Part shown: positions 1 to 58,385 of the stretch, in pieces
Layout: each line of letters begins with the position of its first letter
Position numbering within the stretch: the first letter of the stretch is position 1
Virus record (IMG/VR): IMGVR_UViG_3300048839_001124
Location: 1 to 58,385 of that record
Strand: one strand, 5' to 3'
From: a virus
Taxonomy: Duplodnaviria; Caudoviricetes
DNA: 58,385 nt
The notes under the pieces: generated by a model
The model's database searches: none
Seen by the model: only the letters and a program-made list of their open reading frames with translations
What the model was told of the DNA's origin: nothing
Made by a program: the position numbers and the translations under genes

Positions 1-137
1 AGTATCCTGATGGGGTTGAAGATGAAGTTATAGCTAAAGCTCTAATGATTACTAAAGAAGAGGTAAAAACACGATACGAAAAATATATTAAATTAACTCG
101 CGAAGCTTTAGGAGTATCTAGTGGCATCGAAGATTAA
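1..137 (+). CDS. 3' end of a truncated ORF, HTH/sigma region-4-like
   Basis: Manual frame-3 translation YPDGVEDEVIAKALMITKEEVKTRYEKYIKLTREALGVSSGIED* (TAA 135-137); the IAKAL-x-IT-x-EEV pattern resembles a sigma-r4 HTH. Confidence 0.45.
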   Translation, partial: YPDGVEDEVIAKALMITKEEVKTRYEKYIKLTREALGVSSGIED

Positions 138-747
138 AAGAACACCCTTTGATATAGAAAGTGGAGGTTTAGAATTAGAACATAGCCTGCTCACTTTTTA
201 TATGTGTGTCCTTGATGATAATGGTACAATTATTGATGAGTTAGATATGAAGCTTAAACCAGATGATGGTAAATATAATCTTACAGCCGAAGCAATGAAA
301 GTTAATGGCATTAATATTAATGAACATGATGCTGATCCAGAAACAGTTACATATTCCGAAGGTAAAAAACTTCTATTAGAATTTACTGCTAAAAACTCTG
401 TTGGAAAAAGAACTCTTCGTCCAGCAGGACACAATATTGGAGATTTTGATATTCCAATGACTAGACATCATTTAGGAATTTCTAAAGAAGAGTGGAACAA
501 TATTTTTCATTACAGACTATTAGATACTTCTCCAGTCCTTACAATTATGCAAGATGCTGGTTGGTTGCCAGAAGAATTAGGTTCACAAGATTCATTAGTG
601 GCTTATTATGGAGTTACAAAAAGAAAATCTCACGTAGCTAAAAATGATACTCTAATGTGGGTAGACGTTTATTTAGCTATGCTTAAGTCTCTTTCTGATC
701 GAAAAAATGGTTCATCTAGTTCAGATGAGCTTCTCATGTTGGAGTAA
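121..747 (+). CDS. DEDDh 3'-5' exonuclease (DnaQ/epsilon-like proofreading subunit)
   Basis: ExoI FDIESGG, ExoII GHNIGDFD, ExoIII HVAKND; GGAG RBS upstream of GTG; adjacent to DnaE. Confidence 0.85.
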   Translation: MASKIKRTPFDIESGGLELEHSLLTFYMCVLDDNGTIIDELDMKLKPDDGKYNLTAEAMKVNGININEHDADPETVTYSEGKKLLLEFTAKNSVGKRTLRPAGHNIGDFDIPMTRHHLGISKEEWNNIFHYRLLDTSPVLTIMQDAGWLPEELGSQDSLVAYYGVTKRKSHVAKNDTLMWVDVYLAMLKSLSDRKNGSSSSDELLMLE

Positions 748-748
748 A

Positions 749-3700
749 ATGAGCCTTATTTCTACGCACACCCATATTGAAACTTCTATTACAGCCTCAA
801 TTATGAGTGATTTTATAGCCAAAGCTAAGAGTTTAAATAGAACTCATATAGCTTATACTGATACAGGCCTAATGACTGGTTTGTATAAGTTTTATAAAAT
901 GGCTGACAAAGCAGGGCTGAAAACCATTCCTGGAGTAGAGATTTATTTTAAAGACTTAACTGCTGAGCCATCTAGACTGTATCCTAAAGCAGGGTACATG
1001 ACTATTACTCTATATCCAACCACTCAAGACGCTTTTACTGAAATTTGCAAACTATCTTCTAAAACTAGAGAAAAGTATCTTGACAGATTAGAAAATGAAA
1101 TACCGTTATATACTTGGGAAGACTTTGAATCTCTAAAAGGAAAAAGCATTGAAGCTGTTTTGGCTGGGCCACACTCCATGCTGGTTAAACCTCTTTTAAG
1201 TGGAAAAAAATTAGTTGACTTAAAAAACACTATTAATCGTTTGAAAAGTATTTTTAATTTAAATGTGGCTTTAATTTCTGCTGATCAAGATGCTTATTAT
1301 AGAAACGTACTATCTGTAACTACTCAAAAAGGCACACTAGAGCTTTTTAATACAGATAAAGTAGACACTATTAAAATGGGTAAGGTTGTAAAAAACATAC
1401 CAGCTTTTGACATTGAGCGTGGTGGACACTCTAAAATTATAGCTCTTCACAGAAATGGTGTATTTAATAAAGCCAACTTGGATATTAAGTCTTTTAAAAT
1501 GGTTGAAAAGTTTTCTAAGCTAAAAATGGGCAACGTCATTTCTATGGCAAATAAAGCTCACTTAGCTATAGCAAATATGTATAACTTGCCTGTTCTCTCT
1601 AGCGACTACGCCTATATGGCTAGTAAAGAAGATAAAAAAGTTCAAGACATTCGTCTTCTTGGTGGAGCTTTGCGACCAGAGTTTTATATGCAGAGCGTTG
1701 AAGAATATTCCAGCGTATTGACTAATCAAGGTATACCTCAAGATAAAGTTAATTCTTCAGTAGAAGCTACTAAAGCGTGGGTTAAAAAGTTTGATCAATT
1801 TAAATTTAAATACTCTTGGAATTTGCCTGTAGTAACTGATAATCCAAACAAATATATGCTTGATCTAATTAAAAAGACTGGGCGTATGCAATGGAGCAAT
1901 CCTGAGTGGACTTCTAGAATTAAGCTAGAGCTAGATGTTATTTCTCGCAATGGTACTTATGATCTATTGCCTTATTTCTTTCCTATAGCTATGGTGTTTG
2001 ATTATTATAAAAGCAATGGCAGACTTACAGGCCCAGGCCGAGGGTCTGTAGGCGGCTCATTATTGGCCTATGTAATGGGCATTACCCATATCAACCCATT
2101 GGAGTATGATCTGCCTTTTGAGCGCTTCTTTTCTATGGATCGTATTAATAATAAAAAACTTCCAGACGTTGACGTAGATTTGCCTGATAGAGAATTATTG
2201 GTTGGCGCTGATGGGCATAGCGGTTACTTACATCAAATGTTTGGCGATAAAGCAGGCCAAGTATCTACTCGTGGTATGATACGTTTAAAGAGTGCCATTA
2301 AAGACGTAAATCGTATATTTAATAAAGGCGTAGTATTGCCTGAGATTGAAAAGTTTTCTGAAAGCTTACCTGCTCCTCCACAAGGCGTAAACGATAAAGA
2401 CTTTGTTTTTGGATTTAAAGATTCTGAAGGCAACCCAGTAGCTGGTTTCTTTGAAACTAGTAAAGAGCTTCAAAACTATGCTAAAAAGTATGCTGATGAA
2501 TGGGCCATTGTTAGTCGTACTCTAGGTATACCGCGCCAAAACAGCCGTCACGCTTCAGCGTTTGTTATTGCTGATAAGCCTCTACAAGAAATCATACCTA
2601 TGATGGAGGTTAATGGAGTTAAGAAAGTAACTCAATGGGAAGCCAAAGAGGTTGAAGGCGCTGGATTGATTAAATTTGACTTTCTATGTATTAGTCAGCT
2701 TATAGATATTGAAGGTTGTTTGAAGCTTTTGAATAAAAAGACTAACACTACTGATCTAGAGCCAGGAATGTTCATGCATGAAGGCAAACAAACCTTTGTA
2801 TGGGATTTACCTAAAAATGACATGAAAGTTGTTGGAATGATGGCTTCAGGAGACACAGAAACTACGTTTCAAACTAATACTAAAAGTATGTTACCTTTTG
2901 TGACTTCTATTAAGCCTGTTTCTATTATTGATTATGCTACTATTCTAGCTCTAGTTCGTCCAGGCCCATTAGACTTTATTGATGAAAAAACAGGCCTAAG
3001 CATGGCGGCTGAGTATGTTGAGCGCCGTCATGGTCGCGGTACAGTAGACTTGCCTGAGCTTAAAGAATTGTTGCCTGAGACTTATGGAATTATAGTATTC
3101 CAAGAACAACTAACTAAAGTGGCCAAGTCGTTGGCTAATTTTAGCGGAGAAAAAGCCGAAATTCTTCGAGAAAATATGTGTAAGAAGCGTAAGAAAGAGC
3201 TTATGCTTATGAAGCCTGACTTTATTGAAGGTGCTAAAGCTAAAGTTGGCGAGTCAGTAGCTAACCGTATTTGGGACATGATGGAAACCTTTGGTCAATA
3301 CGGCTTTTCTATTATTCACGCCGTAGAGTATGCTATGATTACCTATGCTACTGCTTATTTAAAAGCACACTATCCATTAGAGTGGTGGAGCAGCGTATTG
3401 TCAAACAGTAATCCAAAAGAGATCAATGAAAAGTATTGGAAGCACGTTAGAAACCTAATGGCTCCACCAGATATCAATCTGTCAACTACAGAAATGGTTA
3501 TTGACTACGATACAGGAAAAATTCGTAGCAAATTAACTATGGTTAAAGGTCTAGCTGACGCTGGAGTTAAATCTATTATGTCTGGTAGACCATATTCAGA
3601 CATAGCTGATTTAGTTAAAAAAGATACTGTTTCTCCTTCAATGGCTAGAAAGCTTATTGCTGTAGGAGTTATGGATAGTTTATTTCCAAAACATTTTTCT

Positions 3701-4333
3701 CTCTTAGATAAAATGCAAGCCTATGAAGATGAAATTGAAAAGCTAAAATATGAAGAAAAATTAGTAGCTTACAATGAAGAAAAAGTAACAAATCCTAAAA
3801 CTAAGAAAAAACAACCACAAATCAAACGTGGTAAAATTGACACTACTTATGTAGGCTTAGGGCCATTGGAAATGTTTTCTCTTAAAAAAAGAATTTTGCC
3901 TTCTATGCCTATTAGTTTAACAGAGTTAGTTTTAGATTTAGATTTAGTTGAAAAAACTGCCACTGGTAAAGGTATGGCAGAAAATCCAAACCCAAAATAT
4001 AACAGAAGCATAGCTGTGTTTGGTGGAGAAGAAATAGCTACGTTTGAAGCTGAAGAATATAATGAGTTTAGAACTAATGCTTGTGCCGCTTATGTAGTGG
4101 ATGCTAAAGAATTTACTTTCAAAAAAGATGCAACTAAAAAAGGTTTACGCATTGTATTAGATACTGATAATTATTTGCGAGAATTAGTTATGTGGCCTGA
4201 TTATGATACAGGCATACTAAATTATCCAGAAGGTTTGGCTGAAGGCGCTATTGGCTTGTTTTATTTGAATAAACGAGCAAATAAACCAGATGCTAGCGTA
4301 GCAGCAATTAAACTTTTCAAAAAAGGCAAATAA
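749..4333 (+). CDS. dnaE: DNA polymerase III alpha subunit (family C)
   Basis: N-terminal PHP domain (HTH...TD...GVE), GPGRGSVGGSL, catalytic PDVDVD, HASAFVI, KFDFL, ETYGIIVFQEQ, C-terminal OB fold; start moved to ATG 749 after GGAG RBS. Confidence 0.95.
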   Translation: MSLISTHTHIETSITASIMSDFIAKAKSLNRTHIAYTDTGLMTGLYKFYKMADKAGLKTIPGVEIYFKDLTAEPSRLYPKAGYMTITLYPTTQDAFTEICKLSSKTREKYLDRLENEIPLYTWEDFESLKGKSIEAVLAGPHSMLVKPLLSGKKLVDLKNTINRLKSIFNLNVALISADQDAYYRNVLSVTTQKGTLELFNTDKVDTIKMGKVVKNIPAFDIERGGHSKIIALHRNGVFNKANLDIKSFKMVEKFSKLKMGNVISMANKAHLAIANMYNLPVLSSDYAYMASKEDKKVQDIRLLGGALRPEFYMQSVEEYSSVLTNQGIPQDKVNSSVEATKAWVKKFDQFKFKYSWNLPVVTDNPNKYMLDLIKKTGRMQWSNPEWTSRIKLELDVISRNGTYDLLPYFFPIAMVFDYYKSNGRLTGPGRGSVGGSLLAYVMGITHINPLEYDLPFERFFSMDRINNKKLPDVDVDLPDRELLVGADGHSGYLHQMFGDKAGQVSTRGMIRLKSAIKDVNRIFNKGVVLPEIEKFSESLPAPPQGVNDKDFVFGFKDSEGNPVAGFFETSKELQNYAKKYADEWAIVSRTLGIPRQNSRHASAFVIADKPLQEIIPMMEVNGVKKVTQWEAKEVEGAGLIKFDFLCISQLIDIEGCLKLLNKKTNTTDLEPGMFMHEGKQTFVWDLPKNDMKVVGMMASGDTETTFQTNTKSMLPFVTSIKPVSIIDYATILALVRPGPLDFIDEKTGLSMAAEYVERRHGRGTVDLPELKELLPETYGIIVFQEQLTKVAKSLANFSGEKAEILRENMCKKRKKELMLMKPDFIEGAKAKVGESVANRIWDMMETFGQYGFSIIHAVEYAMITYATAYLKAHYPLEWWSSVLSNSNPKEINEKYWKHVRNLMAPPDINLSTTEMVIDYDTGKIRSKLTMVKGLADAGVKSIMSGRPYSDIADLVKKDTVSPSMARKLIAVGVMDSLFPKHFSLLDKMQAYEDEIEKLKYEEKLVAYNEEKVTNPKTKKKQPQIKRGKIDTTYVGLGPLEMFSLKKRILPSMPISLTELVLDLDLVEKTATGKGMAENPNPKYNRSIAVFGGEEIATFEAEEYNEFRTNACAAYVVDAKEFTFKKDATKKGLRIVLDTDNYLRELVMWPDYDTGILNYPEGLAEGAIGLFYLNKRANKPDASVAAIKLFKKGK

Positions 4334-4354
4334 AATTATATATTTAAAATATAT

Positions 4355-4391
4355 AAAAATTTTTACAATTTTTGTAATTTTGTGGTATAAT
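4355..4391 (+). promoter_or_regulatory. Sigma70-like early promoter
   Basis: AAAAATT-TTTACA (4362-4367), 18-nt spacer, TGTGG-TATAAT (4386-4391); ATG follows 7 nt later. Confidence 0.6.
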
Positions 4392-4398
4392 TAATTTA

Positions 4399-5235
4399 AT
4401 GAAAAGGCTTTTGTTATTTTTACTACTATTTTCTTTAAATAGCTTTGGTGCAGAACCAATTAAAATTGTAGTGCTAGATACTGGCTTTAAAGCAAACGCT
4501 AAATACAAAATACCTTTGTGTAAAAACTATCACTATGATGCTACAAACAGCCAAGCTAAAGCCTCAAATATTCCACCTATGGACATTCATGGGCATGGAA
4601 CACATATTGTAGGAGTTATTAATCAGTTTGCTCAAAATTTGCCTCTTACAAAAGTTTTTCCTATGTCAATGAATGTAGAAAATTTAGAAAAAATTAAAAA
4701 TGTCAATCCTACAGGCTATTGTTTTGTTATTGTTAAATATTATAATAATTCTATACAAGGCGAAGAAGGATGGGCTAAAAGTTTAAACTATATAGAAACT
4801 ATACCAGGAAAATTAATTATAAATATTTCTGGTGGAGGCTCAGACCCTATTAATCGCGAAAAAGAATTTGTAAAAAGAACTTTAAAAAAAGGTAACAAAA
4901 TTATATCAGCTATAGGCAATGACAAGCAAAAAGGTTCTTATTATCCAGCGTCTGAGTACGGAGTTACAGCAGTTGGCGCAATGGAAGTTACTTTTTTTGA
5001 AAGAAAAAGTCAAGAAGAAATTTTAATTAGCAAAATTTATATTAATAAAATGCCTGTTTTTGTATATAAATCAAAATATTCTAATTATGGTCATTCAAAA
5101 ATTATTTGGCGTTTTGGCCACTTATATAGTGGTGGTCTAAATGACGATATAGTTCTAATGAGAGGTACTAGTCAAGCTACTGCTATGCAAACTGGTTTAG
5201 AAATAAATAAATTGTTACAAAACAAGGAGAAATGA
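4399..5235 (+). CDS. Secreted subtilisin-like serine protease (S8)
   Basis: Signal peptide MKRLLLFLLLFSLNSFG; catalytic motifs VVLDTG, HGHGTHIVG, oxyanion AIGND, GTSQATA. Confidence 0.85.
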   Translation: MKRLLLFLLLFSLNSFGAEPIKIVVLDTGFKANAKYKIPLCKNYHYDATNSQAKASNIPPMDIHGHGTHIVGVINQFAQNLPLTKVFPMSMNVENLEKIKNVNPTGYCFVIVKYYNNSIQGEEGWAKSLNYIETIPGKLIINISGGGSDPINREKEFVKRTLKKGNKIISAIGNDKQKGSYYPASEYGVTAVGAMEVTFFERKSQEEILISKIYINKMPVFVYKSKYSNYGHSKIIWRFGHLYSGGLNDDIVLMRGTSQATAMQTGLEINKLLQNKEK

Positions 5236-6002
5236 TGAGCTTTCAACAGATTTTAGAAAAAATTAAAGAGCACAAAGCTACTCTTAATTTAGAAGTGTTA
5301 CCAGGCGACCCCACAGCTCGAACTAAAGCAGGAATGATTAATCAAGCAAAAACTCAGATTGAAAATCTTAAACACGATTTTCGAGATGAAGCTTTGCGTC
5401 GATCTTTGTTTATTGTAGTTTTTGGTAAAAAAGCTCGTGAACTATCGGCTGTTTTGCAAAAAGAATTTTCAGTAAAATCAGCCAGTACTAAGCTGTTAAC
5501 ATCTAAGATTGTAGATCAAATTTCTCCTTCTTTATATGACAATAAGCAGCTTCATCCATCAGTTATTGACTCAGCCTCTTCTATTTTAGAAGATCTTTCT
5601 AAAGATATGGGTGTAGAGCATCTTCCTGCTGTATATTACGATGGTAACAAACATGCCGTTCAACTTAAAAATCGAGTTGATCTTGAAAAACTTCTAGAAA
5701 ATTTGTTGCTAGATAAAGTTGGTGGAGAAATTTTTGGAATTAATGCTGTAATGAATTCTTTAGATGATCTTATTGAAACAGAATACAGCGCTCCTGTATT
5801 GCCAATGGTTATTGAAGTTTCTGAAGAAAACGTTACTAAACTAGTTTCTGATTTAGGTCGATTGAGTAAAAATGTAGTAACCGTTTCTGCTGGAAGCGAA
5901 GTAAAAGCTAATCTCAAGCTTGGAGCAAAAGCTAAAATCGATACTGAAACTGTAGAAAAACTTTTAACTGAAATTAAAAATAACCTTAAGGTAGGAGTAT
6001 AA
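5232..6002 (+). CDS. Hypothetical protein (possible degenerate NMP-kinase fold)
   Basis: 256-aa ORF with AAGGAG RBS; weak kinase-like pattern without a Walker A motif. Confidence 0.6.
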   Translation: MMSFQQILEKIKEHKATLNLEVLPGDPTARTKAGMINQAKTQIENLKHDFRDEALRRSLFIVVFGKKARELSAVLQKEFSVKSASTKLLTSKIVDQISPSLYDNKQLHPSVIDSASSILEDLSKDMGVEHLPAVYYDGNKHAVQLKNRVDLEKLLENLLLDKVGGEIFGINAVMNSLDDLIETEYSAPVLPMVIEVSEENVTKLVSDLGRLSKNVVTVSAGSEVKANLKLGAKAKIDTETVEKLLTEIKNNLKVGV

Positions 6003-6003
6003 A

Positions 6004-7029
6004 ATGAAAGTCGGAAATCCTTCATCTGGTGGAGCACGTAAAAAGAAAAATTACTTTTTTATTGGGCAAGGCTCTAGCGTATTTCGCATTTTGCCTCCTA
6101 TGGGCAATTTAGCTGAGTCTGGAGTGTGGAGCAAATACTACGCTATCCATTTTGGATATGAAAACGTAGAAGGCTATATGCGCCCATTTCAATCTTCTGA
6201 AGTTAAAAATCGTACTAATAATATGATTGAAGTTGATGACCCAGCTAAAGACCGTATTGACCGTATTAAGTCGCAATTGGCTGCTGTTCAAGAACGTAAT
6301 AAAACTAATCCTTCAGAAGTACTAGAAGCTAAAATTCAAGAACTTAATGATTTGGTTGGCTTTAAAGGCAAATATAATCTTGAAAAGCGTCACTATGTAA
6401 ATGCTATGAATGAAAAAGGTGAAATTGGCCTTCTTGGACTAAAACACAAAGAAAAACTTGCTCTTGATGAAGCTCGTACCGCTATTAAAGCAAAGTATGG
6501 CATTGACCCTATTGGCGTAGAAGGTGCTTTTATTGAGTTTAATAAAAGTGGACGAAGCTTTGATACTCTTATTAGCGCTCGTGGCCACATGATTCTTCAA
6601 GCTGATCAGTCTGAGAAGCTTAACCGCCACACTGTTGACCAAGCCCTTATTGGTCGATTAGAAAGCGAAGCCTTTGAACTAGACAATCTTTATGTAGCTC
6701 TTACACGAGATGAAATTGAGACTATTGTTAAAGCTAGTGAAAAAAGCGAAGAAGAAGGCAAAAAAGCCGTTACTGCTGTATTTGCTAAATACCAAACTTC
6801 TCCTAGCAAGCCCAAATCTGTAGCTACTACAACAGCTGCTCCAAAAGTTGAAGTCAAATCAGTAACTAAAGTAACCAAACCAGCTCCAAAGGTTGAAGTC
6901 GAGCCAGACCTTACTATGGATGAAGAAGAAGTGGCTCCAGTAGAAGCTGCCAAAGCTTCAGCAGCTGTAGTGGCTAATCAAAGCCAAAGCGATGATGACT
7001 TTTTGGCTAGCATTGGAGTAGTTCGTTAA
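6004..7029 (+). CDS. Single-stranded DNA-binding protein, T4 gp32-like
   Basis: FRILPP motif near the N-terminus, low-complexity P/K/V/A linker, acidic C-terminal tail DDDFLASIG; near recA. Confidence 0.7.
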   Translation: MKVGNPSSGGARKKKNYFFIGQGSSVFRILPPMGNLAESGVWSKYYAIHFGYENVEGYMRPFQSSEVKNRTNNMIEVDDPAKDRIDRIKSQLAAVQERNKTNPSEVLEAKIQELNDLVGFKGKYNLEKRHYVNAMNEKGEIGLLGLKHKEKLALDEARTAIKAKYGIDPIGVEGAFIEFNKSGRSFDTLISARGHMILQADQSEKLNRHTVDQALIGRLESEAFELDNLYVALTRDEIETIVKASEKSEEEGKKAVTAVFAKYQTSPSKPKSVATTTAAPKVEVKSVTKVTKPAPKVEVEPDLTMDEEEVAPVEAAKASAAVVANQSQSDDDFLASIGVVR

Positions 7030-7277
7030 TGATAAAAGTTCTGTGGTCTAATAATATTAAATTGCCTACTAAAAGTGTGAAAGCAAAGGAATTGCGCTTT
7101 CACACTCCTTTTTTAGATAAAACATATATTAGTGCAGATACTTCTGTTGGCTATTCAAAGCACGATTTAGTAAATAACTATGATGGTTTGCACAGCCGAT
7201 TTTTTGTTTTTGTTATATTAGGTTTTGGTGTATCTTTGGCGATAAACTGGAACAGTGATGGCAAATATGCAAACTAA
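7029..7277 (+). CDS. Hypothetical protein with C-terminal hydrophobic segment
   Basis: 82-aa ORF coupled (TAATG) to the SSB gene. Confidence 0.5.
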   Translation: MIKVLWSNNIKLPTKSVKAKELRFHTPFLDKTYISADTSVGYSKHDLVNNYDGLHSRFFVFVILGFGVSLAINWNSDGKYAN

Positions 7278-7764
7278 AAGTTTGGCCATGAAAATACCCC
7301 AATTTGGAGCATTGCCTGAATTAGAACTTACTTTAGATAAAACAGCTGAAGCTGAATCGCGCTTGTTAGAAGCTAAAACTGTTAATCCAGCCACTTATGC
7401 TGATTTAGAATATACCTTTAATGAAAGTTATAGAGAATTAAAAAGAGCCTATGCTGGAGTTACTTATAGGCTAGCCAAAGCCGAAGAGGCTGTAGAAACA
7501 GCAAAAGCAACAGCCCTATTAGATAAATACCCAGAATTTGTTAAAGATAAACCACGAAATTACGACAATGCAGATATTCGAAAAAGTTTTATTCAAAAAG
7601 ATCCAGACTATCTTAAAGCTACAGACTACCGAGATCAAATCAAAGCCATTGAGTGCTTGATCGAAGGAAGGATTAAGATTATGGAGCGCACTACAGCCTA
7701 CATGAAAAAACAAATGGAACTAATTATTCGCAGCGGCGCAATTGGTTCTTTCGGAAAAAAATAA
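7255..7764 (+). CDS. UvsY-like recombination mediator (helical)
   Basis: Helical protein with ADIRKSFIQKDPDYLKA...IKAIECLIEGRIK pattern, located between SSB and recA. Confidence 0.5.
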   Translation: MMANMQTKSLAMKIPQFGALPELELTLDKTAEAESRLLEAKTVNPATYADLEYTFNESYRELKRAYAGVTYRLAKAEEAVETAKATALLDKYPEFVKDKPRNYDNADIRKSFIQKDPDYLKATDYRDQIKAIECLIEGRIKIMERTTAYMKKQMELIIRSGAIGSFGKK

Positions 7765-7801
7765 AAAATTTTTACCCACTGTTCTAATTCTGGGTTATAA
7801 T
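7764..7801 (+). promoter_or_regulatory. Early promoter upstream of recA
   Basis: AAAAATTTTTACCC...TGGGT-TATAAT (7796-7801), followed by AAGGAG RBS. Confidence 0.55.
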
Positions 7802-7826
7802 TAAATAACCATAAGGAGAAACTTAA

Positions 7827-8882
7827 ATGAGCAAATGGACTAAAGCCTTACGAAGTTACGAAGATGCAGTAAAGTTTGATTACGATGCTATGGCACCAGA
7901 AAACTGTATTTATTCACCTAGCCCTTTTTTAAACTGGACTTTTGCAAATAAGAGCCATGGTTTGCCAAAAGGCTGTGGATTGCTTCTTTTTTCTGAACCT
8001 AAAGCAGGTAAGTCTCTTACCATTCAAGCTTTTGTTCAGGATATGCACCGACGAGACCCAAACCAAATTGCTATCATTTTTAATACTGAAATGCGAGGAT
8101 TTGTTCAAACAGGGTTTTTTGAAGGCATTAATAAGGATAATCTTATTATTTATGACTCAAGCCGACCTGAAGACGTATTTGACCGTTTTGCTGATGACAT
8201 TCTTCCAATGATTCAAGAGGGTATGCCAGTAGGATTGGTTGCTATTGATTCAATTACTAGTATTGGTGGAACAAAAGCTGAAGGTCGATCAGTCAATGAT
8301 CACTTGGTTGGCGACAAAGCTCTGACCAAGAGCAAGGGCTTTGACAGAATGATACCGATTCTTAAGAAGTACAAAATTCCTTATATTGGCGTAGAGCAAA
8401 TGCGTATGAACGTAGATACTAATAATCCACACGCTCCAAAAGAAAAGATGGCTGCTGATTTTAAAACTAAACACATTTTTGAATACTTCATGAGCATTAA
8501 ACGTGCTGGTGGAAAAGAAGATAAGGCAGATATTGAGGGCAAGGCTTTTGAAGATGAGTCTATGAAAGATGCTCGTGACAATAAGCTTAAGACTGGCCAC
8601 AAAATCTATTTCAAAATGGAAAATTCTTCTCTTGGCCCAGATGGACGCGCTGGAGTATTAACTATTGATTATAATAAAGGTATTATTAATACTCATGAAG
8701 AAGTATTCTTTTTGGGTTATAATACAGGCATTATTAAACGTGAAGGCAACTCTAACTACGTTTATAAAGATCTAAAAGTAAATGGTAAAGCAAATTTTGC
8801 AGCAAAAATTAAAGAAAGCCCAGAACTTTCTTCTCAAATTATGGCCGAAGTATTAGCTTTAGATGCAAAGGACAGAACATGA
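7827..8882 (+). CDS. RecA/UvsX-like recombinase
   Basis: Walker A SEPKAGKS, FNTE, Walker B VAIDSI, EQMR, RecA-like C-terminal IDYNKGI...GIIKREGNSNYVY. Confidence 0.85.
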   Translation: MSKWTKALRSYEDAVKFDYDAMAPENCIYSPSPFLNWTFANKSHGLPKGCGLLLFSEPKAGKSLTIQAFVQDMHRRDPNQIAIIFNTEMRGFVQTGFFEGINKDNLIIYDSSRPEDVFDRFADDILPMIQEGMPVGLVAIDSITSIGGTKAEGRSVNDHLVGDKALTKSKGFDRMIPILKKYKIPYIGVEQMRMNVDTNNPHAPKEKMAADFKTKHIFEYFMSIKRAGGKEDKADIEGKAFEDESMKDARDNKLKTGHKIYFKMENSSLGPDGRAGVLTIDYNKGIINTHEEVFFLGYNTGIIKREGNSNYVYKDLKVNGKANFAAKIKESPELSSQIMAEVLALDAKDRT

Positions 8883-9784
8883 AAAATATTCGAAAACTTA
8901 AAGGTGGATTAAATCCAAACGTATCTATTAACTATAAAGATAGTTTTGAACTTGTTCTTTTTAGATGGAGATATTTGCTAAAAAGTCCTAATCCTAAGCC
9001 AGCAGATTTTCAAAAACATTTTCCTATTATGAATATTGTTAGTAAAAAAATGTGGTATAAGTTTAAATATGCTTTTACTACTGTAGGCTATGACTATGAT
9101 GACGTACGCAATCTAGCTAATATTTATTTAGTAGGTTATCTAGGTGTGTTTAGTTTAAAGAAAAAAGAAAATTTGGCAAAATTTGTTAAATCTTTTAAAA
9201 AGAAAAATAAAAGGGCTCCAAATAAAGAAGAAATAGAGAAAAAAGATGCAAACAATTTTGTTAGCTTTCTTACTCAACGCTTAGAAGAGGCTGGAAAAAT
9301 TTGTTCACAAAAAAACCGTAATATTCGTGGTACTGATGGGGTATATGAAGCTTTTATTGGTGACTTCCCTATAGAAATACCTGATGAAGTATTGGTTTCT
9401 AATCCAGGGCTGTATGGATATAAAAAACTAAAGAAAAAAGATCTTGAAACTCACGCTAAAATTGCTGGAGTAGAACCTAAAGGCAAATTTAGAACAGCAG
9501 AAAATAAGATCATTGTAGTAGTAGAGATTGGCCCACGTCCTTTGTCAGTAGATGATATGTCAGACTTCTATTCTACAGAAAACGCTTTTACCATGAACCC
9601 TGTATCTTTTATGGAAGCTTTAGAAGAGGAACATTTAGATCTAGACTATCAAAATAAATTTAAATCTATGGATGTAAAAGAAAAAGTTAAAACACTGTTT
9701 TCTTTTATTGCTGCTAATAAAAACAATCCTAAATTTGCTGAAGAAGTAAGAACAGCAAAGAAATGGGTTAAAGAAATTGTCTGA
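8879..9784 (+). CDS. Hypothetical protein, candidate phage sigma-like factor
   Basis: GYDYDDVRNLANIYL and NFVSFLTQRL resemble sigma region 2; basic protein. Confidence 0.4.
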   Translation: MKNIRKLKGGLNPNVSINYKDSFELVLFRWRYLLKSPNPKPADFQKHFPIMNIVSKKMWYKFKYAFTTVGYDYDDVRNLANIYLVGYLGVFSLKKKENLAKFVKSFKKKNKRAPNKEEIEKKDANNFVSFLTQRLEEAGKICSQKNRNIRGTDGVYEAFIGDFPIEIPDEVLVSNPGLYGYKKLKKKDLETHAKIAGVEPKGKFRTAENKIIVVVEIGPRPLSVDDMSDFYSTENAFTMNPVSFMEALEEEHLDLDYQNKFKSMDVKEKVKTLFSFIAANKNNPKFAEEVRTAKKWVKEIV

Positions 9785-10247
9785 ACAAAAGAGCCTTAAT
9801 TTTATTATAGATCAATGGGCTATTCATGTATGGAAGCAGGAAAACCCACAAAACAAAGATGATAGGTTTGATGCCTATGATCGATTGTTTAGAACTATAA
9901 TAAGTCATGGCTACAAGTTTGATGACATTCATGAGTCAGTAAAGAAACAAATTAAAAAACACACTGTACCAACTAAAGGGCCAAAAGATAAACTAGAGTG
10001 GTGGAACAAAAGTGCAAATAAGCACATTGAACATGCTATGGCAAATGTGTTTGGCCCTCAAGTAGAAATAGCCTCTTCTAATGGTGTAAAATTGCCTGTA
10101 TTTGAAAATAAACCTTTAGAAGTAAAAGAAGAAATAAAAGAAGCGATAAAAAGTAAGAAGTACAAGGAATATATACCTGATGAAAAAAATCTCGAATTCA
10201 TCGATAAAAATTTCAAATTTGAAGGCAGCGATGAGGATTTAGGATGA
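9777..10247 (+). CDS. Hypothetical protein (replication cluster)
   Basis: 156-aa ORF overlapping both neighbours, directly upstream of the helicase. Confidence 0.6.
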   Translation: MSEQKSLNFIIDQWAIHVWKQENPQNKDDRFDAYDRLFRTIISHGYKFDDIHESVKKQIKKHTVPTKGPKDKLEWWNKSANKHIEHAMANVFGPQVEIASSNGVKLPVFENKPLEVKEEIKEAIKSKKYKEYIPDEKNLEFIDKNFKFEGSDEDLG

Positions 10248-11365
10248 GTGAACAAAAAATAAATCCAGCAATCGAAGATTTAATGAATCATGTAAATGAA
10301 GTGCATAGTCTTAGTCAAAAAAAGAGTGAATTAGAAAAGCTTAAGATTGATCGTCAATATGACCAATATAAAAAGAACCAAGTTGACTTAGAGCGCCTTT
10401 CTAAAGTAGATGTTACTTCTGTTAATCAAGACTTTATTGACAAAATGGACAGAGAACATGATTTAATGCGTCAAAGTTTAAAAAATCGCATGGTTTTTGT
10501 TAATCGTGAACTTAGCGATTTAGTACCTTTTTCTTATCCAAACTTACTTCTTGTTGGTGCAATGAGTGGTCATGGTAAATCAACTTTTTTAGCTAACATA
10601 GCTTATCCACTTATTATTGATAAAAAGCGCGTATTTGTTATTTCTAACGAAGAAATGTCAGTAAACGTATATAATCGAGTGGCTTGTTTACATAGAGGTT
10701 ACAATATAAATAGATTTCAGTCTTTTACAGATGAAATGCATGAAGATATAAAAGCAGTTAGAACTAAGCTTTACCAAGGCAATCGACTTAAAGTAGTTGA
10801 CTCAGACTTTCCAGATATGAAAGATGCTACTACAACTCTAGAAGGTTTAAAGTTTATTTTAGACAAGCTTCTTGAAGAGCAAGAAAAGAATAATGGTAAG
10901 GCTACTTATGATGTAGTGATGATTGATTACCTTCAAAAAATAGATTCTTCTAAAGAAAACCCTAGAACTGAAGGCTGGGCTGTAATGAAAAAAGTGTCTG
11001 ATATGTTAGACATTTTTTATAAAAAGTACCATGCTCCAGTAGTGGTTTTTACTCAATTAAAGCCAGAAGACTCAGAAGATCAAAATATTGAATACCGCAT
11101 TAAAGGTGGAAAAAGTATTTATGTATCTTCTACTTATTGCTTAGAGTTGCGCCCAATTAAAGAACAAAGAAAAACAGAATTTATTGTTCATAAGCATCGT
11201 TTTAATGACAAAGTAAATAGCGTATTAGAGCAAGCTCATGAAAATGGCAAATATAGCACATACACTGCTGAATTTAAATTGAAAGTGCATCAAGAAAATG
11301 CTGACAGAGAGCACGCTCAAATGCTAAGTAAGGTATTAAAAGATAAAAATGAAGGAAACAACTAA
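10244..11365 (+). CDS. Replicative SF4 helicase (DnaB-like)
   Basis: Walker A GAMSGHGKS, ISNEEM, Walker B VMIDYLQ, FTQL, KHRF arginine-finger region. Confidence 0.9.
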   Translation: MSEQKINPAIEDLMNHVNEVHSLSQKKSELEKLKIDRQYDQYKKNQVDLERLSKVDVTSVNQDFIDKMDREHDLMRQSLKNRMVFVNRELSDLVPFSYPNLLLVGAMSGHGKSTFLANIAYPLIIDKKRVFVISNEEMSVNVYNRVACLHRGYNINRFQSFTDEMHEDIKAVRTKLYQGNRLKVVDSDFPDMKDATTTLEGLKFILDKLLEEQEKNNGKATYDVVMIDYLQKIDSSKENPRTEGWAVMKKVSDMLDIFYKKYHAPVVVFTQLKPEDSEDQNIEYRIKGGKSIYVSSTYCLELRPIKEQRKTEFIVHKHRFNDKVNSVLEQAHENGKYSTYTAEFKLKVHQENADREHAQMLSKVLKDKNEGNN

Positions 11366-12212
11366 AGTATTTTTAGAGACTTTATTCAATCCAGGCGAGC
11401 ATATCTACGCTTCACCGTATGGCTATACATCTAAAAGAACAGAAGACGGCAAAGATTGGGAATTTTATTGGCCTAGTATTGAGCAAAAAGATATAGATGA
11501 AACAAATACTCTTTTAGTTTCAATTAATCCATTAAAGGGTGATGTACGTAATGATGATAATGTAACAGCTTATAGAACTTTTTTAGTAGAAATTGATGAT
11601 GGTAAATTATCTGACCAAAAGAAATACATTGATGACAGTGGCTTACCTTACTCATTATGTATATTTAGTGGTAATAAAAGTTTACATTTTGCAGTAACCT
11701 TAGATCATGATTTGCCTTCACATGAATTGTACACTATGCACGCAGAATGGATATTGAATACCTTACCTAAAGCAGACCCATTAACTAAAAATCCATCTAG
11801 GAGTATACGTTTTCCAGGAGTTATACGACCAAACGCTAAAATGCAAGCATTAGTAGAGAATCGTGGAAGAATAAGCTATGATAAGCTTATGGCCTATCTA
11901 AGCAAGTATCCAGAAGCTATGCCTAAACCAGAAGTAGATGAAGATTTTGAAGCTTTGCCTAATAATAAAACAGGCATGGCTAAGTGGGTAGTTCTTGGTT
12001 TAAAGAATGGGTTCGATATGTCTAAAGGTAGGAACGCTAGTTGGTTTGCTATTGCATACGAATTTGGCAAATGTGGCTATGATTTAGAAACTACTTTTGA
12101 AGCCCTTGAGCCAATGTATACCAGAGAAGTAGATTTTAATGAAAGAGAATGGCAAGCTACAATAAGAAATGGGCACACTAAAGCGCTAAAAAAGTATTGG
12201 AGAAAAAAGTGA
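11349..12212 (+). CDS. AEP/RepB-type DNA primase with C-terminal PriCT-like domain
   Basis: FLVEIDD, FSGNKSLH, NPSRSIRFPG, C-terminal GRNASWF...EWQATIRN. Confidence 0.8.
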   Translation: MKETTKVFLETLFNPGEHIYASPYGYTSKRTEDGKDWEFYWPSIEQKDIDETNTLLVSINPLKGDVRNDDNVTAYRTFLVEIDDGKLSDQKKYIDDSGLPYSLCIFSGNKSLHFAVTLDHDLPSHELYTMHAEWILNTLPKADPLTKNPSRSIRFPGVIRPNAKMQALVENRGRISYDKLMAYLSKYPEAMPKPEVDEDFEALPNNKTGMAKWVVLGLKNGFDMSKGRNASWFAIAYEFGKCGYDLETTFEALEPMYTREVDFNEREWQATIRNGHTKALKKYWRKK

Positions 12213-12826
12213 GTAGAATGAGGCGCGATGACATTATGTATTTTATGGACGAAGGTCTATATATACCTACGCGCACAGTTTATATTGGCTCAACTAGCAT
12301 TGAGGATGGAGAAGAATCAGGGGTAGACTATTTGATGGCTGAAAAAGCAATCAAAGCTCTTCACATTCTAGACTCTTCAGCAGCAGACCAGCCTATTACA
12401 ATTATACTAAATAATCCTGGAGGCGATACTGTTCACGGATTAGCTATTTATGATGCTATAAAGCATTGCAGAAACCACATTACTATCAAAGTGTATGGTC
12501 ACGCAATGAGTATGGGTTCTATAATTCTTCAAGCAGCCGATGAGCGATTTATGTCAGAAAATTCAGTTATGATGCTTCATTATGGTACAAATTCGGTTGA
12601 TGGACATACTAAAAATGTCGAACGTTGGGTTGAATGGAGCAAAAAGAGCAGTACGTGGGACGAAGAAATGTTTCTTAAAAGAATTAAAGAAGTAAAGCCA
12701 AGGTTTACTATGAAACAAGTAAAAGAGCTCCTTGAATTTGATAAAATTTTATCAGCAAAAGAAGCCCTAGAGCTTGGTTTAATAGATGGCATCATAGTTG
12801 AAAATGGCGAAATAATTAAGCGATAA
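12209..12826 (+). CDS. clpP: ClpP protease subunit 1
   Basis: ILNNPGG, GLAIYDAI, catalytic Ser AMSMGS, His MMLHYG, Asp FDKILSAKEALELGLID; GTG start overlaps the primase TGA with a GGAG RBS. Confidence 0.9.
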   Translation: MSRMRRDDIMYFMDEGLYIPTRTVYIGSTSIEDGEESGVDYLMAEKAIKALHILDSSAADQPITIILNNPGGDTVHGLAIYDAIKHCRNHITIKVYGHAMSMGSIILQAADERFMSENSVMMLHYGTNSVDGHTKNVERWVEWSKKSSTWDEEMFLKRIKEVKPRFTMKQVKELLEFDKILSAKEALELGLIDGIIVENGEIIKR

Positions 12827-12848
12827 TTAACTTCATAGGAGAAATCAA

Positions 12849-13490
12849 ATGGCCAAAAGTGCAGATGACATTCTTAAGAAAATTTGGGTTATTGAGTTTA
12901 ATAGTGATTCAGTAAAAGAATTTTATGAACAGTTTAATGAATGGGAAACAAGCCATTTGACAGATACTATTCCTGTGTATGTGAACAGTTACGGTGGACA
13001 AGTTCATGCTCTTATTGCAATGCGTGACCTGATTAAAACCAGCATCAAACCAGTGTCTACCATTTGTGTAGGTAAAGCTATGAGTTGTGGAGCTTCTTTA
13101 TTGGCTGCTGGAGAAAAAGGTATGCGCTTTGCCAGTCCAGATAGCCGTATTCTTATTCATCAAGTATCTTCTATGACTCTTGGTAAAGCTTCAGATATTA
13201 AAGCAGACGCAGCTCAAATCCATGATTTAAACGAAATGATGCTTAGAAATCTAGCAGAAGATACAGGCAACTCAGTTCAGAAGCTTAAAAAAGAAATTAA
13301 GAGTCGAGATAATGCTGACTGGACGCTTACCGCCGAAGAAGCTCTTAAATGGGGCATTATCGACGGCATTGGCATTCCACGCAACATCTGGCCTGAGTAC
13401 AAGACTTCCTTACAGGTTTTCGCAGATGAAAAATCTATGCAAAAAATGGGACTTGACTCAAAACGAGCCAAACCAAAACGTCGAAAATAA
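12849..13490 (+). CDS. clpP: ClpP protease subunit 2
   Basis: YVNSYGG, Ser AMSCGA, His ILIHQ, Asp ADWTLTAEEALKWGIID; AGGAG RBS. Confidence 0.9.
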   Translation: MAKSADDILKKIWVIEFNSDSVKEFYEQFNEWETSHLTDTIPVYVNSYGGQVHALIAMRDLIKTSIKPVSTICVGKAMSCGASLLAAGEKGMRFASPDSRILIHQVSSMTLGKASDIKADAAQIHDLNEMMLRNLAEDTGNSVQKLKKEIKSRDNADWTLTAEEALKWGIIDGIGIPRNIWPEYKTSLQVFADEKSMQKMGLDSKRAKPKRRK

Positions 13491-13509
13491 TCAAAATATT
13501 GAATACTTC

Positions 13510-13548
13510 AAAATTTTTTAGCCTATTTTTGGAAAAATAGGTTAAATT
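13510..13548 (+). promoter_or_regulatory. Early promoter/hairpin upstream of the ligase gene
   Basis: AAAATTTTTTAGCC motif; perfect inverted repeat CCTATTTTT-GG-AAAAATAGG (13522-13541); TAAATT -10-like hexamer. Confidence 0.45.
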
Positions 13549-13565
13549 TAGATTTCGGAGGAATT

Positions 13566-14717
13566 ATGACTCAACTACCCACCCTTTACATTTTAACCAG
13601 CACAGGCGCTATTCAGCAATGGACAGTAGAAACTAGACCCTTGTTAACCGAAGAAAGTGCGCCTGAATTATTTGGTGAGATAATTACTACATACGGCCAA
13701 GTAAACGGCAAGCTTCAAACAACAGTTGACATCATTAAGTCAGGCAAAAACCTTGGTAAAGTAAACGAGACTACCCCTGTACAACAAGCAGCTTTAAAAG
13801 CCAAACAGCTTTGGGACAAAAAGGTTAAAGAAGGCTACGTAGAAAATATTGATCAAGCGGCCAAAGGGCAATCAGACCTTGAAGGTATTGAGCCTATGCT
13901 TGCTTTTCCTATTGAGAAAAAAGAAAAATATGTAACCTACCCAGCAATTATTCAACCGAAACTCGATGGGTTTCGCTGTATAGCTATAGTTACTAATGGT
14001 AAAGCGCGTTTATTTAGTCGAACGCGAAAAGAAATTACTACTCTGCCACACATTATTGAACAGCTTGAAAAAATGTATAATAGTGTAGTCCTTGATGGAG
14101 AATTATATAATCATGAACTAAAAGAAGATTTTCCACGTTTAGCTGGGCTCATTAAACGCGATGAAGTTCATCCAGATAGCAAACTTATCCAGTACCATGT
14201 ATACGACTCAGTACCTCAAGAATATAAAGAAGCAAATTTTTCTTGGAAAGAACGAGTAGGCTATATTATTGAAGCTCTTGAATTAGATAAAAATCCATAT
14301 ATTAAGCCAGTTGAATCTAGAATAGCCAACAGTGAAGATGAAATGAATTTTTTGTTTCAAAATTTTGTACAAGATGGGTATGAAGGGGCTATCTACAGAC
14401 ATCCAACTATGCCATACGAGAATAAGCGTTCTGCTGGATTGCTTAAAATTAAGACAATGCAAGATGCTGAATTTACTATTATTGGAGTAAAAGAAGGAAC
14501 AGGAAAGCTTATGGGCAAAGCAGGAGCTTTTATGTGCGTAACCAATGCTGGAAAAGAATTTGAAGTAAAAATGAAAGGTACATTAGAAAGCTTAGAAGAC
14601 TATTTAGTAAATTTCGATAATTATAAAGGTAAACAACTAACTGTGCAGTTTCAAAAATATACTCCTTATGGAGCACCTTTATTTCCAGTTGGTTTACGAA
14701 TTAGAGAGGAAGAATAA
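13566..14717 (+). CDS. ATP-dependent DNA ligase with N-terminal WGR-like domain
   Basis: Motif I QPKLDGFR, LDGELY, YHVYD, GYEGAI, LLKIK, C-terminal OB fold; N-terminal TTYGQVNGKLQ...KKVKEGY. Confidence 0.92.
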   Translation: MTQLPTLYILTSTGAIQQWTVETRPLLTEESAPELFGEIITTYGQVNGKLQTTVDIIKSGKNLGKVNETTPVQQAALKAKQLWDKKVKEGYVENIDQAAKGQSDLEGIEPMLAFPIEKKEKYVTYPAIIQPKLDGFRCIAIVTNGKARLFSRTRKEITTLPHIIEQLEKMYNSVVLDGELYNHELKEDFPRLAGLIKRDEVHPDSKLIQYHVYDSVPQEYKEANFSWKERVGYIIEALELDKNPYIKPVESRIANSEDEMNFLFQNFVQDGYEGAIYRHPTMPYENKRSAGLLKIKTMQDAEFTIIGVKEGTGKLMGKAGAFMCVTNAGKEFEVKMKGTLESLEDYLVNFDNYKGKQLTVQFQKYTPYGAPLFPVGLRIREEE

Positions 14718-15191
14718 ATGAAAAACTATAGACTATGGCGAGAAGCAGCAAAAGCTTTCAAAGCTTTTTCAGAATACGATGATGTAATTTATCAAACAGT
14801 TGGCTCAACAGCTTGGCATTCAGACCCAATCAATGGATTATATGGACAAGTGCGTGATTCACACATGAATACTTTACTATCAATTATTAGTGAAGGCAAA
14901 GAAACAGAGTATTGGGCTTTGCATGAAAAGTTTGATAGTCCAGGCCATAGAACAGGTAAACCAGTTGCTTGGTATAAAACAGAATTTAATACTAAAGATC
15001 AAAAAAATATTACAACTAGAAAAGGTCAAACAGGCTTTATTCCAGAACAATTAGAGAAAGTTTTTAAACTACCTGAACGTAGAGGCTATATGTTAGCTCT
15101 TAGTATGTATAATGATTTAGTTAAAATTGAAAAACAATGGAGAAAAAAGAATGAAAAAGCAGCTGCTAGTTCAAAAAGACGTAAGCGCTAA
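14718..15191 (+). CDS. Hypothetical protein
   Basis: 157-aa ORF abutting the ligase gene, GAGGAG RBS. Confidence 0.6.
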   Translation: MKNYRLWREAAKAFKAFSEYDDVIYQTVGSTAWHSDPINGLYGQVRDSHMNTLLSIISEGKETEYWALHEKFDSPGHRTGKPVAWYKTEFNTKDQKNITTRKGQTGFIPEQLEKVFKLPERRGYMLALSMYNDLVKIEKQWRKKNEKAAASSKRRKR

Positions 15192-15813
15192 AACTGGTTC
15201 AGTTAGCTCTACTTCTATTTATGATGTAGTTTATGATGAAAAAGGCAACGATGTACGTCTTAAATATAGTCCAGTAGATAGTAGTTGGACTTCTCCAGGC
15301 AAGAACGCCGCTACCCTTAAGAGCGACGGTAATGGCTACAAAGTAAAACTTAGTCAAGCTAAAGGTCAACCTATGAAAGAGTTATATTTAGACTATAGTC
15401 AAGCAGACTATTTATTTCATCTACTAGAAGTAAACCGCAAACTATACCGCCGTAGCCGAAAAGATCTTGAAATTAAAGAAGTCTATATGACTAAAAAACA
15501 GTTTGAAAAAGAAAATGATTTATTGCCTGAACCTGGACAAGCTGCAAAAATTTTAATTGAAACTACTAAACCAGTAGACGCTTATAAAACCCATACAGAA
15601 CGCCCTAAGCGACCAATTGACTATAAGTCTGATGGAGATGATAATAATGTATTAACAAAGTATATGGGGCCAGAAGTTACTATTGGTGATGCAATGAAGG
15701 TAATTCTTAAACAAATGACAGATATGGTTGAGCTTGATGGCTTACAGAAACATGAAGTACTAGGTCTTATTAAAGCCTCATTAGACGAACATATTGAAGA
15801 GGTAGAAGAATGA
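15151..15813 (+). CDS. Hypothetical protein
   Basis: ORF track; start moved to ATG 15151 after GGAG. Confidence 0.6.
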   Translation: MKKQLLVQKDVSAKTGSVSSTSIYDVVYDEKGNDVRLKYSPVDSSWTSPGKNAATLKSDGNGYKVKLSQAKGQPMKELYLDYSQADYLFHLLEVNRKLYRRSRKDLEIKEVYMTKKQFEKENDLLPEPGQAAKILIETTKPVDAYKTHTERPKRPIDYKSDGDDNNVLTKYMGPEVTIGDAMKVILKQMTDMVELDGLQKHEVLGLIKASLDEHIEEVEE

Positions 15814-16265
15814 GTCAAGAAGCTTATATAGTAATGATGCTTTTTGTAAATGCTTTTTTGTTTTATATTTTGATGCGCGTTATTAAGCTTACTAAACAAG
15901 CTAAGGAGATGAGTGTATTTACTGATCAACCAGCTATTCCAGACTGTAAAAGACACGAATGGTCTAAAACCTATGTATATGAAAATAATACATCAGACAA
16001 AGTAATGTATTGTAAAGAATGTGGCTATATATCAGATGATAAAAACAGATATTTTAAGGCTCCGATGCTAGCCAAATTAAGAAAACAAAGTGATTTATCT
16101 GCTGCTTTTTATTTAATAGATAAAAGTATAAAAGAAGAATTCCTTCAAGGACTTAAAACTAGAACAGATATAGAAAATTCAGTTGCGTTAGAAAAGTTGA
16201 TATTAGACTTAGAGAATAGCAAACAACGTATGCTATCTGAGAAGTTTGAACTTATGAAAATGTAG
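15810..16265 (+). CDS. Membrane-anchored protein with putative Zn-binding CxxH/CxxC motif
   Basis: N-terminal TM helix; DCKRHEW...YCKECGY. Confidence 0.6.
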   Translation: MSQEAYIVMMLFVNAFLFYILMRVIKLTKQAKEMSVFTDQPAIPDCKRHEWSKTYVYENNTSDKVMYCKECGYISDDKNRYFKAPMLAKLRKQSDLSAAFYLIDKSIKEEFLQGLKTRTDIENSVALEKLILDLENSKQRMLSEKFELMKM

Positions 16266-16269
16266 GATT

Positions 16270-16878
16270 ATGGAAGAAGAGAAACTAAACGAATACACTG
16301 AATTTGAAAGCAAGTATCGCACAACTGCTGATATGGAAACTCGCTTTAAGCGATTGGCTATGACAGATTGTGGCATGAAAGAATTTATATATGTTGAAGG
16401 GCCAGATGTATATTTTGTTAAATCAGGCACAGATGACTTTAAGCGTTATCGAAAAGCATCTTGGGAACCAGTTTCTGGTAGAGCAGAAGTAACCACTAAA
16501 CGCAAACCAACTGGTGCTAAAAATAATGTAAACCGTATTGAAAAAAATCTTAGAGTAGATGGCAATGAACCAGCATTGGTTAGACAAACTATAGAAGACG
16601 ATGGGTTTGAGTATAATTTTGAAATTTGGAAGTCTTGTCATATATACTCTAATGAAGAAGCAACTCTAGTTTTTTATTGTGTAGTAGAAACAACTCCTGG
16701 GGTTAAATATAAAGAAGACTATTTTATTGAGATTGAGTTAGCTGAAAGTACTATACACAATCACACAGAAGAGGAAGCTTGGGCTATTTTAATGAAATAT
16801 GAAAAAATGCTTGAACCATTAGGCATTCACGCTCAAAAGCGACTTAGAAAAAGTCTGTTTGAAATGTATAGGCGCTAA
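16270..16878 (+). CDS. CYTH-domain protein (class IV adenylate cyclase/triphosphatase family)
   Basis: N-terminal ExExK (EFESKY), DVYF, RIEKNL, FIEIEL, C-terminal RKSLFEM. Confidence 0.8.
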   Translation: MEEEKLNEYTEFESKYRTTADMETRFKRLAMTDCGMKEFIYVEGPDVYFVKSGTDDFKRYRKASWEPVSGRAEVTTKRKPTGAKNNVNRIEKNLRVDGNEPALVRQTIEDDGFEYNFEIWKSCHIYSNEEATLVFYCVVETTPGVKYKEDYFIEIELAESTIHNHTEEEAWAILMKYEKMLEPLGIHAQKRLRKSLFEMYRR

Positions 16879-16879
16879 T

Positions 16880-16987
16880 ATGTCAGCTAGTTTATATATT
16901 TTTATTCTAATGCTCTTTGTAAATTCTAAGACCGCTGGATTAGTATTTTTATTTTGGCTAATTAGTTTGTTTATTGACTTTACTTGA
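16880..16987 (+). CDS. Small hydrophobic peptide (35 aa)
   Basis: Manual translation MSASLYIFILMLFVNSKTAGLVFLFWLISLFIDFT*; fills the gap between the CYTH and aminotransferase genes. Confidence 0.45.
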   Translation: MSASLYIFILMLFVNSKTAGLVFLFWLISLFIDFT

Positions 16988-16994
16988 AGGTAAC

Positions 16995-17960
16995 ATGTAC
17001 GATTTTGGCTTTGGCGACTCATTTGCTATTAGAGAATCTTTATCTAATTTTATTTCTACTCAATCTTTAATGGATTGCACACCGTATTTGGGTTATGCTT
17101 CTAAACATGATTATTCTAATTTAGAAAAGCGTATCCTTCAAATAGTTAAAAATAGTACAGGAACAGACTATAAATACTGTATATTAGTTTCAGGCGCTCA
17201 AATGGGCGTAGCCGCTGGACTTAAAGCATTAGAAAAAAACTTTGGAGAATGGGTTTTTCATGATGATTTATACTTCTTACGTTATCCACAATTAATCAAA
17301 ACATTGGGCTTGACTAGAATGAATAGACAGTGGTTTGATCACGATGGAGGTATACTTTTAACAGCTTCTCCATCAAACCCGACTGGAGAAATTGATAAAG
17401 AGTTTGTTTATAGAGCAGAAAGCACTATTTGGGACGCAGCGTACCACAATGAGATATATACTTCTCCAGTAACTTCGGCTTATTTGCCTAGACCTAATCA
17501 CAGTATGATGGTTGGCTCATTAGGTAAGCTTACTGGCATTAATGGCTTACGATTAGGTTGGGTAGCTACTAATGACGCATTATTGGCTGAAGAAGTAAAG
17601 CTGCAGCACTACAATCTGACTCTTGGAGTATCTACTACTAGTTTAGGCATACTAGAAAATTTGCTTAATAAAGTAAATCTAACAGACTTCTTTATTAACG
17701 CAAACCACGCTCTAAACGATAATCGGTCTGAACTATCTAAATTAGAATACTTGTTTGCTAGGCCAGTGCCTAAGTATGGAATGTTCTGGTTTACTGAAGC
17801 TGATAGTGCAGCAAAAAAGTTATTAGAAAAAGCTAAAGTTACTTACGTAGAAGGAAAAGAGTGCGGTGGAAACGCTGATACATTAAGAATAACTATGGGC
17901 CAAACTCGATCTTTGACTAAAGATATGGTTAAGACTGTTTTAAAAGAGGACAAAAAATGA
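16995..17960 (+). CDS. PLP-dependent fold-type I aminotransferase/C-S lyase (alliinase/TAA1-like)
   Basis: SPSNPTG, IWDAAY, GSLGK(PLP)LTGINGLRLGW, LRITMG; ATG 16995 follows GAAGG. Confidence 0.85.
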   Translation: MYDFGFGDSFAIRESLSNFISTQSLMDCTPYLGYASKHDYSNLEKRILQIVKNSTGTDYKYCILVSGAQMGVAAGLKALEKNFGEWVFHDDLYFLRYPQLIKTLGLTRMNRQWFDHDGGILLTASPSNPTGEIDKEFVYRAESTIWDAAYHNEIYTSPVTSAYLPRPNHSMMVGSLGKLTGINGLRLGWVATNDALLAEEVKLQHYNLTLGVSTTSLGILENLLNKVNLTDFFINANHALNDNRSELSKLEYLFARPVPKYGMFWFTEADSAAKKLLEKAKVTYVEGKECGGNADTLRITMGQTRSLTKDMVKTVLKEDKK

Positions 17961-18265
17961 AAACTAAACTAAATAAAAAGAAAACTGAAATTAAAATCTC
18001 TGTAACTAAAGGCATGTTTAAAACTAAAAACAGAAAGCTAGATAAAGCAGCTAATGAAGTGATGAAAGAGATTGAAGCACACTTTAAAGCTGAAGGTAAA
18101 AAAGCTTGGCCATTGTCTGCTAGACACTATATTACTGACATTTTTTATAAAGCTTATGGTGAACAGTTAGAAAACTATCTATTCAAAGCTTTATTTAAAA
18201 CAGGCAAATATATGCTTAAGTCAGGTAAGAATGGTGGATTGGTCATTGATAGGGCTAAAAAATGA
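17957..18265 (+). CDS. Hypothetical basic protein
   Basis: ORF track; ATGA coupling, GAGG RBS. Confidence 0.55.
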   Translation: MKTKLNKKKTEIKISVTKGMFKTKNRKLDKAANEVMKEIEAHFKAEGKKAWPLSARHYITDIFYKAYGEQLENYLFKALFKTGKYMLKSGKNGGLVIDRAKK

Positions 18266-18465
18266 AAATCATTCCTGAGTATGGTTTGTTAGCTATGTTA
18301 GGCGCACTACTAGGTACTTTTGGTTTATGCTTCATTATGGAAAAATTGTTGGGCCAGTATGGAGCTATACCAAGCCTGATTGGTGGATTAATCTTAGGTA
18401 TGGAAGCTAAAAAATTAGCTATAAAGTACAGCAATGATAAAGAAAACAGTAACAAAGATAATTGA
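18262..18465 (+). CDS. Small membrane protein (2 TM segments)
   Basis: Two hydrophobic Gly-rich segments and a charged C-terminus. Confidence 0.5.
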   Translation: MKIIPEYGLLAMLGALLGTFGLCFIMEKLLGQYGAIPSLIGGLILGMEAKKLAIKYSNDKENSNKDN

Positions 18466-18613
18466 CACAGTTAAAGAAAATCCTATAAAGACTGCTATAA
18501 TAGTTTTTGTACCCTTTGGTATACCTTTAGTAAGCGCCTATATATTGTACGATAAAATAAAGAATGAACACAAAAAAGTATCTAAGAAAGTCGATGGCTC
18601 CAAAGAACCATAA
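18434..18613 (+). CDS. Small single-TM protein (59 aa, not in the ORF track)
   Basis: Manual translation MIKKTVTKIIDTVKENPIKTAIIVFVPFGIPLVSAYILYDKIKNEHKKVSKKVDGSKEP*. Confidence 0.45.
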   Translation: MIKKTVTKIIDTVKENPIKTAIIVFVPFGIPLVSAYILYDKIKNEHKKVSKKVDGSKEP

Positions 18614-18818
18614 ATTGGCCAAAGAAGCTTTTGAGTTAGGTAAATATACTGTTGACGAAAGAGGCGCTATCAATCTTGGCTCATGGTCTAACGTAGTTAA
18701 ACTAGCTAGGTCTACTGGACTCAAGTCTAGAAAAGCCAGAGTCATCCGAAAGCGAGCAAAGCAGTGCATCCATTATCTTATAACACTAGGAATGATCAAT
18801 GACCCAGAAAAGGTTTAG
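18564..18818 (+). CDS. Hypothetical basic protein
   Basis: ORF track; same strand as neighbouring genes. Confidence 0.5.
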   Translation: MNTKKYLRKSMAPKNHKLAKEAFELGKYTVDERGAINLGSWSNVVKLARSTGLKSRKARVIRKRAKQCIHYLITLGMINDPEKV

Positions 18819-19041
18819 ATATAATTTATTATTAGCTGTTAAGCTTTTGCTGTTGGTTCTTAGAAATCCGCATCTGCGTTTCGGTCAAATATTGGTTGTG
18901 TTCGAATATGTAAAGCACACTCGACCAGTAAGGCAAGAAACAGCCGACGCGCACAGGGTAGAGTGGAAAGACGAATTCTACCTTGAGCCGAAAGAACTCT
19001 CTGAGAGAGTATCGAAACGCTGGAATAATATTAAGGCTTAA
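18799..19041 (+). CDS. Hypothetical phage protein (PxLRFGQ motif)
   Basis: NPHLRFGQIL...DEFYLE pattern typical of small phage proteins. Confidence 0.55.
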   Translation: MTQKRFRYNLLLAVKLLLLVLRNPHLRFGQILVVFEYVKHTRPVRQETADAHRVEWKDEFYLEPKELSERVSKRWNNIKA

Positions 19042-19450
19042 ACCAACGCTTACCCGATGCTGGAGCTACGGTTTGAAAATGACACCAATTACTTGTAGCT
19101 GAAAAATCTTCCATCCACAAGCCAACTTCTTCTAACAAAGTTTCATTCTCAGTACACCATTTTTGTAAATCTTGTTTAGGGTCTGCTATATCTACAGCTT
19201 GGCCAAACAAATGTTTACTCTTTTTTGGAACTTTGGACTCATCAAAAGGTAGCCCTTTTCTTTCAGCTATTTGACGGTAAATTCTTAAATGATCTTCCAT
19301 AGTTCTTAGGCCACTAGTCACTGTCATAGGTTTGCCGTAAGCTTTTCTAATTTTATTTATACGTTCTAATAAAATATTAAGCTCAACTTGAATTTCTTCT
19401 GATTGATCTTCTAATTTTTTACCTTTAAGCAATTCAGACATAGATAGCAT
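19031..19450 (-). CDS. Peptidase M15 family endolysin (Zn D-Ala-D-Ala/L,D-peptidase)
   Basis: VTSGLR, SKHLFGQAVD (SxHxxGxAxD), WCHFQ; start moved to ATG 19450 after AGAGG RBS. Confidence 0.85.
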   Translation of the reverse strand: MLSMSELLKGKKLEDQSEEIQVELNILLERINKIRKAYGKPMTVTSGLRTMEDHLRIYRQIAERKGLPFDESKVPKKSKHLFGQAVDIADPKQDLQKWCTENETLLEEVGLWMEDFSATSNWCHFQTVAPASGKRWFKP

Positions 19451-19481
19451 ATAAACCTCTTCTTTGGGTAAAGATTGAGAA

Positions 19482-19667
19482 TTACTTTGTTTTGGACTTT
19501 TTTGGAAAAATTGGAATAGGTTTTTCAAGATGCTTATTAAGTTCATTTTTACCGTCCTTATCGTGACAGTATCCACACGAAGGACACTTTTTATATCCAA
19601 GAATAGCCAATTTGGGCTCCAACATATCAAGCATATAAGCTATGCAAATCGGACAAATATTATTCAT
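19482..19667 (-). CDS. Small zinc-ribbon protein
   Basis: CPIC...CPSCGYC; overlaps the stop of the upstream endonuclease gene. Confidence 0.5.
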   Translation of the reverse strand: MNNICPICIAYMLDMLEPKLAILGYKKCPSCGYCHDKDGKNELNKHLEKPIPIFPKKSKTK

Positions 19668-20127
19668 TTTTACTCAAATATTCTAAGGCTGAAAGCACTA
19701 AATCCTTACTGTCTTTTAGGCAGCCTATACCTTTATTGCAATTATCGCAAAGGAGACCTCTAATCTTGCCAGTAGAGTGATTATGATCTATACAAAACCT
19801 TTTTTTGTGCTTATTTACTGGATTGTTTGTTTTACAAATAGCACATAAGCCACCTTGTTCCACAAGAAGTTTTTCATATATTTCTAATGAAGCACCGTAT
19901 CGCCATCTTAATTTATAATCTTTTCTTTTATCTGGATTTTTTCGTTGATATGATAAAGCCTTTATTTTCAGGACTTCTTTGTTGGATTTCTTATATAAGC
20001 TTTGAACCTTTTTGTCACAGCCTTTACATCGGCTTCTTTTTCTAAAGGGTTTACTTTTTGTTGGATTTGCATTAAAGCTTTCAATAGGAAGTTCTACTGC
20101 ACAACAAGTACAAATTTTTGTTTCCAT
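19660..20127 (-). CDS. Endonuclease VII-family (HNH) homing endonuclease
   Basis: QGGLCAIC, IDHNHSTGKIRGLLCDNCNKGIG; N-terminal CxxC..CxxC; GGAGG RBS. Confidence 0.88.
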   Translation of the reverse strand: METKICTCCAVELPIESFNANPTKSKPFRKRSRCKGCDKKVQSLYKKSNKEVLKIKALSYQRKNPDKRKDYKLRWRYGASLEIYEKLLVEQGGLCAICKTNNPVNKHKKRFCIDHNHSTGKIRGLLCDNCNKGIGCLKDSKDLVLSALEYLSKNE

Positions 20128-20171
20128 TATAAACCCTCCACTAAACAGATATTGACACTTTAAAGACTAGT

Positions 20172-20534
20172 TTAAGGCCTTCTTTTTCTTAAGCTCTTAA
20201 CTGTCTCAAAGACAGGCACTTCAATATAAGTTTGTAACTCAACTTGATTGCCAGAAGCGTCCATTATGGGATTTCCTTCTGAGTCGAAAGCTTGCTTCTT
20301 TATTGGTTGACCTTGATCACATAAACAAGGCTGCCTAACCGTGCCGACCTGGACTTGAACCATCTCTGGAACAAGGTCGTAAGCCAATTCGTCGGCCAGA
20401 TCGTTAGGCACCGGAATGTGCTCTACTTGGCCTGGGTTGCCCCATGGGCCTCCAAACTTAGAGATGTTTGGCTCGTTTGACTCATAGATATGAAGAGTGG
20501 CTCCGGTATTTTTGTCTACTATGGCTATCTTCAT
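20172..20534 (-). CDS. Hypothetical protein (tail-fibre associated)
   Basis: 120-aa ORF coupled to the fibre chaperone gene; GC-rich. Confidence 0.6.
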   Translation of the reverse strand: MKIAIVDKNTGATLHIYESNEPNISKFGGPWGNPGQVEHIPVPNDLADELAYDLVPEMVQVQVGTVRQPCLCDQGQPIKKQAFDSEGNPIMDASGNQVELQTYIEVPVFETVKSLRKRRP

Positions 20535-20899
20535 TACTCATAATCCTGAGACAGTTCTAGTTCGGCAAAGGCGTCAAAATCTCTTATGCTTTCTACAGAC
20601 TCTAGTCCGTCAATCTCTGTCTGAGCCGCTTCGGGAAGGTCTCTTAATATATTTGCATCGGCCTTGATCGCCGTAGTAGAGGCACTGGTTTTCTGAGCTA
20701 TAAGGAAAGCAACGTCATTTTTCTGAAGCATGGCGTTTCTTCTGGCTCTAATCTCGGCCATCTTGTTTCTTCGAGCAAGGTTCAGTTCCTCGGCGGCAAC
20801 CTCTTCGGCGGCCACTTCGGTATACCCTGGAGGAATAGAGCCGTTAAGAGAGATCAATTCCATCACATTGTTTTCAGAATCCTTGATTAACTTTTTCAT
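20534..20899 (-). CDS. Tail fibre assembly chaperone-like protein
   Basis: AEIRARRNAMLQKND...ILRDLPE motif; immediately downstream of a fibre gene. Confidence 0.65.
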   Translation of the reverse strand: MKKLIKDSENNVMELISLNGSIPPGYTEVAAEEVAAEELNLARRNKMAEIRARRNAMLQKNDVAFLIAQKTSASTTAIKADANILRDLPEAAQTEIDGLESVESIRDFDAFAELELSQDYE

Positions 20900-23097
20900 T
20901 ATTCAGACTCCTCTTCATCGGCAAGCTCTCCATAAAACGCTAAGCAAAAAGATCCAGTCACCTGAGCACCAGATACGTTATATGTAATAATTTCGACCAT
21001 ATTTGATCTTTGTGTATCTATTCTAATGCCAGACACTCCAGCATTTCCACCAAATAAATTTATTGAAGAAACAGCTATATATTTATTAGTTTTAAATGGT
21101 TTTTCAAAAAATATATCTTTTACAGCAGCAGAGATTGATAAAACCGAACTTATATTATAAGAATCTTCTATTCTATTATTAAAAGCATCAAATAATACCC
21201 AAGCTTTGGCCTTGCTCAAGTCTATGCCGCTTTGGCTGGTTTCTTTTTGAAGCTTGATTGCTGGGCCAACCGACAGAGAGCCAGCCTTATCATTGGGAAA
21301 GTGAATTTTAGAATCTATGAAAGCGCCAGTGATCTCTAGTCCGCCAGTGCCAGCGGTTTTTGTAATCTTAATTGTGTGTTGGCCAAGGCCGAGGCCAGAA
21401 AACTCGATTCTTACTGGCTCATTGTTTGCTGTGCCAGCTGCGGTGTAGCTGCCTCCGCCTCCGTTGGTCACGTTGCCTCGCACTACGCCGGAGGCGTTCA
21501 GCGCTCCGTCGATCTCGACTGAAAATGTAACTGATGCAGTACTTTCCTGCAACACAGCGACTACGCTGTCTCCGAAAAAGGTTAATTCTGAAGACTGGGT
21601 TGCTGTAGTAGTAAAGAAAACAAAGCCAGCCAAGCTATTTACAGAAGAGGCGTCTAAGGACGTAGTCCAGCCTCCGCCGAGATACAGCCACTCTCTGGTA
21701 TTGGCCTTAAATAACGAGCCTCTAGGAGTCTGAAATGCGTCAGCGGCCAATTCTCCAGCGGCGGTGCTTGCGTCAAAGTCGGCCATCAAATAGTATTCGC
21801 ACACCTCAACGGCCCCATCGGGAATTGACGGCTTCTTAGGGCCGTAAACGATGAAGTCAGAAATTGCTATAGCAGCTGCACCAGATATATACAGTATTTG
21901 TACCGTATGAGTGCCATACGGAAGCCCAGAGACCAGCTTAACAAACCTTTGCGAACCTGCATTTAGAGGGCCATTACTTAGTATTACATTTCCGTCCACT
22001 AGTATGGTATAGTTGGAGCTATCTGACACAGTCCTAGAATTAAATATATCTAGCCCAGTTCCTACAAAAGTTAAAGTTATGGAATCATTTGCCAAAGCGT
22101 GTACGACTCCATTGTCAAGTACCAATACGTCATTTCCAACTAATGTGGTAGTTCCATCATTTAGAGTAAAAGCTCTATTTGACGACACTCCGGCCAGTGT
22201 GCCGAAGTCGTCCGCTCTGACTGCGCCGAACTCCCTGAAATTGTACTTTCTAATAACCTCTTCGTTGGCGTGGTTGGCCGACGATAGATTAAGTTGAGAG
22301 CCGTCGGTTTGCTGAATGACCTTGCCCATCTGGCCGTCTTTGGAGTATATCACTACCCTTCCGCCACGACCATTTAAAACCGGATTGTCGTCAAAGCCAG
22401 AGTTGTAGTCTAATATTTGTAATTCAGGATTAGTATATTTCAATCCACCAACAAAAGCTTCGCCTTGGGGGATTCTGATTTGGCTAGACTGATTCAGTAC
22501 CTCGAAGCCGCTGACTCTGAGTCCGGCCACCGCCGCGTTGCGAACCCTGACTGTGTGAGTGCCTAGAGTGAGACCAGCCGCAACCTTTAGTATTTGGTTC
22601 GGGCTGTAGTTTCTAGCTCTAAGAATGGTGGAGTAGGCCAAGGTCAGGTTTGCCCCTTCGGTGCCGTTGTCCACCACGGCCCTGACGTCCATGCTCGCCG
22701 CAGGAACGATGAGTAAATTTAAACCAGTGCCGTAGAAAGTCACTTCTAAGTAGTCGTTTACTAGAGTCGTTATGGAGTAGCTTCCGTTGGTGTCGGACAG
22801 CTGGTTCCACGTACCCACGAAGCGAAGCCTGTCGTCCGACGACTTGTAGACAAGCTCGCCGTTAGGGCCTTTCTCATCGCTGGATGGCTTAATAGTGGTT
22901 ACGTGAACCCTTTCGACGCCCATGACTGGCTTGAGGGTCTGCTCTGGGTCTGACAGGCGCCTGGGGTTGCCCTGAAGATCGACAATGTTGCTGAACGGCG
23001 CGGACATCTTCGGTGGATTCAGAAAGGTAAACTCACTAGCTTTTAACCCAAGAGACTGGCCTACGTTCGCTATGCTTGATTTAGTTTTTAGTGCCAT
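20899..23097 (-). CDS. Tail fibre/receptor-binding protein (3 beta-sandwich repeats plus tip domain)
   Basis: Three TF(x)G(T)G...(V/I)DG...GLxxGxHT(V/I)x(I/V) repeats; C-terminal AKAWVLFD...SYNISSV domain; paralogous to the C-terminus of 26849-32866. Confidence 0.7.
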   Translation of the reverse strand: MALKTKSSIANVGQSLGLKASEFTFLNPPKMSAPFSNIVDLQGNPRRLSDPEQTLKPVMGVERVHVTTIKPSSDEKGPNGELVYKSSDDRLRFVGTWNQLSDTNGSYSITTLVNDYLEVTFYGTGLNLLIVPAASMDVRAVVDNGTEGANLTLAYSTILRARNYSPNQILKVAAGLTLGTHTVRVRNAAVAGLRVSGFEVLNQSSQIRIPQGEAFVGGLKYTNPELQILDYNSGFDDNPVLNGRGGRVVIYSKDGQMGKVIQQTDGSQLNLSSANHANEEVIRKYNFREFGAVRADDFGTLAGVSSNRAFTLNDGTTTLVGNDVLVLDNGVVHALANDSITLTFVGTGLDIFNSRTVSDSSNYTILVDGNVILSNGPLNAGSQRFVKLVSGLPYGTHTVQILYISGAAAIAISDFIVYGPKKPSIPDGAVEVCEYYLMADFDASTAAGELAADAFQTPRGSLFKANTREWLYLGGGWTTSLDASSVNSLAGFVFFTTTATQSSELTFFGDSVVAVLQESTASVTFSVEIDGALNASGVVRGNVTNGGGGSYTAAGTANNEPVRIEFSGLGLGQHTIKITKTAGTGGLEITGAFIDSKIHFPNDKAGSLSVGPAIKLQKETSQSGIDLSKAKAWVLFDAFNNRIEDSYNISSVLSISAAVKDIFFEKPFKTNKYIAVSSINLFGGNAGVSGIRIDTQRSNMVEIITYNVSGAQVTGSFCLAFYGELADEEESE

Positions 23098-23119
23098 AAT
23101 TTATCCTATCGTCTCCATA

Positions 23120-24208
23120 TTAAAATCTAGCGTCCGATACCCATTGGCCTGAGTGTCCGTTAACTGCGTTAGTAATGGCCGTATTTGCTACGTTAAATCC
23201 ACTTACTCCGTTAGAGCCTGCGGAAATAGCAAAAGAAACAGGAGTTCCACCTCTATCAAAAGTTCCAACCGCTCCTGTTACTGTATTGTAAAAAGTTACC
23301 GTTGGTGTGGCCCTTTTTGAAGTCTTATAATGAACTTGAACCACAGCATTGCCTGATACAGTACTTATAGATATAACAAAAAGTGTTCCAGCCGTAGCGG
23401 CAGGCGTTCCTGGGGTTACGTCTAAATCGTAACTCTTCTCGTAGTATCTCTGACTCATAGCCAATTCATCTTGAAAATTCTTACCAGCTCTAACAAAGTT
23501 ATATCCAGCAGCAGTCAGAGCAGACCAGTCTCCAGGCAGAACCATTACTCCAGTAATATTAAAATCATGAGTAGTTCCAGTAAGCCAAGAAGTATCTTCA
23601 CCTATACCGCTAGAAAAGTTACCTGCTACCCATTGATTTAATGATGATGTTTGATAAGTAGTTCCAGTGACTATGTCCCAACCAATGACTGCGCCTGCTC
23701 CGTTGGTTCTTTCTACAGTGCCTGGGCAAGAGGATATAGCTGGAAAAGATAAAACTTTTAATTCCCAAGTGTTTGCTGAAGCTATATTATATTGCTGAAC
23801 GTATGAGTGACTAAAAGAAGCGTTTCTAACTGAGCAGCTTCTGTTAGAAGCTACAGAAGATTTAACCCAAAATATAAGTGACCATTCATTGTTGTATATT
23901 CTATTAAGGTCATAACCTTCTACGTGATAATGCATAATTTGTCTAGTGCCAGCAGCTAACGTACCAGCAGCAGTTTTAGATACTTGGTTTGAGTAAATCA
24001 AATTAGTGCCAGATGGAGTAGAAGATTGTCTAGAGTTAGTCATAGTTACTCCAGACGAGATGTTGTTATACTGGAATAACACTCCACCATAGGCTGAAGT
24101 ATTATTTGCTACGGAACGGGAAGTTCCTTCAGGCCAAAGTTCCATACCGCCATCAATTACAAGATTGGATTCAAGACGATTTATACGTGGACTAAGATTT
24201 TGCTTCAT
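23120..24208 (-). CDS. Tail fibre-related protein
   Basis: NLVIDGGMELW start, ELAMSQRYYEKSY and KRATPTV motifs typical of phage fibre proteins. Confidence 0.7.
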   Translation of the reverse strand: MKQNLSPRINRLESNLVIDGGMELWPEGTSRSVANNTSAYGGVLFQYNNISSGVTMTNSRQSSTPSGTNLIYSNQVSKTAAGTLAAGTRQIMHYHVEGYDLNRIYNNEWSLIFWVKSSVASNRSCSVRNASFSHSYVQQYNIASANTWELKVLSFPAISSCPGTVERTNGAGAVIGWDIVTGTTYQTSSLNQWVAGNFSSGIGEDTSWLTGTTHDFNITGVMVLPGDWSALTAAGYNFVRAGKNFQDELAMSQRYYEKSYDLDVTPGTPAATAGTLFVISISTVSGNAVVQVHYKTSKRATPTVTFYNTVTGAVGTFDRGGTPVSFAISAGSNGVSGFNVANTAITNAVNGHSGQWVSDARF

Positions 24209-24210
24209 AG

Positions 24211-24726
24211 TTAGTTAATCCTTATAAAAATATTTACAGCAATATTTTTAGGTCTAGTTTCTGTAGATGTTCTTGCTCCGACAGAATTGCTTGCATTAAA
24301 AGTAACATCTGATCCGGCATTGCCTCCAGATGCTATACCATTATTGCCAGCAGCAGACGCTGTTCTAGTGAGCGCTCCTGACGCTACATGAGTTCCAGCA
24401 GTAGAAATAGTGCCAACATTTGTTATTGATCCAATTATATTTTGAAGAGCATCGTTTTGAAAATGACCCAAAGCTCTTTCGCCAGCAGCATCCTCATTGC
24501 CATCTGCTCTACCATTGTTTTTACCACGCAGAAATTGTCCACGAGCATCGGGCACATTAGATATTCCAAATTGAGTAGCTAATTTGCTTCCTGCAACAGA
24601 TCTACCATCACATAGAACCCAATTAGATCCTCTGAGTGCTTGAAACTGCGCTTCGCTTAAAATAGAATGCACTATATCGCCTACCGTAGAAACATCGTTA
24701 TTACTTTGTCGTCTTGATTTTGCCAT
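24211..24726 (-). CDS. Tail collar-domain/short fibre protein
   Basis: WVLCDGR, VPDARGQFLRG, QNDALQNI, ETRPKNIAVNIFIRI. Confidence 0.85.
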   Translation of the reverse strand: MAKSRRQSNNDVSTVGDIVHSILSEAQFQALRGSNWVLCDGRSVAGSKLATQFGISNVPDARGQFLRGKNNGRADGNEDAAGERALGHFQNDALQNIIGSITNVGTISTAGTHVASGALTRTASAAGNNGIASGGNAGSDVTFNASNSVGARTSTETRPKNIAVNIFIRIN

Positions 24727-24727
24727 A

Positions 24728-26089
24728 TTATAATCCTAACCATTCGCGAATAGTTTTCTTTTCGATTTTGGTGATTTTTACTTGAGTAAAAATTTCATTA
24801 TCACCAAAAGTTACTGCTGCTCCGCCAATAGCTGCACCTGAAGCTCTCATTTGTATTTCAAATATAGTTGGGCCATTTGTAGAAAATGCGCCCATTATTA
24901 CGCTAGAGTCTCCATCAGTATTTCCAGCAGCTGCTACGTTTTGATCATTAACGGCGCGACCTATTAATACATCAGTTCCACTGGTTATATTTCTTAATTT
25001 AGCTTTGCCAGCAGAACCAGAAGTGTTTGTTACAAATGGACAATCTGCTTCTATAATATAATTTCCTTCTTGAAGAGTAAACTGATTAGAGCTTAAACTA
25101 CAAAAAGTTAAATCGCCTTCTTGAGTATTTAAAGTTCTAGCAGCATAAGATCCTACAGACAAAGCCCCTGCTGCCGTTCCAGAAGGCCTTACATCTTTTA
25201 AATAAGTAGTTTTTCTAATTTCTAATTCTTGATCTAAAATATTTTCTAAATCTAAAACTCTGTCACCAAATGCTTTCAAATCTACGTTGTTCGGAGCGGC
25301 TTGAAAGTCCGTCTCTTCTACGTCGGCCAAAGCAGCCACAGTGGGCACTAATGCGTCGATCTGGCCTTGCAATGCTTCAATCAAGGCAAGCTGAGAGCCA
25401 TTCGGTCTCTCAACCAAGGCCCCAACTGGAATGGCCGAAACTGCTCTGTCATTGATCAGGTCTACGTTGTTAAATCGGATTAAGGTGCCTAGTCCAGCTC
25501 CAGCGTGGACCTCGTAGTAGTCGCCTGTCACACCTGGGCCTGGAGGATTGTTGCCTGTGTTTCTGAACACAAGTTGTCCGTCAACAAGAATCATATATAC
25601 GCCATGCTGAGCAATAGCAGAAAATTTACCTACTTCAAAAGGTACACCGATGTTGAAGTCTGATTGAGTGGCAGCTAGTGTACCTGAGATAGGTTGACTA
25701 GAAGCATCTACTAAATTTACAGAAGTCCTAGCATTATGGTCAATGATAATTTCAAATACTTCATTTGCTTCTGCTTCAAAGAGTAGCTTAATCGTAGATG
25801 CTCCGTTAGCTATCCACGCTAGATTTTTTATAAGTGGTCCACGAAGAGAAGAAGCTAATCGAACGTTGTCTTGATAAAACTGAATATTAGTCGAAGTCAA
25901 TTCAGAAGGACTTGGAGCAGCATAGTTTACGGCTGTAGAAGGAGTGGTGAGTGAGCCAAGCTGAATAAGAGTGTCTCCTTCAGCGGCTTCGTGAAGAGCG
26001 CGAGCAACCTTGAAGCCGGTGTTGGTCAATAAGGACTGAGCTACCGGAAGTTTGCGAATTGATTTTGAGCCTTTGCCTGTTACTGACAT
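24728..26089 (-). CDS. Tail fibre-related protein with C1q/TNF-like C-terminal domain
   Basis: Coiled segment followed by RTLNT...NQFTLQEGNYII...FEIQ beta-sandwich; in the fibre cluster. Confidence 0.6.
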   Translation of the reverse strand: MSVTGKGSKSIRKLPVAQSLLTNTGFKVARALHEAAEGDTLIQLGSLTTPSTAVNYAAPSPSELTSTNIQFYQDNVRLASSLRGPLIKNLAWIANGASTIKLLFEAEANEVFEIIIDHNARTSVNLVDASSQPISGTLAATQSDFNIGVPFEVGKFSAIAQHGVYMILVDGQLVFRNTGNNPPGPGVTGDYYEVHAGAGLGTLIRFNNVDLINDRAVSAIPVGALVERPNGSQLALIEALQGQIDALVPTVAALADVEETDFQAAPNNVDLKAFGDRVLDLENILDQELEIRKTTYLKDVRPSGTAAGALSVGSYAARTLNTQEGDLTFCSLSSNQFTLQEGNYIIEADCPFVTNTSGSAGKAKLRNITSGTDVLIGRAVNDQNVAAAGNTDGDSSVIMGAFSTNGPTIFEIQMRASGAAIGGAAVTFGDNEIFTQVKITKIEKKTIREWLGL

Positions 26090-26090
26090 A

Positions 26091-26849
26091 CTATAAATCC
26101 TCTATCGGAGTGTTAGAAAATCCTTGAATCGGAACGCGAGCGTCCACCGACCATGGACAGTTTACTGGAATATTGCCGTTTACGCCTTGCAATTTTCCAC
26201 CGAAACTTGCCCCCGAAAAGCTGGGGAATAGTTCAGTCGCGCCAGCTATAGATATAAGCCCTCCGTCACTGGCCGATGCTGTAAGAAAGGCATGTTGCCC
26301 GAAGCAAACCCCTGTGGTGATTCTGCTAGCTACAACCAAGTTAGTTGGAAGCGAAATGCTGCACTGAGCCGCCGCTCCGCCTGTTTTGGTATATCTACCC
26401 AATACATGAATGAACTCGCCGTCTAAAGTGTAGCTAAAGTGATCGGTCACGCTGATAGTCATATTGGTGTATATTGGCGTATAGTTAATTACCGAGCCGC
26501 CCGAAAATCTTGGCTTTCCCTTAATTTCGATAAACGCACCAAAGCCAGAACCTGTAGCGTTGGCCATCAAAGATCCAACAAGCTTCCACCTTGAATAGCC
26601 AGTTGGGCCAGTAGAATTTTGATTTAAACTAATGACTAAAGAAACCACTCCGGCGGACTGAACGGCGAACACCTGATAACGAGTGTTAGCCGTCACAGCT
26701 GGAAGAGCTACTGATAATTGAGTGGTTACTTTAAACTGTTGTCCACCAATAGTCAAGTAAACTGGACTAGAGACAGAAGCAGCCATCAAGATGTTACCAG
26801 CAGAGTGAGACAGTGTTCCAATTTTATCGTCCCGTAGTTTTTGTCCCAT
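26091..26849 (-). CDS. Tail fibre-related protein
   Basis: ANTRYQVFAV...PTGYSRWKLVG domain followed by YTP...ISLP...VPIQG tip; in the fibre cluster. Confidence 0.6.
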   Translation of the reverse strand: MGQKLRDDKIGTLSHSAGNILMAASVSSPVYLTIGGQQFKVTTQLSVALPAVTANTRYQVFAVQSAGVVSLVISLNQNSTGPTGYSRWKLVGSLMANATGSGFGAFIEIKGKPRFSGGSVINYTPIYTNMTISVTDHFSYTLDGEFIHVLGRYTKTGGAAAQCSISLPTNLVVASRITTGVCFGQHAFLTASASDGGLISIAGATELFPSFSGASFGGKLQGVNGNIPVNCPWSVDARVPIQGFSNTPIEDL

Positions 26850-29800
26850 TAGTCAAGCTCCCTGACTGATAAAATTCTATTATTGGCAACAAGCCCTGTG
26901 GCTGCACTTACACGCCAATATACGTCTATTTTATGATATCCTGGACTAACTTGAAGTCTATATAAAATTGTAAAACTTGCTGAAGCTACAGCTGAACCAG
27001 TATAAGCACTAGCCACTGGAGTTACCATTTTGCCATCTACATATATGAAAAATTCATTACCATTTCCAGTTGTATTATTATTATGTTGACCTGATGTTGA
27101 TAATTCTATTATACTTTTAGTAGTTTTAATTGTCAAACTTAATTCTGATAATGGTACAGCTGTAGTTGAAGTAGTAGATGTATTTCCTGATATACCTACA
27201 GCATTGCCCAAAACATTAGGCTGATTTACATCTTTCTTACTGAACTTTCTAAAATCAGCTACACCTTGAGAGCCAACAGCTAAGGTGTTTTGTAATACAA
27301 ATGGGCCATTGTCTTGATGAGAGTGTATTGGAGTGATAATATCTAAACATTCATTTTCAATTTTTAAATTAGCTGTTCCATTGTTAAATCTGATTGTATG
27401 CTTTCCAAGAGCTAATCCAGTTACAACAAAGCCGCAACCAGGAGTAACAGATACAGTTGCCTGTTGATCTAAAATACCAGTTGCTGAAGTAAAAGTGATA
27501 CCGCCGCCATAAACAGTAGCTGCTGCTGCTTGAGATGGATAATTAGTTGTGTTAAAAGTTAATCCATCAACAGTAACAGTAATATTATTAGAAGAGTTAG
27601 TGTCACCCATAAATCTAAAATCAAAACCTGTTCCATAAAAAGTATATTCAATATAAGCATTAAGTCTATTGCTAGAAATTTCAAATCCACAAATATTGTT
27701 TGCAGGCGTTACTCCAGGAATGCTCCAATCTACTGTTCCACCAGTACCATTTACATAAGTAAATTCTCTGGTTGCAAACTTTCTCAGCGTTCCAGTTGAA
27801 ATAGTACTTATTCCAGCAGTAGAATTTGGTGCAAAGTTAGCCAAAATATTATATGCGCCAATCTCTACCGCTCCATTTGGAAGAGTAGGAGTCTTTGGCT
27901 GATAAACTATAAATTTAGTAAAATAAAAAGATCCACTAGTATATGCAGATAATGTTAACCTTAATGTATGTGTTCCATACGGAAGACCAGAAGCTATTTT
28001 AGTATTTGCAATACCAGTAGGTGTTAAGTTAGTTATTGTAGCAGGCGTTGAACCATCAATAGAATATTGCACAGTACCCACTAAAGCTGAACCACTAGTT
28101 TCTATATCTATGCCAGTTCCAACAAAAGTAAATGTTATAGTTTGTGGTACTACTCCAGCCCAACCTACTCCTTCTATTCCATTTAGTGAATTTATAATCG
28201 AGCTGGTGGCTATTAAAGTAGTACTTCCATCATCTAAGGTAAAAACTGGTGTTGTAGGGGTACTTCCAAATCTACTAAAATCATCTGCTCTACCAGCTCC
28301 AAATTCTCTTGGAAAATATATTCTAGCTATTTCTTCATTTGAGTGATTAGCAGAAGCTAAATTTAGTTGAGAAGCATCTGTCGGCGTAACAGCTTTAGCT
28401 ACTGAACCATCAGCTTTTTGATAAACTAAAACTCTTCCACCACGAGTGCCAAGAGTGCCTGTTTCAAAGCCAGAATTATAAGCAGTAGTTTCTAAAATAG
28501 TATGAGTGCGCTTTTTGCCTTTATAAAGCTGAGCGCCTGGAGGTAATTGAATAAGTCCTGAAGTATTTTCATTTAGAACTTCAAAACCATAGATATTTAT
28601 TCCACCAGTTACATTATCATTTCTAATTTTAATTGTATGAATACCTAAAGTTAAACCAGACGCTACAGGTATAATATTATTAGGATTGTAATTTCTAACA
28701 TTTAGAACAACACTAGCTGTTGCTCCAGGCAATAGATTTGCTGAATCTGCTCCTCCATCAACGTTAGCTATATTTGATCTAACATCATTACCTAAAGCAG
28801 TTATAAAATTCAAGCCAGTACCATAAAAAGTTATTTCTACGTAAGCACCTACAGTAGTTGACAGTGGCCTAACTCCTGTTGTATCACTACTATTAATCCA
28901 ATTACCAACAAATCTAATTTGATTAAATTTATCATTTACTGCGCCAAAAACCTGTTCACCATTTGGCCCAAATTCATCTTGAAGCTGGTAAATCTGCTGA
29001 GTCATAATTCGATCAACTGCAAAGCGAGGCTTTAAATCTTGGCTTAGATCAGGAATTTGTGCTCGATTTTGAATTGCAGTGTTTGGTACTACAATCTTAG
29101 GCAAAATCATTGAGTCAGAAATTGAAGCTAACTCATCACCAATGTCAATCAAGTTAGATTGAATTTCAGAAATGGCTGCTGCGTTAGAGTCTGAATTGTC
29201 AATGACAGAAGCTTTAGTTTGTCTAAAGATAAGAACTATGTCTTCACCTGGAAAGTCAAAAGTGTCAGGCTCAAACTTAACTGTCTGGCCTTCAATACGA
29301 GCAACACCCTCTTCAATCGCATACATTTGACCACGATAAGGGTCAAGAATATCAAGCAATTCAGGGTCTGGAGTAAACGTCAACAAAAAGTCTGTCTTAT
29401 TCTCGTCGCCTGTGAAGTAGAATTTTTGGAAACGCTTTTCACCTGTAACTGAAGTTACACCGTTAGTTAAGCCGTAGTATAATCCATAACCTTCAGCGTG
29501 AGCCAAAGCTACGCTAGAAGTTACTCGAATAATTAAGTCATGTGCGCGACCGGAAACTACAGCCGCTTTAGTTGAAGCTGCTCCAGTCCAAACTGAACCA
29601 TCAAAAGTAGCGCCATTAGTTCCTGCGCCGTTTCTCCAAGATAAGTCTAATGTGCCAGCTTTATATCCAGCATCAGTAACCAAAACTAAGTGGTATGTTC
29701 CAGCAGTCAGAACTACGTCTGGAAGATCAAAGGTAACTGTTATGTCGCCTGTTCCACCTAAAGAAGCGGCTGAAATAATTTTAGCATCAGACTCAGAAAG

Positions 29801-32800
29801 AATATCTGCTACTGCTGTGCTTGGTACGCCTGCGTTATTTTTAACTAAACGCAAAGTAACTAAGCCAGTACCTACTCCACCATAATTCAAATTCAAGTCA
29901 ACAGTCTTGACTACAGAAGTAGTTGACAATGCTAATTGAGAAGAAAGTTCTTGTTGAGTAGTAGCATTAAGGGCTTGTCCAGCGCCTGAAGCTGCAACAG
30001 TTTGAAGAGCTTGGTTAGATACTTCTTCAGAGAATACATGGTACCCTCTAAAAGCATTTAAACCAATTTGCTCCATAGTCATTGTTTGCCAGTTTGTTCC
30101 ACCGTCACGAGAAATCTCGTAAGTAGCAGCTGCGTCAACAAAGCCAGTTAAGTAGTTTAAATATAGTTCGGCTTCAGTAATGTCTACGCCTTCATCTAAG
30201 AAAGACTGATCTAAGACATCTTGAGAAACCATTGTTTGGCCAATAGCAGTCCAAGCGAAAGTTCGCTTAGCTGGGCTATAAGCTCCAGTAGAAACAACGT
30301 CAATTTTGGTGGCTTTGTCGCGTCTAAAAATATTTTGGTCCATTAACTCAAAAGAGTTAACTGCAAAACGGTCTCTCAAAAGAGTATCTAAAGAAGATGC
30401 GTCTCCTGAACCGCCGCCTGAACCTGAACCAACTCCGAGCCTACGAGTTTGAACAACAGTGATTGTTCCAGCAATGTTTTGTACTTGGATTGCTCCAAGC
30501 TTAATGTCTCCTGTAATAACTGGTAGTGGAGCAGAAGCTTGAACAGCGTTAGCTGAATCACCAAAATCGATTTGAACTTGTGCTTCTTGGCGATTGTCAG
30601 CCAGTACGTTTCCTGGAATGAGAGATACACCGTACCAGTAATAGTGACCAACAGGAATAGTAAAAGGAGTAAAGTTAATGCCTAAAGCTGTTACGTCATC
30701 TTCTTTTAAGATAGCTCCAGTAGAGAAGTTAATTACTGCGCCTGTAAAGCTAAGGATGAATTCACCAACAACTTGGCTAAGAATATCTTGATCTAGTTGA
30801 GTAAAGTCTGCGCCAAGAATAGTTGCTTTGCTTACGTTAGAAGCGTGTTTATGTAATTTAAGTTGAGTAAGTCTGCGATTAATTTCTGCTAAAGCTCCAT
30901 CAAGCTCAAGATATTCTCCAGGCTTAATTAAGAAGCTCTTCATACCTACAGTTACGCCTGTAGACACTCTGCGAGCAATAATAACTGTATTGTCTGTAGC
31001 TACTACTGCGTCAACGTCAGCAACGTTAACTGTTAAGTTTGTTGCTACGCCTGCTGTGCGAACTAGCTCTACGTATGCTACGCTAGAAGCGTTTGGAAGC
31101 ATGATAGTCTGAGCTAAAATAGTATTTCGAACGTTAGTTAAACCAGGAATTTGAACGTATGCGTTAGCGCTAAGAGTTAACTCATAAGTGCCAGCATTAT
31201 CAACTAAACTCCACGTTCCACCTTCAATAACTTTTGAAGATCGATCTTGTCTGTCAGCAGCAGCAAAAGCTCCAGCAGCTGCATCTAAATCAGAAATAGC
31301 TGTAGTTAGTGGGTCGCCATCAGTAACATAATTGTTTGAAGCAAATTGTGGACTATTATCGGCCTCAGAAGTCGAACCAATAAACTGTAAAAGCTCTAAA
31401 GAAGTATTGTCAGAAACTTGTTGGCTTTCACCTTGCTCTAACTCGCCTGATTTAAAGCGAGTATAGATTTTTGGTACTGAGCCGCCGTTATCATCTCGGA
31501 AATAAAACCAATACATGTCAGCAGTAATTGGTGTTTCTTCTCTTAAAGCAAAGCGTAAATGTCTATCAGTTGATGGAGCACCAACAACGTTATATACGCC
31601 AAAAGCGTATTTAGCATTAATACCAGAAGGGCCAGTAGAAGCTCCAGCGTATGGAGTAGTTAAAGTAACTTGAGAAGCAGAATCTACTGAAAGAATTTCG
31701 TAATAACCTTCGTCACCTATACCGTCAATTTTAATATAGTCACCAGCGACTAAATCAACTGTCCAAGCTATTGCTCCAACAGAGTTAACTATGGCTGAAC
31801 CATTAGTAAAAATAAGGGCTGGAATAACAACTTGATCACGAACTAAATTGATGTAAGCTACTTGACCATCAGCTAAAGTAACGTCTGTTCCAGCAGCATA
31901 AGCAGAAATAGTATAAGTTAAGCGACTTCCAATAACTCTATTTCTAAGAGGAAAGTCCCAATTAAGTTTACCAGGAACTAGATCATCGTGGACTATTGTT
32001 GCGCGACCAGTAACTACTGTATTAACGCCGTCAGAACGAATACCAGAGATTGAACCTCCAGTACCTAACGAATACCAATAAATTCCACCTGTAATCTCTT
32101 GAATGATGGACATAACAGCGTCCATCCATTCTTTTTGAGATTTAATCTGTTTGTCTCCACCATGAAAAGGGTTTTGACTAGAAGTTGATGTAGGTGGGTT
32201 TTCAGTTCGGCCTTCTGGCTGATTAGTCCAAGGATAAGCGTAGCTTGGATTTGGTGCTGAAAAACCAGCAGTACCAAGTCTGAATAACATTGGTCTGCGA
32301 TCAGTAATAGAAGTTACGTTGTTTGCTGCGTCCGTTTGAACAATAGCCAAAGGCAGAGTGTCAGCAGCAAAACCAGTAGTCGTGACTTTAAAAATATAAG
32401 TCATTAACTGAGCTACTGGAAGAACCTTAGACGTTTCGATCTTATTGGTTGGATCCCATATAGCTCTTGGAGCTTGAGTAGAAGCGTCTGCTGCTCGATT
32501 AAAATCAATGCTTACATAGTTAGTAGAAGATGGAGCAAAAGAACCAATAACTTTATTATTAATAGTTGAGCTAAGAATTTCTACTGGAGTACCAGCAGCT
32601 ACTTTAAAAATAGTACCAGAAACTAAACTCGTAGTATGTAAAATAGCAGAGTCAGAAACTATGACAGATAGACCATTGGCTGAGTTACCAACCGCGCCAA
32701 CCATATTGAGTTCAAAGCCACGAATTACGTAACCAAGGTTTTCACCTGTAACTAAGGCTTCGACTGCTTCATCAAAATCAGATCGAACTGCACTCTCAAT

Positions 32801-32866
32801 AGAGCGCATGTCGCTAACATCAACTCTTAGCTGACTAACCCAATGACCTGAACGTCTAATTGCCAT
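26849..32866 (-). CDS. Large tail fibre/baseplate-attached receptor-binding protein (2005 aa)
   Basis: Beta-rich protein; baseplate-anchor-like N-terminus (GYVIRGFEL...LPLAIV); C-terminal three-repeat cassette; CAGGAG RBS. Confidence 0.7.
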   Translation of the reverse strand: MAIRRSGHWVSQLRVDVSDMRSIESAVRSDFDEAVEALVTGENLGYVIRGFELNMVGAVGNSANGLSVIVSDSAILHTTSLVSGTIFKVAAGTPVEILSSTINNKVIGSFAPSSTNYVSIDFNRAADASTQAPRAIWDPTNKIETSKVLPVAQLMTYIFKVTTTGFAADTLPLAIVQTDAANNVTSITDRRPMLFRLGTAGFSAPNPSYAYPWTNQPEGRTENPPTSTSSQNPFHGGDKQIKSQKEWMDAVMSIIQEITGGIYWYSLGTGGSISGIRSDGVNTVVTGRATIVHDDLVPGKLNWDFPLRNRVIGSRLTYTISAYAAGTDVTLADGQVAYINLVRDQVVIPALIFTNGSAIVNSVGAIAWTVDLVAGDYIKIDGIGDEGYYEILSVDSASQVTLTTPYAGASTGPSGINAKYAFGVYNVVGAPSTDRHLRFALREETPITADMYWFYFRDDNGGSVPKIYTRFKSGELEQGESQQVSDNTSLELLQFIGSTSEADNSPQFASNNYVTDGDPLTTAISDLDAAAGAFAAADRQDRSSKVIEGGTWSLVDNAGTYELTLSANAYVQIPGLTNVRNTILAQTIMLPNASSVAYVELVRTAGVATNLTVNVADVDAVVATDNTVIIARRVSTGVTVGMKSFLIKPGEYLELDGALAEINRRLTQLKLHKHASNVSKATILGADFTQLDQDILSQVVGEFILSFTGAVINFSTGAILKEDDVTALGINFTPFTIPVGHYYWYGVSLIPGNVLADNRQEAQVQIDFGDSANAVQASAPLPVITGDIKLGAIQVQNIAGTITVVQTRRLGVGSGSGGGSGDASSLDTLLRDRFAVNSFELMDQNIFRRDKATKIDVVSTGAYSPAKRTFAWTAIGQTMVSQDVLDQSFLDEGVDITEAELYLNYLTGFVDAAATYEISRDGGTNWQTMTMEQIGLNAFRGYHVFSEEVSNQALQTVAASGAGQALNATTQQELSSQLALSTTSVVKTVDLNLNYGGVGTGLVTLRLVKNNAGVPSTAVADILSESDAKIISAASLGGTGDITVTFDLPDVVLTAGTYHLVLVTDAGYKAGTLDLSWRNGAGTNGATFDGSVWTGAASTKAAVVSGRAHDLIIRVTSSVALAHAEGYGLYYGLTNGVTSVTGEKRFQKFYFTGDENKTDFLLTFTPDPELLDILDPYRGQMYAIEEGVARIEGQTVKFEPDTFDFPGEDIVLIFRQTKASVIDNSDSNAAAISEIQSNLIDIGDELASISDSMILPKIVVPNTAIQNRAQIPDLSQDLKPRFAVDRIMTQQIYQLQDEFGPNGEQVFGAVNDKFNQIRFVGNWINSSDTTGVRPLSTTVGAYVEITFYGTGLNFITALGNDVRSNIANVDGGADSANLLPGATASVVLNVRNYNPNNIIPVASGLTLGIHTIKIRNDNVTGGINIYGFEVLNENTSGLIQLPPGAQLYKGKKRTHTILETTAYNSGFETGTLGTRGGRVLVYQKADGSVAKAVTPTDASQLNLASANHSNEEIARIYFPREFGAGRADDFSRFGSTPTTPVFTLDDGSTTLIATSSIINSLNGIEGVGWAGVVPQTITFTFVGTGIDIETSGSALVGTVQYSIDGSTPATITNLTPTGIANTKIASGLPYGTHTLRLTLSAYTSGSFYFTKFIVYQPKTPTLPNGAVEIGAYNILANFAPNSTAGISTISTGTLRKFATREFTYVNGTGGTVDWSIPGVTPANNICGFEISSNRLNAYIEYTFYGTGFDFRFMGDTNSSNNITVTVDGLTFNTTNYPSQAAAATVYGGGITFTSATGILDQQATVSVTPGCGFVVTGLALGKHTIRFNNGTANLKIENECLDIITPIHSHQDNGPFVLQNTLAVGSQGVADFRKFSKKDVNQPNVLGNAVGISGNTSTTSTTAVPLSELSLTIKTTKSIIELSTSGQHNNNTTGNGNEFFIYVDGKMVTPVASAYTGSAVASASFTILYRLQVSPGYHKIDVYWRVSAATGLVANNRILSVRELD

Positions 32867-32884
32867 TACTTACTCCTGAATCCA

Positions 32885-32926
32885 TATTTAAAAGATTTGG
32901 TCTTGGCAGATTTCTTTATATCGTGT
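32885..32926 (-). promoter_or_regulatory. Putative late promoter (ACACGATAT...GCC-N7-AATCTTTTAAATA)
   Basis: Motif shared with 43975-44016, 47308-47319, 50783-50793 and 56922-56962. Confidence 0.55.
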
Positions 32927-32946
32927 TAATTCATATATTTATTTTT

Positions 32947-32985
32947 AAAATTTTTTACCCTATTTTGGTAAAATCGATATATACT
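32947..32985 (+). promoter_or_regulatory. Early promoter driving the + strand island
   Basis: AAAATTTTTTACCCTATTTTGGTAAAAT...TATACT followed by AGGAGG RBS; close match to the 13510 element. Confidence 0.55.
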
Positions 32986-33001
32986 AAAAGTAGGAGGTTT
33001 T

Positions 33002-33262
33002 ATGAAAAAACTAGCAATTTTACTATTTCTTGTATCTTTTCAAGCATTTGGATATAATACGGATAAGGTTGACATTGATATTATTCAAGCTGAAAAAGGT
33101 AAGGTGTTTGGTAAACAAACTATGATAGTTTATTATGGAAAATGCCAAAGTGAAAGAACTTTTGAATGGGCTGAAATGCAAGCTTACAATGAAGGTAAGC
33201 CTAGTACTATTAAAGACTGGGTTTTTGAGTCTATTGATCAAATGAGCGAAAAATGCGACTAA
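33002..33262 (+). CDS. Small secreted protein
   Basis: Signal peptide MKKLAILLFLVSFQAFG; AGGAGG RBS; two Cys. Confidence 0.65.
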   Translation: MKKLAILLFLVSFQAFGYNTDKVDIDIIQAEKGKVFGKQTMIVYYGKCQSERTFEWAEMQAYNEGKPSTIKDWVFESIDQMSEKCD

Positions 33263-33456
33263 AAGTAGGCGATTTAATAGAGCACGATGGCATAAGAGGC
33301 CATGTTCAGTCTATAGTTAATAAAGAAGCTATAGTTTGGACAAGAAATGGTCACTTACAAATCTTTAATATATACGGCAAGTACGTTAGGACGCATACAA
33401 AGCGAGGCATTTCTGGGAAAGTCAGGCAGAATAAACAAGGGCGACAAGGAATATGA
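33253..33456 (+). CDS. Small hypothetical protein (SH3/KOW-like start)
   Basis: MRLKVGDLI...GHV pattern; 3' part overlaps the next ORF. Confidence 0.4.
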   Translation: MRLKVGDLIEHDGIRGHVQSIVNKEAIVWTRNGHLQIFNIYGKYVRTHTKRGISGKVRQNKQGRQGI

Positions 33457-33829
33457 TGAATTACAAAGGGCTAGGCATGAAAACCAAAGGCTTAAGAAAG
33501 AAATCAGCGCTCTTAGAAAGCAATTAGCTAGAATAGATTTTACTCGTTTTCAGAATTTAAGAGAATTAGTAAATAAGCAGCAAAAAGAAGAAGTACAAGA
33601 GCGTAAAGAGCAAAGCCTTGAAAAGCTTAAGAAAAAATGGATGTGTCGAGAATGTGGAAAAGACTATTTACGATTAATGATATACGAGCATCCGATAAAA
33701 GGTATATGTTACTATAGAAAATGTGTCACTCCAATGTGTGGGCACAGAACTGCTATGAAACCCTATACTCCAGAAGTAACTGGTATTACTGAGTCTGGAG
33801 AAGTAAAGGATGGAAAAGATGAAACTTAA
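33347..33829 (+). CDS. Coiled-coil plus zinc-ribbon protein (start uncertain)
   Basis: ENQRLKKEISALRKQL coiled coil; CRECG...KCVTPMCGHR. Confidence 0.6.
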   Translation: MVTYKSLIYTASTLGRIQSEAFLGKSGRINKGDKEYDELQRARHENQRLKKEISALRKQLARIDFTRFQNLRELVNKQQKEEVQERKEQSLEKLKKKWMCRECGKDYLRLMIYEHPIKGICYYRKCVTPMCGHRTAMKPYTPEVTGITESGEVKDGKDET

Positions 33830-34067
33830 GCAAGGTGACCCATTAGTAGTAGATAATAAGATGTATTACTTTCAGACTATTCTTCAGGATGGCTCAGTAG
33901 TCATGCTTTCTGAAGATGGGAAGCTCCATTCAGCCAATATGTATACTGTACAAGTAGTCAAAAGAGACCAAAAAGAAAATATCCTTAGAGAGTTTGTTGG
34001 CTACGCCGCCGAAAATCAGGTTGCTCCAACAGACTTAGTTAATTTAGCCTTGAAAGAGTTGCAGTGA
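33810..34067 (+). CDS. Hypothetical protein
   Basis: ORF track; coupled to neighbouring genes. Confidence 0.55.
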   Translation: MEKMKLKQGDPLVVDNKMYYFQTILQDGSVVMLSEDGKLHSANMYTVQVVKRDQKENILREFVGYAAENQVAPTDLVNLALKELQ

Positions 34068-35404
34068 ACAAAAAGTATATTTTTGTATACAAAACCACAA
34101 ATTTAAAATCTAATAGGTTTTATATTGGTGTTCACGAAACTAATAATTTAGAGGACGGTTATTTAGGTAGTGGCGTTATTCTTGAAAGGGCAATTAAAAA
34201 GCATGGAAAAGAAAACTTTAAAAGAGAAATTTTAAGCTTTTTTAATACAAAAGAAGAAGCTTATAAACATGAAGCTCTTTTAATTACTCCTGAACTTGTT
34301 AAAAGTGGCGACTGTTACAATATAGCCCTTGGTGGAGCAGGCGGATATACCATTGCAGGCTATTCTGAAGAAGAAAAAATAATTCATGAACGAAAAAGAA
34401 ATAAGGCCTTTAAAGATAGTGGGGCAAATCAAGGCACTAGAAATTTCATGTATGGAAAAAGCCCAAAAGAAGTTTATTCTCCAGAAGTTTATGAGCAATG
34501 GAGATTAAAAAATATAGAAAATAAAAAAGGTGAATTAAATGGTATGTATGGCATCGCACCTTGGCTTCATCCATCTGTTAATGAAAGAACCCAAAATATT
34601 TGGTCAAACGCTGATGTGCTTTATAATATTTGGAAAAATAATAAAGTTAAAGGACATAAATTAGCATCATTAAATAATGATGAATATAATTCTTGTTACA
34701 GTAGAATTGCAGCTAAATTTTTTGAAGATTGGATACCACAAAACGACAGTGAATGGATTAATTTTAAAAGAAAAATAGAAGGCAAAATTCCAATCTTTTT
34801 TACTTCCGATCTTCATTTATTTCACGAAAATGTAATTAAATATAGTAATCGGCCCTTTAAAAATTGTGAAGAAATGCATGAATCTCTCATAAAAAGATGG
34901 AACGCTACAGTTCCCAGTTACGGAATAGTTTATGTACTTGGAGATGTTGGGTTTGCTAAAGGTGATTTAATTAAATCAGTGCTTTCTAGAATGAATGGTA
35001 CTAAAATTTTAATTTTAGGAAATCACGATGGCTCAGTAGGAAAAATGTACGATTCTGGATTTACTTTAGTATTAAATGGAACAACATTATATTTAGGCAA
35101 TCATAGATTAGAACTAACACATTGTCCACCCAGAGGTGTGTGGAGAGAAAATACTGCTGGTATGCGCGGTAGTGATGGTACAGAAAATTGGCATGGCGAA
35201 AGACGACATCATAAATTTTCTAAGCAGTATGACCCCAATAGTTTTTGGCTGCATGGCCACACTCACAAAAAACCAACAGAAAGAACCTTAAACAGAATGT
35301 TTGATGTTGGTATAGATGCTAATCATTATACACCTGTTAGTATGGGCACTATAGAATCTTGGATAGCTTTGATGTCTAAATCTAACGGTCAGAAGCCTGA
35401 ATAG
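34064..35404 (+). CDS. Fusion of a Seg-like GIY-YIG endonuclease and a calcineurin-like metallophosphoesterase
   Basis: N-terminal VYKTTN...FYIGVH, YLGSG, FKREIL, YNIALGG; C-terminal TSDLH, LGD, GNHD, THCP, HGHTH, DVGID. Confidence 0.85.
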   Translation: MNKKYIFVYKTTNLKSNRFYIGVHETNNLEDGYLGSGVILERAIKKHGKENFKREILSFFNTKEEAYKHEALLITPELVKSGDCYNIALGGAGGYTIAGYSEEEKIIHERKRNKAFKDSGANQGTRNFMYGKSPKEVYSPEVYEQWRLKNIENKKGELNGMYGIAPWLHPSVNERTQNIWSNADVLYNIWKNNKVKGHKLASLNNDEYNSCYSRIAAKFFEDWIPQNDSEWINFKRKIEGKIPIFFTSDLHLFHENVIKYSNRPFKNCEEMHESLIKRWNATVPSYGIVYVLGDVGFAKGDLIKSVLSRMNGTKILILGNHDGSVGKMYDSGFTLVLNGTTLYLGNHRLELTHCPPRGVWRENTAGMRGSDGTENWHGERRHHKFSKQYDPNSFWLHGHTHKKPTERTLNRMFDVGIDANHYTPVSMGTIESWIALMSKSNGQKPE

Positions 35405-35801
35405 CTACTATACCTTTAAAAGAGAAGCTTAATTTCCATGTCCCCTTTGTAGCGACTTGGTTCTGCTCATTAGTGATTTTTGCTTGCTGAATAAAGAGAA
35501 TATCTTCTCCAGTAGACCTATCTCTAATGCGTATAGATACATAAGTGCCTGATAAAGGACTGTCAGCCCTAGGTCTCAAACCAAGAGCCACTAAGCCGCC
35601 TGAGTTTCTCACTCTGAGGCCAGAAATTGAGCCGCTAACCGAGCCCCTGACAGGAGAAATCTCTTGAGGATAAAAAGCATCTACGCCGTAAATCTCGGCG
35701 TCTTGGCTGTCAATAGTGTATGACACAGACTGGGCTGGGCCATACAATTTGTTGTTTAGGTAAATAAAGATGTCTGCGCCTCTTAAAACAGAATTAGCCA
35801 T
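35382..35801 (-). CDS. Tail tube-like/baseplate tube-initiator protein
   Basis: QSVSYTID...IYGVD...PQEI...SVSGSISGLR tube-fold pattern; in the baseplate cluster. Confidence 0.55.
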   Translation of the reverse strand: MANSVLRGADIFIYLNNKLYGPAQSVSYTIDSQDAEIYGVDAFYPQEISPVRGSVSGSISGLRVRNSGGLVALGLRPRADSPLSGTYVSIRIRDRSTGEDILFIQQAKITNEQNQVATKGTWKLSFSFKGIVAIQASDR

Positions 35802-37415
35802 TTACACGCCCCAAACTTGTGTTTTTTCAGAACCAGCTGTTCCAAAAGAACCAAGGCCTTCATCGTTAGGATACAAAATATAAATGATTACGTTTATTCC
35901 TGTAGCTGCTACTTCATTAATTAAGCTTTCAGCATATAACCGACCACTAACTGTGTCAGTTATATACATAGGATAATCTAAACCAATTTTGCTTGGTTGA
36001 AAAGGAAAATTATTGCCTACTAGAGCAATATCTGTTCCAACATCGTGAGAATTTTTAAATCTGTAGCTTGGACTAATTTGAATGGTATTTGTTGAAGGAA
36101 CCGCTATGTAAGGTACTGGGCCTTCTTCTTTAGCTGTTCCAAAACCTACAACTAAAAACCCTTGGCTATCTGGAAAAGGCGTGCTATTATCAACAAAAAT
36201 TAAACTTTCTGTTGAGCCATCTATAGGCTGAGTGTTTAAACAACTATCTTTAGTTATAGTATACCCTTTAGTTATGTCCCACACATAAAAGCCGCCGTCT
36301 TCTGCTGGATTTCCTAAAGGCAAAGCGTCTTCTTTTAAATGCGCTGCGCCTTCAGCATTTCTTCGAACAACCCTAGTCACTGCTGGCATGTATACTTCTA
36401 ATGTACCGCTTTTTGTTTGATAAGCAGCAGCATAATTTAAATTGCTGTTAAGAGTAAATCTAGTTGGTTCAAAAAACAATACGTTATCTGTAGCGCCTTG
36501 AAGAACCACTTCAGATACACCTAAAGGGTTTAAAAACTCTACATAAGCAGCGCCAACTAATCCACCAACAGCTTTAGTAATAGTAAATGTTCCACGATTG
36601 TTTGTATTAAAACCTGAACCAGTAATTACTGCATAGTCCCCTGTTTTAATTTTACCAGTTGATGGGTTGCTTCCAGCGGTCCACGTTGCTCGAATAACTC
36701 CACCATTGCCTAACGAGAGAGTCCATTGAGTAGAAGCGTCACCAGTGGTCGGTCGAATAGAAGGAAATTTTAAATAGCGCTGAGCGCGTCCACCTTTAAC
36801 TCTTACTGTAGAAGATGGGCCAGTGGTTGGAGAAAAAATAACTACGTAATTTCCTGCTCCATCGTTTCTTGGGTTAGCTGAACCAGCTATACCTTTCTTT
36901 TTTAATTCTCGAACTATAGCATCAGAAACTTCTTGAGCTGTAGCTGCTGAAATATTTACAAACTGTGAAGAATCAAAGTTTATAGATATAGTAGTTCCAT
37001 CATCCAGCTGCATTATTAAATCATCACCATTATTTAAAGCATAAGGTTCTAACTCAGTAGAAGCTACGCTTCCACGAGTATACTCTACTCCGTAAATAAC
37101 TTCTAATATACCGTTAATTAAATCTCTAACTTGTTTTCTATTTGTAACTGCTATACCTAATTCTCTAAAAACTTCATCATCTAGACCAACCAATCCTGGT
37201 CGAATAAAATCTCTGTCTGCCAATCTCTGATCAAGATAGCGACCTTCAGCAGTAACAATATACATAGAATCATTGACTGCTTGAACATTTTTAATAAGAT
37301 GAGCGCCTGGTTGAGCTAACCCTTCAAGAACAGCATCGACATTTTTACCAGTAATTTCTTTATTAAGAAATTTTCTAAGTAATTTTTTTGCTTCATCTTT
37401 TGGATCTTGGCTCAT
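35802..37415 (-). CDS. Baseplate wedge protein
   Basis: TAEGRYLD...GLDDEVFR (gpI/gp7-like) N-terminus, VAATGINV C-terminus; follows baseplate J. Confidence 0.6.
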   Translation of the reverse strand: MSQDPKDEAKKLLRKFLNKEITGKNVDAVLEGLAQPGAHLIKNVQAVNDSMYIVTAEGRYLDQRLADRDFIRPGLVGLDDEVFRELGIAVTNRKQVRDLINGILEVIYGVEYTRGSVASTELEPYALNNGDDLIMQLDDGTTISINFDSSQFVNISAATAQEVSDAIVRELKKKGIAGSANPRNDGAGNYVVIFSPTTGPSSTVRVKGGRAQRYLKFPSIRPTTGDASTQWTLSLGNGGVIRATWTAGSNPSTGKIKTGDYAVITGSGFNTNNRGTFTITKAVGGLVGAAYVEFLNPLGVSEVVLQGATDNVLFFEPTRFTLNSNLNYAAAYQTKSGTLEVYMPAVTRVVRRNAEGAAHLKEDALPLGNPAEDGGFYVWDITKGYTITKDSCLNTQPIDGSTESLIFVDNSTPFPDSQGFLVVGFGTAKEEGPVPYIAVPSTNTIQISPSYRFKNSHDVGTDIALVGNNFPFQPSKIGLDYPMYITDTVSGRLYAESLINEVAATGINVIIYILYPNDEGLGSFGTAGSEKTQVWGV

Positions 37416-37418
37416 TTA

Positions 37419-40400
37419 TTAGCTCCCAATTTGGCTTACGCTAATATCTGTTGCTGGGTCAATAACCAAGCTCTTTTCGCTAGGCTGAATAACTATAACG
37501 TCATTGGCTGAGTTGTACAATGGGCTACTAATAGCTACGGCTCTAACGCCTGGAATAGCATCAACAGTAGCTACTATTTCGCTTATAGCTATAGATTGGC
37601 CAATAGGGTTAGAATTAATTAAAGCAGCTACAGCTGAACGTACTTGTTCAGTAATTTGAACAAAAGGTACACCTGTATTTACTCGTACATCAATACCAAT
37701 AAGAACTCTACGCACTAAAGGTGGATCAATAAAAATTTCTGCTCCAGCAGCAGCTACACCTGGATAAGTTACTGAATCTCGTGGATCACCATAAGTGATT
37801 CTGTTTGTTTCAGCAAGCATACCAATATCATAGCGGTAACTATCTAAACCACTCTTAGCTATTACTGGATAAGAAAGTTTATTTAGAGTAGATACTGTGA
37901 CTGCTCCGCTATTGTTAATTTTGTCTGCTTGTTCAGCAGTATCAAAAATCAAAACTAATTGTTCATCATTAGATGGCTCAACGGCTACTTGACGAATTAC
38001 TTTATAGCCATAATACTTTTGGCCTTCTTCTAAGAACATAGCATTTTCATTTGCTCCTAGAAGAGCAAAATCAAACAAGTTTAAAGAAGTATCTATAACA
38101 ACAGTTTCTCTGTCTAAAACTTCAGAAATTAAATGTGTGCCTTGATTATTTGTTCCAAGGAAATTACCATTTATTCTTACTTTATCTCCAGCAGTAGCGC
38201 TATCATAGTCATAAAATAAAATAGTTGGCCTGTCAACTGTAACTGTTACAGGAGTAACGTTTGAAGCTGTTACTGAATTAGCATTAGCATATTCAACAAA
38301 AGTATTTTGACCTGATTGATAAACTGATATAGAGAATCCTATACCCATGTTTCCATTGGCTGCTGAAGCTACAGGACCAAAAGAAGCGTCTGTAATTCTT
38401 ACTTTAGTTCCATTTACAGTAGCAACAAAGTCACCTAAAGCATCAATAGCTAATTGAGTAGCCAGAACGTTTTGAGCCGCCGTATCTGTAGCACCAACAG
38501 CTACAGGTATAGCTGTGCGTCCAACAATCAGTGGGTCTCCACCGCCGCCTGCTTTATTATACCACACGTAGTACAGTGAACCATCAGCAGCGTCAAGCAA
38601 CCAATAATCTCCAGTAGTGATATCTTGGCTTCTAATTATAGTAACATCTGTAATTTGTTTACGTTTCTCTTGAGCGCCTAAAACTTTAAATGTACCATTA
38701 TTTGAACCAGCTCCAGCAATAGTTAAATCATCACCTTGCTTAATTAAATTTAAACTAGGCTCAGTGCCAACTTGGTTCCAATACATTCTGGTATATTCTG
38801 ATTTAACAAAATTATATTCAGTAGTTCCATCTCCAAGAGTAGCTATATTGTTTGCTGGTAAAGCAATTTCTTCATCAACAGCCCTATCATTTTCAATATA
38901 AAAACTGTCATTAAAAGTTCTGATTAGTTTAAAAGTGCCTTGGTTTAATACATTAAATGGAGATTTTACAATAACAGAGTCGCCTTCTTTTAAACTTAAA
39001 GCTGAAGACATTGTGCCTCCACCAATAGTTTCACCAACAAAGTCAGTTATTGTAGCTCCAGATGTTCCACCGTCAGTATAAGTTAAAGTATAAATACTTC
39101 CATCTGATTCTCTAGTAATAGTTACTAAAGTTCCAACTGCTGAAGCGCTATAACCAGCTACAGCTGAAATAGCTGCTGCTAAATTAGTAGCTGTAATGGC
39201 TTCTGAGCCGCCAACAACAAACTCTACACCTTCAGTAAGAATTGTACTAGTTATTCCATTAGACAGTGTAAAAGAGTCACCAGCTAAGTTAGCATTGCTA
39301 GTTATATTAATTGTAGCTGTAAAATCATTAGACTTACCTAAAGAGTTCAACACTCGAATAGTTTTTGAATCAACGCTTTTTCCAGTAACTAAAAAGTCAC
39401 CGTTATTGCCATAATAAGCAAAGCCAGCAAAAGTAATTCTGTCTCCAATATTTACTTCTTGAAAGTTTGCTGCTCCACCAACAATTTTATAATCTGTATT
39501 ATCTGAGCCAAAAACTCTGATTATAGACATAGAGGTACTAGCTATAGAACCAAAAGAGGCATTTTTATATAGCAATGGGCTAGAACCAACTCCAGTCCAA
39601 GATACACAAACTAGTTTTCCTTGTTTTTCAACTTTCCATGTTCTAGAGTTGATTAAAGAAACTAGTCTAGGGCTACCGAAAAGTCTTTGATCAATTTGTC
39701 TATTGCTAATTTGTATAACGCTTTTTCCAGCGCTTGGATAATTTGGAATTACTCTAGCTGTAGTTAAAGCACTTATACCTGTATTCTTTTCTTGGAAATT
39801 TTCAGCAGCCAGTCTGAGCAATTGTCCACTAATAAATGGTGTACCTTGACTAGCTGAAATATTTGTATGAGTATAAAAATCGTTTACAACATAAGAACTA
39901 GAAATTACGTCTGCTTCTAACGAAGAGGCTGATCCACCAGCCACTTGCACAGAACCATCTGAGCCTAAAACTGAAGTCGAAACTTGTAAGTGTCTTTCTC
40001 TACGAGAAGCATTTACTGTACCTAGAGTTGAGATACCACTAACAGCCAATACATTTACCAATTCAGCAATATGTTTAGCTGTAGTTGGAATTAAACGAAT
40101 TTCTTCTCCACTGTTGATAGCGTAACCAGTACCTGTTGGATAAGTTAAAGTTCGTTTCCAAACAAACTGTGGTGAAGCACCTAAAGAAGTAGTAGCTATC
40201 CAATTTAAACCGTCTCTTAAATATTCACCAACAGAAATTTGGTTTGTAGCATCTGCTGTAGAAAGAGAAATAATACCTGAGCCTGTTAGGCCTCCATCAT
40301 TTACTATAGTAGAAGTAATCCAACTAGTTAAGTTAGCATTTACATAAGTATTTATTTCAGCAGCTGTAGTGTCATCTTTATCAAAGAAAATAACTGTATT

Positions 40401-43400
40401 AGGTATTAAGCTTGCTACATCATTTTGAGCAAAAGCTGAACCGTTTTTACGTGCTACAGTGAAGCTTGTAGCTGTGGGCAAAAATCCACCTAAAGTACTA
40501 ACTCTATAAGTGCCTGTATTACGTAAATCAAACTCAGAATCTTTTCCAATAGTAACATATTCTCCACCAGAAAGAGCGCCTAAAGCAGGAGCAGTACCAG
40601 TGCCAGACCATGTATAAGTAACTTGATCAACTCCAGCTACAGGAGTGTTAGCGGTAATAGTTACGTTCCATTCAGTAGTTCCATCTGCTGAAGTTACTAT
40701 TGCTGAACCGCTTTTTAAGCTAATTCTAATATTAGCGTCTTTGTCTACTACTACTGTATGACTAATGCCTTGATTTGGTTGTGTAGGATAAATATAACCT
40801 ACATTATAACGTTCTCCGCTTTTACCCCAAACGGCTGCTCTAAAAAGCAAAGCGTCTTGAGCTGCTGCTGGGTCTAAAACAAATTTAGCTTTCATTAAAG
40901 CTTTATAATTGTCAAATTTAAAGCCTGAACCAAAAGCTGAAGAAAAAGCGGCTGTTGGACCACTGTCAGAATCATAAGCATTAAAGCTAGTAGAGTTAGC
41001 AGCTATAGTAGAATTTGTTGTTGCTTTTCTATACATAGGTACAGTAAAAGTTCTTTCGCTTGGATTTTGATCTAATACAACAACCATATTATCTTGATAA
41101 CCAAAATCGAAGGGGTAAGCCAAGAAATAGCGATCATCATTACGTATTCTTTTAAAGAAAACGCTATTTTCTAAAGTAACCGCTGTGCCAACCATATCAG
41201 ACAATTGAACAACTTGTTCTTTTGCTGCTTGAGCATCATCTATATTTCCGTATGGGTGTAAAGGTCTAACAATAAGGTTAGGGTCATATCCAAGAGCTTC
41301 TAAATCATCTGTGCTAGTCAAAGTAGGCAAGAAAGAATCGGAAGGATTTGCTGTTGCTTCAGAAGCAAAAGAAGAATGAGCAAAAGCAGGATATTCACCT
41401 AATGAAGCTGAACTCTCATAACTAGCTGTATGATTTACTTTAGTATAATCTGATTGACCAGCATTGAAAGAAATCGCTGTTGCCTCTTCTTCAAGAGTAA
41501 CAATAAGCAAAGCGCCTTTATTTTCTTCAAGAGATTTTGTAGTTAAAACAAAACGCAAATCCTCTTCTATAGAAAGCTCAGCGCCAACTATTTGTTCATT
41601 TAAAAGAGTAGCCAAAGTGTTTATGTTATAATTTCCTGCTGTAATTTTAATTCTTTGAGGAACTTCGGTTGTTCTAACAACAATAAATCCATCTAATATA
41701 GGAATGTTTACTTCAACAGAAGCAGCAGCATATTCAGCGGCGGTAACGGCAATGTCAAGAGTAGTAGCTGTTTTGGCGTGTACTCGGCCTTCTATTCTAT
41801 TATTTGTAAGTAACTCTTTGCACCAATTAATTACATAATCGCCTACTTGAACATCATCAAAGGCTGTAACTATATTAGAAGTATAGCGCACTATATTAGC
41901 TACTGGTTTAGAAACAGAAAGTTCTGTACCAGACACTGCGCCTGTAGGAATAAGAGAAGCAGCAATATCATCAACTAAAATCCAAAAATTTCCATCGGTA
42001 GCAAAACTAACTGTGGCTCCAACAATGTCATCTGAAAAAAGTCGAGCAGCTGAAAAATTACTTCCAGCAGTTAATGAGTCGCCTGGGTCAAGAGGCTTAG
42101 TTAATTTAATTTGTCCAGTGTTTCTGCTAAATTCAAAATCAGATTCTAAACCAGTAGCATTTAAACCTAAAGCAGCCGTAAACATTCCTTTAGAAACTAA
42201 AGTAGAGGCTAATGAAATTGAAATCATTGCTCGATTGCTTACGCCAATATTTGACGTAAGTCGAATAGATTGGCCTTCAACAGAAGCTGTTAAACCAGTA
42301 AGCTTAGCATTCATTACTGCAACCCAAGAAGCTAAATCATTATTAGGGCTCACAGTTGGAAAGGCAGTATTATCAATAAAATCTTGATTAGTAAAAGTAA
42401 AAGTTATTGGAGCAGTATTGTCAATTTCAATTATAAGAGTGTCTCCTGAAGCAATTGAAGGAGACCAATCAGATTGTTGAGCGCTAATTACAAAAGCTTC
42501 TCGACCATTTTTAGATAAAGGTAAACTATTTCTATATAAACGAAGAGTTTGAACTTCATTTGCTGGGAAGCCTAAATTTTCAGAAGCGTTTGTTCCAATA
42601 GTCGGTTCTACGGCTTGTATATCTTCATTAATTTCTTCTTTAGCAGAAATTGTTACTCGCGTACCATTATCTGCTGTAGCTGCTGAAAAATTTAAAGCAT
42701 AATTACTATTAATTGAAGCAACAATCTCATAAGCGCTAGCTGCGCCTGGAGCTTGAAAGTCTGAAGCATCAAAAGTATGTTCAGATAAATCACCGCCAAC
42801 TTTAACAGCTAGCTTTTCTCCACCATAGATAACAAAAGGTTGAATATTTGCAGTTTCTAAATAAGCTTTTGCTACGCCTGTTTGTCTTCCACCAGTAGCT
42901 AATTGAAAACTGTTTTCTCCACCAAGGGCTGAGTCAACAATAAACTCTAAGCCTACGCCTTCAGTTTTTCTTTCATAACCTGTGCCATCGTTTACATATA
43001 AACGAGTGAGTCCACCAGTAGTTATAATTTCGTTAGAAGTAACAGAAGAAGCTTCATCAAAAGCTGTTGCGCCTAATACTGCGTTTTTAACTGCTAATGC
43101 GCTACCTAGTCCACGAGTAAGTTTTGCTCTTTTAATACGAGCGCGTAGTTCATCATCGGTTTCTTCATCTTGACCATTTTTGAATGGGCCAGGATTGGTT
43201 ACTGAAGCGCCTGGAAAGGGTTCAACAGTGAATTCTTTAATAGCTAATCTAGGTACATTTCCTGATGTACCAACTTGTTGAGCAGTAACTCGTACTCCTT
43301 CAACTACATTTTCTCCATCAAGCAGAATGGCTGTTTCACTGGTAGCAAAAGAAATATCTTCTGCTCCACCAGCTGAAGGGGCTTTAACTAGAGTGCTTCC

Positions 43401-43961
43401 TGGAATGGTTCTATTTCCACCTTGAGCTAAAATAACCGATTCACTCACATTATGAAACTTAACTGTAGGAGCAACAAGGGTAATTTCAAAATATCCACCG
43501 ACTGGATTAATAGCACTATAAGCTATAGGGCCTTCGATGTTTGGCGTATTTCTACCTACATAGATAGAGCCAGTACCAGGCCAACCAGTAGTGTTGCTAA
43601 CTTTTAATATTGTTGAGCCAATATTTGGTGCTGGAGCTCCAGCATAGATTTTAGTAGCTAATTTTTCAAAACTAGTATCAGTAACAGTAACTACATCAGA
43701 AGCTGGAGTGGCTGATCTAAGCTTTACACCCTCTTCGATAGCTAGATTTTTAAGCAAGTCGCCTGAAGCTCTATCAATAGAAAGGTCTTTAAGAATCTGA
43801 AGGACAGAAGCTGTAGCCCTATAAGTCATTTGAGCATTAGCAGAAAATAAACTTACAGTAGTAGAGTTAGGATTTAAATCATTTACGCCAATTTTGGCCA
43901 TAAAAGCCGCTAATGCTTCACCTAACAGCTGATCATAACTTTTAACTTCCGGTTTCGCCAA
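37419..43961 (-). CDS. Giant baseplate J/gp6-like wedge protein (2180 aa)
   Basis: SIDRASGDLL, GTSGNV, GQDEETDDELRARI N-terminal J domain; C-terminal INSNPIGQSIAISEI...IPGVRAV; large repetitive insert; TTG start after CAGGAG. Confidence 0.8.
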   Translation of the reverse strand: MAKPEVKSYDQLLGEALAAFMAKIGVNDLNPNSTTVSLFSANAQMTYRATASVLQILKDLSIDRASGDLLKNLAIEEGVKLRSATPASDVVTVTDTSFEKLATKIYAGAPAPNIGSTILKVSNTTGWPGTGSIYVGRNTPNIEGPIAYSAINPVGGYFEITLVAPTVKFHNVSESVILAQGGNRTIPGSTLVKAPSAGGAEDISFATSETAILLDGENVVEGVRVTAQQVGTSGNVPRLAIKEFTVEPFPGASVTNPGPFKNGQDEETDDELRARIKRAKLTRGLGSALAVKNAVLGATAFDEASSVTSNEIITTGGLTRLYVNDGTGYERKTEGVGLEFIVDSALGGENSFQLATGGRQTGVAKAYLETANIQPFVIYGGEKLAVKVGGDLSEHTFDASDFQAPGAASAYEIVASINSNYALNFSAATADNGTRVTISAKEEINEDIQAVEPTIGTNASENLGFPANEVQTLRLYRNSLPLSKNGREAFVISAQQSDWSPSIASGDTLIIEIDNTAPITFTFTNQDFIDNTAFPTVSPNNDLASWVAVMNAKLTGLTASVEGQSIRLTSNIGVSNRAMISISLASTLVSKGMFTAALGLNATGLESDFEFSRNTGQIKLTKPLDPGDSLTAGSNFSAARLFSDDIVGATVSFATDGNFWILVDDIAASLIPTGAVSGTELSVSKPVANIVRYTSNIVTAFDDVQVGDYVINWCKELLTNNRIEGRVHAKTATTLDIAVTAAEYAAASVEVNIPILDGFIVVRTTEVPQRIKITAGNYNINTLATLLNEQIVGAELSIEEDLRFVLTTKSLEENKGALLIVTLEEEATAISFNAGQSDYTKVNHTASYESSASLGEYPAFAHSSFASEATANPSDSFLPTLTSTDDLEALGYDPNLIVRPLHPYGNIDDAQAAKEQVVQLSDMVGTAVTLENSVFFKRIRNDDRYFLAYPFDFGYQDNMVVVLDQNPSERTFTVPMYRKATTNSTIAANSTSFNAYDSDSGPTAAFSSAFGSGFKFDNYKALMKAKFVLDPAAAQDALLFRAAVWGKSGERYNVGYIYPTQPNQGISHTVVVDKDANIRISLKSGSAIVTSADGTTEWNVTITANTPVAGVDQVTYTWSGTGTAPALGALSGGEYVTIGKDSEFDLRNTGTYRVSTLGGFLPTATSFTVARKNGSAFAQNDVASLIPNTVIFFDKDDTTAAEINTYVNANLTSWITSTIVNDGGLTGSGIISLSTADATNQISVGEYLRDGLNWIATTSLGASPQFVWKRTLTYPTGTGYAINSGEEIRLIPTTAKHIAELVNVLAVSGISTLGTVNASRRERHLQVSTSVLGSDGSVQVAGGSASSLEADVISSSYVVNDFYTHTNISASQGTPFISGQLLRLAAENFQEKNTGISALTTARVIPNYPSAGKSVIQISNRQIDQRLFGSPRLVSLINSRTWKVEKQGKLVCVSWTGVGSSPLLYKNASFGSIASTSMSIIRVFGSDNTDYKIVGGAANFQEVNIGDRITFAGFAYYGNNGDFLVTGKSVDSKTIRVLNSLGKSNDFTATINITSNANLAGDSFTLSNGITSTILTEGVEFVVGGSEAITATNLAAAISAVAGYSASAVGTLVTITRESDGSIYTLTYTDGGTSGATITDFVGETIGGGTMSSALSLKEGDSVIVKSPFNVLNQGTFKLIRTFNDSFYIENDRAVDEEIALPANNIATLGDGTTEYNFVKSEYTRMYWNQVGTEPSLNLIKQGDDLTIAGAGSNNGTFKVLGAQEKRKQITDVTIIRSQDITTGDYWLLDAADGSLYYVWYNKAGGGGDPLIVGRTAIPVAVGATDTAAQNVLATQLAIDALGDFVATVNGTKVRITDASFGPVASAANGNMGIGFSISVYQSGQNTFVEYANANSVTASNVTPVTVTVDRPTILFYDYDSATAGDKVRINGNFLGTNNQGTHLISEVLDRETVVIDTSLNLFDFALLGANENAMFLEEGQKYYGYKVIRQVAVEPSNDEQLVLIFDTAEQADKINNSGAVTVSTLNKLSYPVIAKSGLDSYRYDIGMLAETNRITYGDPRDSVTYPGVAAAGAEIFIDPPLVRRVLIGIDVRVNTGVPFVQITEQVRSAVAALINSNPIGQSIAISEIVATVDAIPGVRAVAISSPLYNSANDVIVIQPSEKSLVIDPATDISVSQIGS

Positions 43962-43974
43962 TCAATACTCCTGC

Positions 43975-44016
43975 TATATTATAAAGATTTAGGCGTGGCG
44001 AAGACGTAATATCGTG
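43975..44016 (-). promoter_or_regulatory. Putative late promoter (ACACGATAT...GCC-N7-AATCTTTATAATA)
   Basis: Best match to the 32885-32926 element; directly upstream of the RBS of the baseplate J gene. Confidence 0.55.
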
Positions 44017-44027
44017 TAAGTTATTGA

Positions 44028-44684
44028 TTACCTATTATGTTTCTTTATATTTAAACTTCTAGGTAATATCTGTAAATTCCATGGTACATGGAGACCGCAT
44101 GAGTTTTTGCCTTGCAGAGGCATAATATGGTCAACCTGTAATGGATCATTAGGGTCAGATAGCCATTGCAACTCTTTACATAATGTATAAAATTCTTCAA
44201 TTTCTAATAATTGTTCTTTAGTTAACCAATTTGGGGTTGCTTTAAGTTTTGAAGCTCTTCTTTTAGCTTCATGAGCGTTTCTTTTGTCTTGATTGCTTTT
44301 GCTCCACAAAGCCTTGTCTTTTTTGTCTTTTTCAAGGTTTTTTAAACGCCACAAACGTCTAGTTTCTTTTTCTTTTTCAATATTTTCTTGATACCTATAT
44401 TTTCGACCTTTATTCCACAGTTCTTTATTAAGGATATGATTTCTTTTGTTATTTTCTAATCTTTGTTCTCTATTTTTCCAATATCTTTGTATAGATGCTT
44501 CTCTTTCTTTTTCAATATTAGCCAATCTATAAGATCTTATTTGAGCAAGTCTAAATACTTTATTAGTATTATATTTTGCTTTTATACATTCTTTACAAGA
44601 ACCTTGTAAATTGTCTGGATTTTTAGCGTTTTTAGAAAAATAAATAAAATCTTTTGATTTTAAACATTTTTTACACAATTTCAT
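44028..44684 (-). CDS. HNH homing endonuclease
   Basis: CKKC...CKEC N-terminus; RRASKLKATPNWL; VDHIMPLQG...GLHVPWNLQIL...NIKKHN. Confidence 0.9.
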   Translation of the reverse strand: MKLCKKCLKSKDFIYFSKNAKNPDNLQGSCKECIKAKYNTNKVFRLAQIRSYRLANIEKEREASIQRYWKNREQRLENNKRNHILNKELWNKGRKYRYQENIEKEKETRRLWRLKNLEKDKKDKALWSKSNQDKRNAHEAKRRASKLKATPNWLTKEQLLEIEEFYTLCKELQWLSDPNDPLQVDHIMPLQGKNSCGLHVPWNLQILPRSLNIKKHNR

Positions 44685-44706
44685 ACATTATATTATCGAA
44701 TAAAAG

Positions 44707-47307
44707 TTATTGGGACAAAAATGTGATTGGTATAACTCCGAGGCGATTAGCCAAAACCACTTTAATGGAAATCTCTAAAACTGAGCCATTTAGGTTAATT
44801 TCAAGTTTATCAATAGTTTCAAAGCGTGGGTCTTTAAGAATTAAGCCGCCTATATCTTTTAATAGATTGTTTACATCTATATCTGCTATATTGCGACCTG
44901 GAGTGATACCTATGCCAAAAGTAGGGTCTGTAAGGACACTGCCTCTTTCTGTAAAAAGCTTAATTTTTAATGCTTGAATAAGGTTAGTTAATCCAGCAGC
45001 AAGACGCATATCTCCTTGATTATTAATAGCAATATCAAAATCTTCAGTTAAAAGAATATCGATTTTTGATAAACCTACAATAGTAGAAACTTCTATTCCT
45101 GGTACTTGTCTGGCATAGTCATCAGGCTCAGCAGGTAAATCGGTAGGTATATAAATCTGATCTTGGCTATTAACTGTACCTGGAGTGTAGCCTCTTAAAG
45201 AAGCAGAATCAGACAAAAGCAATACATCTAAATCTGGTAAGCCATCGACAGTTATCAAATAATTGGTGCTTGACCCAATTTGTTCAATAGCCGTAATTTT
45301 ACGACTAAATGCTGGAACGGTTAAGCTAGAAAATTGAATTCTTTGACCAGCAAATAGACCTTCATTAGTGTTTACAATTACTTGGCGACCGTCTCCATTG
45401 GATAATAGTGGATAGCTAAAGCCTTCTTCATCTATATATGGGTCTCTTAAAGCATTTAAAGTGGCTATTTCTATCCACCTATTAACGTCTCCTAGATATC
45501 TTAAAGAAATTTCTTCTAATGATTTGCCGAAAGGTACAGGCACTAATATTTTAGCAGAACTATTGGCTTCAAAAGGTATACCAGCTTCAGCAGCATAATC
45601 TCCAACATACTGTAGAGGATTTACTCTTCTATTTTCATCTACAGCACGAGTGGCTGTAAGAATATCCATTTGAGTAACAGCTTCTATCATAGCAGCCAAT
45701 ACTTCGTTTTCTTCTACTGTCATTTCTGTTAATCTAACTTTTGGAGCGGCGCGGCCTAAAATGGAATTTAAAGTAGCATCATTAGCGCCAAATTCGTTAG
45801 AAATATCTAGTGCTAAATTATAAATAGTAGAACGTATATCTCTTAAATCATCAATATTATAGTTTCGTACTCTATCTATTTCATTTTCAAAACTTAGTCT
45901 TTGTTCATCCGTTAAAGGCACTTCATCCATATCTAATTTTTCAAATAAAGTAAAAGCACTTTCTGGATTATTGAACATATTGTAGGCTGGGTCTGATTCT
46001 ATATTATTACTTAAAGCCTTACTATTAGCCTGAACGCTAGACAATGATCTAGACTCAAACTTTCCAGAAGTCTTTACTAAGCCAAGAGTTAAGGTCTTAA
46101 TTAAACCATCACCCAAATTAGCTAAACCTTCAGAAGTGTTCTGAATAGCCTCAGAAATGCCAGACTGGTAGTCTTTAACAATTTGTCTAGGCAACTCAGA
46201 CGCCGCTTGAGCTACTCCGCCAAGGTCTTTAACAAAAAGAGAAGCTTCTCTAAGAGCATTAAGTGGTTTTTGAAAGTCAGAACGAACCGCTTTAATCAAA
46301 TTAAGAGAATTTTGAGCAGCAATGCGAGCCTGTCTAATACCTTCAAGAATATTTTTGTAAGTATTAGTGTCTAAGCCTGGTATTTGCGGAGGTATCCCAG
46401 ACTCTGTTTTTTCTAAATTTATGCGCTTCCAAGCTCTAAGTTGAAGATTATACATTTCTTCGGTCGGCTTGTTAGCGTTTTTATATATATTAAGAGATAC
46501 TGGAGTAACTACAAAGCTTTGATTATCTTTTGGAACATCAAAAACTAATCTCCAACCACTATTTCTTGGGTCTTTTTTAGCTATGGCGTATTGTTCAAGA
46601 AATTGATCTAAAAGCTTTGCGTTATAATAGCCAGTTTCGGTTAAAAATTCTGGTTCAGCAGGCTTTGGAGTGTTATAGGGTGATTGGCCTGTAAAAGCTT
46701 TTACTGTTTTTCTGACAGAATCTGCTAATCTTCCAAGGGCGGCTGTAGTACCACTTATTAACGACTGAATGCTTGTTTCTGTAGCTGGTCGATCAAATTG
46801 AGGTCTGGTTGGCCAAATGCCAAAAGTACCTTGCATACTAATAGTTTTAAATCTCAATCCACCATGCTCTTCGATTATGCCTCTAAGAGTAGGAGTTGTT
46901 GTTATAGCATAGTCAGATACAAAGCTAATCTGCTGTGGAGTTATAGGCAATCGGAATTCCCATTTAGATTGATACTGAACTATAATATTGCCACTATCTA
47001 CTTGAGACCTATACTCTATAGCATTTGCGCCTGAATCGGCTCCTGGCCCAACTATTTTGTTATTGTTTTTAACATCAATAACTAAAAGCCTATATGGATA
47101 AATTCTATTCCATCTGCGACCATCAATCTCCGCTGGAGCAAAAAAAGCATCTTTTTGGTTTTTCCAAGGCAGCTCTCCACCAAAAGCGATAGTTTTTGAT
47201 GATGGGTCAGCACCTACGCCTATGGCTTTCTTAATAGCAGAAGAAGCTTCTTTGCCTGCTTGATTTAACTTTTTACCTAAACTATCTAAAAGACTTTCTT
47301 TACCCAT
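44707..47307 (-). CDS. Multidomain baseplate protein (tube-initiator-like N-terminus, LysM-like domain, gp25-like C-terminus)
   Basis: LPITPQQI...TLRGIIEEH; SLEEISLRYLGDVNRWIEIATLN (LysM-like); NLIQALKIKLFTERGSVLTDPTFG (gp25/W). Confidence 0.7.
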   Translation of the reverse strand: MGKESLLDSLGKKLNQAGKEASSAIKKAIGVGADPSSKTIAFGGELPWKNQKDAFFAPAEIDGRRWNRIYPYRLLVIDVKNNNKIVGPGADSGANAIEYRSQVDSGNIIVQYQSKWEFRLPITPQQISFVSDYAITTTPTLRGIIEEHGGLRFKTISMQGTFGIWPTRPQFDRPATETSIQSLISGTTAALGRLADSVRKTVKAFTGQSPYNTPKPAEPEFLTETGYYNAKLLDQFLEQYAIAKKDPRNSGWRLVFDVPKDNQSFVVTPVSLNIYKNANKPTEEMYNLQLRAWKRINLEKTESGIPPQIPGLDTNTYKNILEGIRQARIAAQNSLNLIKAVRSDFQKPLNALREASLFVKDLGGVAQAASELPRQIVKDYQSGISEAIQNTSEGLANLGDGLIKTLTLGLVKTSGKFESRSLSSVQANSKALSNNIESDPAYNMFNNPESAFTLFEKLDMDEVPLTDEQRLSFENEIDRVRNYNIDDLRDIRSTIYNLALDISNEFGANDATLNSILGRAAPKVRLTEMTVEENEVLAAMIEAVTQMDILTATRAVDENRRVNPLQYVGDYAAEAGIPFEANSSAKILVPVPFGKSLEEISLRYLGDVNRWIEIATLNALRDPYIDEEGFSYPLLSNGDGRQVIVNTNEGLFAGQRIQFSSLTVPAFSRKITAIEQIGSSTNYLITVDGLPDLDVLLLSDSASLRGYTPGTVNSQDQIYIPTDLPAEPDDYARQVPGIEVSTIVGLSKIDILLTEDFDIAINNQGDMRLAAGLTNLIQALKIKLFTERGSVLTDPTFGIGITPGRNIADIDVNNLLKDIGGLILKDPRFETIDKLEINLNGSVLEISIKVVLANRLGVIPITFLSQ

Positions 47308-47356
47308 ATATAAAAGATTACAGTTTACCTAAAAGCCTTGATATTAATTCTTTTCT

Positions 47357-47962
47357 ATGAAAAGGTTGATAATTTTTATATTCATATCGTTATTAATAAG
47401 TTTAAAACCATCAAAGGTAAATTTAGATAAAACAAATAATGATCTTTTTCCATATATTATAGAATTTTCTAAAAACACTAATAATTATATATCTTTAGAA
47501 GAAATAAATAAATATTTAGATTTTGAATATGACACTCTTGGCTACACTAGTAATGTTTTAGAGGAAAAGGGCACCATAGGCCAATGTATGATACCCTTTT
47601 TTGAAACTAAAGGCAAAATAACTATAGACCCTAACTATTGGGAAAAAGCTTCTGAATATAGTAAAAAAGGCCTTATTTTGCATGAAATGGCTCATTGTGC
47701 TTGCAGCGTTGGGCATACAGTAGAAATTTATGAATTAGAAACTCATTGGCTTATAAAATTTTTGCATAAATTTGGAATAAAAACAGCTAGAGACCGAGTT
47801 CATTATAGAGATGATGGTTGCGCTAAAAGCATTATGTTTCCTTATATACCTAGCAATTATTGTATAGAAAAGCATTGGAATGAATACGTAGAAGAAGTAA
47901 ATAAAAAATGCCGACCTTGGTCTTTAACTTCAGATAATATTTTTAATAGGCCTAAAAAATAA
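47357..47962 (+). CDS. Exported/anchored zincin metalloprotease
   Basis: N-terminal hydrophobic signal; LILHEMAHCACSVGH (HExxHxxxxxxH); SIMFP Met-turn. Confidence 0.75.
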   Translation: MKRLIIFIFISLLISLKPSKVNLDKTNNDLFPYIIEFSKNTNNYISLEEINKYLDFEYDTLGYTSNVLEEKGTIGQCMIPFFETKGKITIDPNYWEKASEYSKKGLILHEMAHCACSVGHTVEIYELETHWLIKFLHKFGIKTARDRVHYRDDGCAKSIMFPYIPSNYCIEKHWNEYVEEVNKKCRPWSLTSDNIFNRPKK

Positions 47963-47963
47963 A

Positions 47964-49280
47964 TTAAAGAAGCTTATATACTCTACCAAGCTCAGATTCT
48001 CTGTATGACTGAGAAATTTGTTTATCAACAGTTATCATAGTGCCGTTTATAGCTTGAATAGTTAAAGGTATTTCAGGCTGAGTTTCAGTTATTAAATAAA
48101 CTTGATTGCCAACAGCCAACCCTGTTACATCTTTTAAATGAAGAGTGTTGGTTCCATTAGCTGGAGCTTTCATTAAAGAAACTGTCATTACACCTTGATA
48201 AACAATGATGGCATCTTCTTTATTTTTTTTAAATTGATTTAATGCTTCTATACTTTTATCTGCACTAATAAGGGCTGATAAACTTCCACCCATTGCATGA
48301 AGACGAAGATTTATAGCATAAGCCCTATCTAAATAAAAGCCTGAACCGCCTGTGATGTCGCCTGTAATTGAGCTTTGAGTTACAGTGCCCAAATAACCAG
48401 ACACTTCTGCTATTCTGGTTGTAACTTGAGAAGTTCTATTAGTTATAATTGTTTTAAATGCGTTAAGTTGAGTAGTATAACCCTTAGTAGGAGCTAATAG
48501 AGCTGCATTGTATCCATTAAAGCCAGCACATGTTGTTTGACCATGGCTTGTATTAAAGTTTGGATACGCAAGCCAAACAGCTATGCCAGACAAAGCGGTA
48601 TTTATGCTAGTTTGTTCTGTATTTTTTGCTGTTATACGGCCTGCATTCGTGTCTACAGCCACTATGTCGGCTAAAGCAGTTAAAGAACTATTTAAATTAG
48701 TTTGCCATTGAGTAGCTTTTGTTACCAAAGTTGTCATAGCGGTCTGAACGGTAGCATAAGCAGCAACTACATCTGGAGTGCCTGCTGTACAAGATTGGCC
48801 AGTAGTTCTTTGAATTAAAGTTGCTGCTTCAAGAATAGCTATTTGAGCATTCATATCTGTTATGAGTTGTTGTTCATTAGGACTTACTAAACCATAAACT
48901 TCTAATTTTTGCTTTCCTATGCCGTAGCTACCAAAGAAAGGACCAAAAAATTTCCATGCTCCATCTGGGACTGAAGGCAATGGAACATTTGATTCATTTG
49001 GAAATAAAAAGTTTCCAATCTTTCTTTTAGCTGCGTCTTGTTGAACGGTTTCTGTTAACAAGCTATGAAGATTTCCATTTTTTAAACCAAGTTCTACTTG
49101 ATATGGATCAATAAGAACAGTAACTCTATCTACTAAACCTTTGTTGGCTAAATCTTTTTTTTCTAATTCAGTACGCGCTATCAAAATTTGAGCTCTATTA
49201 GCCTCAATTTGAGCTATCTCTGCTGGAGCAGCAGCAAAAGCCTTAGATATTGCTATGCGATCATCTTGAGATAGTGCCAT
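47964..49280 (-). CDS. Putative virion structural protein
   Basis: 438-aa A/T/Q-rich helical protein with C-terminal VTGLAVGNQVYL barrel; in the baseplate operon. Confidence 0.5.
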   Translation of the reverse strand: MALSQDDRIAISKAFAAAPAEIAQIEANRAQILIARTELEKKDLANKGLVDRVTVLIDPYQVELGLKNGNLHSLLTETVQQDAAKRKIGNFLFPNESNVPLPSVPDGAWKFFGPFFGSYGIGKQKLEVYGLVSPNEQQLITDMNAQIAILEAATLIQRTTGQSCTAGTPDVVAAYATVQTAMTTLVTKATQWQTNLNSSLTALADIVAVDTNAGRITAKNTEQTSINTALSGIAVWLAYPNFNTSHGQTTCAGFNGYNAALLAPTKGYTTQLNAFKTIITNRTSQVTTRIAEVSGYLGTVTQSSITGDITGGSGFYLDRAYAINLRLHAMGGSLSALISADKSIEALNQFKKNKEDAIIVYQGVMTVSLMKAPANGTNTLHLKDVTGLAVGNQVYLITETQPEIPLTIQAINGTMITVDKQISQSYRESELGRVYKLL

Positions 49281-49281
49281 A

Positions 49282-49548
49282 CTAATTTAAACTAATTTCC
49301 TTTACTTCTAAAGTGGCTAATTTCCACTCTATTACTGCTATTTCTTTATCTTCTGACTTTGGTAAGCCTTCTAATTTAGCTTTTAATTTTTTTTCTATAT
49401 TAGATCTAACCATTTCAGCTTCTTCTATAGTAAATCTATGAATATCGTTAATGCTGATATGGCTTTTACCACACAGCACAACGTAATTTCTAAATTCATC
49501 CATAGCGTCATCGGACATTATATACCCATTAATTGAAAAGCTAGCCAA
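49282..49548 (-). CDS. Hypothetical protein
   Basis: ORF track; true start may be the internal Met (MSDDAM). Confidence 0.5.
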   Translation of the reverse strand: MASFSINGYIMSDDAMDEFRNYVVLCGKSHISINDIHRFTIEEAEMVRSNIEKKLKAKLEGLPKSEDKEIAVIEWKLATLEVKEISLN

Positions 49549-50066
49549 AAAGCCATATACATAGTAAAATCAAATAAAACATGGAGCATCATCATAGAGC
49601 CTAAGCCATGCTTCTTACCTACATTATAAGAAATAATAGGATAAACAAATACGGTTAATCCAACCCAACCTTGATATAAATGACCTAATGTAAAGTGAGC
49701 TATAAATAAAGAAAATACTGTATAGAAAGTGGCTTTGGCTATTTTCTTTCGTTTACTTTCATTCATTTTTTCTAAATACAAAGATATAATCATAAATGGT
49801 AAAACGTAAAAACAATCTTCCCACCACGCCGCCAATAAATGATTGGCTGGTATCATGTCAAATACTTGAATAGTTTTTGCCCAAGCGTCTGGGAAATATT
49901 TTGGCAAAGCCCACGCAGCAACGGCTGTTTTAGCAAAATTGATTGCAGTAATTATTGCACCAAAAAGAATAACAAACTTTCTATCGACTTTTACTAAGTC
50001 AGGATACTTTATGTAAGCCAAAACAAACATTAAAAAAGCTATTATAATTTGTAAATCGTGAATCAT
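49518..50066 (-). CDS. CPBP (CAAX/Abi-family) intramembrane metalloprotease-like protein
   Basis: Multiple TM segments; WWEDCFY (EExxxR-like), FTLGHLYQG (FxxxH), LHVLFD (HxxxB); CAGGAG RBS. Confidence 0.7.
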   Translation of the reverse strand: MIHDLQIIIAFLMFVLAYIKYPDLVKVDRKFVILFGAIITAINFAKTAVAAWALPKYFPDAWAKTIQVFDMIPANHLLAAWWEDCFYVLPFMIISLYLEKMNESKRKKIAKATFYTVFSLFIAHFTLGHLYQGWVGLTVFVYPIISYNVGKKHGLGSMMMLHVLFDFTMYMAFWLAFQLMGI

Positions 50067-50782
50067 AGTTTCTCCTGAACATATAAGAGTATTTTCTTTA
50101 TATGCTCTATAAAATTTTCTTTAGTGTAACTGCTTTTCATTTCATTACACCTTCCACAACAAGGAGTTGAGTTTTCAATAGTATAGCTTTTAGTACTATC
50201 TATTCTATCTATTCCTTTGCTGCTTTCTATACCACAATAAGTACAGGGCTTATTTATAAGATTGCTAAATTCTTGAAAAGAAAGCAACATTTTTATACCC
50301 CTGCCTAGGCGACCTCTTCTATTACAGTCATGCTTGTATCTAGAATATATACCCTTATCAGAGGATTTATATTTTTTTCTAATACTTACATTAGTTAAGT
50401 ATTTGGTATCTTTTTTGCATTCTTTGCAGATCTTTCCTTGAAAATTCAATTGATTCCAAGTAGTTTGGGTAATATGATTATTTTCACATTTTAAATTTAT
50501 CTTTTCAAAAGTTCCTTTATAGGGCGTTAATAGAGTGTAGCCCTTTTCGCTAATAAGAGTTTCTATTTCTTCATTTGTTTTCTTTCTAGTAGGGTTACAA
50601 ATATTACATCTAACCCCTTTCCCTTTTCTGGAAAAATATTTAAAAGCAATGAAGCAATTATGGTTTTTGGGACAAATCATAGAAAGCTTTTCAAGCTGGC
50701 TATGATAGGTTGTAGACAAAAGCTTATAGTTTTCTTTTTCTATATATGTTTTTACCGATTCGTAATCGTGTTTTTTAGGCAT
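50063..50782 (-). CDS. HNH-family endonuclease with N-terminal Zn-finger repeats
   Basis: Two GY/NYxLL...CxxxH...CxxC repeats; CTYCG...GIDRIDS...ENSTPCCGRCNEMK. Confidence 0.85.
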   Translation of the reverse strand: MPKKHDYESVKTYIEKENYKLLSTTYHSQLEKLSMICPKNHNCFIAFKYFSRKGKGVRCNICNPTRKKTNEEIETLISEKGYTLLTPYKGTFEKINLKCENNHITQTTWNQLNFQGKICKECKKDTKYLTNVSIRKKYKSSDKGIYSRYKHDCNRRGRLGRGIKMLLSFQEFSNLINKPCTYCGIESSKGIDRIDSTKSYTIENSTPCCGRCNEMKSSYTKENFIEHIKKILLYVQEKL

Positions 50783-50810
50783 AATTAAAGATTAGGTATC
50801 GGGAATTTGG

Positions 50811-51872
50811 CTAAGAAGAAATAAATACTTTAGAAGAGAAAGGCCCGATAGCTTGGCTAATTACAGGTTGGCCAAACGCACCAATACCAAGAAACATAGT
50901 TTGTAAAGTTAAAGCTGGTGTTCCACCTGCTCCACCAACAAAAGTTGGCCCATCTAAAGTAATAGAGGCCGCCTTAATACTTGCTACGCCAGAAATTTTA
51001 GCCATTAATGAAGCTGCTTTAATATCTGCTGGACCTTGGCTATCTACTTTTAAATCTTTTACTTTAATTGTAGCCGAACCTTGAGCTTCTATTAGAAGAT
51101 TTTTAGCTATTTTAACGTTCATTGCTGCGCCAACTACTACATCTAATTGAGTGCCAACATTTATGCCTGTTTCTTTACCAGACTGAATAACAGTCGTTTC
51201 TTTAGTTTTGTCAAAAGCTATGCGTTCTTTTTTACCATCAGAAACTTCTACTGAACCATCTTTTTTAATTTTAATAAATGAGCCGCTTACTTTAGAATTT
51301 TTTGCTTTTCCAGTATGATCTGTTGCACCTTTGAAAGAAATAGTAAGAGCTCCATCCTTATCTACTTCTAAGCCTAATCCATTAAACTCAGCTATCATTG
51401 CGTGACCAGCATCTTTAGTAAGTTTGCTTTTACGCTTAGGATGCTTCATTCCACCAATGATGATAGCATTTTCATTATTACCATTTAAGCAAAGTAAAAG
51501 AACTACTGAACCATCTTGATAGCGAGCAATCTTATCTCCATCTTTTTCACGTTTTTCAACTTTATCTTGTTTGCGAACTCTAAACTCCATAAAATCTGCT
51601 AATCCACCAAACATATCTAAATGCGTACAATTTTTATATGTAATAGGAGTTTGAGCAGATTGTTCTCGTTGTTCATAAACTAATACATCATATTCTGTTG
51701 TTTCTTTGGTTATATTATTTGCAGAATCAATGTCGTAAGCTTCTTTAACTATACCAACTTTTAAAGAAAAATTATTAAAAGTAGAATTAAATGCAACCAT
51801 TTTATCATCGTCGCCAATAGCATCTAAAAGTCCACTAGGTAAAAAAGAACCACTAGGCAATCTGTGTTTCAT
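50811..51872 (-). CDS. Baseplate central spike (gpV/gp5-like)
   Basis: OB fold (GSVVLLLCLNG...AIIIG) followed by beta-strand repeats (SFIKIKKDGSVEV...). Confidence 0.7.
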   Translation of the reverse strand: MKHRLPSGSFLPSGLLDAIGDDDKMVAFNSTFNNFSLKVGIVKEAYDIDSANNITKETTEYDVLVYEQREQSAQTPITYKNCTHLDMFGGLADFMEFRVRKQDKVEKREKDGDKIARYQDGSVVLLLCLNGNNENAIIIGGMKHPKRKSKLTKDAGHAMIAEFNGLGLEVDKDGALTISFKGATDHTGKAKNSKVSGSFIKIKKDGSVEVSDGKKERIAFDKTKETTVIQSGKETGINVGTQLDVVVGAAMNVKIAKNLLIEAQGSATIKVKDLKVDSQGPADIKAASLMAKISGVASIKAASITLDGPTFVGGAGGTPALTLQTMFLGIGAFGQPVISQAIGPFSSKVFISS

Positions 51873-53728
51873 TATGGTTTCCTTTTATTAGTTAATTTTG
51901 TACCAGATGCTTTAGGTTTGTCTTTTGGCGGTAAAGTTGCATCAAAGGGTATTTCTGCATTTGGAGCGGTTTTTTCAGCATTAGACCTGTTAGAAGCTAA
52001 AGGTAAATCTTGGCTATCTGAAACGCCTGGGTCATTAATTTCTGTATCTTTATTTTTTAATTTAAATATTCTTTGTAAATCTGCGTCTGTATGAATCATT
52101 TCAGCAAATTCAGTTAAGCCAGAATTTTCTTCTATAGACACTCCACTGCTTAATTGCAAAATAGTTCTATATATTCTTTCGCCTTTACCGCCAATTTTGC
52201 AAGTGTGTTGTACGCCTTCTATATGATAAATAATACCATCAAACTCACAATTATCACCTACTGCTATTGGTCTAGATTGGCCTATCATAGTTATAGAGCC
52301 ACTCATTTTCATGTGGCCTCCTATAACCCAATCGCCTAAAAGTTGAGCCCATAGTGGCGCTTGAGATAAACGAGAGTTTGTATCTGAACCAGCATAATCA
52401 AAATTTGAATTTGTAATTAATGGGCGTAAACCATTTCGTTTAATATCTTCTCTGTCAATAGCATAATTGCCCATAGCTATTTGCTGATCAATGTCTGCGT
52501 TTGATCCACCCATAAGGCTTTGGCTGCGACCAAACACTTGAACAAAGTTTATTCTGGCTGCATCATCTCTTCCAGTATGAAAATCAGTAACTTGAGCTGG
52601 ATCAATAATCCATCTTGGCAAACTTCTAAAAGGAGTAGCTAACACGTTTGGATTTTTCTTTACGTATCTATCAGTAGTAAAAGGTTTTTGACGAATAGTC
52701 AAGGTAGGCATTATAAAACCTGTTTGATAATCAAACTTAAAAGATGTATACATTTCATTAACTACATTATTAAGATAACTATTTAAAATATCCCATACTC
52801 TTATTTGGTTCCAATATTCTGGCTTAGCATAACTTACTCCACGAACTTTGGCATTGGTAGTATATATTCTTCCATTAGCTTTTAAATTAGAAGGATTAAT
52901 CAAGTCGCCTGGAGCATCTTTTTTCTGAGTAGATTTGTAGCTTTGAATGCCACACATTAAATTAACAATGTCAGCTGCATGTTTGGCGTTTTTGTGACCA
53001 AGAAGTCTTCCTAAGCCTTTAGGTAAAAGATATAAATTATTTTCAGTTCTTTTTAATCCACCTTTTAGTGTTCTGCCTTTTTCATCAAAGCCACGACCTA
53101 AAAATACTTGAAATAAAAGAATCATTAGATCTTGTACACTATTGTTGTTGTTTTTTAAACCAATAATTTTATTCCATTGAGTAGATAGTTGGGTCAAAAA
53201 TAATACATCATTAGATTTTTCAGCAGCAGTAACTAAGTATGGATTAAAATAAATTACATCATTTAACTCAACAAAAGAATAACCAGTTATTTGGGTAGCT
53301 GCTATTTTTTGACCATTTGGCCCAACAACTAAAGTTTTATGAACAGATTGTACTCTAAATACACCTTTAAAACCATCTTCAGCATTATTAATATTTTCTG
53401 GCCCAGCGCCTTTATCTCCTAAAATTCTTTTATATATTTCTAAAGACTTTTCTTCACTATAGTTTATATTAACTGTAAAATAGTCTCCTGGGCTTATGGC
53501 TGTTAAATAATTTATGTCACCTAATTTAAACACCATTTGCACAGAACCGTTTGGGCTACTTTTGGAATCATTAACGCTCAATTCAATACAATCATTAATT
53601 ACAACTAAAGGCTTTCTTACATCTGAAGCTGACCCAAAAGAATTACCCAAAACGTTAGGTGCCCTATTCTGAAACCTCAGAAAAGTAACGACCCACGATG
53701 GATTGATTGTAAATTCTTGATCAGTCAT
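51872..53728 (-). CDS. Baseplate hub protein (gp27/gpD-like)
   Basis: Between the tape measure and spike genes; C-terminal SGSITMIG...IAVGD...YHIEGVQH...TILQLSSG hub motif. Confidence 0.7.
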   Translation of the reverse strand: MTDQEFTINPSWVVTFLRFQNRAPNVLGNSFGSASDVRKPLVVINDCIELSVNDSKSSPNGSVQMVFKLGDINYLTAISPGDYFTVNINYSEEKSLEIYKRILGDKGAGPENINNAEDGFKGVFRVQSVHKTLVVGPNGQKIAATQITGYSFVELNDVIYFNPYLVTAAEKSNDVLFLTQLSTQWNKIIGLKNNNNSVQDLMILLFQVFLGRGFDEKGRTLKGGLKRTENNLYLLPKGLGRLLGHKNAKHAADIVNLMCGIQSYKSTQKKDAPGDLINPSNLKANGRIYTTNAKVRGVSYAKPEYWNQIRVWDILNSYLNNVVNEMYTSFKFDYQTGFIMPTLTIRQKPFTTDRYVKKNPNVLATPFRSLPRWIIDPAQVTDFHTGRDDAARINFVQVFGRSQSLMGGSNADIDQQIAMGNYAIDREDIKRNGLRPLITNSNFDYAGSDTNSRLSQAPLWAQLLGDWVIGGHMKMSGSITMIGQSRPIAVGDNCEFDGIIYHIEGVQHTCKIGGKGERIYRTILQLSSGVSIEENSGLTEFAEMIHTDADLQRIFKLKNKDTEINDPGVSDSQDLPLASNRSNAEKTAPNAEIPFDATLPPKDKPKASGTKLTNKRKP

Positions 53729-56139
53729 TATTTAGTTTTTCCTGCTCTTGGAGCTTCAGGAGTAAACATTTGTTTTATTTGCTCAGGAGTAAGTGTTTCA
53801 CCTTTTGTCAAAGCTTCAGCGAGTTTTATATGCATATTTAATGCTTGTTCAGTCATTTGGCCAGCGGCTGTGGCTGCATTTTCCATAGCTGTTTTCATTT
53901 CGCCAAACTTATCATTAACAATTTGTTGTTGAGTGGCTACGGCTTCTAATGATTTATCTTCTATACGGCCTGTTCCACCAGTGCTAGCAAGTTTATCTTG
54001 AATTTCTTTAGAAAAATCTCCACCAATTTCACCTTTAACCAATTTAGCAGCCATAGAGCGTTGTTCTTGATTAGAGAGTTGATTAAAAGCAGTGTCTTCT
54101 GTGCCAAGACCTACAATCATTTTGTTCATTTCTGGGTCTTTCATGAGTTCAGAATTAATATCTTGCTCACTCATGCCAGTAGCTTTCATATCTTGATATT
54201 TTTGCTTTAAACTTTGGCGAGTTTTTTCGCCTCCGCCACGAATGATTAGGCTGTCGCTTTTAATTCCTTTAAGTTTTTTAACCACTTCTTCAGCAGACAT
54301 GCCGCTTTCAGCAGCAGCTTGTTGTACTGCTGGACTATCTACGGTAAGTTTACTATCTGGCATTTCAGAAAGAACTTTTTGAGTATCAAAACTCAATCCT
54401 GCTAAATCTTTATCACCCATTATTTTGGCTGCAAAAATTGCGCCGCGTGGGTTTCCTGTTTGGCTAGTAGCTGAATCGTAAAAAGCTTTAGCTCCACCCA
54501 TAGCATTAATATCAGCCATAGTAGTGCCAGCTCCAAAAGCCGAATATGAAGCTGCTGCTTGAGCAGCACCAGCCGCTGTTGATGCGCCTGAAGCCTGAAT
54601 AGCAGATACAGTCATTTCAGCAAATTTTCTTTGCTCAGCAGCAAATTCAGATTTATCTAAACCAAGTTTCATAGCTTCAGACATAACTTTAATTGTAGCA
54701 TTTTCTGTTTCTACATTTCCACCTAAATTGCGAGATATTCCACCCACAATAGAAGATGCATTTGTCATATCCATACGTTTAGACATTTGATTAGCTAATA
54801 CGTTATTATAACGAGCACTAACAGTAGAGCCGCCTGCCCCAAGAATGCCTTGAGAAGCTCCAATAGTTTCTTCTTCTGTAAATCCACCTCTAAAACCGCG
54901 ACTTAATAAGCCGCCGCCGCCGTAAAACTCTGGATTAGATATACCCATAGAGCGTTGAACATTTAAATTTCTTTCTCTAGTTTGTTGATAACGCTCTTCA
55001 GCCATTTGTTTTACTGGATCTTTATTTTTTTCTGCTTCAATTAATGAATTAAAGTCACCAGCAAACTCGGAATATTGCATTGCTTCTAATTTCTTTTTAG
55101 CATCCTTAGAGCCAAGATTGGACATGAATGAAAGTCTAGTTCTTTGATCAGACGCTATATCATATATGCCTTTTCCTAATCCTGCTGCTCCGCCTACGGC
55201 TGCTCCGCCTAAAGCAGTAACACCAGCTAATGGGCCGCCAATTAATCCTGCTGCTCCGCCTACGGCTGCTCCACTAGCAGCACCAGCAGCTACTTTGCCA
55301 AAAAGTCCACCTACGCCCATAGTGTATTTGTCAGCGAATTGAGTGCCTCTTAATTTTCCTAAAGCGGTGTCTATGGCTCTTTGGCGTTCAGGAGCAAAAA
55401 ACATAGTTGAAGCCATCTTGTTGCCGTATACGTCTCCTGCTCCTGTAGCGCCACTAATAGCTGAACCTTGAGCAAAAGTATAATTACGATTTTCAGCAGC
55501 TAAACTTCTAATAAGTGGATCAGCCATTTGTATACCAGTGCCTAGCATACCTAATGCGCCTAAACCTACGCCTAAGCCTCCACCCATCATTCTATAACCA
55601 GCACGACCAGCGCCCATTATGCCGCCTCCAGCATAAGCGCGAGCCAAACGCTCTACACCTTGAGGAGTTGACATACCACTAGCTAAACTGCCTCTTTGGC
55701 TAAGGGCTTGCTGAATAGCTCCAACCTGCTGAGCATGTTGGCGCTCTAATGTCATTTTTTGTCCATTAAGAGCGTTGATTTGTCTAGTTACTTCAAGCTT
55801 TTTCTTTTCATCATCTAAAGAAGCTTGTTCTAATTTTCTTAATTCATTGATTTTTTTAGATCGATCATCAATAGCTTTATTTAAGGCTTGGGTTTGTTGA
55901 AACTGGCTTTTAATAAATCGGTCTAAATCTCTAAGTGATTGTTTTTGTTGAGCTTCTGCTTGTTGTGGAGGCACACCTGTTTGAAGACCAGCCTTACTCA
56001 TACGTTGCATAACTTCTGAAGTCATAACGTTTTTAGAAAAGTCTGTTTGGCTAGATTTAAGCTTATTTTGAAGCTTAGAAATTTGAGCGTCAAATTCTTG
56101 GGTGTTCAGGCGAGCTGCAAACTCGATAGTTTTTTTCAT
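53728..56139 (-). CDS. Tape measure-like protein
   Basis: N-terminal coiled coil, central glycine-zipper segments, A/G/S/Q/M-rich; upstream of hub and spike genes. Confidence 0.65.
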   Translation of the reverse strand: MKKTIEFAARLNTQEFDAQISKLQNKLKSSQTDFSKNVMTSEVMQRMSKAGLQTGVPPQQAEAQQKQSLRDLDRFIKSQFQQTQALNKAIDDRSKKINELRKLEQASLDDEKKKLEVTRQINALNGQKMTLERQHAQQVGAIQQALSQRGSLASGMSTPQGVERLARAYAGGGIMGAGRAGYRMMGGGLGVGLGALGMLGTGIQMADPLIRSLAAENRNYTFAQGSAISGATGAGDVYGNKMASTMFFAPERQRAIDTALGKLRGTQFADKYTMGVGGLFGKVAAGAASGAAVGGAAGLIGGPLAGVTALGGAAVGGAAGLGKGIYDIASDQRTRLSFMSNLGSKDAKKKLEAMQYSEFAGDFNSLIEAEKNKDPVKQMAEERYQQTRERNLNVQRSMGISNPEFYGGGGLLSRGFRGGFTEEETIGASQGILGAGGSTVSARYNNVLANQMSKRMDMTNASSIVGGISRNLGGNVETENATIKVMSEAMKLGLDKSEFAAEQRKFAEMTVSAIQASGASTAAGAAQAAASYSAFGAGTTMADINAMGGAKAFYDSATSQTGNPRGAIFAAKIMGDKDLAGLSFDTQKVLSEMPDSKLTVDSPAVQQAAAESGMSAEEVVKKLKGIKSDSLIIRGGGEKTRQSLKQKYQDMKATGMSEQDINSELMKDPEMNKMIVGLGTEDTAFNQLSNQEQRSMAAKLVKGEIGGDFSKEIQDKLASTGGTGRIEDKSLEAVATQQQIVNDKFGEMKTAMENAATAAGQMTEQALNMHIKLAEALTKGETLTPEQIKQMFTPEAPRAGKTK
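55177..55272. repeat. Perfect 30-bp direct repeat (66-bp period) encoding GAAVGGAAGL twice
   Basis: taatcctgctgctccgcctacggctgctcc at 55177-55206 and 55243-55272. Confidence 0.9.
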
Positions 56140-56141
56140 AA

Positions 56142-56909
56142 CTAGTTTAATCCTATCAAATATTTACCAAAACGTTTTAAGCCAATTTTTGGTATTCTAC
56201 CACATAAAGTGCCAAAAGGTATCTCAGTAAATAAGGAAACTTGTCTTAGACCTAAAATAATATGTATTTTGTTATTTTCTTTAATTATATATTTTTTTGT
56301 TTTGGCTAATATCATTTTTTGTATAGCACTTGAATCTGCTTGTTTGCCTTTATTCCATGGCGCTTTGCCTAGTTTGGATTGGCTAATTTTAATTCGAGCC
56401 TCTTCTGAATGTGTTTTCCCATACATTGGATGCTTTGAACCAGCTAATAGTCCTTTGTGAGATTTACTCATATTTTCAAGATGTTCTTTTGAAAACTTTT
56501 TACCATAATTAGGGTTGCCTTTGCCAGAAAATCTAATAGACCTAGCTTTTAGCTCTTTTTTAGTATATTTTCTAGGATTTCTTTTCTGCGCTTCACTCAT
56601 TCGTTTTCTTGCGTCTTCAGAATAGGTAGGTCTGCTTCCACCGCTTTTTAAGTTATATCCGTTTGGCGCAATAGTATTAAGTTCATTTATATATTTAATT
56701 TCCATAGTGTTTAATTCGGATATATTTTCAACTTTAGCTAATTCTTGTATCTCAAAATTTTCTATACCATACTTACTGATAGCAGATTTTATAGCTTTGC
56801 ATCCTGAAGAGGGTGACAGATGATGGCGCAATCGATCTTCTAAGGACTGAATAGTCTGTCCTACATAAGCTTTGCCATTAATTTTGTTACGAATCATATA
56901 AATTGTCAC
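56142..56909 (-). CDS. GIY-YIG homing endonuclease with NUMOD3 repeats
   Basis: IYMIRNKINGKAYVGQT, AISKYGIENF, GYNL, repeated NPNYGKKFS/HPMYGKTHSEE; start moved to GTG 56909 after GAGGA. Confidence 0.9.
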   Translation of the reverse strand: MTIYMIRNKINGKAYVGQTIQSLEDRLRHHLSPSSGCKAIKSAISKYGIENFEIQELAKVENISELNTMEIKYINELNTIAPNGYNLKSGGSRPTYSEDARKRMSEAQKRNPRKYTKKELKARSIRFSGKGNPNYGKKFSKEHLENMSKSHKGLLAGSKHPMYGKTHSEEARIKISQSKLGKAPWNKGKQADSSAIQKMILAKTKKYIIKENNKIHIILGLRQVSLFTEIPFGTLCGRIPKIGLKRFGKYLIGLN

Positions 56910-56921
56910 TGTCTGTCCTCT

Positions 56922-56969
56922 AATATAAAGATTACAGAACGGCATAATCCCATATATTCGTATAAGATA
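56922..56969 (-). promoter_or_regulatory. Putative late promoter heading the tail operon
   Basis: Minus strand TACGAATAT...GCC-N7-AATCTTTATATTA upstream of the RBS. Confidence 0.5.
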
Positions 56970-56999
56970 TCGAAAAAATATGCGATAATATAATAAATT

Positions 57000-57251
57000 A
57001 TGGCAAAACCAAGTCAAAAAATGAAAGATATGATTGTTTCAAATAACTTATATCTATCTGAAAACATTGAACAAATGGCAAATGACTTTGAACAAGCATA
57101 TACCTTCAATCAAGAGCCTCCTCAAAATATAGTAGATATTATGTTTGAGGTTTTTGTGTCTGGCATATTGGTAGGTAGAGGAGAAAGATACTCTTTTACT
57201 GGATGCGCCACTAGTAGATGTTCAAGCTGTACTGGTTCATGTGGAAAATAA
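57000..57251 (+). CDS. Hypothetical protein with Cys-rich C-terminus
   Basis: CATSRCSSCTGSC tail; preceded by TATAAT without an SD sequence. Confidence 0.5.
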   Translation: MAKPSQKMKDMIVSNNLYLSENIEQMANDFEQAYTFNQEPPQNIVDIMFEVFVSGILVGRGERYSFTGCATSRCSSCTGSCGK

Positions 57252-57982
57252 TGAAATCGCTAAAAATAGTCGCAATTTCGGACACCCATAATAGGCATAA
57301 GCAAATCAAAGCTTTTCAAGACTATAATAGCCATTTAGATGAAGAAGTTGAACCTCTTGGTGGAGACATCATTATTCATGCAGGTGACGCTACAGGCCAA
57401 GGCAGAGAATCAGAAATAAAAGACTTTATTGAATGGTTTGGCCAACTAGACTTCAGATACAGAATATTTGTTCCAGGCAATCATGATTGTGGGTTTGAAA
57501 CAAACTTTTCTTTATACAAGAAAATGTGTGAAGACAATGGTGTTATTTTGCTTAATCATGAAGCTATAGATATTGAAGGTGTAAAGATATTTGGTTCACC
57601 TTGGACTCCGTTTTTCTATGACTGGGCGTTCAATGCTGGTAGAACTATTACCGAAGCGGCTTTTCACAGAAAACCTTTTATAGGTGACTTGTGGGCCACT
57701 ATACCTTTAGATACAAACATTCTAGTTACTCATGGGCCTGTTTACGGTATATTAGATGAGCTTTTATATCCTAATGGAGACCCTAAAGGCCAGTTTGTTG
57801 GCGATGTTGAATTAGAAAAGAAAATTAAAGAAATTAAGCCTGACATACATATATGTGGCCATGTGCATTGTGGGTATGGGCAAAAACATATCGATGGCAC
57901 TAGTTACTACAATGCCAGCATTTGCAATGAGATGTATTATCCAGAAAACCACCCTCATATTATAGAATATACTAAGGAGTAA
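57251..57982 (+). CDS. Metallophosphoesterase (MPPED/239FB-like)
   Basis: ISDTH, HAGD, PGNHD, GSPWTP, VTHGP, CGHVH; ATG 57251 coupled to the upstream TAA. Confidence 0.9.
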   Translation: MKSLKIVAISDTHNRHKQIKAFQDYNSHLDEEVEPLGGDIIIHAGDATGQGRESEIKDFIEWFGQLDFRYRIFVPGNHDCGFETNFSLYKKMCEDNGVILLNHEAIDIEGVKIFGSPWTPFFYDWAFNAGRTITEAAFHRKPFIGDLWATIPLDTNILVTHGPVYGILDELLYPNGDPKGQFVGDVELEKKIKEIKPDIHICGHVHCGYGQKHIDGTSYYNASICNEMYYPENHPHIIEYTKE

Positions 57983-57984
57983 AT

Positions 57985-58385
57985 TTGAAGAGCAAAAAAG
58001 GAATGAATAAAAAATATTCGTTTAATGAAAATTTCTTTTCTACTATTAATGAAAACAATGCTTATTGGGCTGGGTTTATAGCTGCTGATGGTTTTGTAAC
58101 AAAAGCTATTGGCAATAGAGGTCAACATATTTTAGGAATAAGATTAAATCAAAAAGATCTAATTATTTTAGAAAAATTTAAAGAAGCTATACAATACACA
58201 GGGCCAATCTATAAGTATAAAACTGGCATAGTTGAGCTAAGAATTATTTCAGATAAATTAGCTCAAGATTTAAAAATTAATTTTAATATAACTATTAAAA
58301 AATCTTTAACATTGCAACCGCCGATTAAGATTGTTGAAAGTGATATTTTTAAAAAATTTTTGGTAGGCTATATAGATGGAGATGG
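57985..58385 (+). CDS. LAGLIDADG homing endonuclease (truncated at window end)
   Basis: Manual translation MKSKKGMNKKYSFNENFFSTINENNAYWAGFIAADG...FLVGYIDGDG; two LAGLIDADG motifs; AAGGAG RBS. Confidence 0.85.
   Translation, partial: MKSKKGMNKKYSFNENFFSTINENNAYWAGFIAADGFVTKAIGNRGQHILGIRLNQKDLIILEKFKEAIQYTGPIYKYKTGIVELRIISDKLAQDLKINFNITIKKSLTLQPPIKIVESDIFKKFLVGYIDGD

Follow-up and report, generated by a model that had tools for sequence, protein, structure and literature searches.

A base-composition patchwork in the tail-fibre module of an uncultured AT-rich phage, probably left by domain-sized exchange

An uncultured AT-rich phage of ~160 kb, of which Myxococcus phage Mx1 is the nearest, though distant, cultured relative, carries its distal tail-fibre (receptor-binding) module in the region 20172-26849 of the window, the 58,385-nucleotide stretch of DNA analysed here. 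The GC patchwork in this fibre cluster is real, and it is probably the unameliorated footprint of several domain-sized horizontal exchanges between the fibre genes of related phages that differ in GC. An earlier note on this DNA had proposed repeated patching at sub-domain scale from donors of different GC; the mosaic and the GC-diverse relatives were found, the donors were not. We regard the pattern as ordinary modular recombination at conserved motifs, as in T-even fibres, and not as a new dedicated system.

Genes and compositional patches of the fibre cluster

The assignment of the cluster to tail-fibre or receptor-binding genes is supported by PHROG matches to tail-fibre proteins (p732, p362, p171, p453) and to fibre assembly (p121). 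The AlphaFold2 model of p732 (pLDDT 86) predicts an all-beta protein with three beta-sandwich modules, a disordered linker (residues 615-623) and a distinct C-terminal domain. In p453, a helical neck (232-255 and 271-285) lies between a beta body that is conserved, at the N-terminus (28-221), and a beta tip that varies (288-446). Residues 1256-1852 of the neighbouring p2005 are paralogous to residues 29-603 of p732 (37% identity).

GC is 43.8% within the region versus 35.4% in the remaining window, and in 2-kb bins the 120-nt GC has a standard deviation of 0.070-0.086 between 20 and 28 kb and of 0.024-0.069 elsewhere. The six 60-nt hand counts with which the contrast had been described were exact on recount (10, 37, 19, 36, 11 and 34 of 60), and every open reading frame of the cluster is unbroken, as had been stated. 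The contrast persists at synonymous sites and is even strongest there: in 30-codon windows of p732 the standard deviation is 0.189 for GC3 versus 0.066 for GC1+2, and GC3 of 20-codon windows ranges over 0.00-0.85 in p732 and 0.00-0.60 in p453, with ~0.2 elsewhere. When codons were shuffled 20,000 times, the spread of 20-codon GC3 always stayed below the real one, in p732 (0.208; shuffle mean 0.110, maximum 0.152) as well as in p453 (0.170; mean 0.098, maximum 0.155). With 1,000 shuffles for each of 46 ORFs, these two alone were at the floor of p=0.001, followed by 0.002, 0.004 and 0.007.

Penalised GC3 segmentation, which gave 0-1 change points in permuted controls, placed four change points in p732 and two in p453, none in p120, p121, p362, p171 and p252, and none or one weak one in each of seven other long ORFs. 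Four of the six are sharply placed, their profile intervals covering 6-11 codons. The segments of p732 have a GC3 of 0.60 (1-305), 0.26 (306-413), 0.52 (414-633), 0.04 (634-687) and 0.29 (688-732), and those of p453 of 0.28 (1-173), 0.54 (174-271) and 0.15 (272-453). Joint segmentation resolved five GC3-rich patches of 285-921 bp in alternation with AT-rich ones (Table 1), and about ten alternating patches are resolvable in 6.7 kb by composition alone. Two of the five cross two gene borders each, H1 from the end of p2005 through p252 into p453 and H5 from p732 through p121 into p120, and these are therefore counted as DNA-level events. The cluster contains at least three compositional classes, namely resident-like (GC3 ~0.2-0.28), GC-richer (~0.45-0.68) and very AT-rich tips (~0.05-0.15); GC3 of the patch that begins the C-terminal domain of p732 lies below the genome background (4/66 versus 0.2, p=0.003). 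The spacing of ~100-600 bp proposed for the switches was slightly generous, the robust segments measuring 198-2209 bp, with one extra AT-rich dip of 51 bp (22411-22461, inside H3) at a laxer penalty. That the rest of the window lacks the pattern was nearly right: weak GC3 steps occur in p2005, the polymerase and the last 35 codons of p2180, and the ORF at 35382-35801 has a GC3 of 0.39. A GC peak at 54-56 kb (GC1 0.545, GC3 0.22) is due to amino-acid composition.

Table 1. Genes of the fibre cluster, compositional patches and recombination-related genes in the window
Feature	Coordinates	Strand	Description	Composition
UvsX/RecA-like recombinase	7827..8882	+	candidate strand-exchange enzyme, putative role in the mosaic	
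Endonuclease VII-family gene	19660..20127	-	directly downstream of the cluster	GC3 0.23, native-like
p120	20172..20534	-	function unknown	GC3 0.44
p121	20534..20899	-	likely tail-fibre assembly chaperone (weak matches)	GC3 0.46
p732	20899..23097	-	all-beta tail fibre protein (PHROG match, AlphaFold2)	
p362	23120..24208	-	tail fibre protein (PHROG match)	AT-rich
p171	24211..24726	-	tail-collar/fibre-like protein (PHROG match)	AT-rich
p453	24728..26089	-	tail fibre protein (PHROG match)	
p252	26091..26849	-	fibre-cluster protein, family unknown	residues 96-252 GC3-rich
p2005	26849..32866	-	giant fibre or baseplate-attached protein	AT-rich throughout, GC3 0.24 then 0.13
H5, GC3-rich	20331..21000	-	p732 residues 700-732, whole p121, p120 residues 1-68	GC3 0.47, GC 46.3%
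Very AT-rich patch	21001..21198	-	p732 residues 634-699, beginning of C-terminal domain	GC3 0.06, GC 25.3%
H4, GC3-rich	21199..21858	-	p732 residues 414-633; limits YGPKKPSIP and DLSKAKAW	GC3 0.52, GC 51.2%
AT-rich patch	21859..22182	-	p732 residues 306-413, coincides with second beta-sandwich; CE2_N-like match at 330-407	GC3 0.26
H3, GC3-rich	22183..23076	-	p732 residues 8-305	GC3 0.61, GC 52.1%
H2, GC3-rich	25286..25570	-	p453 residues 174-268; ends at NVDLKAFGDRV, start of AT-rich tip	GC3 0.55, GC 53.7%
H1, GC3-rich	25946..26866	-	last 5 codons of p2005, whole p252, p453 residues 1-48	GC3 0.43, GC 47.0%

The syntenic sister contig and biased repair

A sister contig (L002) with the same gene order is uniformly AT-rich, with a GC3 of 0.15-0.23 in all seven genes, and similarity to it drops at or beside several of the composition switches. 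Identity is 77-88% for p453 1-173, p252 1-95, p362 1-265 and p2005 1001-1308, but only 45-47% in p732 and 56% in p121. It collapses at residues ~280-292 of p453, at ~100 of p252 (87% over 1-95 versus 33% over 96-252) and at ~265 of p362 (77% over 1-265 versus 22% over 266-362, a swapped C-terminus). The protein p171 is 25% identical to the product of the sister's gene at the equivalent position, and p120 is unrelated to the gene at its place in both syntenic relatives. At four-fold sites under identical amino acids, the ratio of window G/C with sister A/T to the reverse was 36:3 (p732 1-305), 24:5 (p732 414-633), 15:1 (p453 174-271), 14:2 (p252 96-252) and 8:0 (p121) in GC-rich stretches, whereas control segments were symmetric (p362 12:11; p2005 5:9, 15:18, 12:10, 11:13 and 9:12). 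The sister is no more similar to the AT-rich patches of p732 (47% and 46% identity) than to the GC-rich patches (53% and 41%), so that third-party AT-rich donors have to be assumed too.

Compared with the AT-rich stretch that separates them, two GC3-rich stretches of p453 (1-48 and 174-268) show no greater divergence from the sister: amino acids differ at 19/143 versus 17/125 residues, and of the codons that retain A/T3 in the window 41/53 versus 57/79 are identical (0.77 versus 0.72). Their donor would therefore have to be a close relative with strongly shifted GC3, and no such phage was seen. The same figures speak for GC-biased repair or conversion, in which heteroduplex from repeated crossovers in the flanks of modules would be corrected in favour of G/C, with no GC-rich donor, at least in the protein-conserved patches (p453 1-48 and 174-268, p252 61-90). 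Within the p453 patches, synonymous window G/C against sister A/T occurs at 44 codons and the reverse at 3, and the excess climbs towards the junction with the AT-rich tip, from 4:3 (151-180) over 9:0 and 7:1 to 14:1 (241-270). It likewise grows towards residue 90 of p252 (2:4, 3:2, 10:2), and the 30 codons ahead of the swapped C-terminus of p362 give 7:2. Since the tip adjoining H2 is AT-rich, its co-import cannot account for the GC-rich flank.

However, the AT-to-GC excess at synonymous sites of recombining stretches, which is what GC-biased gene conversion would share with our data, is confined to one lineage. In six of six other relatives with DNA, GC3 of the conserved p453 region is not raised relative to its flanks (L002 0.20/0.24, L042 0.20/0.28, L043 0.70/0.69, L044 0.64/0.73, L046 0.35/0.39, L047 0.81/0.89), although these bear different tips too. 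Most GC-rich patches are also strongly diverged in protein sequence, and biased repair cannot cover p732, p121, p120 and p252 96-252, which are GC3-rich and far from the sister; nor does a graded process agree with the sharpness of most change points. In a GC-rich relative with the reverse arrangement, GC3 falls from 0.91 to 0.75 and then to 0.18 at residues 333-442, and the flank by the AT-rich module is thus less GC-rich than the distal part, which matches the prediction of co-import. GC-biased gene conversion is described for bacteria and eukaryotes, reportedly by Lassalle and colleagues in 2015, and to our knowledge has not been shown in phages. Among the titles listed on the subject, PMC11879095 included, none concerned phage fibre genes. 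Taken over the whole mosaic, we consider biased repair unlikely, while the conserved GC-rich stretches of p453 may stem either from a GC-shifted close relative or from such repair.

Relatives of the fibre genes and conserved motifs at the switches

The proposal of a distinct donor for each patch found no support in the database comparison, in which no patch mapped to any donor. Blastn and tblastn of the region gave no match in 50,697 phage records; the best p732 relative among 481 protein hits is 47% identical, identity to the 32 metagenome loci is 34-46%, and any 40-aa window has at most 33/40 identities. The fibre family does include GC-rich members: its homologous genes come from contigs with 35-54% GC, and their GC3 reaches 0.89. 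The p453 tip is at most 35% identical in 114 of 115 aligned relatives. Across 4,851 pairs of 99 proteins of the p732 family, the identities of the four GC3-defined segments correlate at just 0.05-0.44, and of the four pairs with 80% identity or more in residues 1-305, three fall below 50% in 306-413. This family-wide uncoupling points to shuffling at those borders. Related loci contain 95 ORFs with a length of 300 aa or more, of which 20 show one or more GC3 change points and nine show two or more; the homologues in L025 and L026 also bear domain-sized AT-rich patches.

As had been noticed earlier, the switches lie near conserved peptide motifs: five of the six change points are at most 4 residues from a top-15% conserved block (binomial p ~0.02), among them DLSKAKAW, NVDLKAFGDRV and YGPKKPSIP. 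The sixth, 687/688 of p732, is 37 residues from the nearest block, and a per-gene test of the distances between change points and motifs was not significant (p=0.43 for p732, p=0.10 for p453). The association with motifs has only modest significance.

Conserved motifs are also places at which an assembler could jump, and the window is a metagenome-derived viral contig. An AT-rich and a GC-richer co-occurring strain might accordingly have been joined at shared k-mers into a mosaic present in no single virus. This we consider very improbable. Exact full-length copies of the proteins occur on several contigs, which are possibly not independent assemblies (p732 on 3, p453 on 3, p252 on 4, p121 on 5, p120 on 5), and a separate 3,588-bp contig, again of possibly non-independent assembly, encodes a 408-aa fragment equal to p732 325-732, across three change points. 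All seven frames are uninterrupted over at least nine junctions, long identical k-mers would be very scarce between genomes with a GC3 of 0.15 and 0.6, even within motifs, and the gene with the reverse mosaic is 100% identical in four separate IMG/VR records.

Recombination genes and comparison with known systems

Nothing points to the dedicated diversification system that had been suggested, and the pattern is of the kind that ordinary modular recombination between fibre genes of unlike base composition leaves. In a programmed system, the fibre genes would be actively patched from stored or incoming cassettes, for instance by UvsX in concert with homing endonucleases or with the endonuclease VII-like enzyme encoded beside the cluster. 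The window does contain a UvsX/RecA-like recombinase, two additional EndoVII/HNH-like genes and two GIY-YIG homing-endonuclease genes, and the endonuclease VII-family gene adjoining the cluster, which might have had a part in the mosaic, is missing at that place in both syntenic relatives. UvsY and SSB, named earlier beside RecA, were not detected. However, no DNA repeats or silent cassettes matching the region occur within the window (~36% of the genome), where PHROGs (45 ORFs) and Pfam (38) also revealed no invertase or reverse transcriptase, in agreement with the earlier note. The AT-rich p732 domain does not derive from the paralogous part of p2005 (35% identity), the fibre genes of relatives show the same patchwork, and the sister contig is compositionally uniform despite its identical gene order. 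A programmed system is therefore the least probable explanation, and hardly a credible one.

Diversity-generating retroelements of the Bordetella phage BPP-1 Mtd type require a reverse transcriptase and a template/variable repeat pair and cause adenine-specific changes. They likewise target the receptor-binding tip of the fibre, but the window holds neither component, and in this cluster whole segments are changed, in an AT/GC-directional manner. Invertible switches (Mu Gin, P1 Cin, shufflons) also provide alternative C-terminal fibre tips, for which they need an invertase of the serine or tyrosine type and, around the tips, inverted crossover sites; in the window there is no invertase, and the best inverted repeats (16-28 nt, 70-94% complementarity) do not flank a tip.

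Under modular recombination, segments of ~0.2-0.9 kb would have passed from one homologous fibre gene to another among phages that are related but unlike in genomic base composition, and would have left GC footprints in the recipient. Crossovers would fall mostly in stretches coding for family-conserved motifs (DLSKAKAW, YGPKKPSIP, NVDLKAFGDRV and the segment after NFREFGA..DDF), so that whole beta-sandwich domains, tips and the fibre-chaperone pair would be swapped in frame. Homologous recombination during co-infection by the phage's UvsX-like recombinase, possibly assisted by free-standing endonucleases, may have carried out the exchange, which would alter host recognition.

P2-type fibre genes were reportedly found to be transferred horizontally by Haggard-Ljungquist in 1992. 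As in modular phage evolution in general, fibre and chaperone genes are the most exchanged and similarity to relatives ends at module borders; unlike general modular cases, this uncultured phage family spans 35-54% GC. A fibre-plus-chaperone module common to different families is mentioned for Alteromonas phages in an excerpt of PMC10579305. For the T-even gp37/gp38 locus, the principle of modular recombination has already been described (Tetart 1998, Trojet 2011, via an excerpt of PMC12032242), and conserved glycine-rich motifs of gp38 were proposed as recombination hotspots for modular shuffling (Tetart 1998, via the same excerpt). Going by that excerpt, both systems have variable receptor-binding segments between short conserved crossover motifs and in-frame, sub-genic exchange in which the fibre moves with its chaperone or adhesin partner, and neither needs an invertase or a reverse transcriptase. 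In contrast to the T-even locus, the protein families here are unrelated (no tblastn match in the phage records searched), the exchanged units comprise entire beta-sandwich domains, a tip and genes to either side, the exchange is read from sequence alone, and the partners are distant enough in base composition for GC3 footprints. The fibre cluster is a clear example of the already known shuffling of fibre modules by phages.

Base composition of the tail-fibre cluster

The region 20172-26849 holds seven intact minus-strand ORFs, named here by their length in amino acids as p252, p453, p171, p362, p732, p121 and p120, with the gene of the baseplate J-like p2180 upstream. PHROGs gave tail-fibre matches for p732, p362, p171 and p453 and a weak fibre-assembly match for p121; p252 and p120 matched no PHROG family. 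The AlphaFold2 model of p732, based on a 71-sequence alignment (pLDDT 86.1, pTM 0.78), is all-beta and multi-domain, with a disordered linker at residues 615-623 followed by a C-terminal domain, and Pfam assigns a CE2_N-like beta-sandwich to residues 330-407. The fibre matches and this model bear out the description of the region as a receptor-binding gene cluster in the earlier note. Foldseek comparison of the p732 model with the PDB returned only generic multi-beta-sandwich or carbohydrate-binding-type matches (TM of at most 0.16), without a specific fold assignment. For p453 the model (pLDDT 67, modest confidence) comprises a beta body (28-221), helices (232-255 and 271-285) and a beta tip (288-446), and was relied on solely to place the helical neck. 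Residues 29-603 of p732 are paralogous to residues 1256-1852 of the long structural protein p2005 (37% identity).

GC content was 43.8% in the region and 35.4% outside it, and all six 60-nt hand counts of the earlier note were exact on recount. GC at third codon positions (GC3) was 0.47 in p732, 0.46 in p121, 0.44 in p120 and 0.42 in p252. In 20-codon windows of p732, GC3 ranged from 0.00 to 0.85, with GC1+2 near 0.35-0.6. None of 20,000 codon shuffles matched the observed GC3 spread of p732 (z 9.6) or of p453 (z 6.2), and with 1,000 shuffles per ORF these were the only two of 46 ORFs to attain the lowest possible p value. The contrast thus persists at synonymous third positions, where its disappearance had been proposed as evidence against patching. 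A cause in amino-acid composition was discarded, since GC1+2 varies little and the contrast is present at four-fold sites.

Segments were obtained by optimal partitioning, in place of greedy binary segmentation, which under-called alternating patches. Partitioning of the concatenated cluster gave five GC3-rich patches (H1-H5) in alternation with AT-rich stretches that are 198-2209 bp long, and GC3 segment values in the cluster span 0.04-0.61. Gene borders are crossed by H1 and H5, so that breaks in synonymous-site composition ignore gene limits.

GC3-rich patches of the cluster, GC3 segments of p732 and p453 from optimal partitioning, and change points beside conserved blocks
Feature	Position	GC3	Adjoining peptide
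H1	25946-26866	0.43	
H2	25286-25570	0.55	
H3	22183-23076	0.61	
H4	21199-21858	0.52	
H5	20331-21000	0.47	
p732 segment	residues 1-305	0.60	
p732 segment	residues 306-413	0.26	
p732 segment	residues 414-633	0.52	
p732 segment	residues 634-687	0.04	
p732 segment	residues 688-732	0.29	
p453 segment	residues 1-173	0.28	
p453 segment	residues 174-271	0.54	
p453 segment	residues 272-453	0.15	
Change point beside conserved block			after NFREFGAVRADDFGT, before AFTLNDGTTTL
Change point beside conserved block			at IVYGPKKPSI
Change point beside conserved block			at LSKAKAW
Change point beside conserved block			near RNTGN..GDYYEVHAG
Change point beside conserved block			at NNVDLKAFGDRV

The statement that the rest of the window lacks this pattern largely holds: GC3 of the 39 ORFs outside the cluster was 0.16-0.32, with one at 0.39. 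However, the fibre cluster is not the sole patched place, because two small GC3-elevated spots lie outside it, at 37419-37523 (the 35 codons at the end of the p2180 ORF, 0.46) and at 35382-35801 (minus strand, 0.39), in surroundings of about 0.17. Within p2005 (26849-32866, minus strand), GC3 drops from 0.24 to 0.13 at residue 1308/1309 (about 28942), some 50 residues into the p732-paralogous region. The C-terminal 300 residues of this protein are just 42% identical to those of the sister contig L002.

Patch borders and related phages

Profile-likelihood intervals for the first residue of the next segment were narrow at p732 302-309, 410-418 and 631-636 and at p453 268-278, and wide at p732 681-712 and p453 160-190. 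Conserved motifs had been suggested as the switch points, and five of the six change points fell at most four residues from a block in the top 15% of conservation, as about one third of positions do by chance (p ~0.02), although the per-gene mean-distance test was not significant. In the models, residues 306-413 of p732 form one beta-sandwich, the C-terminal domain begins at 633/634 immediately past the disordered linker, and p453 268-278 falls in the helical neck ahead of the tip.

The 20-kb IMG/VR contig L002 is syntenic across the whole cluster, with nucleotide identities of 73-84% in blastn blocks of at least 100 bases, and its GC3 is 0.15-0.23 in all seven genes. Protein identity to L002 was 77-88% for p453 1-173, p252 1-95, p362 1-265 and p2005 1001-1308. 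Similarity drops sharply at about residue 280-292 of p453 (from 85-95% up to about 280 to 10-25% beyond), about 100 of p252 (from 87% to 33%) and about 265 of p362 (from 77% to 22%). In contrast to these neighbours at 77-88%, p732 reached only 45-47% identity and p121 56%, and p120 was unrelated. At four-fold sites under identical residues, G/C in the window with A/T in L002 outnumbered the reverse in GC3-rich patches (36:3, 24:5, 15:1, 14:2 and 8:0), whereas the same count was symmetric in control segments (12:11, 5:9, 15:18, 12:10, 11:13 and 9:12). L004, another relative with the same synteny (locus GC 41.6%), is of intermediate GC3 and is nearer to the window than L002 in short stretches of p732, for example at residues 1-40 and 214-233. 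L002 also carries an additional 233-aa ORF (11818-12519, plus strand) between its p171 and p362 counterparts, which is missing from the window.

The p732 family comprises at least 481 relatives, on contigs of up to about 170 kb; of 7,999 candidates scored, these 481 proteins reached E ≤0.001, and the best of them was 47% identical. Scanning of metagenome contigs turned up 32 loci with identities of 34-46% (contig GC 35-52%). Over 4,851 pairs, identities of the GC3-defined segments correlate at 0.05-0.44, and most pairs with an identity of 80% or more in one segment fall below 50% in another (three of four for 1-305 versus 306-413). Ranks of identity to the window were likewise uncorrelated among segments (-0.13 to 0.23). 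Across the family, the GC3-defined segments of p732 act as independent modules. A full-length p732 homologue (40% identity) is located on L038, a 108,852-bp contig from a bin labelled uncultured Flavobacteriales, which gives a weak hint of a Flavobacteriales host or reflects a phage contig binned with its host.

Three relatives of p453 are 85-93% identical to it over residues 1-271 and differ in the tip in each case, and tip identity was at most 35% in 114 of 115 aligned relatives. P0121 and P0122, both encoded on short contigs, share 89-92% identity with p453 over this span, and their tips differ. Some p453 homologues with DNA available are at 50-54% GC with GC3 of 0.6-0.9. The reverse pattern occurs in a GC-rich phage, in which the p453 homologue has GC3 of 0.91 and 0.75 and then 0.18 over residues 333-442 (110 codons); the four IMG/VR records that carry this gene (L047-L050; locus GC 53-54% in L047 and L050) agree in it at 100% identity. 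Among 95 long ORFs of relatives, 20 had at least one GC3 change point and nine at least two, and the homologues in L025 and L026 contain domain-sized AT-rich patches in otherwise GC-richer genes.

Genomic setting and search for diversification machinery

The window is the whole 58,385-bp IMG/VR virus record (GC 36.3%), and its completeness estimate of 36% corresponds to a genome of about 160 kb. The plus strand encodes a DnaE-type Pol III alpha polymerase (707-4333) and a separate exonuclease-like ORF (121-747); the nearest cultured relative, and the sole cultured phage matching the polymerase with at least 80% coverage, was Myxococcus phage Mx1 (identity 32.5%, coverage 97%, genome 169.6 kb). 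Further genes encode a UvsX/RecA-like recombinase, a helicase, a primase, a ligase and two ClpP-like proteases, an adjacent pair of ClpP-like/head-maturation protease paralogues being found at 12197-12826 and 12849-13490 (plus strand). A class I/II aminotransferase-like gene (16974-17960, plus strand) and a subtilase-like protease gene (4399-5235, plus strand) in the replication-side block are possible auxiliary genes. The minus-strand structural block is long and includes the baseplate-J-like 2180-aa protein and the 2005-aa protein.

Several free-standing endonucleases are encoded in the window, three EndoVII/HNH-like and two GIY-YIG. The structural block includes the three genes of the endonuclease VII/HNH-like type together with one for a GIY-YIG homing endonuclease, at 19660-20127, 44028-44684, 50063-50782 and 56142-57017 (all minus strand). 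The EndoVII-family gene at 19660-20127 adjoins the fibre cluster, and both syntenic relatives lack a counterpart there. In one ORF of 446 aa (34064-35404, plus strand), a GIY-YIG/SegE-like homing endonuclease (1-239) is continued in the same frame by a calcineurin-like metallophosphoesterase (235-434). Either an endonuclease may have entered a phosphoesterase gene at its 5' end, or ORF calling may have fused two genes. A second, stand-alone phosphoesterase is located at 57218-57982. No Rfam family was found at the gathering score, and no tRNA.

A diversity-generating retroelement needs a reverse transcriptase and a template/variable repeat pair, and a tip switch of the invertase or shufflon type needs an invertase and inverted repeats bracketing alternative tips; neither set of elements was found in the window, which represents about 36% of the genome. 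As the earlier note had held, no reverse transcriptase and no invertase family occurred among the window ORFs scanned, nor did a site-specific recombinase family. Self-blastn of the region against the window gave no hit, direct and inverted repeats were limited to short low-identity matches, no DNA repeat tied the region to the rest of the window, and inverted repeats were at most 28 nt long (70-94% complementarity), none of them bracketing a tip. UvsY and SSB, which had also been named, were undetected at the thresholds used.

Origin and meaning of the patchwork

Distinct donors for the individual patches had been predicted, and none could be named: the INPHARED phages, IMG/VR, JGI metagenome contigs, GTDB genomes and a set of 5.8 billion proteins yielded no near-identical segment. 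INPHARED phages were not matched by blastn ('distant') of the whole region, megablast of 1-20000 or tblastn of p732, and an IMG/VR peptide-pattern scan with p732 alone gave no relative. The exact 41-nt junction pattern was found in 0 stretches of IMG/VR, the searched set of which possibly excludes the window's own record. No relative exceeded 33/40 identities in any 40-aa window of p732, the peaks being conserved motifs, and therefore no donor is nameable. As a source for the AT-rich domain of p732, the p2005 paralogue could be dismissed, its identity there (35% amino-acid, 50% nucleotide) being no better than in other segments. A chimeric assembly is unlikely, because the exact p732, p453, p252, p121 and p120 proteins are on record from three to five contigs each and a fragment identical to p732 residues 325-732 lies on a separate 3,588-bp contig, all of which are possibly non-independent assemblies.

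We consider it probable that the patchwork arose when related phages of differing base composition recombined their homologous fibre genes in the ordinary modular way, with crossovers concentrated in stretches coding for conserved motifs and with unameliorated GC3 footprints. This would require at least three classes of source, namely resident-like, GC-richer and, for the tips, very AT-rich. The exchange may be carried out by the UvsX-like recombinase, possibly stimulated by the neighbouring endonuclease VII-family gene, and would be expected to affect host range. The passages on T-even gp37/gp38 in PMC12032242 (citing Tetart 1998 and Trojet 2011) describe the same principle of fibre-module recombination, which the fibre cluster of the window matches. 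The GC patchwork seen earlier is confirmed, and its earlier interpretation is supported in part; it represents an unusually clear case of tail-fibre mosaicism and not a new system. Such mosaicism is a known principle, to which the case adds an example and a map but no mechanism.

One loose end concerns p453, in which the GC3-rich stretches 1-48 and 174-268 have diverged from the sister no further than the intervening AT-rich stretch (19/143 versus 17/125 amino-acid differences; identity at codons retaining A/T at the third position in the window, 41/53 versus 57/79). At synonymous sites, G/C in the window with A/T in the sister against the reverse was 44:3 in the two stretches and 11:13 between them, and the excess increases toward module junctions. 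This leaves either a very close relative of strongly shifted GC3 as the donor, of which none was seen, or a local action of GC-biased repair. The directional excess without added divergence and its rise toward the junctions would suit p453 1-48 and 174-268, p252 61-90 and perhaps p362 241-270 having been made in place by GC-biased heteroduplex correction in the conserved flanks of exchanged modules, perhaps linked to the endonuclease VII-family genes of the phage. However, the homologous p453 stretch lacks the GC3 rise in six relatives, the flank beside the AT-rich module in the reverse case is less GC-rich than the distal part, and most GC-rich patches are also strongly diverged in protein sequence, so that we regard such an origin as improbable. 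GC-biased gene conversion would produce an AT-to-GC excess at neutral sites of recombining tracts wherever the hotspot exists; the p453 patches have such an excess, and the homologous stretch of six relatives lacks it. If true, in-place correction would be a phage counterpart of GC-biased gene conversion, and the directional change in conserved flanks, if local, would be evidence for biased repair in a phage.

On the preferred reading, modular recombination, the cluster clearly illustrates how parts of receptor-binding genes are exchanged as modules in nature, and the roughly ten compositional patches that alternate within 6.7 kb show where crossovers occurred. Whole beta-sandwich domains, tips and a fibre-chaperone pair would move between phages whose GC contents lie up to about 20 percentage points apart. 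The GC3-defined borders provide testable module boundaries for the p732 fibre family, a large uncultured family that would trade modules among hosts or lineages of different base composition.
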